The position numbers were made by a program, and so were the translations under genes. A stretch of 64,000 nucleotides of DNA from Chlorobium sp. (GTDB lineage: Bacteria; Bacteroidota; Chlorobiia; Chlorobiales; Chlorobiaceae): assembly GCA_005843825.1 (NCBI GenBank), contig SZXX01000040.1, positions 2,215-66,214 on the forward strand, given 5' to 3'. The notes below the pieces were generated by a model. It made no database searches, had not been told where the DNA came from, and was given only the letters and a program-made list of their open reading frames with translations. Of the stretch, positions 1 through 64,000 are shown piece after piece (the stretch's first letter is position 1; every line of letters starts with the position of its first letter).

Positions 1-75
1 CAACACTATTTTACTTTCTTACGATTGTGAGGTTCAGGTTCTCGTCGGGATGCTATTGCTAACTGAAGGAATCTT

Positions 76-906
76 ATGACACGATATGCGGAAAGCTTGT
101 TCAAACCACTTCCCTATTTACCCCGCAGCAGAGCTTTTTTGCTAAGGTTACTTATGCTCCCCAATTTGTTTTTGACCAGAGCCTACGGTCTTGAAAATCT
201 TGAGGGGTCGGGGAGTGCATGCATCTATGCTTTCAACCACAACAATTCGATTGAAGTTCTGATGGTGCCGGCACTGATTGTATACCATCTCGGTGGCCGT
301 ATGATCAGTTTTGTCATTGACTGGATGTATGGCAAGGTTCCTGTTCTCGGTTCTTTGATGGACATGACCAATCCCGTGTATGTCTATAATAAACGTTCTT
401 TTCTGCGCTGGATAGAGGCAAAACGGATGACCCGCCCTCTGGATGGCACTGTGGAGAGGTGCGCAGAAAGACTTCGTTCAGGTCAGAGTATCGGGATTTT
501 TCCAGAGGGGACACGTAACAGGAGTGCTGAGCACTTGCTTCAGGGAAAGCCGGGTATAGGCCATATAGCCTTGAAGACCGGGTCCAGTGTTGTGCCTGTG
601 GGCATTGACTTTGAGTGCAGGAAAAGAAAGGGACGCATACCTGTGCTTGGGCGAACCATTGTGAGAGTCGGTAAGCCGCTTGATTTCCAGCATCAGTCAA
701 AAAAATATCTGGCACTCCTTGCCGATACTTCATGCAAAAGCAATAAATCCTCAGAGCTCAATAGAATGGCTGCTGATGTTACAAAAGAAATCATGTTCTC
801 GCTGGCTGACCTTTCCGGCAAGCGATACAGCGAACCCTGCAGTGTGATTAATAAAACATTTTCTTCAACAACCATAAACCCAAAGGAGCATCTATGTCGA
901 GTGTAA
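76..906 (+). CDS. Lysophospholipid (PlsC/LPLAT-family) acyltransferase
   Basis: H-x4-D/E-type block FNHNNSIEV and the second acyltransferase block IGIFPEGTRNR. Size 276 aa. Its stop overlaps the start of the next gene by 13 nt. Confidence 0.75.
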   Translation: MTRYAESLFKPLPYLPRSRAFLLRLLMLPNLFLTRAYGLENLEGSGSACIYAFNHNNSIEVLMVPALIVYHLGGRMISFVIDWMYGKVPVLGSLMDMTNPVYVYNKRSFLRWIEAKRMTRPLDGTVERCAERLRSGQSIGIFPEGTRNRSAEHLLQGKPGIGHIALKTGSSVVPVGIDFECRKRKGRIPVLGRTIVRVGKPLDFQHQSKKYLALLADTSCKSNKSSELNRMAADVTKEIMFSLADLSGKRYSEPCSVINKTFSSTTINPKEHLCRV

Positions 907-1589
907 GCGTAAGCAGGGTTGAGAGTGCCGGCGATCGTGCGGCTGCTCTTGAAGTGATCAAGAGGGTTTTTTGTGTTGAAAAAAACTGGATCAGCACCGT
1001 GCAGAATCAGATTCCCGATGAGCTTTCCGGAAATAATGGCGTTTCATGGTTTCTGGCATCAGTTAATGGCAAACCTGCAGGGGTGATGCGCCTCCTTTAT
1101 GATCCATCTTTAGACATTCCTGCTGAATACGATGTAAAGTTTATGCCGGGCATAGATGTTGAAGAACTTAAAAGTGCCGGAAAATACGTTGAAATCGGCA
1201 GGTTCATGATCCTTGAGGAGTTCCGCAAAAACCCGAGGATAGCTCTCCGTTTGATGCGATCAGCTACTGCTGAGGTTATAGAGCGTGATTACACTCACTT
1301 TATTACCGATGTTTTTGAAGGCGAGAAACATTCACCACTCAACTTTCATATCCGGGTACTCGGGTTTGAAGTGGTCGGGAAGCACTTGTTTGGCGAGTTG
1401 AACTGCAGTTCGACAAGAATTATTCTGACCCTTGATATTCTGAAGCTCTACAGCCGGATCAAGGATAGCCGGAGCAGAATCTACAGTGAATTGACTGATG
1501 GGTTCAAGGGGATTATAGAGCGTAAGGCAGCTATGGCACAGAGCGGGATTTCAAGAAGATTACGGGAGCTTAGCGTAGTACAGCCATAA
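894..1589 (+). CDS. GNAT-fold N-acyl amino acid synthase-like protein (FeeM/OlsB/GlsB-like)
   Basis: 231 aa. The pattern R..F..E..W ... VEIGRFMILEEFRKNPRIALRLMR ... FH..LGFE is typical of FeeM-type N-acyltransferases. Translationally coupled to the PlsC-like gene. Confidence 0.55.
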   Translation: MSSVSVSRVESAGDRAAALEVIKRVFCVEKNWISTVQNQIPDELSGNNGVSWFLASVNGKPAGVMRLLYDPSLDIPAEYDVKFMPGIDVEELKSAGKYVEIGRFMILEEFRKNPRIALRLMRSATAEVIERDYTHFITDVFEGEKHSPLNFHIRVLGFEVVGKHLFGELNCSSTRIILTLDILKLYSRIKDSRSRIYSELTDGFKGIIERKAAMAQSGISRRLRELSVVQP

Positions 1590-1628
1590 TTGCAGATGAT
1601 TGTATAATAATAACTACGGGAGGGGTTT

Positions 1629-1889
1629 ATGCTTCGACTGGATGAATTGAAGGCTGAAATTAAAGGCGAGTTTTTTTTGCAGGAGGAGCTGAAAAAGCAT
1701 GATGTGAAAAAAGTTGAAGCACAAGCTGATATCATCATTAAGCCTGCCGGAAAAAAAGATCTTGTAAAAGTGCTTCGGATGCTTGAGAAATCCGGTTTTC
1801 CCCATCTCGTTATCAATTCCAAAGGGAGGGTGGTTTTCCCTGACAGACGCTTTCATGGCGCAGTTATTGTGACAGACCTGAAACTATAG
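1629..1889 (+). CDS. Small hypothetical protein resembling the N-terminal FAD-binding subdomain of MurB (possible gene remnant)
   Basis: LKKHDVKKVEAQADIIIKPAGKKDLVKVLRMLEKSGFPHLVINSKGRVVFPDRRFHGAVIV parallels the MurB pattern L..HTT.kiGGPAD..v.P.s.eel..vl........p..vlG.GSNlLv.D.G.rGvVI, but the catalytic-type residues are degenerate. Confidence 0.4.
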   Translation: MLRLDELKAEIKGEFFLQEELKKHDVKKVEAQADIIIKPAGKKDLVKVLRMLEKSGFPHLVINSKGRVVFPDRRFHGAVIVTDLKL

Positions 1890-2005
1890 AAGAAGGGCTT
1901 CACTGTTCACCGACATGTAACAGTTGCTCAGCAGAGCAAGTCGTACATTAGGGCATTATTAGTCAAGATAAACGTACAACCAGGTCAACATCACATACAG
2001 AGCCC

Positions 2006-2512
2006 ATGAAACCTTATTCCTTTTGCCCCGTATGCGGGACAATGCTTAATCGAGCGATGATAGACGGGCGCGGTCGAAAGATTTGTCTGTCGTGTTCATG
2101 GGTACATTATATTAATCCTCTTCCAGTGGCGATAGCCTATACTGTAAACAGAAATGAAGAACTCCTTGTAGTGCGGAGGGCTCATGAACCGGCAATTAAC
2201 GAATGGTCTCTTCCAGGGGGATTTCTTGAGGCAGGGGAAAGTGCTGAAGAGGGATGTTTGCGGGAGCTGATTGAGGAGACCTCTCTCGAAGGGGAAATCG
2301 ATTCTCTCATTGGCATCTATCACCGCAATGTTGAACCCTATGGCTCGCTCCTTGTACTTGCATACAGGGTGGTCGTTGACAATGATGCCATATCGATCAA
2401 TCATGAGCTGTTCGATGCCGGCTTTTATCCTGAGCATCTCATGCCCGAAGTCCGGATACCTCTGCACCGGACAATTATGATGGATGCCGCCCTGTGCGAA
2501 TCAGTTCAGTGA
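2006..2512 (+). CDS. NUDIX hydrolase with N-terminal zinc ribbon
   Basis: C-x2-C-x14-C-x2-C (CPVCG...CLSC) followed by the Nudix box GGFLEAGESAEEGCLRELIEETSL. Confidence 0.85.
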   Translation: MKPYSFCPVCGTMLNRAMIDGRGRKICLSCSWVHYINPLPVAIAYTVNRNEELLVVRRAHEPAINEWSLPGGFLEAGESAEEGCLRELIEETSLEGEIDSLIGIYHRNVEPYGSLLVLAYRVVVDNDAISINHELFDAGFYPEHLMPEVRIPLHRTIMMDAALCESVQ

Positions 2513-2521
2513 AGCTTTACT

Positions 2522-4357
2522 TCAGGCGCTTTTAAGGGTTTTTGCGGCTGGTGCAACAGGAAAAATCACACTGAATACTGTGCCCTGGTTTACTCTGGAA
2601 CGAACCTCAACATTACCTTTATGAGCAAGAACAATATGCTTGACGATTGAGAGCCCCAGACCTGTTCCGCCGAGTTGGCGGGACCGGGCCTTGTCAACGC
2701 GGTAAAAACGCTCAAATATTCTGCCGAGATCCTCTTTTGCTATACCTATACCGTTATCCTCCACCTCAACATGAACATTATTATCTATTCGGAATGCTGA
2801 AATCCAGATTGCTCCATTCTGCTCATTAACATATTTAATGGCGTTGTCAAGAAGATTACGGACAACAATTTCCAGATATACTGCATCGGCATAGACTGGC
2901 GGAAGATCCTCGGGAATTTTGAGATCCAGCTTGATATGCTTTTTTTCAAGTGACAGCTTTAACAAGCCAACAGATTTTGCAATAATACTGTTTATATCAA
3001 CCGGCATGAACTGATAGACAATCTGACCGGACTCTATCCTTGAAAGGTCGAGCACATCGTTTACCAGGGCAGTGAGCTGTGCCGTAGCTTCCAGAATAAT
3101 TTTCAAAAATTCAGCGGAATGTTGCGGGTCATCCATCGCTCCATCGAGGAGCGTTTCAGTATAGCCACTGATGATTGAGAGCGGAGTCCTGAGTTCGTGT
3201 GAGACGCTTGAGACAAAATCCCTTCGGATTCTTTCCAGATTGCGGAGTTTGGTGATGTCGTTCAGGACAAACACTGTTCCATCGAAGCGTCCTTCTTTCA
3301 TGACAGGCATCGAACTGATTTGCAAGATGCGCGATCCTTTTGAGTCTGTCACTGTCCGTTCTTCTTTGATAAGTGTTATATGGTTTTTGTGAACTTTCGC
3401 GAAAAGCTCCTGCAGCTTGGTGTCAGAAAGGTGCCTGATAGGCCGGGCTTTGAACATGTCGCCATCGATACGGAACATTCTTGATGCTGCCGGATTGACC
3501 ATGATGATATCACCGGCAGTATTTGTAACGATTATAGCTTCCCGAATACCTGAAAAAACAGCCTGATACCACTCCACAATACGTTGCAAACTGTTAATCT
3601 CATCCGTCATATCCTTGAATGCATGAGCAATAGAACCAATTTCATCATTGCGATGAAGAGGAATGTTTGCTGGCAAGTCGCCGGACGTTCTTTGTTGAGT
3701 AGTGGCAGCGAGAGTTATGAGCGGCCGGCTAAGAAAAAAAGAGGTCACAACACCTGTAATAAGGGAAAATAGAAATGTCAGAAAGAAGTCCTGGCCTATG
3801 TTTTTGCTCATTCCGATATTGAAGAGTCCTATATCGTAGAGAGGTTTGGAAAACCGGAGAATGGCATAGGGTTTCGGGAAACCCACTGGAACGGCCATAT
3901 AGAGCAGCTGTTCTTTTACAGTTTGACTGAGACGGGTGTCTTCACCATAACCTGTTGCAAAAGAGGATATTACTTCCGGCCTGTTGCGATGGTTTTCCAG
4001 TACCGACAGCTTGTTTTGTGGAATAAAGGAGTCTCCGATAACGCGTCCATCAAGACCAATGAGCGTGACCCTGATATCAAGAGTGCCTCCAAGACGCTTT
4101 GCCCATGCATCTGCTGTGCCTGATGACATAAGTTCAAGGGGATTACGGTCAAGAACCTGCTTGTTGTACAGAAGATCCTTACGCAGTTCCTTCTTGATTT
4201 CAGATGTCAGAATACAGGTCAACTGACGACTAACGAAGAGATAGCTGATTGAAAAGGCAAAAAAAACAAGTATGCCGATAACAGCGGCCAGTTTTATAAA
4301 AACCTTACTCTGCATTGGTGGATTCCTGTTTTTCCTCAAGTTTGTAGCCAAATCCAC
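2522..4357 (-). CDS. phoR: Sensor histidine kinase, PhoR-like (TM-HAMP-PAS-HisKA-HATPase)
   Basis: H-box FVSSVSHELRTPL, N-box LLDNAIKY, DNGIGI and GGTGLGLSI. It lies directly downstream of and overlaps a PhoB-like regulator. The start may be the internal Met at 4315. Confidence 0.8.
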   Translation of the reverse strand: MDLATNLRKNRNPPMQSKVFIKLAAVIGILVFFAFSISYLFVSRQLTCILTSEIKKELRKDLLYNKQVLDRNPLELMSSGTADAWAKRLGGTLDIRVTLIGLDGRVIGDSFIPQNKLSVLENHRNRPEVISSFATGYGEDTRLSQTVKEQLLYMAVPVGFPKPYAILRFSKPLYDIGLFNIGMSKNIGQDFFLTFLFSLITGVVTSFFLSRPLITLAATTQQRTSGDLPANIPLHRNDEIGSIAHAFKDMTDEINSLQRIVEWYQAVFSGIREAIIVTNTAGDIIMVNPAASRMFRIDGDMFKARPIRHLSDTKLQELFAKVHKNHITLIKEERTVTDSKGSRILQISSMPVMKEGRFDGTVFVLNDITKLRNLERIRRDFVSSVSHELRTPLSIISGYTETLLDGAMDDPQHSAEFLKIILEATAQLTALVNDVLDLSRIESGQIVYQFMPVDINSIIAKSVGLLKLSLEKKHIKLDLKIPEDLPPVYADAVYLEIVVRNLLDNAIKYVNEQNGAIWISAFRIDNNVHVEVEDNGIGIAKEDLGRIFERFYRVDKARSRQLGGTGLGLSIVKHIVLAHKGNVEVRSRVNQGTVFSVIFPVAPAAKTLKSA

Positions 4358-5015
4358 GCACCGTTTTGATCATACTCCCTGTATCGCCCAGTTTTTCCCG
4401 GATTCTGGTAATGTGGGTATCGATAGTTCTCGTATTGAGTGCCTTATCGACATTCCATACATCGCTGAGCAGCATTTCCCGTGATTGGGCCTCTCCCTTC
4501 CTTTTAATCAATGCAACAAGAAGCTTGAACTCCATGAGGGTAAGTACAAGCTCCCGACCATCGAGTGTAACAATATGACGGGTTAAATCGATTTCCAAAC
4601 CGCAAACCTTGAGTACCTCCTGGATTTTTCCGGCTTTGCGACGCTCTCTATTGAGAATAGCCCGTATCCTCAGGGTCAGCTCACGCGGGCTGAATGGCTT
4701 GACAACATAGTCATCGACCCCGAGTTCAAAGCCGAGAATCCTGTCTATTTCCTCTCCCTTTGCTGTGAGCATGATAATCGGGAGATCTTTGTGCAGTTGA
4801 TTTTGTCTGATAGTCCGACATACGTCAAAGCCGCTTATTCCAGGCAGCATGATATCAAGCAATACCAAGTCAAAATTATTCGCTGAAAGTTGTTCAAGTC
4901 CATCTTCACCGGAACCTGATATATTACATTTAAAGCCGGCACGGACGAGATTGTATTCGAGAAGTTTCGAGAGGTTCTGGTCATCCTCTATAACGAGAAG
5001 CATTGGAACCGACAT
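4305..5015 (-). CDS. phoB: OmpR/PhoB-family response regulator
   Basis: Receiver domain (LLVIEDD, LVLLDIMLPG, MLTAKGEEIDRILGFELGVDDYVVKPFSPRELTLRIRAIL is very PhoB-like) plus a winged-helix C-terminus (VRGFGYKL). Confidence 0.85.
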   Translation of the reverse strand: MSVPMLLVIEDDQNLSKLLEYNLVRAGFKCNISGSGEDGLEQLSANNFDLVLLDIMLPGISGFDVCRTIRQNQLHKDLPIIMLTAKGEEIDRILGFELGVDDYVVKPFSPRELTLRIRAILNRERRKAGKIQEVLKVCGLEIDLTRHIVTLDGRELVLTLMEFKLLVALIKRKGEAQSREMLLSDVWNVDKALNTRTIDTHITRIREKLGDTGSMIKTVRGFGYKLEEKQESTNAE

Positions 5016-5145
5016 AGGAGTGTTGTTTTCTTATAGAGTACGGAATTTTGGCAATAGACCATGAGACTTCAATATTGGAGAGTGATTCCATTGCAGGTTA
5101 ATGCCAGGAAGGGCTGGTGACAATCGATACTTACTTTGTTGTAAA

Positions 5146-5181
5146 GACAAAAAGCCATCTCTCATGAGACAGCTTTTTGTC
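5146..5181 (-). terminator. Possible weak terminator or processing hairpin between pstS and phoB
   Basis: 10-bp inverted repeat GACAAAAAGC (5146-5155) / GCTTTTTGTC (5172-5181) with a 16-nt loop. The stem is AT-rich and the U-tract is weak. Confidence 0.3.
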
Positions 5182-5220
5182 GTTTGATCTTTTACCATTG
5201 ATAACGGGTTTCGACAAAAA

Positions 5221-6048
5221 TCAATATTTGTTGACAAAACCGATTTCGCTGATTATGCGTTTGCCCGCTGGAGTTTTTGCCAGATCAACAAACTTTTTGA
5301 CATTACCAGCTGGCTCACCGTTGGTGTACATGAAGAGCGGGCGGTGTACAGGATAGGTGCCGTTCTTGACTGTTTTTACTTCGGACTTGATACCGTCAAC
5401 AAGAATGGCCTTAACTGAATGGTCAACAAAGCCGAGACCTATAAAGCCTATTGCACCAGGTGTAGTGGCTACACGACTCTTGATTGCACCATTGCTTGAC
5501 TGGGTTTCTGCTTTGTCAAAAATCTTTGCTTCTCCCATAACCAACTCTTTGAAGGAGTCCTGGGTACCACTGTTCGATTCACGCTGGATGACAATAATAC
5601 CTGCATTTGGTCCACCTACTTCTTTCCAGTTGGTATACTTGCCAGAGTAAATATCGCGGATCTGCGCTTTTGAAAGACCTTTCACGCGGTTGCTTGGATG
5701 GACAACAATCGAAAGACCGTCAAGTGCTACAATGTTTGCGACAGGGTTTATGCCGTTGGCTTTTGCTGCAGCTATTTCACCCTCTTTCATTGGTCTTGAC
5801 ATATCAGCAATGTCACAGGTTTTGTTGATCAGGCTCTTTGCGCCATTACCTGAACCAGACTCGCTTACAGTTACCTCTACGCCTGTAGTTTTGGTAAAAT
5901 GCTCAGCAAATGCCTTGGCGATAGGGCCTACCGTAGTTGAGCCATCAAGAACAATTTTATCTGCTGCCAGGGCTGTTCCAGATGCCATAGCACCTAAAAC
6001 TGTCGCACTTAAAAGGATTTTTTTAAAAATTTTCATGGTGTAAGTCAT
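5221..6048 (-). CDS. pstS: Phosphate ABC transporter substrate-binding protein PstS (PhoT family)
   Basis: Signal peptide, then DGSTTVGPI, SGSGNG, DIADMSRPMK and ESNSGT motifs typical of PstS-type PBPs. Sits next to phoBR. Confidence 0.85.
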   Translation of the reverse strand: MTYTMKIFKKILLSATVLGAMASGTALAADKIVLDGSTTVGPIAKAFAEHFTKTTGVEVTVSESGSGNGAKSLINKTCDIADMSRPMKEGEIAAAKANGINPVANIVALDGLSIVVHPSNRVKGLSKAQIRDIYSGKYTNWKEVGGPNAGIIVIQRESNSGTQDSFKELVMGEAKIFDKAETQSSNGAIKSRVATTPGAIGFIGLGFVDHSVKAILVDGIKSEVKTVKNGTYPVHRPLFMYTNGEPAGNVKKFVDLAKTPAGKRIISEIGFVNKY

Positions 6049-6185
6049 GATTTAGTTAACAAGATTGAAATAAAATAAAAAGATTTTTTGCTGAAAAACC
6101 GGTACTACAAGACTGCCCATCAGCATTTTGAACAGCCTTGTAAACCAGCCACGTAACACAACAACGAAAGAACAACACACAACGT

Positions 6186-7349
6186 TTAGAACTTTACAAG
6201 AGCATCAAGCTGCAACTGGTGAAGCTGCGGATTGACTGCCGGAACAGTTGAATCATTAATATTGCTGTAGTTGTAGTACCTTGCACCGATGGTCAGGTTC
6301 TGGACAAGATGATAGGTACCTGCAAGTTCAAAACCTTTGACGTTAACGATGTCAGTTACTTTTCTGTTGGCATCGGTAACCAGTGGGAATACAGAATCTC
6401 TCTGGATGCTTGTGTATCTGGCATCAAGCGCCCACTCTCCTACCTTCTTTGCATCACCGAGAGTCACACCGGCAAGCCATGCATTTCTCTGGCTGTTATC
6501 AATGCTGGAGTAACTGGCATGATCAGCAGTATTAAGTGCATACTGTCCATAGACCTTCCATGGAAGTGATGGTGTAAGCTGACCGCCGACTTTACCGAAA
6601 ATCTCAGCAATGTCGTATCCTGAGTGGGCCCAAGAGGTTGGAACACTTGCAGTAGAAGTGGTTGTATTTCCGTCAACAGTGGCGAGATTCTGCAGGTTTC
6701 TGTATACATTATACCCGGCACCTAACAGGTAGCTTACATCATTGATTTTACCTTTGTAAGCACCTTGACCAAGGTACATCACTGGTGAGACGACCGTAGA
6801 ACTTGCTGCTTCGTTTACAAAATAATAGCCGGCAATTAAAACCACTCCATCCTTCTCTTTGCCATTGATATCTTTTCCATACTGCAAGGTCGCACCTTCA
6901 ATGGTCAGATCAGGGCTATAGACAAGATTGTCTACCCGGATAATGGTATTGGAAACATCTCTCTTCCCGATTAACACATTCAGCTTACCATCCAGACAGT
7001 AAGCTTTCGGATGGTAGTTCACAAACTCTTCGTTGAGAAAGATATTTTTTGGCAGAAATACATTACCAAAGTTCTGATTACGGGATATTGTGTTTGATGC
7101 TGAAGTGTTATCCGTATCTGACGAGAGTTGCACACCAGCGGACAATTCATCATTGATAACTGGATAGGCACCGATACGGACACGAAGGCGGTTGCGGTCC
7201 ATCCCGGGTGTAGTTGACTGAGTGGATTTATCCAGCAACTGATACTCATGGCGTTCGCGAACATCTCCGGCCCAGTTCCAGTCAACGGCTTTCGCCTGAT
7301 TGACCCCGAAGGCTGCGGCCAGACCGACCAATAATGCTACTTTCTTCAT
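6186..7349 (-). CDS. Outer-membrane beta-barrel porin, probably phosphate-starvation inducible
   Basis: Signal peptide MKKVALLVGLAAAFGVNQAKA, alternating beta-strand pattern, C-terminal LDALVKF (terminal Phe). Upstream of pstS on the same strand, and a Pho-box-like array lies upstream. Confidence 0.6.
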   Translation of the reverse strand: MKKVALLVGLAAAFGVNQAKAVDWNWAGDVRERHEYQLLDKSTQSTTPGMDRNRLRVRIGAYPVINDELSAGVQLSSDTDNTSASNTISRNQNFGNVFLPKNIFLNEEFVNYHPKAYCLDGKLNVLIGKRDVSNTIIRVDNLVYSPDLTIEGATLQYGKDINGKEKDGVVLIAGYYFVNEAASSTVVSPVMYLGQGAYKGKINDVSYLLGAGYNVYRNLQNLATVDGNTTTSTASVPTSWAHSGYDIAEIFGKVGGQLTPSLPWKVYGQYALNTADHASYSSIDNSQRNAWLAGVTLGDAKKVGEWALDARYTSIQRDSVFPLVTDANRKVTDIVNVKGFELAGTYHLVQNLTIGARYYNYSNINDSTVPAVNPQLHQLQLDALVKF

Positions 7350-7444
7350 AATAATTATGTTGTTTGGTTGTGTGTGATCTCTACATGAAAAATTCCGAAC
7401 TTTTATCGCATATCTTCATGCGCCACATAATGTAACCATCGTTG

Positions 7445-7483
7445 TGTTAAGGGTTTGTTACGGGAGTGTGACATGATTGTGAA
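7445..7483 (-). promoter_or_regulatory. Pho-box-like array: four hexamer direct repeats with exact 11-bp phasing
   Basis: Plus strand: TGTTAA (7445), TGTTAC (7456), TGTGAC (7467), TGTGAA (7478). On the porin sense strand these read TTCACA/GTCACA/GTAACA/TTAACA. A -10-like TACATT (7429-7434) lies 10 nt downstream of the last repeat. Confidence 0.6.
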
Positions 7484-7695
7484 CAATAATTGGATCACAA
7501 ATCCCCCCTTGAGTTGTGGTATAAAAAAGGGGCAGACGATGAGAAATGGGGAGGGATTTGTCAACTATTAATTGAGGGTAAATGCCAGCAGGAGTCTACT
7601 GATCGGGAACGTAAAGTCGGCCATATTGTTAACAATTGTAAAAATGCATATCTTCTGATCGATTTATTGTATTTCCTGAACACCAACATGACGTT

Positions 7696-8082
7696 ATGAG
7701 TGCAGCAACCCGATCCATCGCAGTTCTGATGCTTGTCGGGATGCTTTTCCAGATAAACAGCGTTTTCGTCTGTTATGGACTTTTCTTTTTAAATCAAAAG
7801 TCAATAGCTGAAACTGTCTGCGAAAAGAAAACAATGGATTGCTGCGGACACTGTTTCCTCCATAAAAAAATCGCCGCAACGAGCGAGACCCAGCCTGCAC
7901 CAACTGAGAAGCAGGTGCCAACTAAAACGCAGGAAGAGTTGCTCAACGCAATGCCAGGCGTTCTCGCTGACATGCAACCTGCTCTGAAAACCGAAAGCAA
8001 TAGTCGTATATTTACCGCAGTCCACTCTTCTTTTTTACTAGACGGCGTCTTTCGCCAAATCGACCATCCGCCGAACACCTAG
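7696..8082 (+). CDS. Small membrane-anchored protein with Cys/His motif
   Basis: One N-terminal TM segment (IAVLMLVGMLFQINSVFVCYGLFFL), then C-x6-CC-x-H-C-x2-H (CEKKTMDCCGHCFLH). First gene of a plus-strand run ending in the TonB-dependent receptor. Confidence 0.45.
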   Translation: MSAATRSIAVLMLVGMLFQINSVFVCYGLFFLNQKSIAETVCEKKTMDCCGHCFLHKKIAATSETQPAPTEKQVPTKTQEELLNAMPGVLADMQPALKTESNSRIFTAVHSSFLLDGVFRQIDHPPNT

Positions 8083-8259
8083 CTTTACCTATCAGACTTG
8101 AACTCATCTCCCTTTTAAAAAGGGTCGGGATGGAACGTTCAAAATTATTCGCTGTATGTGCATTGGAGCATGCGCTTGACAGTTCGCATTTGAGCTTATC
8201 TGCTCTTTGCGCATTTGGACTGTCACGCATGGCTTCTTAACTCAAATTAAGATTCAACT

Positions 8260-9306
8260 ATGAAGCCTTTAAAATTTCTTACGGCCACGATGCTTATCCT
8301 TGGAATCGTGCTGAGTTCTCTTGATTGTTTCGCCTGTGCTGCATGCGGCTGTTCCTTGTCGTCCGAGGCAGCTACAGGCTATTCGTCCACGACCGGGTGG
8401 AGCGTTAGTTTGCAATACGATTACATCAACCAGAACCAATTGCGTACGGGTACAGGCAGCATTTCATCCTCGCAAGCGGCCTCAATCAACGATGCCGGCG
8501 GCAGTCAGGAAGTTGAGCATGGCACCATCAATCGCTACATAACTCTGGGCCTTGGCTATTCGCCGAGTGCAGACTGGAATGTAAAGCTGCTGGTTCCCTA
8601 TATCGACCGAAGCCACACAACCTATGGCCAGGCAACCAGCGACCAGCTCACTCCAGACCAGATAAGCGGTTCAAGCGTCAGCACTCTCGGTGACATCAAA
8701 TTCATCACCAGCTATCAAGGCCTGCTCTCTAATCATAACCTTGGAATTCAGCTTGGAGTGAAACTGCCTACAGGTGCTTATGGAGGGCCAAATGCAAGTG
8801 GCACTGGCACAGCGGGGCGTAACCCGGCAACCTTCACCTCAGGCCCCAACTCCGGTGACCTCCTCGATACAAGCCTGCAGGCCGGTACCGGCAGTACTGA
8901 TCTTATTCTTGGGGCATACTACAACAATAAGGTCAGCCAGAATTTCAGCGCTTTTATCAATCTCCAATTCCAGGCAGCCGTGAAGCAGGAACTGAACCAG
9001 CCTGATGAAGATTTTCGTCCCGGAAATCAGGAAGCCTTGAGCTTTGGCATACGCTACGAAGCCAACCCCACAATCGTGCCGCAACTTCAGGTTAACATCA
9101 ACCACAGAAGTCAGGATCTGGGAACACTGGCCGACACTCCTAACTCAGCTGGCACTGCAGCATACCTGAGCCCCGGTGTGAGCATAAGCATCCTGAAAGA
9201 CGTGCAGATTTATGGATTCGGGCAACTGCCTATTTATAGCAAGCTTGAGGGATATCAGCTTTTCCCTCATGTAACAGGGTCGGTCGGCTTAGCCTATGCG
9301 TTCTGA
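8260..9306 (+). CDS. Outer-membrane beta-barrel protein (MetA-pathway/'transporter'-like) with N-terminal Cys cluster
   Basis: Signal peptide followed by CFACAACGC (C23, C26, C29, C31). Gly/Ser/Thr/Tyr-rich alternating strands and C-terminal GLAYAF. Confidence 0.6.
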   Translation: MKPLKFLTATMLILGIVLSSLDCFACAACGCSLSSEAATGYSSTTGWSVSLQYDYINQNQLRTGTGSISSSQAASINDAGGSQEVEHGTINRYITLGLGYSPSADWNVKLLVPYIDRSHTTYGQATSDQLTPDQISGSSVSTLGDIKFITSYQGLLSNHNLGIQLGVKLPTGAYGGPNASGTGTAGRNPATFTSGPNSGDLLDTSLQAGTGSTDLILGAYYNNKVSQNFSAFINLQFQAAVKQELNQPDEDFRPGNQEALSFGIRYEANPTIVPQLQVNINHRSQDLGTLADTPNSAGTAAYLSPGVSISILKDVQIYGFGQLPIYSKLEGYQLFPHVTGSVGLAYAF

Positions 9307-9361
9307 ACAACACGAGTAAACTCTTGAATCTTTTTCAGTCAATCATCTTGAAATATTCTTT

Positions 9362-11479
9362 ATGAACCATTTACATCGATTTTATAAAAAACCGCTCTCA
9401 TTGCTTCTCCTCAGCGCAGCAGTTCCCCTGTCTGCGTTTTGTCAGAATGCGATCAGCCCGGAAACTGTTATTACCGGAACAACGGAAAAGAGAGAGTCGC
9501 CACTGGCATCCATGCGTCTGAAAACCAGTGATACGGCATCGTTACTTAAGAACGAACCTGGAGTCGCACTTGCTACAGGGGGTGGCGTTTCGAGCCTGCC
9601 GATTGTTCACGGACTGGGAGACGACCGTCTGATAATATACGTTGACGGTATGTGTCTGACGTCGGCCTGTGCCAACCATATGAATCCTCCGTTGTCGTAC
9701 ATCGCACCGTCAAACGTGAGCAGCATCGGGGTTAAATCGGCTGTTTCTCCAGTCAGTTACGGCGGAGACAACATAGGGGGAAGCATTCACGTCGAATCGG
9801 ATCAGCCAGTTTTCGCCAAACCTGGAGAGGGAACCAGAGGGTCTGGAAGTGCTTCGACCTACTACCGAAGCGTCAACCAGAGCACTGGGACTGCATTTTC
9901 GGGCGCAGTGGCAAACAGCAACCTAAGCTTTGGAGTTACCGGCTCCATCGATCATGCAAAGGATTACAAGGATGGCCATGGCAATACGGTAACATCAACC
10001 TATTACGAATCGCGTAATCTTGGAGCCACTTTAGCCCTCAAAGGGGACAGCAGCCTCCTGACCCTCAAGGCAGGGCATCAATCGATTCCTAATGAGGGAT
10101 TTGTCAACCAGTGGATGGACCTGGTCGATAACAATGCATCATATTTCAATCTCGGCTATAAGGACAGCTTCAGTTGGGGAAAACTTGATGCCAAGGCTTT
10201 TTGGGAGAACACCTGGCACAGGATGGATTCCGGAGAAGATAAACTGGCAATTCCTGCTGTTCAGACCGGGATGACCTATATGCCGATGGAGACTCGAGGA
10301 ATAGACCTTGGCTATTCGTTGAAGACGGAAATTCCATTTACTGAAAAGAACATCCTTCGCCTCGGACATGAATTCCACCGTTTTACCCTTAACGACTCAT
10401 GGCCGCCGGTTGCCGGAAGCATGATGATGTCGCCGAACACCTTCGTAAACATCAATGACGGGCGTCGTGACCGGTACAGCGTGTTTGCCGAATGGGAATC
10501 AAAGGTGAGCAAAGAGGTGACAACCATTCTCGGTGTTCGTGATGAGCTGGTGCAGATGAATACAGGAAGTGTTCAGGGGTACAACACCGGCATGATGTAT
10601 GCTGCTGATGCCAAAGCATTCAATGCGCAGGATCATGCCCGCAACGACAACAATCTTGACATAACCACGTTGGCCAGATTTGAGCCTACATCGAATGCTG
10701 ACTATGAGATAGGCTATGCACGAAAAACCCGCTCACCAAACCTCTATGAACGCTATGCATGGTCCACAAGCTTCATGTGCAGCGGCATGATCAACTGGGT
10801 TGGTGATGGCAATGCCTATGTCGGCAATCTCAACCTCAAGCCTGAAGTTGCCAATACCGTGAGCATCTCGGCAGACTGGCACGACACTGACCGCAAAAAC
10901 TGGGAATTGAAGGTTACACCCTACTACACCTATGTCAATGATTACATTGATGTCAATGTGTTAACCCTCAAATCAACCGGCAACACATTTCAGTTTGCCA
11001 ATCACGATGCAAGGATTTATGGGCTGGATGTGTCGGGAAAAGTTGGAGTATGGGATAACGGCAGCCTTGGCCACGGTCAACTGAGTGGCAGTATTGGCTA
11101 CGTGCATGGCCGCAACTCCGACACAGGGAACTCTCTCTACCACATGATGCCGTTGAATGGTTCCCTTACGTTGGAACAGAGAGTAAGCGGTTGGACCAAT
11201 GCTGTGGAGCTGCAACTTGTCAGCGACAAAACAGAAGTAGACGCTCTCCGCAAGGAACCGACGACTCCCGGCTTTGCATTGCTCAATCTGCGCACGGCAT
11301 ACCAATGGAAAAACCTGCGTGTGGACGTTGGCGTTACGAATCTGTTCGACAGGTTCTATTCCCTTCCTCTCGGCGGTATCAACTACGACCATAACCTTGC
11401 CAGCGGGCGACTCACGCCTTTCGAGTCAGTTGCAGGACAGGGGCGGTCATTTAATGTTGGGTTAACACAGACGTTCTAA
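9362..11479 (+). CDS. TonB-dependent receptor, OprC/NosA-like (putative copper receptor)
   Basis: Plug-domain motifs (PGVAL, IVHGLGDDRLIIYVDGM), 22-strand-barrel size (705 aa), C-terminal SFNVGLTQTF. C103-x3-M107 and H286-x-M288 are spaced about 180 aa apart, like the OprC copper site. Confidence 0.8.
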   Translation: MNHLHRFYKKPLSLLLLSAAVPLSAFCQNAISPETVITGTTEKRESPLASMRLKTSDTASLLKNEPGVALATGGGVSSLPIVHGLGDDRLIIYVDGMCLTSACANHMNPPLSYIAPSNVSSIGVKSAVSPVSYGGDNIGGSIHVESDQPVFAKPGEGTRGSGSASTYYRSVNQSTGTAFSGAVANSNLSFGVTGSIDHAKDYKDGHGNTVTSTYYESRNLGATLALKGDSSLLTLKAGHQSIPNEGFVNQWMDLVDNNASYFNLGYKDSFSWGKLDAKAFWENTWHRMDSGEDKLAIPAVQTGMTYMPMETRGIDLGYSLKTEIPFTEKNILRLGHEFHRFTLNDSWPPVAGSMMMSPNTFVNINDGRRDRYSVFAEWESKVSKEVTTILGVRDELVQMNTGSVQGYNTGMMYAADAKAFNAQDHARNDNNLDITTLARFEPTSNADYEIGYARKTRSPNLYERYAWSTSFMCSGMINWVGDGNAYVGNLNLKPEVANTVSISADWHDTDRKNWELKVTPYYTYVNDYIDVNVLTLKSTGNTFQFANHDARIYGLDVSGKVGVWDNGSLGHGQLSGSIGYVHGRNSDTGNSLYHMMPLNGSLTLEQRVSGWTNAVELQLVSDKTEVDALRKEPTTPGFALLNLRTAYQWKNLRVDVGVTNLFDRFYSLPLGGINYDHNLASGRLTPFESVAGQGRSFNVGLTQTF

Positions 11480-11502
11480 CCCTGAAATAATCATTATCAT
11501 GG

Positions 11503-11526
11503 ATGGGGCTGGTATTGCGGCCCCAT
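11503..11526. terminator. Hairpin between the convergent TBDR and cbiO genes
   Basis: ATGGGGC (11503-11509) / GCCCCAT (11520-11526), 10-nt loop, followed by TCATTT. Confidence 0.4.
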
Positions 11527-11578
11527 TCATTTGGATACATTTATATACGAGAGGAGTTCAAAACAGGGAGCCGATTAT

Positions 11579-12388
11579 TCAATCATGCGGCTCCAGCGGG
11601 AGATGCTGATGAACATGCTCCCTGCCGTCATGGTGGTGTCGATGCATGTGTATAAGGTTATTCGACTCCAGGAGTGAACGGTCATTCAAGACAGATTCTG
11701 AAGAGCCTCCCCTGACAATACTTTTGTTCCGCCCGAACACATAGACTGTATCGGCTATTTCACCGATGATGTGCAGGTCATGCGTAGCTGTAATAATGGT
11801 CTTTCCCCGCTGGTTGGCATTGACAATAAAATCAATAATGTGCCGGACAGTCAAGGGATCAAGCCCTGCCGTTGGTTCATCGAATAAATAGACATCAGGA
11901 TCAATTGCAAGAACAGAGGCGATTGCGACCCGCCGTTTCTCTCCGATGCTTAATTGATGGGGAACCCGGTCCAACAGATGCTGAATATCCAAAACCTCGG
12001 CGACCTCCAGAATACGCCGGCTCACTTCATCTTCAGCCACGCCAAACTGCAATGGACCAAAGGCAATATCCTCTCTCACCGACGGGCAGAAAAGCTGGAT
12101 ATCTGCATTCTGGAAAACAAGGCCAACCCTTTGCCGAAAGCGGTGTGCCGCCTTTTCATTATCCTGCGAATGTTCAAGCAGCCTCTCACCGAAGGCAGTC
12201 ACAGTACCACGATCAGGGAAAATCAGTCCATCCAGGAGTTGCAACAAGGTCGACTTCCCTGTCCCGTTAGCACCAATGACCGCAATCTTCTCTCCTGACC
12301 GGATCGTCATATTCACACCGCACAGTGCCGGGAATTTGCCCAGATACGAATAGTGCACATCCTTCAGTTCAAAAACAGTGTCGCTCAT
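11579..12388 (-). CDS. cbiO: ECF transporter ATPase (CbiO/NikO-type) with His-rich C-terminal tail
   Basis: Walker A GANGTGKST, signature LSIGEKRRV, Walker B YLFDEPTAGLD. C-terminus HMHRHHHDGREHVHQH. Confidence 0.85.
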   Translation of the reverse strand: MSDTVFELKDVHYSYLGKFPALCGVNMTIRSGEKIAVIGANGTGKSTLLQLLDGLIFPDRGTVTAFGERLLEHSQDNEKAAHRFRQRVGLVFQNADIQLFCPSVREDIAFGPLQFGVAEDEVSRRILEVAEVLDIQHLLDRVPHQLSIGEKRRVAIASVLAIDPDVYLFDEPTAGLDPLTVRHIIDFIVNANQRGKTIITATHDLHIIGEIADTVYVFGRNKSIVRGGSSESVLNDRSLLESNNLIHMHRHHHDGREHVHQHLPLEPHD

Positions 12389-13236
12389 AGGGTATGTCCT
12401 CTATAAAATAGGGATGCACAGATGACCACAGCACACAACAGCCAGAGCCAGTCTTTAGGTGTTGCGTGAAATTTGGAGAGGAGCCGGGGCTCACCGGTAT
12501 AGCCTCTCGAAATCATTGCCATATAAACCTCTTCACTCATTTGTGTTGTTCTGTTCCATGTGTTGGCAATATTCCAGGCCACAACGTTCTGCCCTTGTCG
12601 CTGATGCGAGACCACCCCGACACGGCTTTTAACTGCTGTAAAAATATTTTCTACCATCGTTGCAAAGAGATAGAGATAGCGATAACACATCGATACTGTC
12701 AATACAAAAAGCTGCGGGATGCCGAATACCCGTAAAACCTTCAATAACTCCGAGTGGCGGGTCGTTACCGACAATAAAACAACCAGCGACACCGAGGTTG
12801 CAATCCTGACCACAAAGAGTACAGCTCCATCCAGACCCGGTCGAGTAATGATACCTGTAATCCCGACAACATGGAACGACCAGACCGGTTCACCTGGTGT
12901 CACAATACTGAACAGGGTTGGAAGCACAATGAAGAGCGAAAACAAAGGAATGAAAAAAAGAGTCCTTAAAAGGAAGTTCCTGAGGGGAATTCCGGATAAC
13001 AAGGCGAGTATCAAGCACAAGAGGTAGAAAGGAGAAATCAAAACAATGCTTTTTAAAGAGACCACCGTAACAAGAAACAGTAAAAAGGAGATGGTTTTAA
13101 AGCGGGGATCCAACGACTGCAAAAAACCTTTGCGATTGGCATACTCTTCAGACAGGGTTGCGTCTTTTAAAAAAGCAAGAGCGCTCAGGACTGAACGCCC
13201 TATGAAATCATGCTTCTTGTGTGCAGGGTTAGTCAT
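12385..13236 (-). CDS. cbiQ: ECF transporter transmembrane (T) component CbiQ/NikQ
   Basis: Polytopic membrane protein of 283 aa. The DPRFK motif is typical of the CbiQ family. ATGA-type overlaps with its neighbours. Confidence 0.8.
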   Translation of the reverse strand: MTNPAHKKHDFIGRSVLSALAFLKDATLSEEYANRKGFLQSLDPRFKTISFLLFLVTVVSLKSIVLISPFYLLCLILALLSGIPLRNFLLRTLFFIPLFSLFIVLPTLFSIVTPGEPVWSFHVVGITGIITRPGLDGAVLFVVRIATSVSLVVLLSVTTRHSELLKVLRVFGIPQLFVLTVSMCYRYLYLFATMVENIFTAVKSRVGVVSHQRQGQNVVAWNIANTWNRTTQMSEEVYMAMISRGYTGEPRLLSKFHATPKDWLWLLCAVVICASLFYRGHTL

Positions 13237-13564
13237 GCTCTTTTGCTAATACCTTGCCTATTAAAAACGCGACTCCTGCTATGATCGCGATGCCGGAAAC
13301 AGCAGAGATGATATATGCAAAACTCCTTTGAAAGATATCTTTTCCTTCCAATCCCTGAAAAGCATACTCCGGAAAAGGCGCTTTCCATAATCCGGAAAGT
13401 CTCTGAAAACCCTGTGGAACATATCCGGTAATGCTCTGTATCTCATTGAGCCCCCACTCCCCCCAAGCCGATCCCGCATTAAAATGGTCCGGAACAATCA
13501 GCCCCAGAGGTGAGAGTACAATTAAAACACCAATTCCTATCCATAATTTTCTGGTCAGCGTCAT
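13229..13564 (-). CDS. Small membrane component, PDGLE-domain/CbiN-NikN-like
   Basis: 111 aa with two terminal TM helices flanking a soluble loop (GSAWGEWG...). Positioned between the cbiM and cbiQ equivalents. Confidence 0.6.
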   Translation of the reverse strand: MTLTRKLWIGIGVLIVLSPLGLIVPDHFNAGSAWGEWGLNEIQSITGYVPQGFQRLSGLWKAPFPEYAFQGLEGKDIFQRSFAYIISAVSGIAIIAGVAFLIGKVLAKEHD

Positions 13565-14241
13565 GATCTGCCTCCTTCAAAAAAAACAGCATCCTGCTTC
13601 TGTAAATATTTTACAACCAATGCGGTCACAATCACCTCCACCCATCCGATGAAAAGAAGATGACCAAAAAGCATTGCGGGAATGGCAACCTTGAGACCAT
13701 AAGGGCAGTACAATGCCTGACCATTTGCCGTATGATAGAGTATGGGTTGCAACCCGAATTCGATACCGGCAAAGAGAGCTGCCGCACAAATGCCCGCGTA
13801 GGCTCCAGTACCAGCAGCAATGACACGCCTGCGGGAGCCAGACGGGCTGCCGGAGCTGATGAATTTATAGACATAATAGCCGACAAAAGGAAGCACAAAC
13901 GCCATGTTGAAACAATTCGCCCCAATGGCTGTAATGCCTCCATCGCCGAACAACAGCGCCTGAATCACCAAGGCAACGGTAACAGCAATGCAGGCCGCCC
14001 ATGGTCCTAAAAGAATGGCAACAAGGACACCGCCAACTGCATGACCGCTCGACCCACCCGGGATGGGTAGATTGAACATCATGATCACAAAGCTGAAGGC
14101 TGCACCGATCGCCAGATAGGGAACCTGCCTGGCACTCAATGTTTTTTTTACCGCCCTGGAAGCAGTAGCCCATATCGGGATCATAACAGCACCAAATACC
14201 ATGCACGTCGCAGGGCTTAAATATCCATCAGGTATGTGCAT
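13561..14241 (-). CDS. cbiM: ECF transporter substrate-capture component CbiM/NikM
   Basis: The N-terminus MHIPDGYLSP is diagnostic of the CbiM/NikM metal-binding N-terminus. Polytopic, 226 aa. Confidence 0.85.
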   Translation of the reverse strand: MHIPDGYLSPATCMVFGAVMIPIWATASRAVKKTLSARQVPYLAIGAAFSFVIMMFNLPIPGGSSGHAVGGVLVAILLGPWAACIAVTVALVIQALLFGDGGITAIGANCFNMAFVLPFVGYYVYKFISSGSPSGSRRRVIAAGTGAYAGICAAALFAGIEFGLQPILYHTANGQALYCPYGLKVAIPAMLFGHLLFIGWVEVIVTALVVKYLQKQDAVFFEGGRS

Positions 14242-14458
14242 GTGGTTCCTTCCTGTTACCCGGCAAGTTATTCAGAACACCCCTTATGGCAATGCCCCTC
14301 AATAGCACAAGTTTAATATTTGTGGTACGTTATATCAAAAAGATTATCGGCGGAATAGGAAATTCAGGTCCTATATTTACCTTTAACCTGCTTCACTGGA
14401 AACAACAGGTTCCATTATTAAATACACCAATCCCATCAACTTCAGTTACGAGTAACCA

Positions 14459-14995
14459 ATGAACAATTTTTTACGGATTCTTTTTACGGCAATCATCGCC
14501 GTAATGCTTACGAGTAATGCCGCAAGCGCTAACGCGACAGATGACGCCAAAAGCTTTTTTTCAAGTGCGGAAGTGAAATTCGGCACCAATGATTTCAAGG
14601 GTGCTATAGCTGACTACACAAAAGCCATTGAACTGGACCCGAAATTTGCCGATGCCTACAACAGCAGGGCTGCTGCAAAATTCAGCTCCGGAGAGAAGCA
14701 AGGAGCAATTGATGACTTTACAAAGTCCATTGCAATCAACCCGAAATCTGCTGATACTTTTACCAACCGGGGCAGTATAAAATCTGACTTGGGAGATACT
14801 CAAGGGGCAACAAGTGATTATACAAAGGCTATTCAGATTGACCCGTCATTTGTTCCCGCTTACCTCAATCGAGCCGCTTTAAGACTGGACAGTGGAGATA
14901 AACAAGGGGCTACAGCGGACCTGCTTCAGGCTGCAAAGCTTGGTAATCCTGATGCTCAGCAGTGGCTGAAGAGTAATGGGATTTCGAAGTGGTGA
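14459..14995 (+). CDS. Secreted TPR-repeat protein
   Basis: Signal peptide, then four 34-aa repeats (AI.DYTKAIELDP.FA.AY.NRA...). Confidence 0.8.
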   Translation: MNNFLRILFTAIIAVMLTSNAASANATDDAKSFFSSAEVKFGTNDFKGAIADYTKAIELDPKFADAYNSRAAAKFSSGEKQGAIDDFTKSIAINPKSADTFTNRGSIKSDLGDTQGATSDYTKAIQIDPSFVPAYLNRAALRLDSGDKQGATADLLQAAKLGNPDAQQWLKSNGISKW

Positions 14996-15068
14996 GTAGT
15001 TCGATGGGTTTTTAAGGTACTGTTAACTGTTGAATCTTAAACGCTTAAACGTTCTACAACCTCTCATC

Positions 15069-16073
15069 ATGACAGTCGCACTGGTTACAGGAGCATCGGG
15101 GTTCATCGGATCGCATCTGGTGAAACGGTGCATGCAGGAAGGCTACAACGTGAAGGCCCTTGTCCGGAAAGGGAATGCCTCAATAGCAGGTTTGAAACGG
15201 GATGGCGTGGATGTTGTTGAAGGCGACATTCGTCAGGTCGAAGCAGTTAACCGTGCGGTGAATGGCGCTGATCTGGTGTTTCATTCAGCGGCACTCACAT
15301 CAGATTGGGGATCTCTCAAGGATTTCAGGGATATCAATATTGGCGGCACACGGAACGTCTGCGAAGCAGTAACCCGGTATAAGGTAAAGCGATTGGTTCA
15401 CGTCAGTACCTTTGAATCATTCGATCATTCCAGACTTGATCGGGTAAATGAAAAGACACCCTATTCAAGCCGGAACCAGTCATATCCTGACACCAAAATC
15501 AAGGGAAATGAAGTTGTCTGGGAACATGTAGCACAGGGAATGCCGGCTTCCATTGTTTATCCTGTCTGGGTCTATGGTCCTCGGGATCGCACGCTTTTCC
15601 CCTTGCTTGCCGATGGTATCCGACGCCGCCAGTTCTTTTACTGGTCACATCATGCCCCTATGAGCATGGTCTATATCGATAACCTTATTGATCTCCTGAT
15701 ACTTGCAGCTGTGCACCCCGGCGCTGTTGGAGAAGATTTCCTGGCGTATGATGGTGAACCAATAACTTTTGAAGGCGTGTGCGAACGCATAGCTTCCGCG
15801 ATTCATTCTCCGCCGCCCTCATTGTACCTGCCTTATAAACTCGTCTATATCCTCGCCGGAATGATGGAAGTGCTCTACCGGATGATCAGAAGTTCGAAGC
15901 GACCTCTACTCACCCGTCAGGCAGTGACACTGCTTGCCTCACAAGCAGTAATTGATGCATCAAAAGCCCGACAGGTTCTTGGCTGGTCGCCTGGAGTCAC
16001 TCAGGATGAGGGTATCAATCGGACACTGACGTGGCTGTTAAGTGTAGACCCTTCGGAGTGGAAGGTGAAGTAA
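15069..16073 (+). CDS. NAD-dependent epimerase/dehydratase (extended SDR)
   Basis: VTGASGFIGSHL Rossmann motif and Y-x3-K (YPDTK). The track ORF starts at a TTG at 15030, but the ATG at 15069 (MTVALVTGASG) fits better. Confidence 0.85.
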   Translation: MTVALVTGASGFIGSHLVKRCMQEGYNVKALVRKGNASIAGLKRDGVDVVEGDIRQVEAVNRAVNGADLVFHSAALTSDWGSLKDFRDINIGGTRNVCEAVTRYKVKRLVHVSTFESFDHSRLDRVNEKTPYSSRNQSYPDTKIKGNEVVWEHVAQGMPASIVYPVWVYGPRDRTLFPLLADGIRRRQFFYWSHHAPMSMVYIDNLIDLLILAAVHPGAVGEDFLAYDGEPITFEGVCERIASAIHSPPPSLYLPYKLVYILAGMMEVLYRMIRSSKRPLLTRQAVTLLASQAVIDASKARQVLGWSPGVTQDEGINRTLTWLLSVDPSEWKVK

Positions 16074-16171
16074 ACGCATGGGTCTGGGAAAAAATGATAC
16101 TTTGTCATGAGGCTTTCATTTCCCACTGCAAGTTACCTGTTGCACTGAAATAAAGTGGGTCAGGATCAACA

Positions 16172-16513
16172 TCATCTCGATTTAGAAACGCGACCAGACA
16201 GCCATTTTTTGAACGATGTTTGACTTTCACCAGAATGCTTGCCTAGTAATAAACCTTCAACACTTATATCCTCATCAAGCTCTTCCCAATGAATGCCATA
16301 CCCTTTGCCAATCAGTCGCCAGTTCTGACGCTCTGATTCTGTTGCATTCATAAGTCGTGGATACCATGCAAGCGGGACTGTAATGGATCGACCATCATTC
16401 AAATCAACGGTTAAAGCATCAAGGGTAACCTTTACCTGTTCCACTGCTGACACATTGAGTTCAATTGTTGAAATAACCATACCATGCCTCCTGTAAATGC
16501 TTTTGATGTTCAA
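16172..16513 (-). CDS. DUF2442-family protein
   Basis: The pattern L.V.L.DGR...VPLAWYPRL..AT..ER.NW.LIG.G.GIHWEELDEDISVEGLL is typical of DUF2442. The start is probably the internal Met at 16480. Confidence 0.7.
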   Translation of the reverse strand: MNIKSIYRRHGMVISTIELNVSAVEQVKVTLDALTVDLNDGRSITVPLAWYPRLMNATESERQNWRLIGKGYGIHWEELDEDISVEGLLLGKHSGESQTSFKKWLSGRVSKSR

Positions 16514-16697
16514 GGATGATTATTTGAATCCTGGCAATTTCATGCCTTGAAAAACCACCACTACTTTCTAAACGAACAGGGTCAATCCAAAATTTAGCCA
16601 TATTTTCATCGCGTTCAACATGAATATGCGAAGGCTCATTCTTATCGCTTGCAAAAAAGAAAAACCGATAGGCTCCAATACGCAAAACAGTCGGCAT
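16461..16697 (-). CDS. DUF4160-family protein
   Basis: MPTVLRIGAYRFFFFASDKNEPSHIHVER matches the DUF4160 N-terminal signature. Paired with DUF2442, as commonly seen. Confidence 0.7.
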   Translation of the reverse strand: MPTVLRIGAYRFFFFASDKNEPSHIHVERDENMAKFWIDPVRLESSGGFSRHEIARIQIIILEHQKHLQEAWYGYFNN

Positions 16698-17212
16698 CTT
16701 TAACTTCTATATTTTGAATAGAATGGAACGAAAATAAGCCAGTCGGAATCAGTCTGTATATGTGCTCGCCTGATCAAAAAAACTTATTATTTAAGTATAA
16801 CAAACAATAGCAGGCCATCAAACACTTTGCGTCTCGTCCCCTGCCACATGTCATTGAATCAATAATGGCATATTGACAGGTTGCGTCACATTAACAATCC
16901 TACGCCCTTTAATATACACCAAGATTACGGATGAACACAGGAAGAGGAAGATGGTAATCGAAAATCTAAACTCATCACCGGTTCGATGTATATGCATATA
17001 GTGATCTTCCGACTCTCCAGTTATTGGAAGTTTTGAGTACTTTACTGCTGATGTTTTTGAAGATGGATACTTCGCTTTTGGTTCTGGATGACAAGGAAAG
17101 TAAAATCTGAGGTGAGAGTACTGTGTGCTAAGAAGGAAAAGAAAACAGATCACTCATTGCATTCTGGATGACGGGGGAAAACTGGGGATTGGAAGATTAT
17201 TAATACAATTAA

Positions 17213-18913
17213 TTGATGATGAGAATATTCTGCCCGCGAAAAAAAATCTTAGCCACATTAGTACTCCTGCTGCTCGCCGTAATGACTGCGTGCAGAAATA
17301 ACTCTGATGAACTTCGAAGCAACAGGATTATTGCGGGGATCTCTGCTGATTTTGATTATCTCAATCCTCTGCTTATTCAGCTTTCGATGTCGCGGGAGGT
17401 TTGCGGGTTGCTTTATCCTGCGCTGGTCAAAGCCTCGTATGACGAAAAAAATGGCCGAATATCCTTTCTGCCTAACACGGCAAAAAGCTGGGACTTTTCA
17501 GCGGATGGAAAAACAGTCACATTTCACCTTCGGAGCGGAGTTGCATGGGAGGATGGGATTAAGGTGACTTCGCATGATTTTAAATACTCCTATTCGTTAT
17601 ACAAGCATCCCAAAATTGCGAGCTCAAGGCAGCACTATCTCAATGATCTCCTGCTGCTTCCGGACGGAACAGCTGATATTGAGCATGCGGTTGAAACTCC
17701 TGATGACTCGACGCTGGTTCTGCATTTCAACAAGCCGATGGACAGCGATATTGTGCTTGATCATTTCAATGATCTGATGCCGGTAGCTGAACATATTTTC
17801 AAATCAATTAAACCTGATGAAATCCGCATCAAAGCTGCAGAAATACCGATAGTAGGCGCTGGCCCTTTCAAAGTGAAAAAATGGACACGCCAGACAAAAC
17901 TTGAACTTGTCAGTAACCCTTTATCACTGCTTCCAAGACCCGCTGCAATAAATACGATGATTTTCCTTGTGGTTCCGGAATACACCACAAGGCTTACCAT
18001 GCTTAAATCCGGCCAGATAGATGCCATGATATCGGCAGGAGGAATCAATCCAAAGGATATTAAAGAACTTACCAGAACCACACCGTCCATAGTGATCAAA
18101 CCGGTCAGGAACAGGTACTTCGACAGCATCGTCTGGCTTAATATTGATGGCGAGAGCTATCGCAAAAATGGCAGAATCCTACCTAACCCGCTGTTTGGCA
18201 GCAAGTTGGTCCGTCAGGCTCTTACGCTGGCCATTGACCGGCAGTCGATTATTGACGGGTTCATGGGGCCGGAGCACGCCACCATCATTAACACATCTCT
18301 TTCACCAGCCTATAAAGCGATCGCCAATACATCGCTTGACCCCTATAGCTATAACCCGAAAAAGGCCTTGGCGTTGCTGCATGAGGCAGGATGGAAACTT
18401 GGACAGGATGGCATTCTCGAGAAAAAGGGAAGAAAATTCTCGTTTGAACTTGCGGCTCCGGTCGGCAATCCACGCCGCAATTATGCTGCAACAATCGTCC
18501 AGCAGAACCTCCGGGAAATCGGCATTGACTGCCATCTGAAGTTTGATGAGAGTCTCATTTTTTTAAAGAACCAGAACGAGTTCCGCTATGATGCTGCACT
18601 CTCGGGAATGGCTGCTGAAACTCTACCGTTCCAGCTTATTATATGGGGTTCTGATTTTGCGAAACACCAGTTCAATTCATCTGCTTTTCAACATCAGGAG
18701 CTAGATACCGTTATTGCAGAACTCAACCGTCCACTCACTGAGGAGCGCAAAGTTGCACTATGGAAGAGCTACCAGAAGATTCTGAACGATGAGCAACCGA
18801 GAACCTTTCTCTATTACTACGATGAACTTGAGGGATTCAACCGCCGTGTCAAAAAGACTGACGTGAACCTGATATCTACACTTTACAATGCTTTCGAGTG
18901 GAGCATTAAGTAA
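17213..18913 (+). CDS. ABC transporter substrate-binding lipoprotein, family 5 (peptide/nickel type), orphan
   Basis: Lipobox-like LAVMTAC. 566 aa with overall SBP_bac_5-like motifs (NPL......R.V..L.Y..L, WEDG..VT..DF). No permease or ATPase genes adjacent. Confidence 0.75.
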   Translation: MMMRIFCPRKKILATLVLLLLAVMTACRNNSDELRSNRIIAGISADFDYLNPLLIQLSMSREVCGLLYPALVKASYDEKNGRISFLPNTAKSWDFSADGKTVTFHLRSGVAWEDGIKVTSHDFKYSYSLYKHPKIASSRQHYLNDLLLLPDGTADIEHAVETPDDSTLVLHFNKPMDSDIVLDHFNDLMPVAEHIFKSIKPDEIRIKAAEIPIVGAGPFKVKKWTRQTKLELVSNPLSLLPRPAAINTMIFLVVPEYTTRLTMLKSGQIDAMISAGGINPKDIKELTRTTPSIVIKPVRNRYFDSIVWLNIDGESYRKNGRILPNPLFGSKLVRQALTLAIDRQSIIDGFMGPEHATIINTSLSPAYKAIANTSLDPYSYNPKKALALLHEAGWKLGQDGILEKKGRKFSFELAAPVGNPRRNYAATIVQQNLREIGIDCHLKFDESLIFLKNQNEFRYDAALSGMAAETLPFQLIIWGSDFAKHQFNSSAFQHQELDTVIAELNRPLTEERKVALWKSYQKILNDEQPRTFLYYYDELEGFNRRVKKTDVNLISTLYNAFEWSIK

Positions 18914-19027
18914 AGGCAGAGCCTGTCAGCCTTCGCTTGTCGCCACTACCGATTTTTACTATATTCAACTACTTTTCTGTAAAGTAGTTAATGAATTTCT
19001 GCCCTTCACCAGTGAACTTGTAGTTTT

Positions 19028-19507
19028 ATGCCCCGTTATACACCTGAACAGCTTGAAAGAAGAAATGCATCGGTCTGGACAAAAGTTCAGGGAATTCTGG
19101 CGCCAATACAATTTCTGATGTTTCTTGTCGGTGTCACCGTCACCTACCTCTATCAGGCCCACATCTGGATTGACAATTTCTACTGGATTACTTTTTTTGT
19201 GATTCTGAAAACCCTGATGCTTGTGTTGATTTTTGTAACCGGAGGCTTTTTTGAACAAGAGGTATTCGGCGCATTTGCCTTTGCTCCTGAATTTTTCTGG
19301 GAGGATTTCGGTAGCGCTATAGCCATGGTTGTGCATATATCGTACTTCATACTGTTTTTTATGGGTCTTGATGAAACCATTCTTATCAGGACAGCACTGC
19401 TTGCCTATCTCAGTTATCTTATTAATGCTGCGCAATTCGTGATTCGGCTGCTTCTTGAAAAGCACAATGAAAAAAAGCTGAAGAGAGAGTCAGTTGAGCT
19501 GAAATAA
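19028..19507 (+). CDS. bchF: 2-vinyl bacteriochlorophyllide hydratase
   Basis: 159-aa membrane protein starting MPRYTPEQLERRNASVWTKVQGILAPIQF, typical of BchF. Followed by bchC and bchX. Confidence 0.8.
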   Translation: MPRYTPEQLERRNASVWTKVQGILAPIQFLMFLVGVTVTYLYQAHIWIDNFYWITFFVILKTLMLVLIFVTGGFFEQEVFGAFAFAPEFFWEDFGSAIAMVVHISYFILFFMGLDETILIRTALLAYLSYLINAAQFVIRLLLEKHNEKKLKRESVELK

Positions 19508-19524
19508 CCCGATAAATAAACGTT

Positions 19525-20511
19525 ATGAAAGCAAAAGCTATTGTCTTCAGAGGCGTAAAGCAGATAGAACTCAGTGAAGTTTCTCTGAAAGCCCTCTCTT
19601 CCACTGACGTTCTTGTTGAAACCTACTGGTCGTCGATCAGTACAGGGACTGAAAAAATGGCTTATAACGGCTTGATCCCTTCATGGCCGTTTATCTTTCC
19701 CTTTATTCCGGGGTATGAAACTGTTGGAAAGATTATTGAGGTGGGTGATCATGTCAATCAGAGCCTGATCGGAAAGTTTGCCTATGTTGCAGGCTCCTTC
19801 GGTTATGAGGGGGTTAATGCCGCTTTCGGCGGGGCTTCGGAATATATAGCCTGTCCGGTTGAGAGCATAACCGTTCTTGACAATCTTGAGAACCCTGAAT
19901 GCGGTATCGCCCTGCCTCTGGGAGCGACAGCCCTGCATATTGTTGATCTTGCTCAGGTTAAAAACAAGAAAGTGCTTGTGCTCGGTCAGGGTGCGGTCGG
20001 CATTCTCGCCGTCGAACTTGCAAAGCTTATGGGGGCCAAACTTGTAGCCGCAACTGATACAAAGAAAAAAAGACTTAATTATTCCACGGCGGACCTGAAG
20101 GTGAACGCTGAAACTGACGATGTCTCGGCTGCGCTTGCCGGTCATGAGTTTGACGTTCTGATAGACAGCACAGGTATCATGAGTGCCATTGATACTGGAC
20201 TCAGGTTCCTGAAGTTTCACGGGGTAGTTCTTTTCGGGGGCTATTACCAGAGAATAAACATCGATTACTCCCAGGCGTTTCAGAAAGAGCTCTCGTTCAT
20301 TGCAGCCAAACAATGGGCAAAAGGTGATCTTGAGCGCGTAAGGGAGCTTATCGCACAACATAAACTGAAGGCTGAACGGATTTTTACCCATCGTCATACC
20401 ATTGAGGAGGATATCTCTTCGGCCTACCTGCAGGCATTCAACGATCCTGAGTGCCTGAAAATGATTCTGGTCTGGAAAACCGATATACTGAAGCATGATA
20501 CAGAAAGCTAA
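19525..20511 (+). CDS. bchC: Bacteriochlorophyllide a dehydrogenase (Zn-dependent ADH family)
   Basis: MDR/ADH fold (GYETVGKIIEVG, GQGAVG). The conserved bchF-bchC-bchX order is known from Chlorobi and purple bacteria. Confidence 0.8.
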   Translation: MKAKAIVFRGVKQIELSEVSLKALSSTDVLVETYWSSISTGTEKMAYNGLIPSWPFIFPFIPGYETVGKIIEVGDHVNQSLIGKFAYVAGSFGYEGVNAAFGGASEYIACPVESITVLDNLENPECGIALPLGATALHIVDLAQVKNKKVLVLGQGAVGILAVELAKLMGAKLVAATDTKKKRLNYSTADLKVNAETDDVSAALAGHEFDVLIDSTGIMSAIDTGLRFLKFHGVVLFGGYYQRINIDYSQAFQKELSFIAAKQWAKGDLERVRELIAQHKLKAERIFTHRHTIEEDISSAYLQAFNDPECLKMILVWKTDILKHDTES

Positions 20512-20539
20512 TCGCCGGATAATTATAAGCAGTGACTGA

Positions 20540-21652
20540 ATGCCAGCAAGAACAATAGCTATTTATGGCAAGGGTGGAATAGGCAAGAGCTTTACGACAA
20601 CCAACCTGAGCGCCACCTTCGCCTTGATGAACAAACGGGTGCTGCAACTCGGCTGCGATCCTAAACACGACTCGACGACTTCCCTCTTTGGCGGTATTTC
20701 TCTTCCGACTGTAACTGACGTTTTTGCCGAAAAGAATGCCTTGAACGAGCAGGTTTCAGTGAGCGATATTGTATTCCGGAGAGATATTGCGGATTTCCCG
20801 CAACCCATTTACGGTGTGGAACTTGGAGGACCTCAGGTTGGCCGGGGATGCGGCGGAAGAGGAATTATATCGGGATTTGAGATACTCGAAAAACTGGGAA
20901 TTTTCAAATGGGATATAGATATCATTTTGATGGACTTTCTCGGGGATGTTGTCTGTGGGGGATTTGCAACCCCACTGGCCCGATCACTCTCGGAAGAGGT
21001 TATTCTTGTTACCAACAATGACCGGCAATCCATCTTTACGGCTAACAATATCTGCCAGGCAAACAACTATTTCAGAACTATCGGAGGGCAGTCTCGCCTG
21101 CTTGGGCTGATCATCAACCGCGATGACGGGAGCGGTGTTGCTGAAAAATATGCCGAAGCGGCAGGCATAACAGTGCTGATGAAAGTTCCTTATAACGCTG
21201 AAGCCCGTGATAAGGATGACAGTTTCGACTTTGCTGTACGTCTGCCTGAAATCCGTGACAAATTTCAGAAGCTTGCCGGTGACATTCTGGATAACAAGAT
21301 TACCCCTTGCGAAGCTGGCGGCCTTGATTTTATGGGTTTTGTCCGCCTTTTCGGTGAGGTCAGTGATGATAACCCCTTAGCGGCAAGTGCTGAAGAGCTT
21401 TTCGGGAAAAAAGGGAGTTCTTCTGGATCAGCAGAGAGTGAAGAAAAAACTGCGATCGAAAGTGATACCCTGAAGATGACGAGGTGTATTGGTAAGCTTG
21501 CGGCTGAGGAACAAGAGGTATACCGAATGGCAGAGCAGGAAAAAAGAAGCTTCAGCGAGATTGCTGAATTGACACACAGGGAGGAATCAGATGTCCGGGA
21601 ACTGTTTTCCAGTGCCCGGAGTCAACTGACAAGACTTTTCTTCGAGAATTAG
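20540..21652 (+). CDS. bchX: Chlorophyllide a reductase iron protein subunit X with a C-terminal extension
   Basis: NifH/BchL/BchX family: IAIYGKGGIGKSFTTTNLS, LGCDPKHDSTTSLFGG, CGGF cluster ligands. The KSF and TSLFGG variants favour BchX over BchL. Confidence 0.8.
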   Translation: MPARTIAIYGKGGIGKSFTTTNLSATFALMNKRVLQLGCDPKHDSTTSLFGGISLPTVTDVFAEKNALNEQVSVSDIVFRRDIADFPQPIYGVELGGPQVGRGCGGRGIISGFEILEKLGIFKWDIDIILMDFLGDVVCGGFATPLARSLSEEVILVTNNDRQSIFTANNICQANNYFRTIGGQSRLLGLIINRDDGSGVAEKYAEAAGITVLMKVPYNAEARDKDDSFDFAVRLPEIRDKFQKLAGDILDNKITPCEAGGLDFMGFVRLFGEVSDDNPLAASAEELFGKKGSSSGSAESEEKTAIESDTLKMTRCIGKLAAEEQEVYRMAEQEKRSFSEIAELTHREESDVRELFSSARSQLTRLFFEN

Positions 21653-23475
21653 GCGTTCGCCTTTTTAGTGGCCTTCTGACGGAGGTTCACGTCAAGTATC
21701 TTCTTCCGGAGTCGGATACTCTGCGGTGTTACCTCAAGAAGCTCATCATCATTGATAAACTCAAGCGCCTGCTCCAAGGAAAGAATTTTTGGAGGTGTCA
21801 GGCGAAGCGATTCATCAGTTCCTGATGAGCGCATGTTGCTGAGCTTTTTGGTTTTGCAGACATTGATGGTAATGTCAAGTCCTCTTGTCGATTCACCGAC
21901 AATCATACCTGCATAGACCTTGGTGTTTGGTGAAACAAAAAATGTTCCACGATCTTCAAGTGCGCTCAGTGAGTATGCAACACAGGTTCCTGTTTCAGCA
22001 ACAACAAGTGCACCGCTCTCTCTTGAGGGCAGTTTACCCTTGAATGGCTGGTATTCAAAGAATACATGCGACATCATTCCTTCGCCTTTGGTATCGGTGG
22101 TAAACTCAAGGTTGTAACCGATCAGGCCTCTTGTCGGAATTTCAAATTCAACTCTGACCATGCCACCGCGAAGGGTGCCCATGTGCGTCATTTCAGCCTT
22201 TCTGCGACCCATTTTTTCGATAATGACACCGGTATACTCTTCTGGAATATCGATGGTGACGTGCTCAATCGGCTCAAGCAGGGTACCTTCCTCATCATGG
22301 TGCATGATAACTTCAGGCCTTGCAATGGCAACTTCAAAACCTTCGCGCCTCATGGTTTCAATCAGGACTGAAAGGTGAAGCTCTCCACGTCCTGAAACAC
22401 GGAAAGTATCGGCACTGTCTGTCTCTTCAACGTTGAGAGCCACATTGGTCATTTTCTCTTTCATCAGCCTTTCACGAATCTTGCGACTGGTAACCTCCTT
22501 GCCTTCAAGTCCTGCAAAGGGAGAGTCGTTCACGGAAAAAAGCATGGAAAGCGTTGGTTTGCTGATATCGAAAGAAGCCAGCGAAACAGGATCGTCAACA
22601 GAGGCAAGTGTCATACCTACTGTGGCATCAGGAATACCTGCAATAGCAATAATATCGCCTGAAGTCGCCTCTTTGGATTCGATTTTCTGAAGCTTGTCGA
22701 AGAGGAATACTTTGGTTACGGATCCCTTTCCAATGACACCGTCAGGACCTACAACTGCAAGCTGACTGCCAGGGCTGACCTTGCCGCGTTGGATACGACC
22801 GATCGCAATCTTGCCGATGTAGTCGCTATAGTCAAGCGTTGTTACCAGCATCTGGAAGCCGCCTTCGTCGTGGGCAACCGGTGGCGGGATCTCCTTGATA
22901 ATCATGTCGAGCAGAAGGCTCATATCGCCATCTTCATCATCCATGCTGTATTTGGCAACACCATTTTTAGCGGAAGTAAAGATGTAAGGGAAGTCAAGCT
23001 GATGCTCTTCGGCACCAAGTGCAATGAAGAGATCAAGAACCTGATCGTGAACCTTGATCGGGTCAGACTGAGGGCGATCTATCTTGTTAATGACAACAAT
23101 AGGCTTCAAGTGCAGCTCAAGGGCTTTGCGCAGAACAAACTTTGTCTGCGGCATAGGACCTTCAAACGCGTCAACAAGAAGCAGAACACCATCAACCATC
23201 TGGAGAATACGCTCTACCTCGCCGCCAAAGTCGGCATGACCCGGTGTATCGACGATGTTGATTTTATGGTCGTTATAGACTGCAGCTGCGTTCTTTGAAA
23301 ATATGGTAATGCCACGCTCTTTTTCCTGAGGATTTGAATCAAGTACCCTGACGCTTACCTGCTGATTATCCCTGAATGCACCTGTCTTCTGAAAAATAGA
23401 ATCCACAAGTGTCGTTTTTCCATGATCAACGTGCGCGATAATGGCTATATTTCTAATATTCTTGGTCGATCTCAT
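21649..23475 (-). CDS. typA: Translational GTPase TypA/BipA
   Basis: [38 protein letters not shown]. 608 aa. Confidence 0.95.
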
Positions 23476-23647
23476 CTTTTTTCCTTGTAAATAAAGTATA
23501 TTTGCATCAAGTATGGGCCCGAATATACATCTTTTATTTGTAATTACGGCACAATCTTTCTATACGGGTAAACTAGTTGAATAGTAACAATCCCGGAGAG
23601 CAAAGAATTCATATTAGTGCCATTCACCCCACCTATAGCTCCTTGAC

Positions 23648-24496
23648 ATGAACAATATATTATTCAACAACCTTCCTTTACTCGTTCTTAACCAGGTTGT
23701 TTCATTGCTCTATCTCTCGACAACATTTCTCTATGGAGCGCATTTTTTCAAGGACATCCAGTTTGCCAAAACATATAAGCAGCCACTTCTTGCGATGACT
23801 GTTCTGACCCACGTGGTTTACCTTGGCCTTCTGACCTCTCTGGAAGGGTACAAGATCAGCTATTCGACGGTCAATCTCATGACAATGGTAGCGCTCACCC
23901 TGACCATTACCTACCTTTTCATTGAGTTTACAACCAAAAGCGACAAGACAGGGTTTTTTGTTATCGCCTTTGCCGCCGGTGCGCAGCTTATCTCTTCCAT
24001 TCTTACCGCTCAGCTTCCAAATACCGGAGTTGGAACATTCAACGGCATTGGAATGGGGGTACACCTTATTGCTTCTATTTTCGGGTTCAGCGCCATAGCA
24101 ATTGCAGGGCTTTACAGTATTCTCTATCTGCTGCTCTTCCGTCAGATAGAACAAAACCGTTTCGAATTACTGTTTCAGCGTCTTCCGAACCTTGAAGTGC
24201 TTGAAAAGCTCACGATGCATGCCGTCTCTTTCGGGTTTCTCTTTCTCTCCATTACCCTTTTTGCCGGCGTAATGGAGCAGCAGGCTTCCGGCCAGGTAAT
24301 AAGTCTGCTTGAACCAAAGCTCTTCACGCTGATTGTCATATGGCTGCTTTACGGGACAAGTATTTTTATCAAACCGATTATCGGCTGGGACATAAAGCAT
24401 ATGGCCTATTTATTTATCATTCTTTTTGTCTTCATTACCCTGTTGATCGTTCTCATGACGTTTTTTTCGCCGACGTTCCATAAGCTGACCTTATAA
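23648..24496 (+). CDS. Cytochrome c assembly (CcsA/HemX-like) membrane protein
   Basis: Polytopic 282-aa protein immediately upstream of hemA, as in Bacillus hemAXCD-type clusters. Confidence 0.65.
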   Translation: MNNILFNNLPLLVLNQVVSLLYLSTTFLYGAHFFKDIQFAKTYKQPLLAMTVLTHVVYLGLLTSLEGYKISYSTVNLMTMVALTLTITYLFIEFTTKSDKTGFFVIAFAAGAQLISSILTAQLPNTGVGTFNGIGMGVHLIASIFGFSAIAIAGLYSILYLLLFRQIEQNRFELLFQRLPNLEVLEKLTMHAVSFGFLFLSITLFAGVMEQQASGQVISLLEPKLFTLIVIWLLYGTSIFIKPIIGWDIKHMAYLFIILFVFITLLIVLMTFFSPTFHKLTL

Positions 24497-24598
24497 ATTA
24501 GTTATGTTTGAAATTATGGGCTTTTAGGGTATATTTCGAGCTCATTGCTTTGTTCTGGATACAGTATCCTTAACCGGCTCACTTAAAATAACTCTGCT

Positions 24599-25876
24599 AT
24601 GAATATCATTTCAGTTGGTGTCAACCACAAGACAGCACCTATTGAAATCCGCGAAAGAATCTCCCTCACCGAAGATCAGAACAAGGAGTTCATTACCGGC
24701 CTTATTTCAAGCGGACTGGCTCATGAAGCCATGGTGATTTCAACCTGTAACCGTACTGAGCTGTATGTCGTGCCGGCTATGCACGAAGTTACGGGTGAGT
24801 TCCTCAAGGAGTATCTCATCTCTTTCAAGGATGCTCGCAAGGAGGTTCGACCGGAACATTTCTTCAACCGCTTTTACTGCGGCACTGCCCGCCACATATT
24901 TGAAGTCGCAAGCGCTATTGATTCGCTTGTCCTTGGTGAAGGACAGATTCTCGGCCAGGTTAAAAACGCCTATCGAATAGCAGCCGAAACACAGTCTGCA
25001 GGTATTCTTCTTACGCGCCTCTGCCATACAGCATTCAGTGTGGCAAAGAAGGTCAAGACAAAAACAAAAATCATGGAGGGGGCTGTATCGGTAAGCTATG
25101 CTGCCGTTGAACTCGCCCAGAAGATATTTTCGAACCTCTCCTTGAAGAAGGTGCTGCTTATCGGAGCCGGTGAAACCGGTGAACTGGCGGCGAAACACAT
25201 GTTTCAGAAAAACGCCCGCAATATTGTTATTACCAACAGAACACTATCCAAAGCTGAGACTCTCGCTGAAGAGCTCACTACTAAACAGGTTCTGCCCTTT
25301 GAAACGTTCAAGGATCATCTTCATGAATTTGATATTATCATCACGGCAGTCAGCACCAAGGAGTATATCCTTACAGAGGCTGAAATGCACCAGGCCATGC
25401 TTAAACGCAAGCTGAAACCTGTCATTATTCTTGATCTCGGTTTACCGAGGAATGTTGATCCCGGTATTGCAAAGCTGCAGAACATGTTCCTGAAGGACAT
25501 TGATGCTCTGAAGCATATTATTGATAAAAACCTTGAAAAGCGCAGTGCTGAACTGCCTAAGGTAACTGCCATAATCGAAGAGGAGCTTGTGGCTTTCGGT
25601 CAATGGATCAACACATTGAAAGTTCGTCCTACCATTGTGGATCTCCAGTCGAAGTTCATTGAAATCAAGGAAAAAGAGATAGAGAGATACCGTTACAAGG
25701 TAAGCGAAGAGGAACTCGCAAGAATGGAACACCTTACTGACAGGATCCTGAAAAAAATCCTGCATCATCCTATCAAAATGCTCAAAGCCCCTATTGACAC
25801 CACTGACTCGATACCGAGCAGAGTCAATCTTGTCCGCAACGTATTCGATCTTGAAGAACCAAATCAGTCACACTAA
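24599..25876 (+). CDS. hemA: Glutamyl-tRNA reductase
   Basis: [41 protein letters not shown]. Confidence 0.95.
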
Positions 25877-25895
25877 ATAAAAATCTGTAATTGCA

Positions 25896-26837
25896 TTGAA
25901 AAAACAGCTCATCATCGGCACAAGATCCAGCCCACTCGCGTTGTGGCAGGCTGAATTTATCAAATCGGAACTTTCCAGACATTATCCTGAGCTTGAAATC
26001 ACACTGAAACTGGTTAAAACAACCGGTGATGTGCTTCTTGACTCTCCCCTTTCAAAAATCGGGGACATGGGGCTGTTTACCAAAGACATCGAAAAACATC
26101 TGATCACCAAGGAGATCGACTTGGCGGTTCACAGTCTTAAGGATGTCCCTACAAGCACACCCGAAGGACTTCTTATTACCTCTTTTACCGAACGTGAAGA
26201 CACAAGGGATGTCATCATTTCAAAGAACGGGGTAAAACTGAAGGATCTGCCACAGGGCGCAAAAGTAGCCACAAGCAGCCTTCGTCGTATGTCTCAGTTG
26301 CTGAGCCTGCGTCCTGATCTGGATATCCGCGATATCAGAGGTAATCTCAACACTCGCTTCCAGAAGTTTGATGAAGGAGAATTTGACGCAATGATGCTTG
26401 CCTATGCCGGCGTATTCCGCCTGAACTTTAGCGATCGCATCTCTGAAATCCTTCCGCACGAAGTCATGCTTCCTGCAGTTGGACAAGGTGCTCTCGGTAT
26501 TGAGACCCGTGTTGATGATGAACAGACAAGAGAGATTGTAAGAGTCCTCAATCATTCCACCACAGAATACTGCTGCAGGGCTGAACGCGCATTGCTCCGT
26601 CATCTGCAGGGTGGCTGCCAGATTCCTATCGGCGCCTATGCTTCGTTTAAAAACGGCACACTGAAACTTCTTGCCTATGTAGGTTCGGTTGACGGCAAAA
26701 CTGGACTGCACAATGAAATCACTAAAACCGGCCTTACTTCGCCCGAGCAGGCTGAAGAAGTCGGTATTGCGCTGGCAAACGAACTGCTGAAGCAGGGTGC
26801 GGAAAAAATTCTGTCGGAAATCCGCAAAACCCGCTGA
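25896..26837 (+). CDS. hemC: Hydroxymethylbilane synthase (porphobilinogen deaminase)
   Basis: [39 protein letters not shown]. Apparent TTG start. Confidence 0.95.
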
Positions 26838-27577
26838 TGAAAACTGTCCTTGTCACTCGACCGAAAGATCAGGCAGCCTCATTTGTTAAAGAACTGGAAC
26901 AGTATGGTCTGAGCTCTTTTGTCTTTCCGACAATCGAGATCAGACCGGTTTCCGGCTGGAAAGTTCCTGAGCTGGGCCGGTTTGACGGGGTCTTTTTTAC
27001 AAGTCCAAACAGTGTCAGCTTTTTTATGGAGCGCATGCTCCTCGAAAGTCCTGAAGAACTGAAAAACCTCCAAAAGCTCAAAGTATGGGCTGTAGGAAAA
27101 ACAACTGCTCAGGACCTTGCTCTCCATGGCGTTACTACTGAACCGATACCCAAGATTGCTGATGCCGTTACCCTGATGGAAGAGATCGGTGATGATGCAA
27201 TTAAGGGGAACACTTTTCTTTTTCTCAGAGGGAGTCTTTCACTGGGGACCATTCCTCATGTTATAGAAAAACGGGGAGGAACCTGTGTGGAGCTGACTGT
27301 TTACGAAAACCTTCCTCCTTCTCTTGAAGAGAGTACGAAGGTTAAAAAACTGCTTGCAGAAGGCGAGCTTTCCTGCCTTTCATTTACCAGCCCATCTACG
27401 GCGGTTAATTTTTTTGAAGCCCTCGGAACCACTACCCTGCCCTGTGGAGTGCAGATAGCTGCAATAGGCACTACAACAGCGAGTGCGCTCAAGAAGCTTG
27501 GTATCCAGGTTGATGTTATCCCGGAAGATTTCAATGCTTCAAGCTTTGCCAAAGCCATCGCCAAAGCTCTGCAGTAA
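26837..27577 (+). CDS. hemD: Uroporphyrinogen-III synthase
   Basis: 246 aa, VLVTRP..Q, FTSPN/FTSPS duplicated half-domains. The start overlaps the hemC stop. Confidence 0.85.
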
Positions 27578-27596
27578 GCGGTATTTATTGTATCCC

Positions 27597-28130
27597 CTAA
27601 ACATCATCATCGGGCAGATCATGTTCAATGTCAGGAATATCATCGTCCAGAAACACCTGACTTGCAACGAATTCGGTTTCTTCCAATTCAATCTTTTCCA
27701 GTTCCTTTTTTTCCTCAAAAAGCGGGAACTGCCGCTCACGCTCCGATTGATGAAAGCGGGAAGCTTTGCTCCTTTTCAGAGAAAGGTCATCAACGCTCTC
27801 TCCACTTTCATTCTCATCTTCTTCCTGCCTTGAAGATTTCCCTTGTTGTGCTGCAAGTGATTTTTTCTGCCGGGATGGCACTCGCTGATTCATTTTTTCA
27901 AACGATGCAAATTCCTGTTCGAGCGTCTCCCTGACTGATTCCTCAAGCTCCATGCGCATGGCATGCAGCAACTGAACAGAATCAGCTCTATGCTGGGCAA
28001 GTTCGCGGCGAAGTTCCCGTCCGGTTTTTTCAATTTCCTTCCGTTCTCTCCCAGGCCAGCCACTCAGCATAAGGGCAAGTACACCGACAAGCAGGACAAC
28101 AATTACGATAAGCAGCGGAATTATCATCAT
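27597..28130 (-). CDS. Hypothetical membrane-anchored coiled-coil protein with acidic tail
   Basis: N-terminal TM (IIPLLIVIVVLLVGVLALML), charged heptad-like region, C-terminal DDDIPDIEHDLPDDDV. Six nt downstream of the IMPase-like gene. Confidence 0.5.
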   Translation of the reverse strand: MMIIPLLIVIVVLLVGVLALMLSGWPGRERKEIEKTGRELRRELAQHRADSVQLLHAMRMELEESVRETLEQEFASFEKMNQRVPSRQKKSLAAQQGKSSRQEEDENESGESVDDLSLKRSKASRFHQSERERQFPLFEEKKELEKIELEETEFVASQVFLDDDIPDIEHDLPDDDV

Positions 28131-28136
28131 GAATTG

Positions 28137-28913
28137 TTATAGATGTTTTTCGATTGAATCCAGAAGAGCTTTGCCGATAACCTTATTGGCACTGACAAGA
28201 CCTTCTCCAAATGCGGTGGTCTCTCCTTTGTAATCAAAACAGCAGCCACCTGCTTCAAGCACCACAGGAATCAGTGCGGCACAATCCCATGGGCTCATGA
28301 TCTTGTCGACTGACACTTCCGCCCTGCCTGAGGCAACAAGCATATGACCGTAGCAGTCACCCCAGCCCCTGACAAGGCCGGCATCATGGCGAAGCATATC
28401 AGCAGGATGAAGAGTGGGAGGATCGAGAAGATACTCCCTTTCAGTATAGAGAACTGTAGATTGCCTCACATCGGCAATAGAGGATACCGTTATCGGGGAT
28501 CCATTGAGAAATGCTCCGCTTCCCCGTTCGGCATGATAGAGTTCACCAAGAGCAGGAAAATAAACAACCCCAAGCTTCAGAAATCCGTCAACTTCAAGCG
28601 CAATCAAAACACCATAAAGCGGCACTCCATGAATAAACGCCTTGGTGCCATCTATGGGATCAATAATCCAACGACGGTTGTTCATGGAGGGACGCTCTTC
28701 AAATTCCTCGCCAAGAAGTCCGTCTTCAGGATAGCGTGAGGTAATGGCTGCTCGAATCAGCTCTTCTGCTTTACGGTCAGCCTCGGTAACTGGTGTCGCA
28801 TCCCTTTTTGTAAAAACCTGAAGTGACTTACGGGAGAAATAGTCCAGAGTTAATCGGCCAGCCTGTTCGGCCAATTCAACTGCAAGCTGAAGATCGGAGG
28901 TCATGGTTTTCAT
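28137..28913 (-). CDS. Inositol monophosphatase-family phosphatase (SuhB/HisN-like)
   Basis: GEE...WIIDPIDGTKAF...WDCAA motifs. Confidence 0.85.
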   Translation of the reverse strand: MKTMTSDLQLAVELAEQAGRLTLDYFSRKSLQVFTKRDATPVTEADRKAEELIRAAITSRYPEDGLLGEEFEERPSMNNRRWIIDPIDGTKAFIHGVPLYGVLIALEVDGFLKLGVVYFPALGELYHAERGSGAFLNGSPITVSSIADVRQSTVLYTEREYLLDPPTLHPADMLRHDAGLVRGWGDCYGHMLVASGRAEVSVDKIMSPWDCAALIPVVLEAGGCCFDYKGETTAFGEGLVSANKVIGKALLDSIEKHL

Positions 28914-29000
28914 GTGGTTTTCTAATCTGAAAAAAAATAAAATTCAACATTATTCACATCAGCATGCAGAAGAAGAAGGTTATTCACTTATTTTATCAAA

Positions 29001-29022
29001 GTTTGTGTTCGAAAGAACACAA
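29001..29022. promoter_or_regulatory. Perfect 9+9 palindrome in a divergent promoter region (candidate operator)
   Basis: TTTGTGTTC-gaaa-GAACACAAA. It lies 88 bp from the IMPase-like start and 137 bp from the mmdA-like start. Confidence 0.3.
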
Positions 29023-29158
29023 AGAAGGGCATGCATAGGGGTTGCATAAATATACAGCATAACTCCAGCAGCAATAAACGTGTTACCGTGCCAGTGAGAG
29101 TCAATCCTGAAAAGACTCAGTTACAGGATAAGTTAGTTAATCCATATCTTAAAACACA

Positions 29159-30700
29159 ATGAAACGCTTAATTGCGGAACGCGAAAAAGCTCGCCTTGGA
29201 GGCGGAGAAAAGCGAATAGAAGCACAGCATAAAAAAGGAAAATTCACAGCGCGTGAACGTGTGGATATGCTGCTTGACGAGGGTAGTTTTGAAGAGTACG
29301 ACATGTTTGTCACCCACAGGACCACTGATTTCAACCTGGATAAGGAACAGTTTCTTTCCGACGGGGTGATCACCGGACATGGAACCATCGATGGACGTAC
29401 CGTTTATATCTTTTCTCAGGACTTTACTGTACTGGGCGGCTCCCTTTCAGAGACTAATGCCCTTAAAATCTGTAAGGTCATGGATCAGGCGATGAAGGTT
29501 GGAGCACCTCTTATCGGCATTAATGACAGCGGCGGAGCAAGAATTCAGGAAGGAGTGAGAAGCCTTTCCGGATATGCAAGTATTTTTCAGCGAAACATTA
29601 TGGCTTCGGGCGTCATTCCACAGATATCAGCTATTTTCGGGCCGTGTGCCGGTGGTGCAGTTTACTCTCCTGCCCTTACTGACTTTGTTGTCATGGCTGA
29701 AAAGACCAGTTACATGTTTGTCACCGGTCCGAAAGTTGTTAAAACTGTTACCGGCGAAACCATCACTGATGAAGATCTTGGCGGAGCACATGTTCATGCG
29801 ACAAAATCAGGAGTCACCCATTTTGTAGGGGCTAATGAAACCGAAGGTATACTTCTGATAAAAAAACTGCTCAGTTACCTGCCCCAGAACAACCTTGAAG
29901 AACCACCACTGGCCGTCTGTAGCGACCCTGCCGACCGGTTGGATGATAAGCTGAATACTATCATACCTGACAAGCCATCCATTCCCTATGATGTCAAGGA
30001 TATTATACATTCGATTGCTGACAATGGAGAGTTTCTCGAAGTGCAGCGGCAATATGCCCGAAACATCGTTGTGGGTTTTGTAACTTTTAATGGCATATCA
30101 ACCGGCATTGTAGCAAATCAGCCGAACTACCTTGCAGGATGCCTTGACATTAACGCATCACGCAAAGCGGCCCGGTTTGTGAGATTCTGTGATGCCTTTA
30201 ATATCCCTATCGTTACCCTTGTTGATGTCCCTGGATTCCTTCCTGGAAGTGCCCAGGAGTTTGAAGGTATTATCAGTAATGGGGCGAAACTGATATTTGC
30301 TTACGGAGAGGCCACCGTCCCGAAAATCACTATTATCCTGCGAAAGGCCTATGGAGGTGCTTACATTGTCATGAGTTCCAAACAGTTGCGCGGGGATGTC
30401 AATTATGCGTGGCCTACAGCAGAAATTGCGGTCATGGGGCCTATAGGCGCTATTGAGGTGCTGTATAATCGCGATCTTAATGCAATCGAAAACCCTGAAG
30501 AGCGTGCCAAGTTTGTGGCAGATAATGCGGCAGAGTATCGTGAGAAATTTTCCAACCCTTATGAAGCAGCAAAATACGGCTATATTGACGACATCATAGA
30601 GCCACGCAATACCCGGTTCAGGATAATCCGTGCTTTACAGACGCTGTCAACCAAGAAAGACGTCAACCCTCCAAAAAAGCACTCAACTCTGCCACTTTAA
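29159..30700 (+). CDS. mmdA: Methylmalonyl-CoA decarboxylase alpha subunit / carboxyltransferase (PccB family)
   Basis: 513 aa with a typical PccB/12S N-terminus ([33 protein letters not shown]) and [15 protein letters not shown] motifs. Confidence 0.85.
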
Positions 30701-30715
30701 CGTGAAAATACCACA

Positions 30716-31096
30716 ATGACAACAATCGTTCATCTGTTACCGATTGATCTTTCCGCTATCGGGCATGAACATCTCACTCTTGCCCTCATCGGCTATAGCA
30801 TTGTGTTTATTTCGCTTTTTCTGCTTTTTCTGGTGTTCAGCATGCTGCCGAAGTTTCTTACCCGCAACTTGAGAAGAAAATTTCAAAAAGAGGGTGGAGA
30901 AGAAAAAGCAGCACTTGCCGGCACTATGGTTCAGGGAGAGGTCAGTGCCGCTATCGCCACAGCTATATCGCTCTACCTTGAAGAGCTGCATGATGAGGAA
31001 ACGGCAATTCTTACGATAAAGAAAGTTGGAAAATCCTATTCGCCATGGAATTCAAAAATCTATAACGTTATTAATTTTAACCGGTTTCAACGATGA
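30716..31096 (+). CDS. OadG/MmdD-like small membrane subunit
   Basis: 126 aa with one N-terminal TM helix. Positioned between the carboxyltransferase and biotin-carrier genes. Confidence 0.55.
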   Translation: MTTIVHLLPIDLSAIGHEHLTLALIGYSIVFISLFLLFLVFSMLPKFLTRNLRRKFQKEGGEEKAALAGTMVQGEVSAAIATAISLYLEELHDEETAILTIKKVGKSYSPWNSKIYNVINFNRFQR

Positions 31097-31509
31097 GGCG
31101 ATATAAATTTACAATAAGCGGAAACAAGTACAGTGTTGAAATCAAATCCCTTGAGGAGAATATTGCCGAGGTCGAGGTAAACGGGACATCGTACCAGATT
31201 GAACTGGGTAAGGAAGTCAAAACGCCACAAACCCCGAAACTTGTCCGCTACACTCCTCCAGCTGAACCAAAAGCGCCGGTGCTCAATTCGCCTGGCCTTT
31301 GTTTGATTAAGGCTCCCCTTCCCGGGACAATTATCGCAATTTCGGTACTGCCGGGCATGCAGATTAAACTTGATCAGCCAGTCATTGTTCTTGAAGCCAT
31401 GAAAATGGAAAACAATGTTTTTGCAGAAAAAGCCGGTACTGTAAAATCAGTTAAAGTTGCTGTAGGTGATACCGTGATGCAGGGCGATGTTCTGATTGAA
31501 ATTGAATAA
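31093..31509 (+). CDS. Biotin carboxyl carrier subunit
   Basis: Pro/Ala-rich linker and biotinylation motif EAMKMEN. Biotinyl-lipoyl fold C-terminus. Confidence 0.85.
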   Translation: MRRYKFTISGNKYSVEIKSLEENIAEVEVNGTSYQIELGKEVKTPQTPKLVRYTPPAEPKAPVLNSPGLCLIKAPLPGTIIAISVLPGMQIKLDQPVIVLEAMKMENNVFAEKAGTVKSVKVAVGDTVMQGDVLIEIE

Positions 31510-31517
31510 ACACAACT

Positions 31518-32654
31518 ATGGAAGGGATTGTACGTTTTGTTGAGAATTCCGGTTTTGCCAATCTGACACCAGGACACCTGCTGATGATTCTGGTCGGACT
31601 GCTATTCATTTTTTTTGCCATCCGATATGAATATAAACCTCTTCTTCTCGTCCCGATAGGATTCGGGATACTGATCGGTAACATACCATTTGTTGAACAT
31701 GCCGGCCTGCACCTTGGCATATATGAGGAAGGGAGTGTGATGAATTATCTTTATATGGGTGTGCTGAAAGGGATATTTCCGCCTCTGATTTTTCTCGGAA
31801 TCGGTGCCATGACTGATTTTTCACCGCTGATTTCAAACCCCAAGCTTATGCTGCTCGGTGCGGCGGCACAGCTTGGCATTTTTTTAACCTATATCGGCGC
31901 TATTTCTCTGGGGTTTACTAATCCCGAAGCGGCATCTATCGGAATAATCGGCGGTGCTGACGGCCCAACGGCAATTTTTCTTTCTTCAAAGCTTGCACCA
32001 CATCTCATCGGTCCTATCGCTATTGCGGCCTATTCATACATGGCCCTTCTTCCACTCATTCAGACTCCGATAATGCGTCTTTTGACCACAAAAAAAGAAC
32101 GCAGAATAAAAATGAAACCTCCCCGGTCTGTAAGCAAACTGGAAAAAATACTCTTCCCTGTGGTTGCTCTTCTTCTTACAGGATTTATCGCACCGGGCTC
32201 GCTGCCGCTTCTCGGGATGCTTTTTTTAGGTAATCTGCTCAAAGAATCCATGGTGACACAACGTCTCGCAGATACAGCAAAAAATACCATGATCGATATA
32301 GTCACCATTATTCTTGGCCTTACCATCGGCGCCTCAACCCAGGCGACAACCTTTCTTACACAACAATCATTGCATATTTTTGTGCTCGGCGCAACTGCCT
32401 TTATGTTTTCAACGGCTGGCGGAGTGCTTTTTGCCAAAATCATGAACCTTTTTCTTTCAACAGAAAACAGGATCAATCCTCTGATTGGCGCGGCAGGAGT
32501 CTCGGCTGTGCCTGACAGTGCGCTTGTAGTGCAGATGGAAGGGCTGAAAGCTGATCCCGACAATCACCTGATCATGCATGCCATGGCTCCAAATGTTGCA
32601 GGTGTAATCGGTTCGGCCGTTGCTGCAGGTATTATGATGAGTTTTTTATTGTAA
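31518..32654 (+). CDS. Na+-transporting decarboxylase beta subunit (OadB/MmdB/GcdB family)
   Basis: 378-aa polytopic protein. Motifs FPPLIFLGIGAMTDF, GGADGPTAIF and GAAGVSAVP are characteristic of the family. Confidence 0.9.
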   Translation: MEGIVRFVENSGFANLTPGHLLMILVGLLFIFFAIRYEYKPLLLVPIGFGILIGNIPFVEHAGLHLGIYEEGSVMNYLYMGVLKGIFPPLIFLGIGAMTDFSPLISNPKLMLLGAAAQLGIFLTYIGAISLGFTNPEAASIGIIGGADGPTAIFLSSKLAPHLIGPIAIAAYSYMALLPLIQTPIMRLLTTKKERRIKMKPPRSVSKLEKILFPVVALLLTGFIAPGSLPLLGMLFLGNLLKESMVTQRLADTAKNTMIDIVTIILGLTIGASTQATTFLTQQSLHIFVLGATAFMFSTAGGVLFAKIMNLFLSTENRINPLIGAAGVSAVPDSALVVQMEGLKADPDNHLIMHAMAPNVAGVIGSAVAAGIMMSFLL

Positions 32655-32725
32655 CCGGCGCCGTTTTATTCGCTCATGAAGGGAGAGAATAACCAAAACC
32701 GGATATTGAAACGCTATAAGAACAT

Positions 32726-34840
32726 TTAAATCAAAGAGACGACTTTTCTTAAAAGAATCATGTTGTCGATTGGTTTTACGAGGTAATCGTTCATGCCGTA
32801 GTGCTTCGCCTTCAAAACAGTTTCTTGACTTGAATCGCCACTCAGACCGATGATGGGAATGTTTCTATAGGTACATTTTTCCGAACGGATATGCTTTGTC
32901 GTTTCAAGACCATCCAGAACCGGCATTTGAATATCTGTAAGCATCAGGTCACAATGATGGTTATTCAAAATGTCGAGTGCTTCTTCTCCGTTTGATGCCT
33001 CCATCACTGTTAAGTCAAGCTGCTGAAGTAAACTTTTTACGAAAAGAAGGTTGACTGCCGAATCATCCACAATAAGGACAACCTTACCGGTAAAGGATCC
33101 CTTGAATATATCATTTGTCGCTTTTAGTGCTGTAGTCAGTCCCTGCAAAACCTCAGAAAGAACCAGCGGCATTGAAAGGAGTCCTTGAATGCCTGACTGT
33201 TCGCCTCTCGAACGCGCCATAAAGAGAGGCTCTTTTGTATATCCGACAATAGGCATAACTTTTCCGCTCTCCCTGATCCTGTAAGCAAGCTCATAACCAT
33301 CGAAGCCAGGTAAGTCAAGGTTTGCAAAAAGAAGGTTATATCCACCTGAATCTATCATCGTCATTGCATGGGCACTACCGACTGCCTCGTCTGCCGTAAC
33401 AGCAAGCGGGGCAAGAAAACGACGAATCAGTAAAAGATTCTCCGGGTCATCATCAACTAGCAAAAGCTTCTTCCCTGAAAAGAATTCTCTATGTTCAGCA
33501 TAGAGTTGTGATTCATAGGAAGCAACTTCGGACACACTAAGCACGGGAAAACTCAAGATAAATTCGGTAAACTCTCCATACTCTGAATTGCATGTGATAT
33601 CGCCTTTGCAGGAGTGCATAACACGCTTGCAGAAGGTAAGACCAAGACCCGTGCCTCCTTTCTTTCTTGAGGTAAAAAAAGGATCGAAAATTTTGCCCAG
33701 GATTTCCTTGGCAATACCCGGACCGTTATCCCTGATAATAACTCTGTTCCGGCTTTCACCACGCTGGAGACGAATATCAATACGACCGGCAGGATTTGAG
33801 CGGAGAAAATATAATGCATTCATTATCAGGTTGAAGAGAACAAAAATATAAATGCTCTCAGCACCTCGAAACGTAAAATCATCACCATAATGAAAATGAA
33901 CCTTGTCACGTTCGATGTTCGATTCATAGCTGTATTCATCAATCGCTTTGCGAGTTAAGGCTGTTATGGAAAAACAGGTAAGGTCATTCTGCATTGAGTC
34001 TTCATCCTTGACCTCTTCAAGAATCATATCAATAATCTGTATACCCCGGTTGACTGCCATCTGACCCTGAAGCGCACTTTGACAAATTTTTTCAATACCA
34101 TTCGTAGCAATTAGCGGGAACGCATTTTTTTCCTGTAATCGCTCAATGTCCTGCTGGATAGCATTAAAATTATTGCGTATCTGCCCCAGAGGATTACGCA
34201 TCTCATGAGCGATGCCTCCTGCAAGAGCCTGTAATGCAGTGTTCCGTTCCATGGCTTTAAGACCAAGTCGATTACTGTAGCTGAAGAGGTAACCTGCAAC
34301 AATGGTAAAGGTAAGTACTATGCTGTAGAGTGGAATATTGAAGGTCGGATGGAGTTCAACGTGAGGAACCGAAAGAAAATAAAACAAAACAGCTCCGAAA
34401 ACTCCAATGGACAGATCAACAAGAAACATCAGCCAGTTGGGAACGTATGTAATCAGCACAAACAACATGAAAATTTCCCAGTACAGCCAGAGTTCATGAA
34501 AATTGTTCATGATAAGATTGACCGTAAAAATAAAGGGCAGAACAAAAATAAGGGACCCGTGCCAGTAAGAGGGGAAGTGGTGCCTGACAAAAGCGGGCAG
34601 CTTATCTTTAAGTATAATGGCCAGGCAGAGCAGGGTTGCTATAAGCCGAAGAACAAAATTTTCATATGGGAGATGAAATCCATACTTGAAGGTGAAATAA
34701 AAAAAGAAATGTGCCGGTGCGCCAAGTGCAGCTGCAGAAAGAGTATTGAAGCGGGTAACCTGTGTACCTTCCCTCATGCACTCCCGAATATAGGATAAGA
34801 TTCTCTTCAACTCCCACTCCCGAGTAATTTGTCGACACAC
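32726..34840 (-). CDS. Hybrid sensor histidine kinase (multi-TM sensor, HisKA, HATPase, two receiver domains)
   Basis: About 6 N-terminal TM helices, H-box GGIAHEMRNPLGQI, DNGPGI, GGTGLGL. REC1 (LLLVDDD...NLDLPGFDG) and REC2 (VLIVDDS...LTDIQMPVLDG...VKP). The start may be 34777. Confidence 0.85.
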   Translation of the reverse strand: MCRQITREWELKRILSYIRECMREGTQVTRFNTLSAAALGAPAHFFFYFTFKYGFHLPYENFVLRLIATLLCLAIILKDKLPAFVRHHFPSYWHGSLIFVLPFIFTVNLIMNNFHELWLYWEIFMLFVLITYVPNWLMFLVDLSIGVFGAVLFYFLSVPHVELHPTFNIPLYSIVLTFTIVAGYLFSYSNRLGLKAMERNTALQALAGGIAHEMRNPLGQIRNNFNAIQQDIERLQEKNAFPLIATNGIEKICQSALQGQMAVNRGIQIIDMILEEVKDEDSMQNDLTCFSITALTRKAIDEYSYESNIERDKVHFHYGDDFTFRGAESIYIFVLFNLIMNALYFLRSNPAGRIDIRLQRGESRNRVIIRDNGPGIAKEILGKIFDPFFTSRKKGGTGLGLTFCKRVMHSCKGDITCNSEYGEFTEFILSFPVLSVSEVASYESQLYAEHREFFSGKKLLLVDDDPENLLLIRRFLAPLAVTADEAVGSAHAMTMIDSGGYNLLFANLDLPGFDGYELAYRIRESGKVMPIVGYTKEPLFMARSRGEQSGIQGLLSMPLVLSEVLQGLTTALKATNDIFKGSFTGKVVLIVDDSAVNLLFVKSLLQQLDLTVMEASNGEEALDILNNHHCDLMLTDIQMPVLDGLETTKHIRSEKCTYRNIPIIGLSGDSSQETVLKAKHYGMNDYLVKPIDNMILLRKVVSLI

Positions 34841-36123
34841 TCACCCGCAGCCCTGAAACATGCTTCAATAGATGCTCCCCGTCGGTAATCCCCTGTGGAT
34901 CCAAAACCGGCAAAAGGTTTAAGCTTATTATCGACTTCCAGAAGCAGCCTGTGATGGAAAGGAGAATACGCGCACAATCCTTCGGTAATATACCGGTACG
35001 CGAAAGACTCTCTGGTATTGTCACTTATCGTGAAATACGATCCGGCAATCCGTTCTCCAAGAGCTATAACCTCTTCAGGAACTGAAGACTCCGAAATAAC
35101 TGATCTCGAAGCCCTTCCACTGAACGTATAACGAACGAGATTGAGATCATTGATTCCATAAGCTCCGGCATTGCTTAAGGGAAATGAGTGATCGAACACC
35201 ATTGCCCGCTGGGACTTCTGAAAAACATCCCGGCGATACTTCACAATGGCTACTGCTACAGGGTAATACTTTACTTGCCGCAGCAACTCTGAAGCCTCAG
35301 GAAGAACATCATTAAGCAATGCACTTAACCTGGCAGCGGACAGGGCTGAAATAACCTTATCATATACTGCCGATTCAGAAACACCCCTTTTCAGGAAATC
35401 TAGCTTGATCGAACCTGATACCGGATCGTTTGAAACTGAGGTGACCCTTTGTCCTGCAAGAATTCTGACCGAACCTGCTCCTGCAAAGAGGTGGAAAGCA
35501 TCAAGCATTCCATGCATCCCTTTTTTCAACTGCTCATAACTATCGATGACAAGAGCAAGATTTGAGCCAAAATTTCCGAGATAGCATTCATCCGGTTCTG
35601 CGCCATTCATGCGGACAGTAACCGGCCTTACGACATGGCCTAAACAGGGCTCTTTCAAATAGCCGGCAAGAGAGAGGTGATCATACTGTTCAGAAAGAGT
35701 GTTGAAATAATCACTGTCGAGTACTCCCTGACTACGGTCTTTCATAATTACCCGGACATGAGGATAAAGCTTCCTTATACCGTCAATTCCACACATACCG
35801 ATAAGCCGCAGGATATTAAGAAGTTTCGCTCCCTCCTTGTTGATTCTGACAACACGACCATTGATAATTTGCGATGTATTGAACCCGAAATACTCATAAT
35901 CATTAACACCGCAAGCACTTACAAAGTCGCGAAACAGCCGGTAATTTTTACCAATATTTTTCCCTCCAAAATCAAGCCAACGACCTTGAAGCTCTTCACT
36001 TCCGATCCTTCCGCCGATCCTGTCTTCAGATTCATAGAGATCCACCTCAATATTTCGCTTCGAAAGGTAATATGCCGAAGCGATCCCTGAAATACCGCCA
36101 CCAATGACTGCTACGCGCATCAT
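34807..36123 (-). CDS. FAD-dependent oxidoreductase of the amine-oxidase / protoporphyrinogen-oxidase (HemY/CrtI) superfamily
   Basis: N-terminal dinucleotide fold VAVIGGGISGIASAYYL...LYESEDRIGGRI. 438 aa. Start overlaps the upstream gene stop (ATGA). Confidence 0.8.
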   Translation of the reverse strand: MMRVAVIGGGISGIASAYYLSKRNIEVDLYESEDRIGGRIGSEELQGRWLDFGGKNIGKNYRLFRDFVSACGVNDYEYFGFNTSQIINGRVVRINKEGAKLLNILRLIGMCGIDGIRKLYPHVRVIMKDRSQGVLDSDYFNTLSEQYDHLSLAGYLKEPCLGHVVRPVTVRMNGAEPDECYLGNFGSNLALVIDSYEQLKKGMHGMLDAFHLFAGAGSVRILAGQRVTSVSNDPVSGSIKLDFLKRGVSESAVYDKVISALSAARLSALLNDVLPEASELLRQVKYYPVAVAIVKYRRDVFQKSQRAMVFDHSFPLSNAGAYGINDLNLVRYTFSGRASRSVISESSVPEEVIALGERIAGSYFTISDNTRESFAYRYITEGLCAYSPFHHRLLLEVDNKLKPFAGFGSTGDYRRGASIEACFRAAGECVDKLLGSGS

Positions 36124-37112
36124 AGTGATGGCTCCGCTTCAAGAATTCTGCTGACTTTTGCTGCAAACTGCATTTTGCATCTTGATGATATTTTTTCAAT
36201 CCGCTCTTTCTGTTGCAGGTAGTGGTGCTCACTCATAAAAGCGAACGCTTTCAGCTCTGCTTCAGCGCACACCTTGCCCCACTGCATGACCTGAACAAAA
36301 ACAGAGACCTCCCGGTCATCACCTGTCTTATCTGCTGAAAAACTACCGTATGCTCTGATGACAATGGGGGTATCACGCTCAAGATAATGAAAAAAATTTG
36401 TATTATAGCTCAAAAGCGCAAGTTTCCCGTCTAAAGATAACCCCAAAATATGTGTAATTGCGACAGCCGCCTGTCGGAGTGCTTCCAACATCAGCATTCC
36501 CTGAATATGGTCTGAAGCATGATCGAAGGTCAGCTCTTCAGTATCGTTGAACATATTGAAATAGAGGAGCTTACCAGCGGAATAAAACTCTGAAATCAGC
36601 ACATTGGAATCACTTTTTTTATGCACAAATTTTTTATCCAGAGAGCATGGGGAACTGTCATCTGCTGTTATGGCCAGGGGGCTCTTCATCAGACTTTTCA
36701 GGTCGAAGGGCAGCTTGCGCATCAAATCGGCTGCAGTCTCTATACCAAAAGGAGGGTCTGTCTTAACCCCGGAATATGAAAAAGCTTTGACCTCCGCGTA
36801 AACCTCGGGATTCGACCTGCGATAATCAGGGGAAATATAGATTTCACATGTATCACGGAGCAGAAAAAGAAAACGGTTTGCCTCTTCAACTGAGGAAACA
36901 TTAACTGCCTGCAAAACGCCAGCCTGAACAGGAAGTTTATCGCCATCGAAAATGAGCGTAAAAGCCTTTTTTCCAGGATTCAGGGTAAGAACGCCGTTAT
37001 CTTTTTTAGGCAGTCTGAACGTTCTCTGTATTGGCAGTCGAGTTATCGGCGATGGCTGAAAGGTTGTTCGAAACTGGTGGGTAAGAGAGCGGCTAACGGA
37101 TTGTTTTAACAT
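36120..37112 (-). CDS. AfsA-like (A-factor biosynthesis hotdog) domain protein with an unrecognised N-terminal half
   Basis: aa ~160-295: FVHKKSDSNVLISEF...FDHASDHIQGMLMLEALRQAAVAITH...F.HYLERDTP matches the AfsA repeat signature (HK...NVL...DH..DHvPGMllLEAaRQaa...F..y.E.d.P). Confidence 0.55.
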   Translation of the reverse strand: MLKQSVSRSLTHQFRTTFQPSPITRLPIQRTFRLPKKDNGVLTLNPGKKAFTLIFDGDKLPVQAGVLQAVNVSSVEEANRFLFLLRDTCEIYISPDYRRSNPEVYAEVKAFSYSGVKTDPPFGIETAADLMRKLPFDLKSLMKSPLAITADDSSPCSLDKKFVHKKSDSNVLISEFYSAGKLLYFNMFNDTEELTFDHASDHIQGMLMLEALRQAAVAITHILGLSLDGKLALLSYNTNFFHYLERDTPIVIRAYGSFSADKTGDDREVSVFVQVMQWGKVCAEAELKAFAFMSEHHYLQQKERIEKISSRCKMQFAAKVSRILEAEPSL

Positions 37113-37461
37113 GATAAACTCCAGTAATTATTTAAAAATGAACTGTTTCTTGCAAAAGCAGTAACCTTATTCCTAAAGGCTTCACTTTTGTCGTGAAAAT
37201 ATTTTTAAGTGTATATGAGGGTTACTGTTATTGTTTAATATACTTTTAATAGAAAATATTAATCCGATAAACATTCATTTTTTGACACGTTTATCACTTT
37301 TTTTTTGCTTTTTTTCATAAACTCAACACTTGGTCCGACGAATAGACGAAAGGTTATAACAAACTCAAGAGTCACCGTTGAAACTGACATCTACGATTGA
37401 GGATATTTGTTCCTGCAATACTTCCGGAAGTTTCGGGATTTTCGTATTTTTGGCTTTTTAA

Positions 37462-38469
<1,008 letters not shown>

Positions 38470-38502
38470 ACCTCTTTGAAAAAAGAATAACCTCTATAAA
38501 AA

Positions 38503-38539
38503 GCCCGGCTGTACATTCAAGACGCAGCCGGGCATTTTA
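38503..38539 (+). terminator. Rho-independent terminator of hemB
   Basis: GCCCGGCTG (38503-38511) / CAGCCGGGC (38525-38533) followed by ATTTTAC. Confidence 0.7.
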
Positions 38540-38551
38540 CTGTTTATAGCC

Positions 38552-39745
38552 ATGATACGATACTTTACCGCAGGCGAGTCACATGGTCCGGCACTTTCGG
38601 CAATAGTGGAAGGGATGCCGGCTGGAGTTCCCATAAACTCCGATGAGATCAATGCCCAGTTAGCCCGACGTCAGCAGGGACATGGTCGGGGAGGCCGCAT
38701 GAAAATCGAGACAGATAAGGCTGAAGTCTTATCAGGCATTCGCTTTGGAAAAACAATCGGCTCACCAATCGGACTGGTCATAAAAAACCGCGATTGGGAA
38801 AACTGGACAACCACCATGGCCCAGTTTGAAAAACCTGATGAGGAAATCACAAAAATCAGCATCCCGAGACCCGGCCATGCAGACCTCGCAGGACGGATAA
38901 AGTACGGCTTTGACGATATTCGTCCTGTTATCGAGCGCTCTTCTGCTCGAGAAACTGCCGCACGGGTGGCAGCCGGAACACTCTCGAAAGTATTTCTCAA
39001 AGCACTCGGCATTGAAATCGGCAGCTACATATCGGCTATCGGGCCGGCAACAGAAGCTGCTCCCGATCTTCGACTTGCTGAGCTTCTAAGCCAGGGAGCT
39101 GAAGCTGTTTCAAGACAGGCAGACCTTTCGCCTGTCCGTATGCTTGAAAAAACGACCGAAAAAGCAGCTCTTGCTGCCATTGACACCGCCAAAGAAAATG
39201 GGGACACTCTAGGGGGAATCATTGAAATATTTATCACCGGGGTACCACCTGGCTTCGGCAGCTATGTGCAGCACGATCGCAGGCTTGATGCCGCTCTTGC
39301 AGCTGCAGTCATTTCCATTCAGGCCATCAAGGGTGTTGAAATAGGAAGTGCCTTTGAGAATGCAAGAAAACCGGGCTCACAGGTACATGATGAATTTCAC
39401 CTGGATAAGGAGAGTGGAGTTAGAAGAAAAACCAACAGGGCTGGCGGTCTTGAAGGGAGCATGTCGAGCGGACAGATCATTCATCTTCGGGCGGCTATGA
39501 AACCGATTTCCTCGCTGGTCTCTCCCCTGCTCTCGTTTGATGTTGAAACACTGCAGCCTACTCTTTCACGTTTCGAAAGGAGTGACACCTGTGCAGTTCC
39601 GGCAGCCGGTGTGGTCGCCGAAGCCGTAGTAGCCCCTGTAATTGCCAATGCACTGCTTGAAAAGCTTGGTGGTGATCATCTGGATGAAATTCTGCAAAGA
39701 CTGAACCTTTATCGGGAAAACATCCGCAATACCTTTCGTGCCTAA
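38552..39745 (+). CDS. aroC: Chorismate synthase
   Basis: FTAGESHGPAL, RRQQGHGRGGRMKIE, RPGHAD, ERSSARETAARVAAG. Confidence 0.95.
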   Translation: MIRYFTAGESHGPALSAIVEGMPAGVPINSDEINAQLARRQQGHGRGGRMKIETDKAEVLSGIRFGKTIGSPIGLVIKNRDWENWTTTMAQFEKPDEEITKISIPRPGHADLAGRIKYGFDDIRPVIERSSARETAARVAAGTLSKVFLKALGIEIGSYISAIGPATEAAPDLRLAELLSQGAEAVSRQADLSPVRMLEKTTEKAALAAIDTAKENGDTLGGIIEIFITGVPPGFGSYVQHDRRLDAALAAAVISIQAIKGVEIGSAFENARKPGSQVHDEFHLDKESGVRRKTNRAGGLEGSMSSGQIIHLRAAMKPISSLVSPLLSFDVETLQPTLSRFERSDTCAVPAAGVVAEAVVAPVIANALLEKLGGDHLDEILQRLNLYRENIRNTFRA

Positions 39746-40632
39746 CCCTTCGTCTGGCCTTCTTTTCCGGTAGTAACCACTTGCTGGTTCATTTCAAGAG
39801 AAGGCTCAGGCTCCTCAGTTTTACATACAATCTGGGCAGGAACCCCGACAACAGTGTAATGAGGCGGAACATCGTCGAGTACCACACTTCCTGCTCCAAC
39901 CTTCGCTCCTTCACCGATCTCGACATTGCCAAGAATTTTTGCTCCGGCACCAATCATCACCGACTTTCTCACCTTCGGATGACGATCACCGGTTTCCTTG
40001 CCTGTTCCGCCAAGCGTCACCTCATGCAGAATCGAAACATTATCCTCGACAACCGCCGTTTCACCAATAACAAGGCTGGTCGCATGATCGAGTAAAATAC
40101 CCTTTCCAATAACCGCTGCCGGATGAATATCGACAGCAAACACCTCCGACATACGGTTCTGGATAAAATAGGCCATCGTTTTTCGCCCGTTTTCCCAAAG
40201 CCAATGTGAAAGGCGATAAGCCTGTAATGCCTGATAGCCTTTCATGAAAAGCATAATTTCGAAATAGTGAACAGCCGCAGGATCACGCTCTTTGGTTGCA
40301 ACCAGATCAAAGACGGCATACTCAACAGCCGCAGGAAACTGACGGTAAAAATTATCAAACAAACCCTGCAGCACCAGTGGCGGAAAATGCTGTGACCCTA
40401 GTTTAACAGAGAGAAGCATGGCCAGAGATGAACTGAAATCATTTTGGCTTGTAATATGCTGCTCCAGAAAAATCCTGATATCAGGATCGCGGATACACTC
40501 ATTTGCAGCTTCTCCCGTCATCATTGACCAGATGTTCTTGATATCTATCCCCATAGGTAAAAAAACGGCTCCGAACCGCACTGATAAAATTCCGGAAATA
40601 TTAAGACTCTCTCTGGGATGCAATAAAAACAA
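39742..40632 (-). CDS. cysE: Serine O-acetyltransferase
   Basis: SATase N-terminal helical domain plus hexapeptide repeats (DIHPAAVIGKGILLDHATSLVIGETAVVEDNVSILHEVTLGG). The start is probably the internal Met at 40554. Confidence 0.9.
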   Translation of the reverse strand: MFLLHPRESLNISGILSVRFGAVFLPMGIDIKNIWSMMTGEAANECIRDPDIRIFLEQHITSQNDFSSSLAMLLSVKLGSQHFPPLVLQGLFDNFYRQFPAAVEYAVFDLVATKERDPAAVHYFEIMLFMKGYQALQAYRLSHWLWENGRKTMAYFIQNRMSEVFAVDIHPAAVIGKGILLDHATSLVIGETAVVEDNVSILHEVTLGGTGKETGDRHPKVRKSVMIGAGAKILGNVEIGEGAKVGAGSVVLDDVPPHYTVVGVPAQIVCKTEEPEPSLEMNQQVVTTGKEGQTKG

Positions 40633-40847
40633 AGCCTCTTTAACTGGTCATCTGCGAAACTAACGAATTTTTGAAAAACACCCTCATGTGATGCTCGATA
40701 CCTCACTCCTACATCACAATTTCAAATTGCACTAGTCAAAAATGTGAACAATGTTACGCACTTTTCTTTGCGTTTGCGCAAATAATACGTATTTATACTG
40801 CAAATAATAGCGTAAAAAGTGTGAGCGGAATCCAAACCGTCATTTCA

Positions 40848-43800
40848 ATGAACAAAGCGTATCGCTTTTGCAGGAACATGGCCAGGAACAACTGGGTCAC
40901 CACTTCCATCGTGACTCTCACACTCCTTCTGGCGGGCAAAACTCATGCATTACCAATCAATGGTCAGACTGCAGCTGGAAAAGCCACCATCAGCAAGCCT
41001 TCTACCGCCGAAATGCATATCGTTCAGGGAAGCAGCCGGGCCATCATCAACTGGGACTCTTTCAGCATCGGCAAAGGTGAATCGGTCAACATTACCCAAC
41101 CAACCAGTCAATCAACCCTGCTCAACCGGGTCCTGGGCAACAACCCTTCAGAAATTTTCGGGTCACTCTCGGCCAATGGACAACTCTTTCTGATCAACCC
41201 TGCCGGTGTGATTTTTGCACCTGGAGCATCTATAAACGCTGGAGGGCTGGTTGCGTCAACTCTCGGAATAAAGAACAGCGATTTCCTCTCAGAAAAATAC
41301 ACGTTTATTAAAACCGGGACTGCCGCCTCAGTAATCAACCAGGGCAACATAAATGCCGGCTTCGCTGCACTTCTCGGCAGCTCTGTCGAGAATTCAGGAA
41401 CCATGATAACGTCGAAAGGTTTGGCCGGGATAGCTGTCGGGGAAGGAATCACGCTCAACATGGATCCTTATGGACTTGTTGCTATTAAGGTTGATGAGGC
41501 AACTTATAACGCCCAGATAATAAACAGCGGCGTTATTGAGGCCAATGGCGGCACAGTAGTGATGACAGCAACAGCAGCTGACGCACTGCTTTCCACAGTA
41601 GTCAACAACAGTGGAAAAGTACGGGCTGCCTCTATCACTGAAAACAACGGCAATGTCATAATTGAAGCCGGAACTGTCATCAACTCTGGAATTATCGAGG
41701 CAGGGAATAAGATCGATGCAAGCGCTGCCGGAGCGATGGTCAACACCGGAAAACTATGCGCAGAGAAAATCAAGGTCAGCGTTAATAACCTCATCGATGC
41801 AGGTTCCTGGGAAAGCGGCAATATCCTCATGCATGCTGCCGGGAGCATTGAACAAACTGCTGCCAGCACCATAAATGCCGATGGTGACAATGGCGGATAT
41901 ATCTCCATCAGTGCTGAAAAAAGCCTCTACCTCTCCGGAGCATTGAGCGCATGCGGAAGTGCGTACCAGGGAGGGGAAATACGGATCACTGCACCGGAAA
42001 CAATCCTTGCCGGTACGAAAGTCAAGGCCGATGGAGTGAACGGGGGCGGCAGAATCTTCATAGGCGGTGGATGGCAGGGCAATGATGTTACCCTTGCTAA
42101 CGCAGAAAGCACACTAATATCATCAAGCAGCAAGCTGACCGCAAGCGCCCTTGACAAAGGCAACGGGGGTACGGTAGTCGTCTGGTCAAACCAATGCACC
42201 TCATATTCAGGCACTATAGAGGCTGAAGGTGGAATAAACCTGGGAAACGGTGGGAATGTAGAGGTCTCCAGCCATGACAGGCTTACTTTTGAAGGTAATG
42301 TCGTCACCGCCTCTCCCAAAGGCGAAAACGGTCTGCTGCTGCTTGACCCACGAAACATAACGATTGACAATAATCCCACAGCTCAAACTTTCTCCCTCAT
42401 TCCATTGCTCGATGCCAATCCCAACACCGGCGACCAGCATGGCTCCGGCAAAATAATTGAACTGGCAAACGGCAATATTATCGTTTCCAGTCCATCAGAT
42501 GATTTTGTTGCCACTGATGCCGGGGCCGTCCGCCTTTTCAGACAGGACGGGACACTGCTCTCCATACTGACTGGTTCAACGGCCAATGATATGGTAGGCA
42601 ATAATGTGACAGCCCTTACCGGCAATAACAATGCTGTCGAATCAACACCAAACTGGACCAACTCTGGCCAGGCAAACGCTGGAGCCGTTACTTGGATTGA
42701 TGGCACAACAGGTATCAGCGGAAATGTGTCGGCAATAAACAGTCTGGTCGGTTCCTCTGCAAATGATTGTGCAGGAAGCGCAATAACAGTGTTAACGAAC
42801 GGAAACTACGTTGTAAGCTCTCCTCACTGGAACAGCAACACCGGCGCTGCCTCGTGGGGTGATGGTGCAACAGCCGGCAGTCGATTGACTGGCCCGATAT
42901 CCGATCTCAACAGTCTGGTAGGCTCTTCCCCGAGTGATGCTATTGGCACTAATGTTACCGTTTTGACAAATGGAAACTATGTGGTGAGTTCGGGAAAATG
43001 GGATAAAGTCAATGCCGACAATACCATTATTATTGATGCCGGGGCAGTTACATGGTGCAACGGGCTTGGAGGTACAATAGGTACTGTCTCTACCTTCAAT
43101 AGTTTGTTTGGCTCAAATAAAAATGATTTCACAGGATCTAATGAAGCTAACTCAAATAACGTGACTGCCCTGACGAATGGAAGCTATGTGGTTTGTTCAG
43201 GATATTGGGATAATGGCAAAGCCGTCAATGCCGGAGCAGTTACCTGGGGGGACGGGAACGGAGGTACAGTTGGAGCGGTAAGCGCCGACAACAGTCTGGT
43301 AGGCTCTAAAACAGGTAATCAGGTAGGATATGGCAATGGAGCTGTTACTGTGCTGAGCAATGGGAATTATGTCGTGACCTCTGGGTTATGGGATAACGGG
43401 ACAGCCACCAATGCAGGGGCAGTAACCTGGGGAAGCGGGAGCGGAGGCACTGTTGGCTTTGTCAGTGCCCTCAACAGTCTGGTGGGCTCAACAAAAAATG
43501 ATTACTTAGGATCCGACGATGGTGCTTCAAATAACGTAACAGCACTGAGAAACGGAAATTATGTTGTCAGCTCAAAATACTGGGATAACGGGACCGTCGT
43601 CGATGTGGGGGCCGTTTGCTGGGGGAACGGATTTGGAGGCACAATCGGAACTATAAATGCCTCCAACAGTCTCCTGGGCTCTCTTCCCAATGATAGAATG
43701 GGCTCTGTGGTAACTGCTCTATCCAATGGCCACTATGTGGTTGGCTCACCAAACTGGAACAACGGTGCCGGCGCAGTGAGCTGGGGGAACGGCGAAGCAA

Positions 43801-46800
43801 ACGGCACACGATTGAAGGGAGAAGTATCGGTAGATAACAGCCTGATCGGTTCGTCGGCAAATGACGGAATTGGCTCTTCGATTATAGCTCTGACCAACGG
43901 TCACTACGTGGTTGCTTCCCCCAACTGGAACAACGGTGCAGGTGCGGTGACCTGGGGAGACGGCGAAGAAGGCGGCGCAAGGTTGAAGGGAGAAATATCG
44001 GTTGATAACAGCCTGATTGGATCGAGTGCCAATGACGGTATTGGCCGGAGTATAACAGTCCTGACTAACGGTAACTATGTTGCCTCTTCCGGATATTGGG
44101 ATAAGATCAATGCGGACAATAGTGTCGTTACCGATGCAGGTGCCGTCAGTTGGGGGAACGGCCTTGGTGGCACGACTGGAATAGTCAGTGGATCCAACAG
44201 CCTGATTGGATCAACAAAGAATGACTATGCTGGATCAGATGATTTGAAATCGAATAACGTGTTTGCTCTCCCGAACGGAAATTATGTGGTCAGTTCAAAA
44301 TACTGGGATAATAACAGCGCTGTCAATGCTGGAGGGGTAACCTGGGGGAATGGGCTCGGTGGAACAGTTGGAGCAATCAGCACCGCAAACAGTCTGGCTG
44401 GATCAAGAACAGGCAATCAGGTTGGCAGCGTAACCGTTCTGCCAAACAGCAATTACGTCGTTACATCACTGCTCTGGGATAATGGGTCAGCCACCAATGC
44501 CGGAGCAGTCAGCTGGTGTAATGGAGTTGGAGGCAATGTCGGGGTTGTGAGCTCACTTAACAGTATGGCCGGTTCAGCAAAAGAGGACCAGGTTGGCTCT
44601 GGAGGCATTACGCCCCTCACTGTCGGGGATATGAAGGGTTGTTTTGTTGTGAGCTCTCCGGCATGGCTGAACAGCAGCGGTCGGGTTGATATTTTTGTGC
44701 CTCTCTCCATCACACAGAAATACACATCCAATCCCGACACGGATAACTCCTTCACGCCTTACGAAATCACCACTCTGCTTAATGCCGGCGAGAATGTGAT
44801 CCTGAAAGCCAACAACGACATTACTGTCAATTCGGATATTTTCAGCAGCAATCCCGCTATAAATAGCGGTAATCTTGCACTGAATGCCGGGCGAAGCATT
44901 CTCATCAATGCCAGCATTTCCACCAGAAACGGCAACCTGACGCTCACAGCCAATGACTCCAAAGAGAGTTGCGTTGTGGATGCCTTCCGCGCTGATGGCA
45001 GGGCGGTGATCACCATGGGAGCTGGCTCAAGTATCAATACCGGAAGCGGGAGTGTTACCATGGAACTGCGCGATGGAGCCGGCAACACAAACCGCGAGAG
45101 CGGCAATATCACTCTGCGCGATATCACCGCAGGCACAATCAGCGCCTTGAACAATGGGCTCACAACAGGCTCCGGCATTACACTCGCTTCGGGAACTCTT
45201 GCGGCCAATGCGACCAGCGGCAACAGCATAATACTTGCGGGCAGTAATTTCGACAACAGCGCAGGCGGAATACTCTCCACGTCCGGCACTGCCCGATGGT
45301 TAGTCTATTCGGACAACCCCGGCGCTACCATCAAGGGTGGACTAACGTCTGACTTCCGGCACTATAACGCCAGCCACAGCAACTATGCTCCTAACGATGT
45401 AAGTGAATCCGGAAACGGCTTTATCTACACTTCTGCAGCAGGAGCTATATCAGTCTCCCCGACTCTCGTCAGTGGAAGTGCCGGCAGCATCTACGGAGCT
45501 ACGCCAACAGCTGCGTTTGGTTATACACTGAGCGGCTCCGATAACGAAGATACGATAGGAAATATTAGCTTAACCGGCACCATGATATTGACCGGTGTTC
45601 CTACAGCAGCGTCAAATGCAGGTAGTTACACCATAAACTACGGAGGCGGTTTGTCAAGCAGCATCGGACTGACCTTTACTGCCGGAAACGGGCTCAGATA
45701 CAGTGTAGATAAAAGGGCAATCAACATTTCTGCCAATGCAGTAAGTAAAACCTACGGGGATGCCGACAAGACACTTAACTGGCTGGCTGAAACCCAGACT
45801 GGGAATCGAGGACTCATAGCCGGTGACAGCTTCAGTGGCGCACTCGGGCGAACTGCAGGTGAAAATATCGGCACCTTCGCTATCAATCAGGGATCGCTTG
45901 CCAACAACAATTATACGATCAGCTATAACGGCAGCAACCTGACTATAAACCCGCGTCCGATTACTTTACAAGCTATAGCCACAAGCAGGATCTATGGTGA
46001 AACTGACACAAAACTGGCTGTAGCTATATCGAGCGGATCTTTAGGCAGCGTAACAGTAAATGACGCATTGAGCGACGTTACCGGCACCCTGACCCGGCAA
46101 ACCGGCAGCGGTGTCGGCAGTTACGATATCTCCCTCGGTGCCGGCACAAAGGCTGGCAACTATGCCATCACATTTGCCAACGATAACAATGCTTTCTCAA
46201 TCACCCAGCGACCGATTATCATTTCGGCCGATGCAAAGAGCAAGACCTACAGCATCACCGATCCAAAACTGACTTGGGTGGCAGAATCCAAAAGCAGCGG
46301 TCGAGGATTGATTTACGGTGACAGCGACAGTTTCAGCGGCACACTCGGGCGAGCAGACGGCGAGAATGTTGGAAGCTATGCAATTACTCAAGGCTCACTG
46401 AATAACAATAACTATCTCATTTCCCTGACCGCAGCAGATCTTACCATCACTGCGCGCCCTATTTCCCTGCATGCAACATTAAAAAGCAAGATCTACGGTG
46501 AGCCGGATCCAAACCTTGCGGTCAGCATCACCAGCGGCACTTTGGGCAACGTAACGGTGAGTGATGAGTTAAGCGATATTACAGGCACTCTAACCCGGCA
46601 GGCTGGCAACAGTGTCGGCAGTTATGATATCAGCCTCGGTTCAGGCACAAAAGCTGGTAACTATGCCGTCACGTTTGCCACCGATAACAATGCCTTTGCA
46701 ATCACCCAGCGACCTATTATCATTTCTGCCGATGATAAAAGCAAGAGCTATGGGGAGAGTGATCCTACTCTCACCTGGCAATCCAACTCTTTAGGCACCG

Positions 46801-47489
46801 GACGCGGACTTATACCCTGTGACAGCTTCAGCGGCACACTCGAGCGGACAGATGGTGAAAACACTGGAACATATGTAATCAATCAAGGGACACTGGGAAA
46901 CAGCAATTACAAGATCAGTTTTAATGATGCAAACCTGACCATTAACAAGAGCATGCTCCCGCTTTCAACCACTGTGCCTGCTACAAACTACTCCGTAAGT
47001 AAAATAACTGCCATGCAACAGCAAGCGAGTCATGATGCCGTCAATACCGGCAGAAGCAAAGAGTTTTTCATGACCCCAATAGCCATAACCACTGCACCGG
47101 CAATTACTACCCGCGACTTGCCGGTAATCGACAAGAGCAAATTGTCACCTAGAGAATCTTCTCAAACTCGAAAGCCAGACCAGACGTCGGCTGCTCATGA
47201 CTTATCTGCCGTTTCAACCATTGAAGCGCATGAGCCAGCAATGGAATTTTTCATCCTCCCTATTCCACAAGAAACATTCAAAGACAACAATCCAGAGGCT
47301 GTAATCTCTATAAAGGTAGGCCTGGTCAACGGCTCTTCAATTCCTTCCTGGATGTCATTTGATCCAAAACAAAAAATCTTAAGCGGCACACCTCCTCCAG
47401 ATGCAAAAGGAGAGTATAAGGTGGAACTTATCGCCAAGGACCAGTTTGGCGGTGAAGCACGGACAGTAGTGTTGGTGAAGGTTGGATAA
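40848..47489 (+). CDS. Two-partner-secretion exoprotein (TpsA, filamentous-haemagglutinin-like adhesin)
   Basis: ESPR-type extended signal (MNKAYRFCRNMARNNWV). TPS domain (IINWDSFSIGKGESVNITQP...LNRV...LFLINPAGVIF). Beta-helix repeats, ~13 NGNYVV/AGAVTW repeats, 6 MBG-like modules, C-terminal cadherin/Ig-like domain. The track ORF begins at a GTG at 40821. Confidence 0.9.
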   Translation: MNKAYRFCRNMARNNWVTTSIVTLTLLLAGKTHALPINGQTAAGKATISKPSTAEMHIVQGSSRAIINWDSFSIGKGESVNITQPTSQSTLLNRVLGNNPSEIFGSLSANGQLFLINPAGVIFAPGASINAGGLVASTLGIKNSDFLSEKYTFIKTGTAASVINQGNINAGFAALLGSSVENSGTMITSKGLAGIAVGEGITLNMDPYGLVAIKVDEATYNAQIINSGVIEANGGTVVMTATAADALLSTVVNNSGKVRAASITENNGNVIIEAGTVINSGIIEAGNKIDASAAGAMVNTGKLCAEKIKVSVNNLIDAGSWESGNILMHAAGSIEQTAASTINADGDNGGYISISAEKSLYLSGALSACGSAYQGGEIRITAPETILAGTKVKADGVNGGGRIFIGGGWQGNDVTLANAESTLISSSSKLTASALDKGNGGTVVVWSNQCTSYSGTIEAEGGINLGNGGNVEVSSHDRLTFEGNVVTASPKGENGLLLLDPRNITIDNNPTAQTFSLIPLLDANPNTGDQHGSGKIIELANGNIIVSSPSDDFVATDAGAVRLFRQDGTLLSILTGSTANDMVGNNVTALTGNNNAVESTPNWTNSGQANAGAVTWIDGTTGISGNVSAINSLVGSSANDCAGSAITVLTNGNYVVSSPHWNSNTGAASWGDGATAGSRLTGPISDLNSLVGSSPSDAIGTNVTVLTNGNYVVSSGKWDKVNADNTIIIDAGAVTWCNGLGGTIGTVSTFNSLFGSNKNDFTGSNEANSNNVTALTNGSYVVCSGYWDNGKAVNAGAVTWGDGNGGTVGAVSADNSLVGSKTGNQVGYGNGAVTVLSNGNYVVTSGLWDNGTATNAGAVTWGSGSGGTVGFVSALNSLVGSTKNDYLGSDDGASNNVTALRNGNYVVSSKYWDNGTVVDVGAVCWGNGFGGTIGTINASNSLLGSLPNDRMGSVVTALSNGHYVVGSPNWNNGAGAVSWGNGEANGTRLKGEVSVDNSLIGSSANDGIGSSIIALTNGHYVVASPNWNNGAGAVTWGDGEEGGARLKGEISVDNSLIGSSANDGIGRSITVLTNGNYVASSGYWDKINADNSVVTDAGAVSWGNGLGGTTGIVSGSNSLIGSTKNDYAGSDDLKSNNVFALPNGNYVVSSKYWDNNSAVNAGGVTWGNGLGGTVGAISTANSLAGSRTGNQVGSVTVLPNSNYVVTSLLWDNGSATNAGAVSWCNGVGGNVGVVSSLNSMAGSAKEDQVGSGGITPLTVGDMKGCFVVSSPAWLNSSGRVDIFVPLSITQKYTSNPDTDNSFTPYEITTLLNAGENVILKANNDITVNSDIFSSNPAINSGNLALNAGRSILINASISTRNGNLTLTANDSKESCVVDAFRADGRAVITMGAGSSINTGSGSVTMELRDGAGNTNRESGNITLRDITAGTISALNNGLTTGSGITLASGTLAANATSGNSIILAGSNFDNSAGGILSTSGTARWLVYSDNPGATIKGGLTSDFRHYNASHSNYAPNDVSESGNGFIYTSAAGAISVSPTLVSGSAGSIYGATPTAAFGYTLSGSDNEDTIGNISLTGTMILTGVPTAASNAGSYTINYGGGLSSSIGLTFTAGNGLRYSVDKRAINISANAVSKTYGDADKTLNWLAETQTGNRGLIAGDSFSGALGRTAGENIGTFAINQGSLANNNYTISYNGSNLTINPRPITLQAIATSRIYGETDTKLAVAISSGSLGSVTVNDALSDVTGTLTRQTGSGVGSYDISLGAGTKAGNYAITFANDNNAFSITQRPIIISADAKSKTYSITDPKLTWVAESKSSGRGLIYGDSDSFSGTLGRADGENVGSYAITQGSLNNNNYLISLTAADLTITARPISLHATLKSKIYGEPDPNLAVSITSGTLGNVTVSDELSDITGTLTRQAGNSVGSYDISLGSGTKAGNYAVTFATDNNAFAITQRPIIISADDKSKSYGESDPTLTWQSNSLGTGRGLIPCDSFSGTLERTDGENTGTYVINQGTLGNSNYKISFNDANLTINKSMLPLSTTVPATNYSVSKITAMQQQASHDAVNTGRSKEFFMTPIAITTAPAITTRDLPVIDKSKLSPRESSQTRKPDQTSAAHDLSAVSTIEAHEPAMEFFILPIPQETFKDNNPEAVISIKVGLVNGSSIPSWMSFDPKQKILSGTPPPDAKGEYKVELIAKDQFGGEARTVVLVKVG
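42447..44700 (+). repeat. About 13 tandem coding repeats of 55-70 aa inside tpsA
   Basis: Recurrent unit NSL.GS...D..G..VT.L.NGNYVV.S..W(D)N......AGAVTWG.G.GGT.G..S. Two adjacent copies (about 43725-43895 and 43896-44066) are 171-nt paralogues. Confidence 0.85.
45711..46950 (+). repeat. About 2.5 copies of a 501-bp coding unit (two MBG-like modules per unit) inside tpsA
   Basis: Modules alternate A-B-A-B-A. A type is SK.YG..D..L.W......GRGLI.GDSFSG.L.R..GEN.G.Y.I.QG.L.N.NY.I. B type is S.IYGE.D..LAV.I.SG.LG.VTV.D.LSD.TGTLTRQ.G..VGSYDISLG.GTKAGNYA.TFA.DNNAF.ITQRPII. For example, 46044 and 46545 align at the DNA level. Confidence 0.85.
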
Positions 47490-47510
47490 CAGACTGAATA
47501 ACTTGATTTA

Positions 47511-49211
47511 ATGGAGTCTTCCATGTCGGCATCATTGAAAATGCTGTTGTTCTTTTCACCATTGCTTGCAACTGCAGCTATTGCCGCTGATCTTCCTGAC
47601 GCGGGACGACTCCTCAAAGAGAATACTCCACCTACCTCGATTACTCCAAGGCAGACAATCTCTCCACTGGAAAAAAAAGTTACGACTGAAAAGCAGGTAC
47701 TGGATGGAACAAGGGTAATGGTGTCAGGTTTTAGGTTTACCGGGAACACCCTGTTTACGAGCAGCGAGCTTTCAGCAATCATGTCAGGTTCCATTGGAAA
47801 AGAGATGACTTTTACAGAACTGAATTCAGCAGCTGCGGCAATCACCAGCAAATACCGCAACAGAGGGTTTGTTCTTGCTTCTGTATTTTTCCCTCCTCAA
47901 TCGATAAAGCCAGGAATGCCTTTGGTCATTGAAGTGGTTGAAGGCATTCTGGAAACCATAGAGATTAAAACCATTCCAGAGAAAACAAGAACACCGGTAA
48001 GAGTCCTGAAAAATTATGCCAGTCATCTACCTGCTGGCAGACCGGTAGAAGATGGAGCATTGACCTCAATGGTCATGAGAACCAACGAATTGCCGAATAT
48101 CTCTTCGCGAATCATGCTGGAACCGGGATCAATACCCGGCACAACAAAAGCAACTCTTGAAGTGACCGAAGGCAATCCCTACAGCTTTGCGCTGGACATG
48201 GACAACTACGGAAACGATGCAACCGGAAATAATCGGGCAGGTGGCACCCTGGATCTTTACTCCCCTCTGCACCTCGGAGATCAGTTGAGCATGCATCTGC
48301 AGAGTTCGACAACCGGAGAGCTTAAGAATGCCCGTGCAAACTATACGATACCGGTGATGTCTTACGGCACAAAGATTGGAGTGGACTATAACTTTGTCAC
48401 CTATAAGCTCGGTGGTTTATTTAAAACATTGAACGCTGATGGCGATGTCCACAACCTAAGCCTGTCAATTACCCATCCTCTCATACGCAGGAGAAACCTG
48501 ATCCTGAATGCGACAGTCGCCGGGGAAGGCAAACTACTGGATGACAGGATTGAGAACCCGCAATCGAGAAATCAACGCCGTACAGCTTCCTGTCAAATCG
48601 GCCTTGCCGGCTTACAAATGGATAAAGTTTTTGGTGGTGGCTCCACATCATTCTCCCTAGGGCTTGTTAGAGGAAATTTAGATATCACTGACCAGGAAAC
48701 TCTCTTGAGTGACCAGTCATCAAGCGGATTACACACCAACGGCAGTTATTCAAAGCTTAACCTGAGTATGGCCCGAACCCAGACCATACATAATAGGTTG
48801 TCACTATATATAAGTGGTTATGGACAATGGAGCGGTAAAAACCTGAACAGTTCAGAACAGCTCTCCCTTGGTGGCCCCGGTGCAATACGGGCATGGCAGA
48901 TCGGTGAATCATACGCCGATAATGGTGTTATCGCAACTGCGGAATTTCGCTACCAGTTTGAAGGCATCGGAAAACTTCCCGGCAAAGTGCAGGCAATAGC
49001 TTTTGCTGACCATGGGTATGCTGAGCTTCATGCCAACCCCATCAACGATGCAGGCACAAACACCCGCAACCTGACAGGAGCGGGAATCGGAGTCACATGG
49101 CTGGATGCAAACAACTATTCCCTTCAGGCAACATGCGCATGGAAAGTTCAAGGTGAAACCACTCCCGAAAACAGCCCTATGATTTTTGTGCAGGCAGTGA
49201 AACGATTTTAA
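47511..49211 (+). CDS. TpsB outer-membrane transporter (ShlB/FhaC/HecB family)
   Basis: Signal peptide, POTRA-like region (VSGFRFTGNTLF...EL), Omp85-type barrel with C-terminal ...VQAVKRF. Starts 21 nt after tpsA. Confidence 0.9.
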   Translation: MESSMSASLKMLLFFSPLLATAAIAADLPDAGRLLKENTPPTSITPRQTISPLEKKVTTEKQVLDGTRVMVSGFRFTGNTLFTSSELSAIMSGSIGKEMTFTELNSAAAAITSKYRNRGFVLASVFFPPQSIKPGMPLVIEVVEGILETIEIKTIPEKTRTPVRVLKNYASHLPAGRPVEDGALTSMVMRTNELPNISSRIMLEPGSIPGTTKATLEVTEGNPYSFALDMDNYGNDATGNNRAGGTLDLYSPLHLGDQLSMHLQSSTTGELKNARANYTIPVMSYGTKIGVDYNFVTYKLGGLFKTLNADGDVHNLSLSITHPLIRRRNLILNATVAGEGKLLDDRIENPQSRNQRRTASCQIGLAGLQMDKVFGGGSTSFSLGLVRGNLDITDQETLLSDQSSSGLHTNGSYSKLNLSMARTQTIHNRLSLYISGYGQWSGKNLNSSEQLSLGGPGAIRAWQIGESYADNGVIATAEFRYQFEGIGKLPGKVQAIAFADHGYAELHANPINDAGTNTRNLTGAGIGVTWLDANNYSLQATCAWKVQGETTPENSPMIFVQAVKRF

Positions 49212-49221
49212 TGGAAAGATA

Positions 49222-49255
49222 AAACCACCTTACTCCAGATGGCGTAAGGTGGTTT
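49222..49255. terminator. Bidirectional rho-independent terminator (tpsB / csmB-like)
   Basis: Perfect 12-bp stem AAACCACCTTAC / GTAAGGTGGTTT with a 10-nt loop. T-runs on both strands (TTTTATCTTT on the minus strand). Confidence 0.75.
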
Positions 49256-49272
49256 ATAATGTGAAGTGATGT

Positions 49273-49497
49273 TTACTTTTTCGGGGCGATGGCTGATGAG
49301 ATGCCTGTTGCAACTCCCTGGATAATCTGAATGGCGGTGTTTGCCGTGCTGGTTACGATCGTTCCGAAGAGATTGAGGAGGGTCTGGGCTATCGATGTGG
49401 CTGCGTTGAAACCGTCACCAACGAGGTCTGCAACATTCTGGATTGGAGTGCCGACCGCATTGAAGAGGTCTGAAAAAATGCCGTTGTTGTCTGCCAT
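49273..49497 (-). CDS. Small Ala/Gly/Thr/Ile-rich protein, putatively chlorosome envelope protein of the CsmB/CsmF type
   Basis: 74 aa, monocistronic with its own terminator. Composition and layout (GIFSDLFNAVG......G....... ending APKK) resemble CsmB/F as I remember them. Not verified. Confidence 0.45.
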   Translation of the reverse strand: MADNNGIFSDLFNAVGTPIQNVADLVGDGFNAATSIAQTLLNLFGTIVTSTANTAIQIIQGVATGISSAIAPKK

Positions 49498-49730
49498 AGC
49501 TGATATGTTTTATGAATATTATTGGAAATATGTACGGAAGAATTTTATACAATAAACATACAGAAATAATTCAGGATTTGTATTCTCAATAAATCTCATC
49601 CCAGCTTATCATTTCCCGCCTCTGGACCAAAATCAAGTTACAAAGAGCTCCCACATTCGCGAAAAAGTAATTTTTTGTGTACACTTTGCAATCTATAGAG
49701 AGCCCGGTAAAGACAATACGATTGAACGTT

Positions 49731-50162
49731 ATGCGCATTTCACGAAAAATAGAGATCGATTACGGCCATACACTGCCTAACAGCTTTTCGTTCTGCAATC
49801 AGCTGCACGGTCACCGTGGTGTTATTGTTGCGACGGTGGAGGGCCATACAATAACACGCAATGGGGATGGCGAGGAAGGAATGGTGATGGATTTCAAATT
49901 TTTGAAAGAGATCATGCTTGAGCATATCCACGACAAGCTTGACCACGGCTTTGCAGTATGGAAAAATGATTTTGAAGATCTTGACTTTATAACAAAGCGC
50001 AACTCCCGGGTACTTATTACCGATGAACCCCCTACCGCAGAGTACCTTGCCAAATGGGCTTTCAATCAGATTGAGCATCGTTTGCCTGAAGGAGTAACGC
50101 TGAAACAGCTCCGCTGGTATGAAACACCCAACAACTGGGCGGATTATGAAGGAGAAGGGTAA
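49731..50162 (+). CDS. queD: 6-carboxy-5,6,7,8-tetrahydropterin synthase (PTPS family)
   Basis: IDYGHTLP, C-x3-HGH (CNQLHGHRG), DFKFLK, LDH. The ATG at 49731 is preferred over the track GTG at 49677. Confidence 0.85.
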   Translation: MRISRKIEIDYGHTLPNSFSFCNQLHGHRGVIVATVEGHTITRNGDGEEGMVMDFKFLKEIMLEHIHDKLDHGFAVWKNDFEDLDFITKRNSRVLITDEPPTAEYLAKWAFNQIEHRLPEGVTLKQLRWYETPNNWADYEGEG

Positions 50163-50322
50163 TACACTTACAGCCACTCAGCCTGACATTGGCATTCCCC
50201 TTTAATCCAAGTTCTGGAAAATGTCTTTTCGGGAATTTTTCCTCTTAAAAAAAGGTTGATTATTTAGCCTTGTAAGGGATCATGTTTCATCTGTTAAACC
50301 TATAAAAAAAGGAGATGCAGCC

Positions 50323-50742
50323 ATGGCAATGACACTTTACGGAAGAGACCCATTGAAGATGTTTGAAGATGTCTTTAATGACAAGGTATCGCCATTTTTC
50401 TCTTCAATGGTGGCGCCTTCTTTCAAGGTTGATATCAGCGAGGATGATACTGCCATATTCATCGAAGCCGACATGCCCGGGGTAAAAAAAGAGGACATCA
50501 AAGTTTCGATGGAAGATGATGTGCTGACCATCAGCGCAGAAAGAAACCAGCAGGAGGAGGAAAAGAAAAAAGGTTATCACCGAATCGAGCGCACCTGGGG
50601 AAGCCTGAGCAGAAGCTTTACTGTTGGTGAAAATGTTGATGCCGGGAACATTGAGGCAGCCTATGATAACGGTGTTCTTAAAATCAAGGCTCCAAAAATC
50701 GAACCAAAACCAAAAACGGGTAAGGAAATCACTGTCAAGTAA
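50323..50742 (+). CDS. Small heat-shock protein (Hsp20/alpha-crystallin)
   Basis: Alpha-crystallin domain (DI.ED....I.ADMPGVKKEDIKVS.ED..L.ISAER......Y...ER..G...R.F.......I.A.Y.NGVL.I..PK). AGGAG SD motif 9 nt upstream. Confidence 0.9.
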   Translation: MAMTLYGRDPLKMFEDVFNDKVSPFFSSMVAPSFKVDISEDDTAIFIEADMPGVKKEDIKVSMEDDVLTISAERNQQEEEKKKGYHRIERTWGSLSRSFTVGENVDAGNIEAAYDNGVLKIKAPKIEPKPKTGKEITVK

Positions 50743-50762
50743 CCTTTTTCTTTTTCAAGAAT

Positions 50763-50788
50763 AAAACCCTCCATTGACGGAGGGTTTT
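50763..50788. terminator. Bidirectional rho-independent terminator (hsp20 / radical SAM gene)
   Basis: AAAACCCTCC / GGAGGGTTTT, 6-nt loop, followed by ATTCTTTC. Confidence 0.75.
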
Positions 50789-50813
50789 ATTCTTTCTAAA
50801 CCGACCAGACTGA

Positions 50814-51749
50814 TTATTCCTTGATTACCCAGTAAGGCTCGCCTTCGTGTTCGACAAGCTTGAACCTACCAGTTGCTAGCATATCCCGCATGATTGCGGT
50901 TACTTTATCGTTGTCTCCGGGAAAACAATCTGCAATGGCTTTCTGCAGTTCCCGCTGCTGAACAGGATGTCGCGAAACGATGTCGGACACAGCATGAAGC
51001 ATATCTGTTGCACCCCGCAGATCCATAGTGCCTTTGACCGGATGAACAACCGTGGCCACTGTTGAAAGGATCCTGATAGCCTGCTCAATGCGTTCTTCGG
51101 AGGGAATGTGAACTTTCTGTTCCGGCGCCGGGCGGGTGGGAAGCACAAGGTGCACCATATCAGGATTGATCTTTTTCAGGACGGCAGCAAGATCATGAAG
51201 CGCTTCATCCGAGTCATTGATACCGCCTAGCAGCATCACCTCAATCCAGAGTCGCCCTTTATACTCCTTTCGAAAAGCCACCAGGCCATCAACATGCTGC
51301 CGAAAGGTCAAACCTGCGGCAGGACGGCCTATTTGCAGATGCAGGGCTTCCGATCCGGCATTAAGCGATGGAAGCACTGCGTCAGCCTGCAAGAGCTCCT
51401 CACGGACTTCCGGCAGATAAAGAAGAGATCCATTGGTAATCACTGCGACAGGCGTGGCGGTCAGCTTTTTAACTTCACCAATAAGCCATCCGATCCCCTT
51501 GTAAAGCATGGTCTCTCCTGAACCGACAAAGGTTATCCAGTCAAGAGAAGAATTTTCGGCAATAGCCTCTTTAATCTCTTTAAGAATTTCCTCACGAGGG
51601 AAAAACTCCTGCCTTTCGGTGACAAATGTTCTGGTTTTTCCCAACTGGCAGTAAACGCAGTTCCATGAGCAGCTTTTTGCAGGAAGCAGGTCAACACCAA
51701 GTGACTGGCCAAGACGTTTGGATGATACGGGACCAAAAATGTATTTCAT
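50814..51749 (-). CDS. Radical SAM protein (COG0731/Tyw1-like class)
   Basis: C-x3-C-x2-C (CSWNCVYCQLG) near the N-terminus. GSGETML-type SAM motif. The start at 51749 (MKYIFGPVSS) is preferred over the track start at 51830. Confidence 0.8.
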   Translation of the reverse strand: MKYIFGPVSSKRLGQSLGVDLLPAKSCSWNCVYCQLGKTRTFVTERQEFFPREEILKEIKEAIAENSSLDWITFVGSGETMLYKGIGWLIGEVKKLTATPVAVITNGSLLYLPEVREELLQADAVLPSLNAGSEALHLQIGRPAAGLTFRQHVDGLVAFRKEYKGRLWIEVMLLGGINDSDEALHDLAAVLKKINPDMVHLVLPTRPAPEQKVHIPSEERIEQAIRILSTVATVVHPVKGTMDLRGATDMLHAVSDIVSRHPVQQRELQKAIADCFPGDNDKVTAIMRDMLATGRFKLVEHEGEPYWVIKE

Positions 51750-51774
51750 AACTTCAGTGCGTTTTCGCGGGCAA

Positions 51775-53121
51775 TCAGCCTTTTTTGGCCAGGGCAAGTT
51801 CAGCCATCTTTGCTTCGCTTTCAGCCTCAAACGCCTCTTTTGAAATATGCGGCAGCACCAGGCTTGCGATGGTGAAGGCGATAATTTCTATAGAAAAAAT
51901 AGCGACATAGGCCCAGACATACTGGCCGGAAAGATGGTAGACCGTATCAATAATAATACCTGCTCCAAGATGACCTATAAAAATTGCAAGGCTTTGCGCT
52001 GTACCCCAGAGCCCGATGTAGACTCCGCTACGACCTGCAGTCATGGACATCATCATGGATATATTGGAGACACTGGATGCTCCAAGACCGATCCCTGTAA
52101 CAACAAGAGCGATACGAAGAAACTGCACATCACGAATAAATGCTGAAACAATCAGCAGGCCAAAGCCGACAATACAAAACATATTTCCGATTAAAGCGCC
52201 ACGCTTCTGCCCGATACGGTTAAGCAGAAAGCCGGTGATAAGCATAAAAATCAGCTGGGTGCCACCCATGGTGGGGCGGAACAGCTTGGTGGTCTCACCA
52301 ACTTTCATCTTGAAAACATGGGCACCGAAAGGATCCATGACAATCTCGTTGGCAAAAAGCGCAAAAATCGAAATAAAGATATAGGATGCAAAAAGCAAGG
52401 TTTTTGGCGATAAAGAGAGTAGCTTGATAGACTGAGAAAAGGATATAGCATGCTTGCTCTTGTCCTCTTTTACTTCTGCGTTGCGCTTTTCGATTCCAAG
52501 CACTGCAAAAAGGCCGATACCAAGGGCAATCAAGCCACCGATCTCCGCCACTGTTATAAGGCGCTCAGGGGTAAAAACATCAAGATAAGATCCGACAATT
52601 CGGGTAGAAATAATGGTGGTGAGCACCATCAGAGTCCAGCTCGCTCCGGTAACCTTTCCGATATTCTCCTCGCCTACCGTATCAGCAAGCAGGGCATAGT
52701 ACGCTGTTGTTGCAACCTGCAGACCAAAGCCGAATACAAGAAATATAATGGCAAGCTTCCATAGACCGATATCCTTCATCATGGCAGGAAGCATCTCGGA
52801 AAATACCACACCGGCAATTTTTACCTCATAGGCTGCAGCCGGTGCAAGTATGAAGGAAAAGACACAGCAGAAAAGTCCAAGCAGAACATAGGGTGTCCGC
52901 TTCAGACCGAAAATCTGTGAACGATCCGACAGGTTACCCGCCCAGACCTTGACGCCGAAAATCGCCAGCAGCTCCTTGAGACTTATCAGACCAAAAACAA
53001 TAGTAGCGGAAATACGAAGCTCGGTGGTCATGACCCGGTTGAGAGTATCAAGCAGGAAGCCGAGCATGACGCCGAAGCCCATCTGAAAAAGGGAGAGGCG
53101 GACAAGATTGATTTTCTTCAT
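51775..53121 (-). CDS. PucC/LhaA/BCD-family MFS protein
   Basis: 12-TM protein. The N-terminus VRLSLFQMGFGVMLGFLLDTLNRVM is typical of the bacteriochlorophyll-delivery (BCD/PucC) family. Confidence 0.75.
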   Translation of the reverse strand: MKKINLVRLSLFQMGFGVMLGFLLDTLNRVMTTELRISATIVFGLISLKELLAIFGVKVWAGNLSDRSQIFGLKRTPYVLLGLFCCVFSFILAPAAAYEVKIAGVVFSEMLPAMMKDIGLWKLAIIFLVFGFGLQVATTAYYALLADTVGEENIGKVTGASWTLMVLTTIISTRIVGSYLDVFTPERLITVAEIGGLIALGIGLFAVLGIEKRNAEVKEDKSKHAISFSQSIKLLSLSPKTLLFASYIFISIFALFANEIVMDPFGAHVFKMKVGETTKLFRPTMGGTQLIFMLITGFLLNRIGQKRGALIGNMFCIVGFGLLIVSAFIRDVQFLRIALVVTGIGLGASSVSNISMMMSMTAGRSGVYIGLWGTAQSLAIFIGHLGAGIIIDTVYHLSGQYVWAYVAIFSIEIIAFTIASLVLPHISKEAFEAESEAKMAELALAKKG

Positions 53122-53233
53122 AAAACGACACTCATGTTTACGGGAATATCGGGTATACTCAGCACATGGTTACACGCTTTCTGAAATACCTTTAAAGCAT
53201 GGCACGAAATATAACAAAAAAGCGGGATGATCA

Positions 53234-55477
53234 TTAGTGGAGGTTATCCTCTGTTTCACCTGAAATTCTGGCGGCGAGGCCCGTGAGTCTTTGGGATGAA
53301 CGTCTGTTGCCAATAGCCATGGCAAGAGCTTTAGGATCGCCAATGATCATCACCAGCTTTTTAGCCCTTGTCACTGCGGTATAGATAAGGTTTCTTTCAA
53401 GAAGCGAATAGTGCTGCATGGAGAGCGGGATCACAACGGCAGGATATTCTGACCCCTGACTTTTATGAATAGTGATGGCATACGCCAGGGCAATTTCATC
53501 AAGTTCGCCAAACTCATAAACGACATCCCTGTCGTCATAAAGAACACTGAGTGCGCTCTCTTCCTCATTGACTCTGACAATACTGCCTATATCGCCGTTG
53601 AAGACCTCCTTGTCGTAGTTATTGACCATCTGAATCACCTTGTCCCCCTCGGCATAGGTAGTCCCGAACCGTTCCAGTTTTCTAATGGCTTTAGGATTGA
53701 GCGTTTCCTGTAACAGAGAATTCAGGGCTTTGGTGCCCAGCGGTCCTTTGTTCATAGGGGTCAGCACCTGAATATCCCGGAGCGGATCAAGTCCGAACCG
53801 CTTGGGAATCCGGTCAGCGACCACCTGAAGCAGCCTTCGCTGGATATCTTCAGTACTCCCGGACGGTACCACATAAAAATCCGAAAGCTCTTTACCGGGA
53901 AACTGAACTGGCTGCTCTCCACGATTGATACGGTGAGCGTTGACAATAATACTGGAGGTTTGAGCCTGACGGAATATCTCTGTCAGACGCACCACAGGCA
54001 GAACGCCGGATTGAATCATATCGGCAAGAACAAATCCCGGCCCCACCGGTGGAAGCTGGTCGACATCACCGGCAAACATCAGGGCCGAACGATCTGAAAT
54101 AGCTGCAAGCAGGCGGTTCATCAGCACTACATCAATCATGGAGGCTTCGTCGACTATAACTACATCAGCCTCAAGCGGATATGATGATCCCCTTTTAAAG
54201 TCACGCGCAAAAGGGTCAAACTCGAGCAGCCGGTGAATGGTTTTGGCGTCCCTGCCGGTGGCTTCCGAGAGCCTTTTTGCAGCTCTGCCCGTAGGAGCAC
54301 AGAGAACAAATTTCAGCATCCCTGTACCGAGGATTTTAAGGATGGTATTGATGATCGTGGTTTTACCAACTCCGGGGCCACCGGTGATGATCATCAGTTT
54401 GCTGGAGAGTGCCAGCGAAACTGCACTGCGCTGTGACTGGGAGAGTTCAATTTTTGATTGTTTTTCCGCCTTCGCAATAGCTGCTGCCGATTCAACAGTG
54501 CCCCAGGGAAGCTTGCCCTGCTGGATTCTGCCAATACTGCACGCTACACCCGTTTCGGCATTGAAAAGATGCCGGAGATAAAAGCTTCGTTCGCCCTGAT
54601 CCTCAACCGCAACAAGAGTGCCGATGGAAAGTTCTGCCTTGACAGCATCATCAAGCACTGTTGCCGGTATATTCAGGAGCCTCATAAAGGCTTCAACAAG
54701 CTTCTTTTCAGGAACCCGGCAGTGCCCTTCAGAAGAGAGTTCCTGCAGTACATGAGCGATACCTGCCCTGGCCCTCATGGGTGAATCAGAGGGGATGCCG
54801 ATATTGAGTGCAATCTGATCGGCTGTTTTGAAGCCGATCCCCGGTATGTCAAGCGTCAGGCGATATGGGTTATTACGCACTATGGCAACGGCATCTGCAC
54901 CATACTCCCTGTAAATTCTGACCGCACGTGCAGTACCGACCCCATGAGAGTGCAGAAAGACAATAATCTCCTTTTCAGCCTTCTGCTCGGCCCATGCAGC
55001 AACGACCTGCTTCATGCGCTTTGTGCCGATACCGGGAAGCTCAAGAAGTCTTTCGGGATGATCCTCAATAACGCTGAAAACCTCCAGCCCAAAGGCGCTG
55101 ATGAGCACCTTTGCCAGATGGGGACCAATGCCTTTCACCATCCCTGAAGAGAGATATTTGCTTATCCCTTCAAGAGTATCGGGAGAGATAACCGACAAAT
55201 GGCGAGCCTTGAACTGCAGGCCCCAAGTTTTATCGTTTTGCCAGCCTCCAACAGCCTCAACATGCTGACCCGTTGTAACAGCAGCAACACATCCCACAAC
55301 TGTGACAGGGTCACGCTCCCCTTTTACTATAAGACGCAAAACACTGAAGCCGGACGTTTCACTGAAAAAAGTCACCCTGTCCACCACACCGGTTACTCGT
55401 TCTTCTCCAGCATCGCCTCTCACACTATCATTCATGATTATCTTCCTTTCACTGAAATACCTACATAAAGGTACCAA
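53234..55477 (-). CDS. recD2: RecD2-type SF1 DNA helicase (RecD/TraA family)
   Basis: HhH region (ELPGIGTKR), Walker A ITGGPGVGKTT, VIVDEASMID, FAGDVDQLPPVG, C-terminal SH3-like region, AITIHKSQGSE, YTAVTRAK. Confidence 0.9.
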   Translation of the reverse strand: MVPLCRYFSERKIIMNDSVRGDAGEERVTGVVDRVTFFSETSGFSVLRLIVKGERDPVTVVGCVAAVTTGQHVEAVGGWQNDKTWGLQFKARHLSVISPDTLEGISKYLSSGMVKGIGPHLAKVLISAFGLEVFSVIEDHPERLLELPGIGTKRMKQVVAAWAEQKAEKEIIVFLHSHGVGTARAVRIYREYGADAVAIVRNNPYRLTLDIPGIGFKTADQIALNIGIPSDSPMRARAGIAHVLQELSSEGHCRVPEKKLVEAFMRLLNIPATVLDDAVKAELSIGTLVAVEDQGERSFYLRHLFNAETGVACSIGRIQQGKLPWGTVESAAAIAKAEKQSKIELSQSQRSAVSLALSSKLMIITGGPGVGKTTIINTILKILGTGMLKFVLCAPTGRAAKRLSEATGRDAKTIHRLLEFDPFARDFKRGSSYPLEADVVIVDEASMIDVVLMNRLLAAISDRSALMFAGDVDQLPPVGPGFVLADMIQSGVLPVVRLTEIFRQAQTSSIIVNAHRINRGEQPVQFPGKELSDFYVVPSGSTEDIQRRLLQVVADRIPKRFGLDPLRDIQVLTPMNKGPLGTKALNSLLQETLNPKAIRKLERFGTTYAEGDKVIQMVNNYDKEVFNGDIGSIVRVNEEESALSVLYDDRDVVYEFGELDEIALAYAITIHKSQGSEYPAVVIPLSMQHYSLLERNLIYTAVTRAKKLVMIIGDPKALAMAIGNRRSSQRLTGLAARISGETEDNLH

Positions 55478-55537
55478 CCATGCGCCATCCCTGATTTGTA
55501 AAATATGGTGAATTTAAGTATTGTGCCGGTAGATTCT

Positions 55538-55640
55538 CATCTTGGGGGTGCTTAATCTTTGAAGAGCTAAAATGGCTGAAAAAAGAGAGAGCTGAGAATA
55601 AACCCTTGTAACTTGATGCAGGTAATGCTGACGCAAGAAA
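55538..55640 (+). promoter_or_regulatory. TPP (THI-box) riboswitch upstream of thiC
   Basis: CTTG-GGGGTGC...GCTGAGA-ATAA-ACCC-TTGTAACTTGATGCAGGTAATGCTGACG-CAAG matches the conserved TPP aptamer core (GGGGUGC / CUGAGA / ACCC..ACCUGAUCUGGAUAAUGCCAGCG). Confidence 0.85.
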
Positions 55641-55678
55641 AGATGGACGCGGTTCACCTGCACTGCCTGCTTGTTTAA

Positions 55679-57373
<1,695 letters not shown>

Positions 57374-57399
57374 GCTGAAGATAGGAAACAGTTGGCGGA

Positions 57400-57423
57400 G
57401 GACAGTGATCTGGGTCACTGTCC
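57400..57423. terminator. Hairpin between the convergent thiC and tpiA genes
   Basis: GGACAGTGA / TCACTGTCC, 6-nt loop. No clear U-tract. Confidence 0.35.
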
Positions 57424-57442
57424 GTTACCAAAGAAAAAAGGA

Positions 57443-58198
57443 TTAGACTGAGGCGGCCTGGATGATTGCGGCGAAATCTTCGGCGTTTAGGCTGGCTCCT
57501 CCGATTAGACCTCCATCAATATTCGGCATTGCAAAAAGTTCTGCTGCATTGGAAGGCTTGACGCTTCCACCGTACTGAATACGGACCAAACGGAAGGCTG
57601 GCTCGCCATAAAGCTCACCGATAAGTGTACGGATATGGAGATGCACCTCATCAGCCTGAGCTGAAGATGCTGTTTTTCCAGTACCGATAGCCCATACAGG
57701 CTCGTAGGCAATAACAATAGCTCCAATATGGCTGATACCTGCTAAACCTTCGCGGATCTGAGTGGAAATAACTGTTTCAGTCACTCCTGATTCGCGCTCG
57801 GCAAGCGTTTCACCGACACAAAGGATAACCTTCAACCCTTCACTCAACGCTTTTTTAATCCTGAGATTCACCGTTGCGTTGGTTTCGCCAAAGAACTGAC
57901 GGCGTTCAGAATGACCGATAATCACATAGGAACATCCGATAGCATTAATCATTCTGGCCGATACCTCTCCGGTAAACGCTCCATCATTTTCATAATGGCA
58001 GTTCTGTGCGACAAGGTGAATATCACTTCCCTCAAGCAGCTGACCTACAGCATCCAATGCAAGATATGTCGGTGCCAGACCAACATCACATCCTGAAAAC
58101 CCTTCACCAAGCGCTTCAATAACATCCGTAGCAAGCGTTACCGATTCAGCTACGGTATTATTCATTTTCCAGTTACCTACAACAATTTTTTTACGCAT
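57443..58198 (-). CDS. tpiA: Triose-phosphate isomerase
   Basis: [33 protein letters not shown]. Confidence 0.95.
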
Positions 58199-58200
58199 TT

Positions 58201-58458
58201 CTAATAATCCGTTATGACATCACAATATATCCGGTCAATCTGATCCAGACTGAACCGGTGTTTTCCCGAACGAGCATCCTTAAGCTCAACATCGTTACTG
58301 CCAACAGCAATAATGGTTCCATGCCATACTCTGTCTTCAGTGGTTACCAAGTTGATTTCACGATTCAACAGGCCCTGATTACCCCCGATCCTGTCCTTAC
58401 GATATATAATTTGACGTTTTCCCATTTCAGAGCTGATTTGAGTTACCATTATGACCAA
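58201..58458 (-). CDS. Small conserved-looking hypothetical protein, possibly Sm/LSm-like fold
   Basis: Its stop is 2 nt upstream of the tpiA start. [33 protein letters not shown] resembles an Sm1-type motif. The true start may be the internal MGKRQ. Confidence 0.45.
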
Positions 58459-58758
58459 AAGTCAAAAGCGCCTTGTAACCTGTTTCACATCAATGACATA
58501 CAAAATCATCGACCCACGTTGCATCATCCGTAAAACAAATCCCGCTTTTTTGCTGTCGGAAATATACGAATCACAGGGATAATTCAAGGCTGAATTATTT
58601 CCGGAAGAAGGAAATCATCAAGAGGAGACTGCTAGGGAAACTCATCAATTCGGCAGGAAAAAATAACTTTCAAGCGAAGGCATGGCCTGCAATAAGAGAA
58701 CCCTTCTAATCCTGTAAGGTCTCACTTCGCAACACTTGCAGAATCAAGTGTTTCATAA

Positions 58759-58971
58759 TTACACATCTGTAAAATGAGATCCATTACTAACGTGTTGAAC
58801 CAAAACGAATAATAAAGCTTCAGCAACATCATAACCCTCATTAATCAGTTGGCTGTACAGGGCTTTCAGGTAGGGCCATGCGTCTGGTATATAAGGCAAC
58901 CCACTCGACTCAGTAAGATCTGATATATTGACTGATTCAATCTCAAGCGTGTCATAATTATAGAATTCCAT
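58759..58971 (-). CDS. Orphan acidic 70-aa ORF (hypothetical)
   Basis: The only ORF in an ~800-bp low-coding gap. No recognisable motif. Confidence 0.2.
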   Translation of the reverse strand: MEFYNYDTLEIESVNISDLTESSGLPYIPDAWPYLKALYSQLINEGYDVAEALLFVLVQHVSNGSHFTDV

Positions 58972-59270
58972 GAGTCCTTTAATAAATTTTTAGTATTTCG
59001 AATCTATATACTTCAATTACTATGCCAAATAGAAGACTCAACTGGGAAACCGGGCATACCTCAGCATATTCATTGAAAATCCATGAGTAACCCAAAGTCA
59101 CTTATCAACAAAAATTTTATAATTACGAGGATTCACAGAGGCGGTACGTCAATCTTGCAGAATAGAGCTGAAATGACAAAGCCCCAGACTCCAAGGCAGG
59201 AGTGCGGGGCATAATCGAAAGCGGATACCAGCCGGTATCGCTTTATAAAAAGGGAAACGCCAAGGGGAAT

Positions 59271-59750
59271 CTATTTGACGAAGATCTCCAGTATCTCAAA
59301 ATGCAGCTCACCTTTAGGTACCAGGATCGAAACTTTCTCTCCGACACCTTTTCCTATCAGTGCCCTTCCGACTGGAGAACGGACAGAAATTTTACCTAAA
59401 TCGGTATCTGCCTCTTCGGAAGAGACAAGCGTATACTCTATAATTTCATTAGGATCATCAAGATTGCGCAGCTTTACAGAGGTCAGTATATAGACCTTAT
59501 CGGTCTTGATGTGCTTAGGGTCAAGAATCGTTGCTGCTGCAAGCTTATTTTCAAGATCGGCAATGCGAGCTTCTGTATGAGACTGTTCCTCTCGTGCCGC
59601 ATCGTATTCAGCATTTTCGCTCAGATCACCATGGGCTCTTGCTTCTGCAATCTTTTCCAGAACTTCCCTTCTGGTTTCATGAACCAGCACATACAGCTCC
59701 TCTTTCAGCCGGTTATACCCATCATTGGTCAGGTAAATTCTGTCAGTCAT
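59271..59750 (-). CDS. greA: Transcription elongation factor GreA
   Basis: LT..GY..L..EL......R.E....[19 protein letters not shown]-terminal FKBP-like ISV.SP.G.AL.GK..G. Confidence 0.95.
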
Positions 59751-59836
59751 CTCTTGTACTTTTTTTATTTAATAATAAGGACATAACCACAAATAGCGTG
59801 ACTTTTTCGACAATCGGAGAGGATAGAATACAAAAA

Positions 59837-59870
59837 AAGTAAAGTCAGCTCGGCGCTGCTGACTTTACTT
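59837..59870 (-). terminator. Rho-independent terminator of htrA
   Basis: 13-bp stem AAGTAAAGTCAGC / GCTGACTTTACTT. On the minus strand it is followed by TTTTTTTG. Confidence 0.8.
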
Positions 59871-59912
59871 CAAAGTAATGTACAACTCTTAATCCGTCAG
59901 GCAAAAAAAACT

Positions 59913-61448
59913 TTACACATTAAACGCTAAATAGATTTTGCTCCCTTCCCTGTCAATAAGCAGGAACAAAAGGTCTCCACTTTTGACAGTGCTGACAAGG
60001 GTGCTGTACTGCGCAAACGAGGTGACACTCTGCCTGTTCACAGAAAGAATGATATCGCCACGTCTTACGCCAGCCTGGTAAGCATTTGAAGATTGCGAAA
60101 TAGAGGTAACGATCACTTTACCGGCACCGGGCTTCCGGTTCAGCTTCTGAGCTGTCTCGGCAGTAAGCTCTTCAGCCTTGAAACCAAGCGCGGACGTTAC
60201 TTTTTCTTCACCCTTTGAGCGAGATGAGACCTCCTTACCGGTCTGTTCTTCAAGACGTATGCTGAAAAGCCTTATAGCGCCATCCCTCTGCACCCTGATC
60301 TTCACTGTTGCTCCTGGTGACTGGCTGGCAATGGTATTACGAAGCGCAACGCTGCTCGTGACCTTTGCCCCATTAAAATCGAGGATGATGTCACCGGTTT
60401 TCACCCCGGCTTTGGCTGCAGGACTGCCGTCAACAACCGTTCCGACCAGCACGCCTTCAACCACCTTCAGATGCATGGCTTTTGCAAGATTATCATCAAT
60501 ATCCTGAATGCTGACACCGAGATAGCCACGGGAAACCTTGCCGGTAGTAATGAGTGAAGTGAGAACCTTTTTGGCCATATTTGAAGGAACGGCAAAACCA
60601 ATGCCCTCAAATCCGCCGGTCCGGCTTGCTATAGCAGTATTGATGCCGACCAGCTCACCATTGATATTGACGAGGGCACCTCCGGAATTACCGGGATTGA
60701 TAGCCGCATCGGTCTGTATAAAATCCTCATAGTCCGCAAGTCCTACATTTGCACGGCCTTTGGCGCTGACGATACCCTGCGTGACTGTTCGGGCAAAATT
60801 TTCACCAAGGGGGCTTCCTATGGCTATAACCCATTCAGCAACCCTGAGCTTGTCGCTGTCGCCGATGATAATAGGTTTAAGACCTTTGGCGTTAACCTTT
60901 ATAACTGCAAGATCGGTTTTCGGATCCTTGCCGATAACCTTTGCATCAATTTTGCGGTTGTCAAAGGTGCGTATATAGACCACATCGGCATCATCAACGA
61001 CATGATTATTGGTGAGAATATAACCGTCATCTGTGACGATAACCCCTGACCCGAGGCCACGCTGAACCTGTGATCGACCATTGCGGGAACCGCTCTCCGG
61101 TTTGTCGAAAAAGTCATCGAAGCCATGCCCGAAAAAACCGTCAAAAGAATGACCAAAAAAGTCCATCGGACTGATCCCTCTTTCGGCCACTTTCTTTTCG
61201 GTAAAAATCGTCACTACTGATGGAGTTGCAGACTCAGCGATCTGCACAAAAGCGTCGTTAAAGCTTTTGAGCGATTGTATTGGATAATTTTCAAACGTGT
61301 TCTTTGCTGTAGCAAAATTCGGCCTGCCGGAGATAGTCGGGCCATTGACAGAAAGGTTGAACTCAACGTTGGAGAACACAAGCGCCCCAACAGCTATGCC
61401 TGCAAAAACAAGAAGCAGGTATTTCAGTAACTTGTTATTCTTGCTCAT
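59913..61448 (-). CDS. htrA: Periplasmic serine endoprotease HtrA/DegP/DegQ (two PDZ domains)
   Basis: Catalytic triad context (TNNHVV, D.A..K, GNSGGALVN), followed by two PDZ-like segments. Confidence 0.9.
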   Translation of the reverse strand: MSKNNKLLKYLLLVFAGIAVGALVFSNVEFNLSVNGPTISGRPNFATAKNTFENYPIQSLKSFNDAFVQIAESATPSVVTIFTEKKVAERGISPMDFFGHSFDGFFGHGFDDFFDKPESGSRNGRSQVQRGLGSGVIVTDDGYILTNNHVVDDADVVYIRTFDNRKIDAKVIGKDPKTDLAVIKVNAKGLKPIIIGDSDKLRVAEWVIAIGSPLGENFARTVTQGIVSAKGRANVGLADYEDFIQTDAAINPGNSGGALVNINGELVGINTAIASRTGGFEGIGFAVPSNMAKKVLTSLITTGKVSRGYLGVSIQDIDDNLAKAMHLKVVEGVLVGTVVDGSPAAKAGVKTGDIILDFNGAKVTSSVALRNTIASQSPGATVKIRVQRDGAIRLFSIRLEEQTGKEVSSRSKGEEKVTSALGFKAEELTAETAQKLNRKPGAGKVIVTSISQSSNAYQAGVRRGDIILSVNRQSVTSFAQYSTLVSTVKSGDLLFLLIDREGSKIYLAFNV

Positions 61449-61472
61449 CGGATCTATAAGGATTTATTACTG

Positions 61473-62963
61473 TTACGATAAAACCTCAATATTTTCAACG
61501 GCGGTTAACCCCGCCTTCATTTTATTCATGGTTTCCTGATACTCCGCCTCGGGTGTTGAATCAGCGACAATACCTCCCGCAGCCTGGAAGTAAATAGTAG
61601 CATCTTCAATAACCATGGTGCGGATGGCAATAGCGGTCTTGAGATTTCCTTTGAAATCAAGAAATCCTACAGCTCCGCCATACAATCCCCGTTTCTCTTT
61701 TTCAAGCTCGTAAATGATCTCCATGGCTCGAACCTTTGGAGCGCCGGTAAGTGTGCCGGCAGGGAAACATGACCAGAAGGCATCCATAGTGCCAAGATCA
61801 TCACGAAGTTCACCGCGCACATTACTGACAATATGCATCACATGCGAATATTTTTCAACAATCATCATCTCATTGGTTTCGACCGTACCGATTTTAGCAA
61901 TTCTGCCAATATCGTTCCGGCTTAGATCAATAAGCATGAGGTGCTCGGCCAGCTCCTTTTCGTCTGTGAGCAGCTCTTGAGCAATGCGTTCATCTTCTTC
62001 AAAACTGCTGCCGCGATGGCGTGTACCGGCAATGGGGCGGGTATCTACAATACGCCGTCCGGAAGTGTCGCGTTCAACCTTTACAAGAAGTTCCGGAGAG
62101 GAACCGACAATTTCAAACTCCTTCAAGTCGAAATAGTAGAGATAAGGCGACGGGTTGATGGTTCGCAGCATCCTGTAGACATCAAACGCCCGGGTATTCA
62201 AGGGACGCCGGAGGCGCTGTGAAATCTGTACCTGAAAAATATCTCCGGCGAGAATATGCTCTTTAGCCGTTCTGACTTTCTGCAGGTACTCCTCTTTCGG
62301 AGTATTGGAAACCACCTCTTCAGGACGTTCAGGCTGGAACATAATCTCCTCACGCTCGAGAGGCCGGAACATCTGTTCGGCTATAAGATCTATTTTCTTT
62401 AAAGCATCCGGCTTGTCTGTATCATCAAGGTAATTGGTGACGATGAAGACCTTGCGGAGAATATTATCGAAGATGACCAGCGTATCACAGAAGAGAAGAA
62501 AAATGTCGGGCATCCCTGCCGGATCAGGAAGTTCCGGTTTTGGAATCCTTTCGACGAGATGCATTGAATCGTAACCGAAATAACCGAAAACACCCGATGT
62601 AATCATCTGGGGTGCGCCGTTCTTCTTCCTTGGTATCTCTTCAGTGTCAAATGCGGCAAGACAAAGGTCAATCTTTAAACGGAGATTTTTTTCCTCTCCT
62701 GCAATTTTTCCAAGATCCTGGAATTTTTCATCCAGAATTTCGATATCTCCGGGTCCGTCAACTGTTCCTCTAAGGATGGCAACCGGGTCGATGGCTATAT
62801 AAGAAAACCTGGCAAGAAGCTCCTCTCCCTCAACCGATTCGAGCAGGCATGAAAAAGGACGCTTCAGTTTGAGATATACTGAAACAGGCGTTTCTGTATC
62901 AGCATGAACCTCCTTGAAAAGCGGCTTTAGAGTATAGGGCGCATGCCGTTGTTGTACTGGCAT
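61473..62963 (-). CDS. trpE: Anthranilate synthase component I
   Basis: LLESVEG, chorismate-binding C-terminus (FPAGTLTGAPKVRAMEII, GLYGGAVGF, IAIRT). Confidence 0.95.
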   Translation of the reverse strand: MPVQQRHAPYTLKPLFKEVHADTETPVSVYLKLKRPFSCLLESVEGEELLARFSYIAIDPVAILRGTVDGPGDIEILDEKFQDLGKIAGEEKNLRLKIDLCLAAFDTEEIPRKKNGAPQMITSGVFGYFGYDSMHLVERIPKPELPDPAGMPDIFLLFCDTLVIFDNILRKVFIVTNYLDDTDKPDALKKIDLIAEQMFRPLEREEIMFQPERPEEVVSNTPKEEYLQKVRTAKEHILAGDIFQVQISQRLRRPLNTRAFDVYRMLRTINPSPYLYYFDLKEFEIVGSSPELLVKVERDTSGRRIVDTRPIAGTRHRGSSFEEDERIAQELLTDEKELAEHLMLIDLSRNDIGRIAKIGTVETNEMMIVEKYSHVMHIVSNVRGELRDDLGTMDAFWSCFPAGTLTGAPKVRAMEIIYELEKEKRGLYGGAVGFLDFKGNLKTAIAIRTMVIEDATIYFQAAGGIVADSTPEAEYQETMNKMKAGLTAVENIEVLS

Positions 62964-63013
62964 AAAAAGTGGAAACTGAATTGGTTATTGTTACAGCGTA
63001 ATTAAAAAATATT

Positions 63014-63505
63014 TTGTATAGTAAAAAAGTAAACCGCAGTTACTCGCCGGAAACAGCCCGAAAGCAATCAGTAAGAATGCCCCTTTTAAGGTTCAGAAAA
63101 AAATTTGTTTTACACTGGCTTATGGCCTTTATGCTTTCCCCCGGCGTACTGTTTCCTGCCGCATATCTGTTTCTTTATCTCTCTACCAATATCTATCTGA
63201 ATGCCGATTTCAAAACCAACCTTTCCAAATCGGTCGAGAGAGCAACCGGCAATACCTGGCAGACAAACATCTCGTCAATCAAACCCGGCTGGGGTTTTGA
63301 TTCCATGACCCTCAATCATGTTGAACTCACAAAAGCAACAAACCGAGGAATCAGATCGAACGATGAGAACCGGACAATTACCATCAACAACCTCGAGATT
63401 CCAGTTCCCGATATTCAAAAGCTGCTTTTCAGCAACACCGATCGTATAGCGTCAACGAATGCCCTTTGCAAAATAATTATCGCACAGAAGGGGCTCGATC
63501 AATGA
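63014..63505 (+). CDS. Hypothetical membrane-anchored protein
   Basis: One TM segment (WLMAFMLSPGVLFPAAYLFLYL). TTG start in the track, though the ATG at 63077 (MPLLRF) is more plausible. No motif recognised. Confidence 0.35.
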   Translation: MYSKKVNRSYSPETARKQSVRMPLLRFRKKFVLHWLMAFMLSPGVLFPAAYLFLYLSTNIYLNADFKTNLSKSVERATGNTWQTNISSIKPGWGFDSMTLNHVELTKATNRGIRSNDENRTITINNLEIPVPDIQKLLFSNTDRIASTNALCKIIIAQKGLDQ

Positions 63506-64000
63506 ACTATCAACCCTGTACGCTGCAACCGGATTGAACTGATTTTGCTCACAAGATCGGTAAAAATTGACAAATCAGGATTCCATGACCAGTAGACCAT
63601 GAGTGCCTGACCAACAATATCTTTTTCCGGCAAAAAACCCCAGAATCGGCTGTCAAGACTGTTATCGCGATTGTCGCCCATTGCGAAATAGTAGTTTGAC
63701 TGAACGGTATAGTTCTGAACCGGAGAGCCATCTATAAAAACCGTTCTTCCCTGCAGGCTCACATCATGCCCTTCATCGGCAATAAGCGAACTGTAAAGAG
63801 GGTATGTTCCGAGGGTTAATCTTACGACATCTCCTTTGCGGGGAATGCGGAGAGGGCCGTAGTTATCCTTGTTGTAATCTGAATACTGGGGGAAAATCAT
63901 GTAATCCCCATCTCTGGCAGCCATACGGCTTCCAATAAACTGGGCATGCGGCGGCAGAGGTGAGGGTTTTTTATTGATAGAGAGCTGTTGGCCATGAATT
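63499..64000 (-). CDS. lepB: Signal peptidase I, C-terminal part (gene continues past the window end)
   Basis: YFAMGDNRDNSLDSRFWGF.P....VG.A. is the conserved LepB box D/E. The reading frame stays open upstream of the listed Met through position 64000. Confidence 0.85.
   Translation of the reverse strand, partial: IHGQQLSINKKPSPLPPHAQFIGSRMAARDGDYMIFPQYSDYNKDNYGPLRIPRKGDVVRLTLGTYPLYSSLIADEGHDVSLQGRTVFIDGSPVQNYTVQSNYYFAMGDNRDNSLDSRFWGFLPEKDIVGQALMVYWSWNPDLSIFTDLVSKISSIRLQRTGLIVH

Follow-up and report, generated by a model that had tools for sequence, protein, structure and literature searches.

A translationally coupled AfsA-type hotdog protein, PPO-like flavoenzyme and CqsS-family kinase trio as a candidate quorum-sensing-type module in Chlorobium

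In Actinomycetota, synthases of the AfsA/ScbA/BarX/MmfL family make gamma-butyrolactone, butenolide and furan signals, together with BprA-type reductases and ArpA/ScbR TetR-type receptors. In the CqsA/CqsS system of Vibrio and the LqsA/LqsS system of Legionella, the synthase gene adjoins the gene of a receptor with a six-TM sensor on a LuxN/CqsS-type HisKA-HATPase core plus receiver, and the phosphorelay needs an Hpt; the known ligands of the CqsS receptor family are diffusible autoinducers, and in its known systems the cognate synthase is encoded alongside (PMC3376566). Green sulfur bacteria (GSB) already have cqsA/cqsS (PMC10158934). LuxM/LuxN (Vibrio AI-1) and RpfF/RpfC (DSF) likewise set a lipid-derived autoinducer synthase beside a polytopic hybrid kinase whose signal-binding site lies in the membrane. 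Here we analysed a 64,000-nucleotide stretch (the window) of a Chlorobium sp. MAG, in which an AfsA-type hotdog protein, a flavoenzyme and a hybrid histidine kinase are encoded together. Judged from sequence and gene neighbourhoods, the operon most likely makes and senses a small lipid-like signal through these three products, and we put at roughly 0.6 the probability that the trio is a self-contained cell-cell signalling (quorum-sensing-type) module, a synthase/receptor variant of CqsS-type quorum sensing. The first-pass annotation had proposed an undescribed producer/sensor architecture; we found no description of an AfsA-type synthase paired with a CqsS-type receptor in the literature searched, whereas the receptor family itself (CqsS/LqsS) is already known.

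The open reading frames first described were all found on the minus strand, at 36120-37112, 34807-36123 and 32726-34840. ORF checks and Pfam assigned the first (330 aa) to the AfsA-type single-hotdog protein and the second (438 aa) to the PPO-like FAD enzyme; their ATGA stop/start overlap at 36120-36123, already noted, is read directly in the sequence, and the same junction in orthologs is an overlap of 4-10 nt. The third frame, at its full open length, had suggested either a 34-nt overlap or a 29-nt gap with the flavoenzyme gene at 34807-34840, and ortholog alignment replaced both. Orthologous kinases begin "MK..SYIR..EGTQ", most of them at an ATGA shared with the stop codon of the flavoenzyme gene, and the matching position in the window is a TTG (34810-34808), preceded by GGGAG and overlapping the TGA stop at 34809-34807. 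Since the orthologs start at this aligned position, the kinase gene most likely begins at TTG 34810 and spans 32726-34810 (minus strand, 694 aa), with a TTGA start/stop overlap at 34807-34810. The three minus-strand genes are a translationally coupled operon with 4-nt start/stop overlaps at both junctions.

Consistently with the AfsA signature read earlier in the C-terminal half of the first protein, Pfam AfsA (PF03756) matched residues 162-290 with a score of 131.5 bits (cut-off 24; E=2.6e-38), over model positions 1-132 of 133, and no Pfam model matched the N-terminal 160 aa, as had also been anticipated. NCBI annotation already calls the protein "AfsA-related hotdog domain-containing protein". 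The motifs VHK..NVL and FDHxSDHxQGMxxxEAxRQ were invariant across its family. Like actinomycete AfsA, it has the hotdog domain with the family motifs and a redox enzyme gene immediately downstream; unlike the actinomycete proteins, it carries one repeat, not two, and is extended by an N-terminal domain and a helix at the C-terminus. Residues 1-39 were predicted to be disordered, residues ~40-135 formed a small alpha/beta domain without family match, and the single hotdog domain (162-290) was followed by a long helix (295-329). The NCBIfam ScbA/BarX model reached 54 bits against a cut-off of 200, over the second-repeat part only; because of this failed equivalog model and the single repeat, the chemistry may differ from that of AfsA. 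Foldseek with the AF2 model (pLDDT 79) retrieved single hotdogs only, namely generic thioesterases and FabZ; because AfsA itself belongs to the hotdog family, and no solved structure for the AfsA family was found, a generic hotdog fold does not discriminate between AfsA and its fold relatives. Such matches, the single FabZ-like domain and the short-looped, membrane-embedded sensor of the kinase would fit a plain thioesterase or dehydratase within a lipid-remodelling stress system, in which the kinase senses membrane state and the enzymes modify acyl chains. We consider this improbable, since the AfsA HMM was matched end to end (131 bits), the AfsA-specific FDHxSDHxQGM/EAxRQ motif is present, thioesterase and FabZ families were absent from the Pfam output for this protein, and the receptor family is known for diffusible autoinducers as ligands (PMC3376566). 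We propose that the product of 36120-37112 is an autoinducer synthase.

The second gene encodes an FAD-dependent oxidoreductase of the PPO/amine-oxidase/phytoene-desaturase superfamily, with matches to Amino_oxidase (PF01593, E=2.1e-24) and NAD_binding_8 (PF13450) that bear out the HemY/amine-oxidase-type N-terminus described initially. M. xanthus PPO was the best PDB match of the family profile (E=6e-21), and the AF2 model (pLDDT 91.5) placed the PPO structures 2ivd/2ive at the top of Foldseek (TM 0.79-0.80), with an overall fold and FAD-binding domain like those of the HemY/PgoX/CgoX oxidases. Moreover, JGI pipelines call its homologs "oxygen-dependent protoporphyrinogen oxidase", the operon is divergent from hemB in the window, hemA/C/D lie 4 kb away in a related locus (L061), and "HemY homologs" were reported in all 11 GSB by Kobayashi et al., while Kato et al. 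found none in C. tepidum (PMC4231631). On these grounds the flavoenzyme could be the missing oxygen-independent HemY-type protoporphyrinogen oxidase of GSB, and the operon part of tetrapyrrole metabolism, a reading that we regard as highly improbable. The enzyme fell below both PPO equivalog cut-offs (59.4 vs 97.85 and 69.6 vs 517), with a match to the PPO models that is essentially the FAD-binding N-terminus; its identity to the PPO structures is 16%, with MAO and PDS folds scoring almost equally (~0.74); and its gene always accompanies those for AfsA and the kinase rather than haem genes, including in non-phototrophic MAGs and at loci far from haem genes. Furthermore, only four of the best 120 homologs came from contigs above 1 Mb, so that most classical complete GSB genomes appear to be without the gene, which would be unexpected for an essential enzyme. 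The flavoenzyme is nearest to PPO yet, by model cut-offs, not HemY. Every homolog sampled, down to 44% identity, sits between the AfsA gene and the kinase, the family being confined to the trio as far as sampled, and we propose that it is a redox tailoring enzyme for the AfsA product. It would stand in the place of the SDR/NADPH reductases of actinomycete AfsA systems, although PPO-like flavoenzymes are, to our knowledge, not a type known from butyrolactone, furan or butenolide pathways. An SDR reductase gene adjoins the nearest non-trio AfsA relatives in Corallococcus, paralleling AfsA-BprA.

The third gene had been described as a multi-TM hybrid kinase with two receivers, and Pfam and TM analysis upheld this layout (about six hydrophobic helices, HisKA with H-box His202, HATPase_c and two receivers) with one amendment: receiver 2 is canonical (Asp626), and receiver 1 (aa ~445-560), which is extra relative to CqsS/LqsS, is degenerate, being poorly conserved with Asn at the phospho-acceptor position. 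Alignments placed the six-TM sensor at aa ~20-180 (34256-34810, minus strand), embedded in the membrane with very short loops. The kinase core had LuxN_Vibrio as its top NCBIfam match (293 bits, model positions 460-799, kinase core and receiver only), whereas profile searches found no relation between the TM sensor and the nine-TM domain of LuxN. A HMMER profile of the sensor retrieved 683 representatives among 1.84 billion proteins, with LuxN-type cores in nine of ten sampled members. Kinase P0345, whose gene adjoins a CqsA fragment (NF005526, E=1.3e-18), was aligned with the window kinase by BLASTP over 403 aa comprising the whole TM domain and core (E=6e-61, 33% identity), and the window sensor was 56% identical to that of a kinase beside full-length cqsA. 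These alignments place the kinase in the CqsS/LqsS quorum-sensing receptor family.

CqsS residues are numbered here on the V. cholerae sequence as we presume it to be, checked at its six published positions and through its resemblance to database proteins. In the trio kinase, Trp108 and Phe168 correspond to the conserved W104 and F162 of CqsS, and Trp111 lies at the S107 position. The roles of W104, S107, F162 and C170 have been described, the S107 position governing head-group recognition (PMC3376566). At this position all flavoenzyme-linked kinases had Trp (70/70) and all three cqsA-linked receptors examined had Ser; the trio ligand is presumably not an alpha-hydroxyketone. The Trp is not exclusive to AfsA-linked receptors, since ~17 metagenome loci encode close paralogous kinases with the same Trp and have no AfsA or flavoenzyme gene within 6 kb.

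The survey of gene neighbourhoods strongly favoured the trio as a unit. Of 36 Chlorobiaceae genome loci, 31 had complete and colinear AfsA, flavoenzyme and kinase genes and five were cut by contig ends, so that all 31 untruncated loci agreed and none was a counter-example; the same order was found at ~40 metagenome loci, and the trio was also present in C. tepidum TLS and on a C. phaeobacteroides-type contig. The Chlorobi contexts numbered at least three, and the trio itself lies in two of these. Six non-Chlorobi contexts sampled held a complete trio (L006, L007, L046, L047/L062 and L063), colinear in five; in L046 the flavoenzyme and kinase genes are convergent to the AfsA gene. Non-phototrophic Pseudomonadota/Rickettsiaceae MAGs are among the carriers, and the hosts are Chlorobiota and Pseudomonadota rather than Actinomycetota. 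Because gene order is kept in dozens of genomes while the flanks are unrelated between contexts, the linkage exceeds chance. No Pfam-annotated trio neighbourhood contained a TetR-type gene. Some trios were duplicated in tandem, and additional paralogous kinases occurred next to the trio, both patterns being typical of signalling systems.

At locus L112, from a Chlorobaculum relative with flanks 87-96% identical to C. tepidum TLS, the chromosomal slot that holds AfsA-flavoenzyme-kinase in TLS contains a full-length cqsA (NF005526, 590 bits vs cut-off 428); the adjacent kinase shares 67.6% identity with the trio kinase of C. tepidum. No flavoenzyme gene was found in this slot, a further point against an indispensable role in haem synthesis. 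The exchange of AfsA plus flavoenzyme for cqsA with the receptor kept looks like a synthase swap; unlike PLP-dependent CqsA, the trio's synthase side would pair an AfsA-type hotdog protein with a PPO-like flavoenzyme, in genes that run in the same direction as the receptor gene and are translationally coupled to it. The synthase family also differs from those of LuxM/LuxN and RpfF/RpfC. In Paraburkholderia, a KAS III-like gene adjoins the same receptor family.

We propose that the kinase is the receptor for the operon's product, a membrane histidine kinase in the place of a cytoplasmic TetR repressor; this wiring, already suggested by the first-pass annotation, gains support from CqsS/LqsS membership and from cqsA at the syntenic locus. 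Co-location would also be expected if the kinase merely regulated the two enzymes, and AfsA and flavoenzyme might make a non-signal product (a membrane lipid head group, a pigment-related compound or an antimicrobial butenolide), with a kinase that only controls or accompanies the pathway and senses membrane state, an alpha-hydroxyketone or some other hydrophobic cue coming from neighbours. Consistently with such an arrangement, AfsA-type domains also serve antibiotic chain release rather than signalling in gladiostatin biosynthesis (PMC7756379); GSB cqsA/cqsS exist, so a CqsS paralog could hear related signals (PMC10158934); and the solo paralogous kinases carry the same Trp. Phosphatase, exporter, Hpt and response regulator genes were not found near the trio in Chlorobi, and the lack of a nearby exporter or dedicated response regulator points the same way. 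We judge this regulated pathway rather unlikely in view of the near-obligate coupling (all 70 distinct kinases directly downstream of the flavoenzyme gene share one sensor type, and every untruncated locus with AfsA-flavoenzyme also has the kinase), the retention of the receptor where the synthase genes are exchanged, and the cognate adjacent synthases of this receptor family (PMC3376566).

In the signalling module that we favour, the AfsA-type protein would act, by analogy with AfsA, in transferring a fatty-acid-derived beta-ketoacyl group to dihydroxyacetone phosphate as the small hydroxylated acceptor, to give a butenolide/butyrolactone-type precursor. Since its single repeat stands against the two fused repeats of actinomycete AfsA, the protein probably works as a homodimer. 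The flavoenzyme might then carry out a BprA-like C=C reduction, or a desaturation or oxidation. The resulting amphipathic molecule would enter membranes and bind the six-helix TM pocket of the kinase, switching its kinase/phosphatase balance, and phosphate would pass from His202 to Asp626, to an Hpt and to a response regulator; proteobacterial versions have kinase and Hpt fused, whereas in Chlorobi the Hpt would be encoded elsewhere.

The intergenic region from which the operon and hemB diverge (37113-37482), analysed by composition and alignment, is AT-rich as first described: G+C falls to 0.356 across 37000-37499, compared with about 0.45 in the surrounding sequence. Minus-strand hexamers resembling a promoter (37156-37127) did not exceed shuffled expectation, and there was no Rfam match in 37113-37482. 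Close relatives share two blocks on the operon side (~37113-37165 and ~37235-37260), and a block on the hemB side (~37415-37470), which includes the palindrome CTTCCGGAAG, is kept in 9/9 aligned loci.

The operon lies on the minus strand and comprises an AfsA-type hotdog gene (36120-37112, 330 aa), a flavoenzyme gene (34807-36123, 438 aa) and a kinase gene (32726-34810, 694 aa, within an open frame at 32726-34840). The source is a Chlorobium sp. MAG, whose NCBI annotation already lists the hotdog protein as "AfsA-related hotdog domain-containing protein" and the flavoenzyme as "FAD-dependent oxidoreductase". The ATGA overlap of the hotdog and flavoenzyme genes reported in the first-pass annotation was present, while the two kinase starts it had proposed, GTG at 34840 (34-nt overlap) or ATG at 34777 (29-nt gap), are replaced here by TTG at 34810-34808 as the most likely start, since the starts of orthologous kinases, which begin "MK..SYIR.C..EGTQ" with an ATG that usually overlaps the flavoenzyme stop, align with this codon. 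The TTG is preceded by GGGAG and overlaps the TGA at 34809-34807; with this start, both operon junctions are 4-nt overlaps.

Residues 162-290 of the hotdog protein, in the C-terminal half where an AfsA signature had been noticed, matched the Pfam AfsA family (PF03756) with 131.5 bits (gathering score 24, E=2.6e-38) over model positions 1-132 of 133, and all relatives tested matched too. V163, H164, K165, N170, F196, D197, H198, H202, Q204, G205, E210, R213 and Q214 were invariant in 23 family members. The motifs VHK..NVL and FDHxSDHxQGM...EAxRQ, including the Glu and Arg of the EAxRQ helix that we take to be the catalytic residues of the AfsA family, sit in a single domain and align with both Streptomyces repeats. 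The hotdog protein has one AfsA repeat where a Streptomyces homolog (L058) has two, and scored 54.3 bits against a cut-off of 200 with the ScbA/BarX equivalog model NF041195 (model positions 205-288), so that by these two marks, tandem repeats and equivalog score, it falls outside the canonical AfsA/ScbA/BarX synthases. A homodimer of the single-repeat protein would rebuild the double hotdog. The N-terminal ~160 aa, described earlier as matching nothing recognisable, indeed had no Pfam or NCBIfam match. In the AF2 model (pLDDT 79), a disordered N-terminus leads into a small alpha/beta domain (~40-135) that matches no family, and a single hotdog and a long helix at the C-terminus follow. The N-terminal domain was lineage-variable, the Rickettsiaceae-type lineage having 178-aa, hotdog-only versions. 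Foldseek with this model yielded generic single hotdogs only and sequence search found no solved AfsA structure, for which reason a "generic hotdog fold" cannot serve as a test against AfsA membership.

The kinase begins with about six hydrophobic helices joined by very short loops (first 180 residues), followed by a core with an H-box (His202) and HATPase_c, a poorly conserved receiver with Asn at the acceptor position and a second, canonical receiver (Asp626). The proposed architecture of a multi-TM hybrid kinase with two receivers was therefore present, with the first receiver degenerate. Its top NCBIfam match was LuxN_Vibrio (293 bits, core only; next best 150), and the sensor domain matched no family in Pfam or NCBIfam. 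A word-indexed homolog search with the sensor alone gave nine fragments only and was uninformative. Searching a profile of the window-type sensor against 1.84 billion representative proteins retrieved 683 proteins at E<=1e-3 and 182 at E<=1e-10, with lengths of about 430, about 700 and about 860 aa and LuxN-type cores in nine of ten sampled members. One of these representatives (P0345, E=4.5e-12) has as its divergent neighbour a gene fragment with a match to NF005526, [quoted passage not shown] (E=1.3e-18), and is 33% identical to the window kinase over 403 aa by BLASTP (E=6e-61), from residue 29 and through the entire TM domain and core. Among 66 loci found by a metagenome scan with the trio-type sensor, L112, from a Chlorobaculum relative, carries divergently from its kinase a full-length CqsA (590 bits with NF005526, cut-off 428), and the sensor of that kinase is 56% identical to that of the window. 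The HisKA-HATPase_c-receiver hybrid layout with a LuxN/CqsS-type core is present in the trio kinase, plus the extra degenerate receiver. On these sequence relationships, the trio kinase is assigned to the CqsS/LqsS family of receptors. As corroboration only, a V. cholerae CqsS N-terminus in which W104, S107, F160, F162, F166 and C170 fall at their published positions aligned with the window sensor at E=2e-13 and with database family members down to E=3e-46.

We explored the conservation of the trio in a scan of one genome per species, in which the ORFs of all loci were searched with the three window proteins. This gave 49 loci: 36 from Chlorobiaceae/Chlorobiales, ten from Corallococcus/Myxococcaceae and one each from a Pseudomonadota MAG, a Rickettsiaceae MAG and Streptomyces. 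In 31 of the 36 Chlorobi loci the genes ran in the order AfsA-flavoenzyme-kinase, colinear and for the most part overlapping; the remaining five were truncated by contig ends, and the expectation of synteny in related genomes was thus borne out. The trio is also found in C. tepidum TLS (AE006470.1, with the AfsA and flavoenzyme orthologs at about 1273904-1276143) and in a C. phaeobacteroides-type contig. In Chlorobi it is flanked either by hemB/aroC and an OAD operon, the arrangement of the window, or by MacB/OmpA/CaMKII_AD and GH15/lpxD; outside Chlorobi the flanks include thrC and moeA, ftsK and xseA, and carAB, among others. L046, the locus of the Pseudomonadota MAG, departs from colinearity, its flavoenzyme and kinase genes being convergent to the AfsA gene, and in Corallococcus an AfsA-like gene occurs without the flavoenzyme and kinase genes, with an SDR-type reductase downstream. 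All flavoenzyme homologs, sampled to 44% identity, lay within trios. Proteobacterial trio kinases have a fused C-terminal Hpt, except that in one locus (L007) the Hpt has its own gene downstream. With a custom HMM trained on these fused and adjacent Hpt domains, neither the window nor any Chlorobi locus gave a match. The trio differs from actinomycete gamma-butyrolactone systems in having no TetR-family (ArpA/ScbR-type) receptor gene nearby: TetR_N was absent among the Pfam-annotated genes of ten loci (L001, L003, L006-L009, L059, L061-L063), a histidine kinase being found instead.

Some genomes have the trio twice in tandem or possess one more paralogous kinase next to it. In Chlorobaculum-type loci (L018, L020 and L080/L089) the entire trio is tandemly duplicated, the copies being 65% (AfsA) and 72-77% (flavoenzyme) identical. 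An additional kinase with Ser at the equivalent of CqsS S107 occurs in L018, L019, L075 and L080, with no cqsA in the DNA fetched; the idea that extra kinases beside some trios are cqsA-linked CqsS was dropped, as hemB and aroC lie upstream and tblastn found no cqsA. In Chlorobium sp. KB01 (L028, 95-1017) a frameshift or a sequencing error breaks the AfsA-like gene into two overlapping ORFs, with flavoenzyme and kinase intact; the strain may be a signal-blind "listener", or the break may stem from the assembly. Outside the trio, the closest AfsA relatives, as in Corallococcus coralloides (L050, 7887-13016), have a single repeat and partly share the N-terminal region; there the gene is followed by a reductase of the NAD-dependent epimerase/dehydratase family and a PPDK_N/PEP-utilizer protein, with no kinase nearby.

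The L112 locus allowed a direct comparison with the trio. Its flanking genes share 87-96% identity with their C. tepidum TLS counterparts (MacB, OmpA and CaMKII_AD on one side, lpxD and prs on the other), the L112 and C. tepidum trio kinases are 67.6% identical over 703 aa, and the same slot holds a divergent cqsA and kinase in L112 and AfsA-flavoenzyme-kinase in C. tepidum. In two further loci (L122/L123) this slot contains a SAM methyltransferase gene followed immediately by that of a 52%-identical kinase. Unlike in CqsA/CqsS systems, the PLP-dependent CqsA is absent beside the trio kinase, where AfsA and flavoenzyme genes are found instead; tblastn with the L112 CqsA gave no match in the window or in any trio locus.

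Other enzymes also recur beside kinases with the same sensor. The SAM-dependent methyltransferase, weakly BioC-like, was found in L122/L123 (5061-5969), L129 (8150-9034), L033 (6487-7350) and L092 (3050-3913). In the C. tepidum-type slot it immediately precedes the kinase; elsewhere it immediately follows a solo kinase or separates an extra kinase from the AfsA gene. This enzyme may serve as one more synthase or in tailoring, and its association with a same-sensor kinase recalls the PhcB methyltransferase and PhcS kinase of Ralstonia. On a Paraburkholderia caribensis plasmid (L064, NZ_CP013105.1, 4924-8565), a KAS III-like (FabH/DarB-like) gene lies 27 nt upstream of an 858-aa hybrid kinase whose N-terminal domain is 29% identical to the window sensor, which would make it another type of synthase beside the same receptor family. 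Six solo kinases with the trio-type sensor (L115-L118, L121 and L126) each have a convergent short-chain dehydrogenase of about 260-280 aa immediately downstream.

The flavoenzyme belongs to the PPO/amine-oxidase/phytoene-desaturase superfamily (Pfam). Its best PDB matches by profile were protoporphyrinogen oxidases (PPOs, E=6e-21), and its AF2 model (pLDDT 91.5) matched PPO 2ivd/2ive in Foldseek with TM 0.79-0.80 at 16% identity. A PPO-like three-domain fold is thus present, but it discriminates poorly, the amine-oxidase and phytoene-desaturase folds of the same superfamily reaching TM 0.74. Whether the protein might be a HemY-type PPO is of interest, the identity of this enzyme in green sulfur bacteria being under debate (PMC4231631). 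Although its profile and fold matches are of PPO type, we regard such a function as highly improbable: both PPO equivalog models scored under their cut-offs (TIGR00562, 59.4 against 97.85; NF008841, 69.6 against 517), with best stretches limited to residues 2-77, and the gene is patchily distributed, strictly linked to the AfsA and kinase genes, in non-phototrophs too, and missing from the L112 slot. If the trio is instead a signalling module, the HemY debate in green sulfur bacteria has one candidate fewer.

The receptor itself varied at the counterpart of a head-group position of CqsS. The positions of W104, S107, F160, F162, F166 and C170 in V. cholerae CqsS have been published, and head-group preference is set by S107 with W104 (PMC3376566). 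With numbering taken from the CqsS sequence used above, which fits these six published positions, W104 is kept in the window sensor as W108. By the same numbering, all 70 distinct kinases linked to a flavoenzyme have Trp at the S107 equivalent (W111 in the window), while the three cqsA-linked ones examined have Ser there. Trp also occurs in 17 kinases, most of them solo, that have no flavoenzyme gene directly upstream, and it is thus necessary for the trio pattern without being exclusive to it.

Since each characterised receptor of the CqsS family senses a ligand made by the enzyme encoded next to it (PMC3376566), and since coupled AfsA and flavoenzyme genes here replace the cqsA of a sister genome, the simplest reading of the trio is a quorum-sensing-type module. 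Its signal would be an AfsA-derived, redox-tailored amphipathic molecule, which the CqsS-type kinase would detect in the membrane. Established AfsA chemistry condenses a beta-ketoacyl-ACP with DHAP to a butenolide phosphate, which is then reduced; the product chemistry extrapolated from it is the weakest link of the signalling-module reading, because the hotdog protein has a single repeat and an unusual redox partner. A regulated metabolite pathway whose kinase senses something else would leave the product free of any signalling role, and we consider it unlikely given the ligand-making neighbours of characterised receptors. Beyond the trio, we tentatively propose, with a probability of roughly 0.4, that CqsS-type receptors may be a modular platform re-paired with unrelated synthases, here a single-repeat AfsA hotdog and a PPO-like flavoenzyme, elsewhere apparently CqsA, a KAS III-like enzyme or a SAM methyltransferase, and that these are exchanged at one syntenic hotspot of green sulfur bacteria while the receptor's head-group residue (Ser/Trp) changes in step.

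To our knowledge, butyrolactone-type quorum sensing is a textbook actinomycete trait, always read out by TetR repressors, and CqsS-type receptors are textbook for Vibrio and Legionella, always paired with CqsA; the trio joins the synthase half of the former with the receptor half of the latter, and the natural "swap" provides a built-in comparison. If the modular-platform reading is true, a histidine kinase would here, for the first time, be sensing a signal of the butyrolactone/butenolide class, both in anaerobic phototrophs and in some Pseudomonadota, and Gram-negative bacteria would gain a new autoinducer chemistry. The trio would also make cell-cell signalling in green sulfur bacteria approachable, with the genetically tractable C. 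tepidum TLS as a model, and provide a defined residue (Ser/Trp in TM4) for probing how a membrane receptor changes ligand class. AfsA-domain genes occur in 12 phyla and are uncharacterised beyond a few cases (PMC8209734), and green sulfur bacteria have been reported with only the cqsA/cqsS system (PMC10158934; PMC5289986). A full-text literature search, covering AfsA with LuxN or Chlorobi (AfsA with CqsS being outside its scope), found no paper linking them and none on AfsA-family genes of green sulfur bacteria. The pairing of AfsA-type and CqsS-type genes and the synthase swap appear undescribed, so that the novelty suggested in the first-pass annotation for the producer/sensor architecture applies to the combination; both halves are known families, the receptor being of CqsS/LqsS type.

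Between the operon and hemB (37483-38469, plus strand) lies the 370-bp AT-rich spacer noted previously, with a G+C of 0.356. A promoter and terminator scan of the operon gave counts not above those of shuffled sequences, Rfam had no match in 32400-37700, and repeats in the operon-hemB intergenic region were weak at most. A sigma-54 promoter candidate picked by eye upstream of the operon had GG/GC spacing off by one, and no claim is made for it. Just upstream of hemB, at 37415-37470, lies the block AAAGCCAAAAATACGAAAATCCCGAAACTTCCGGAAG, which contains the perfect palindrome CTTCCGGAAG and hardly varies across nine Chlorobium-type loci while the remaining spacer diverges; it has no Rfam match and is probably a hemB promoter or leader element. 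On the other side, a plus-strand operon of four genes (29159-32654: carboxyltransferase, OAD-gamma-like protein, biotin-lipoyl carrier and OAD-beta), which looks like a membrane decarboxylase sodium pump, is convergent with the kinase gene across a 71-bp spacer with no terminator-like hairpin. A two-partner secretion adhesin system, consisting of a 2222-aa filamentous-haemagglutinin-like protein followed by a ShlB/FhaC-type transporter (POTRA_2 and ShlB), lies at 40821-49211, 3.7 kb from the trio operon.
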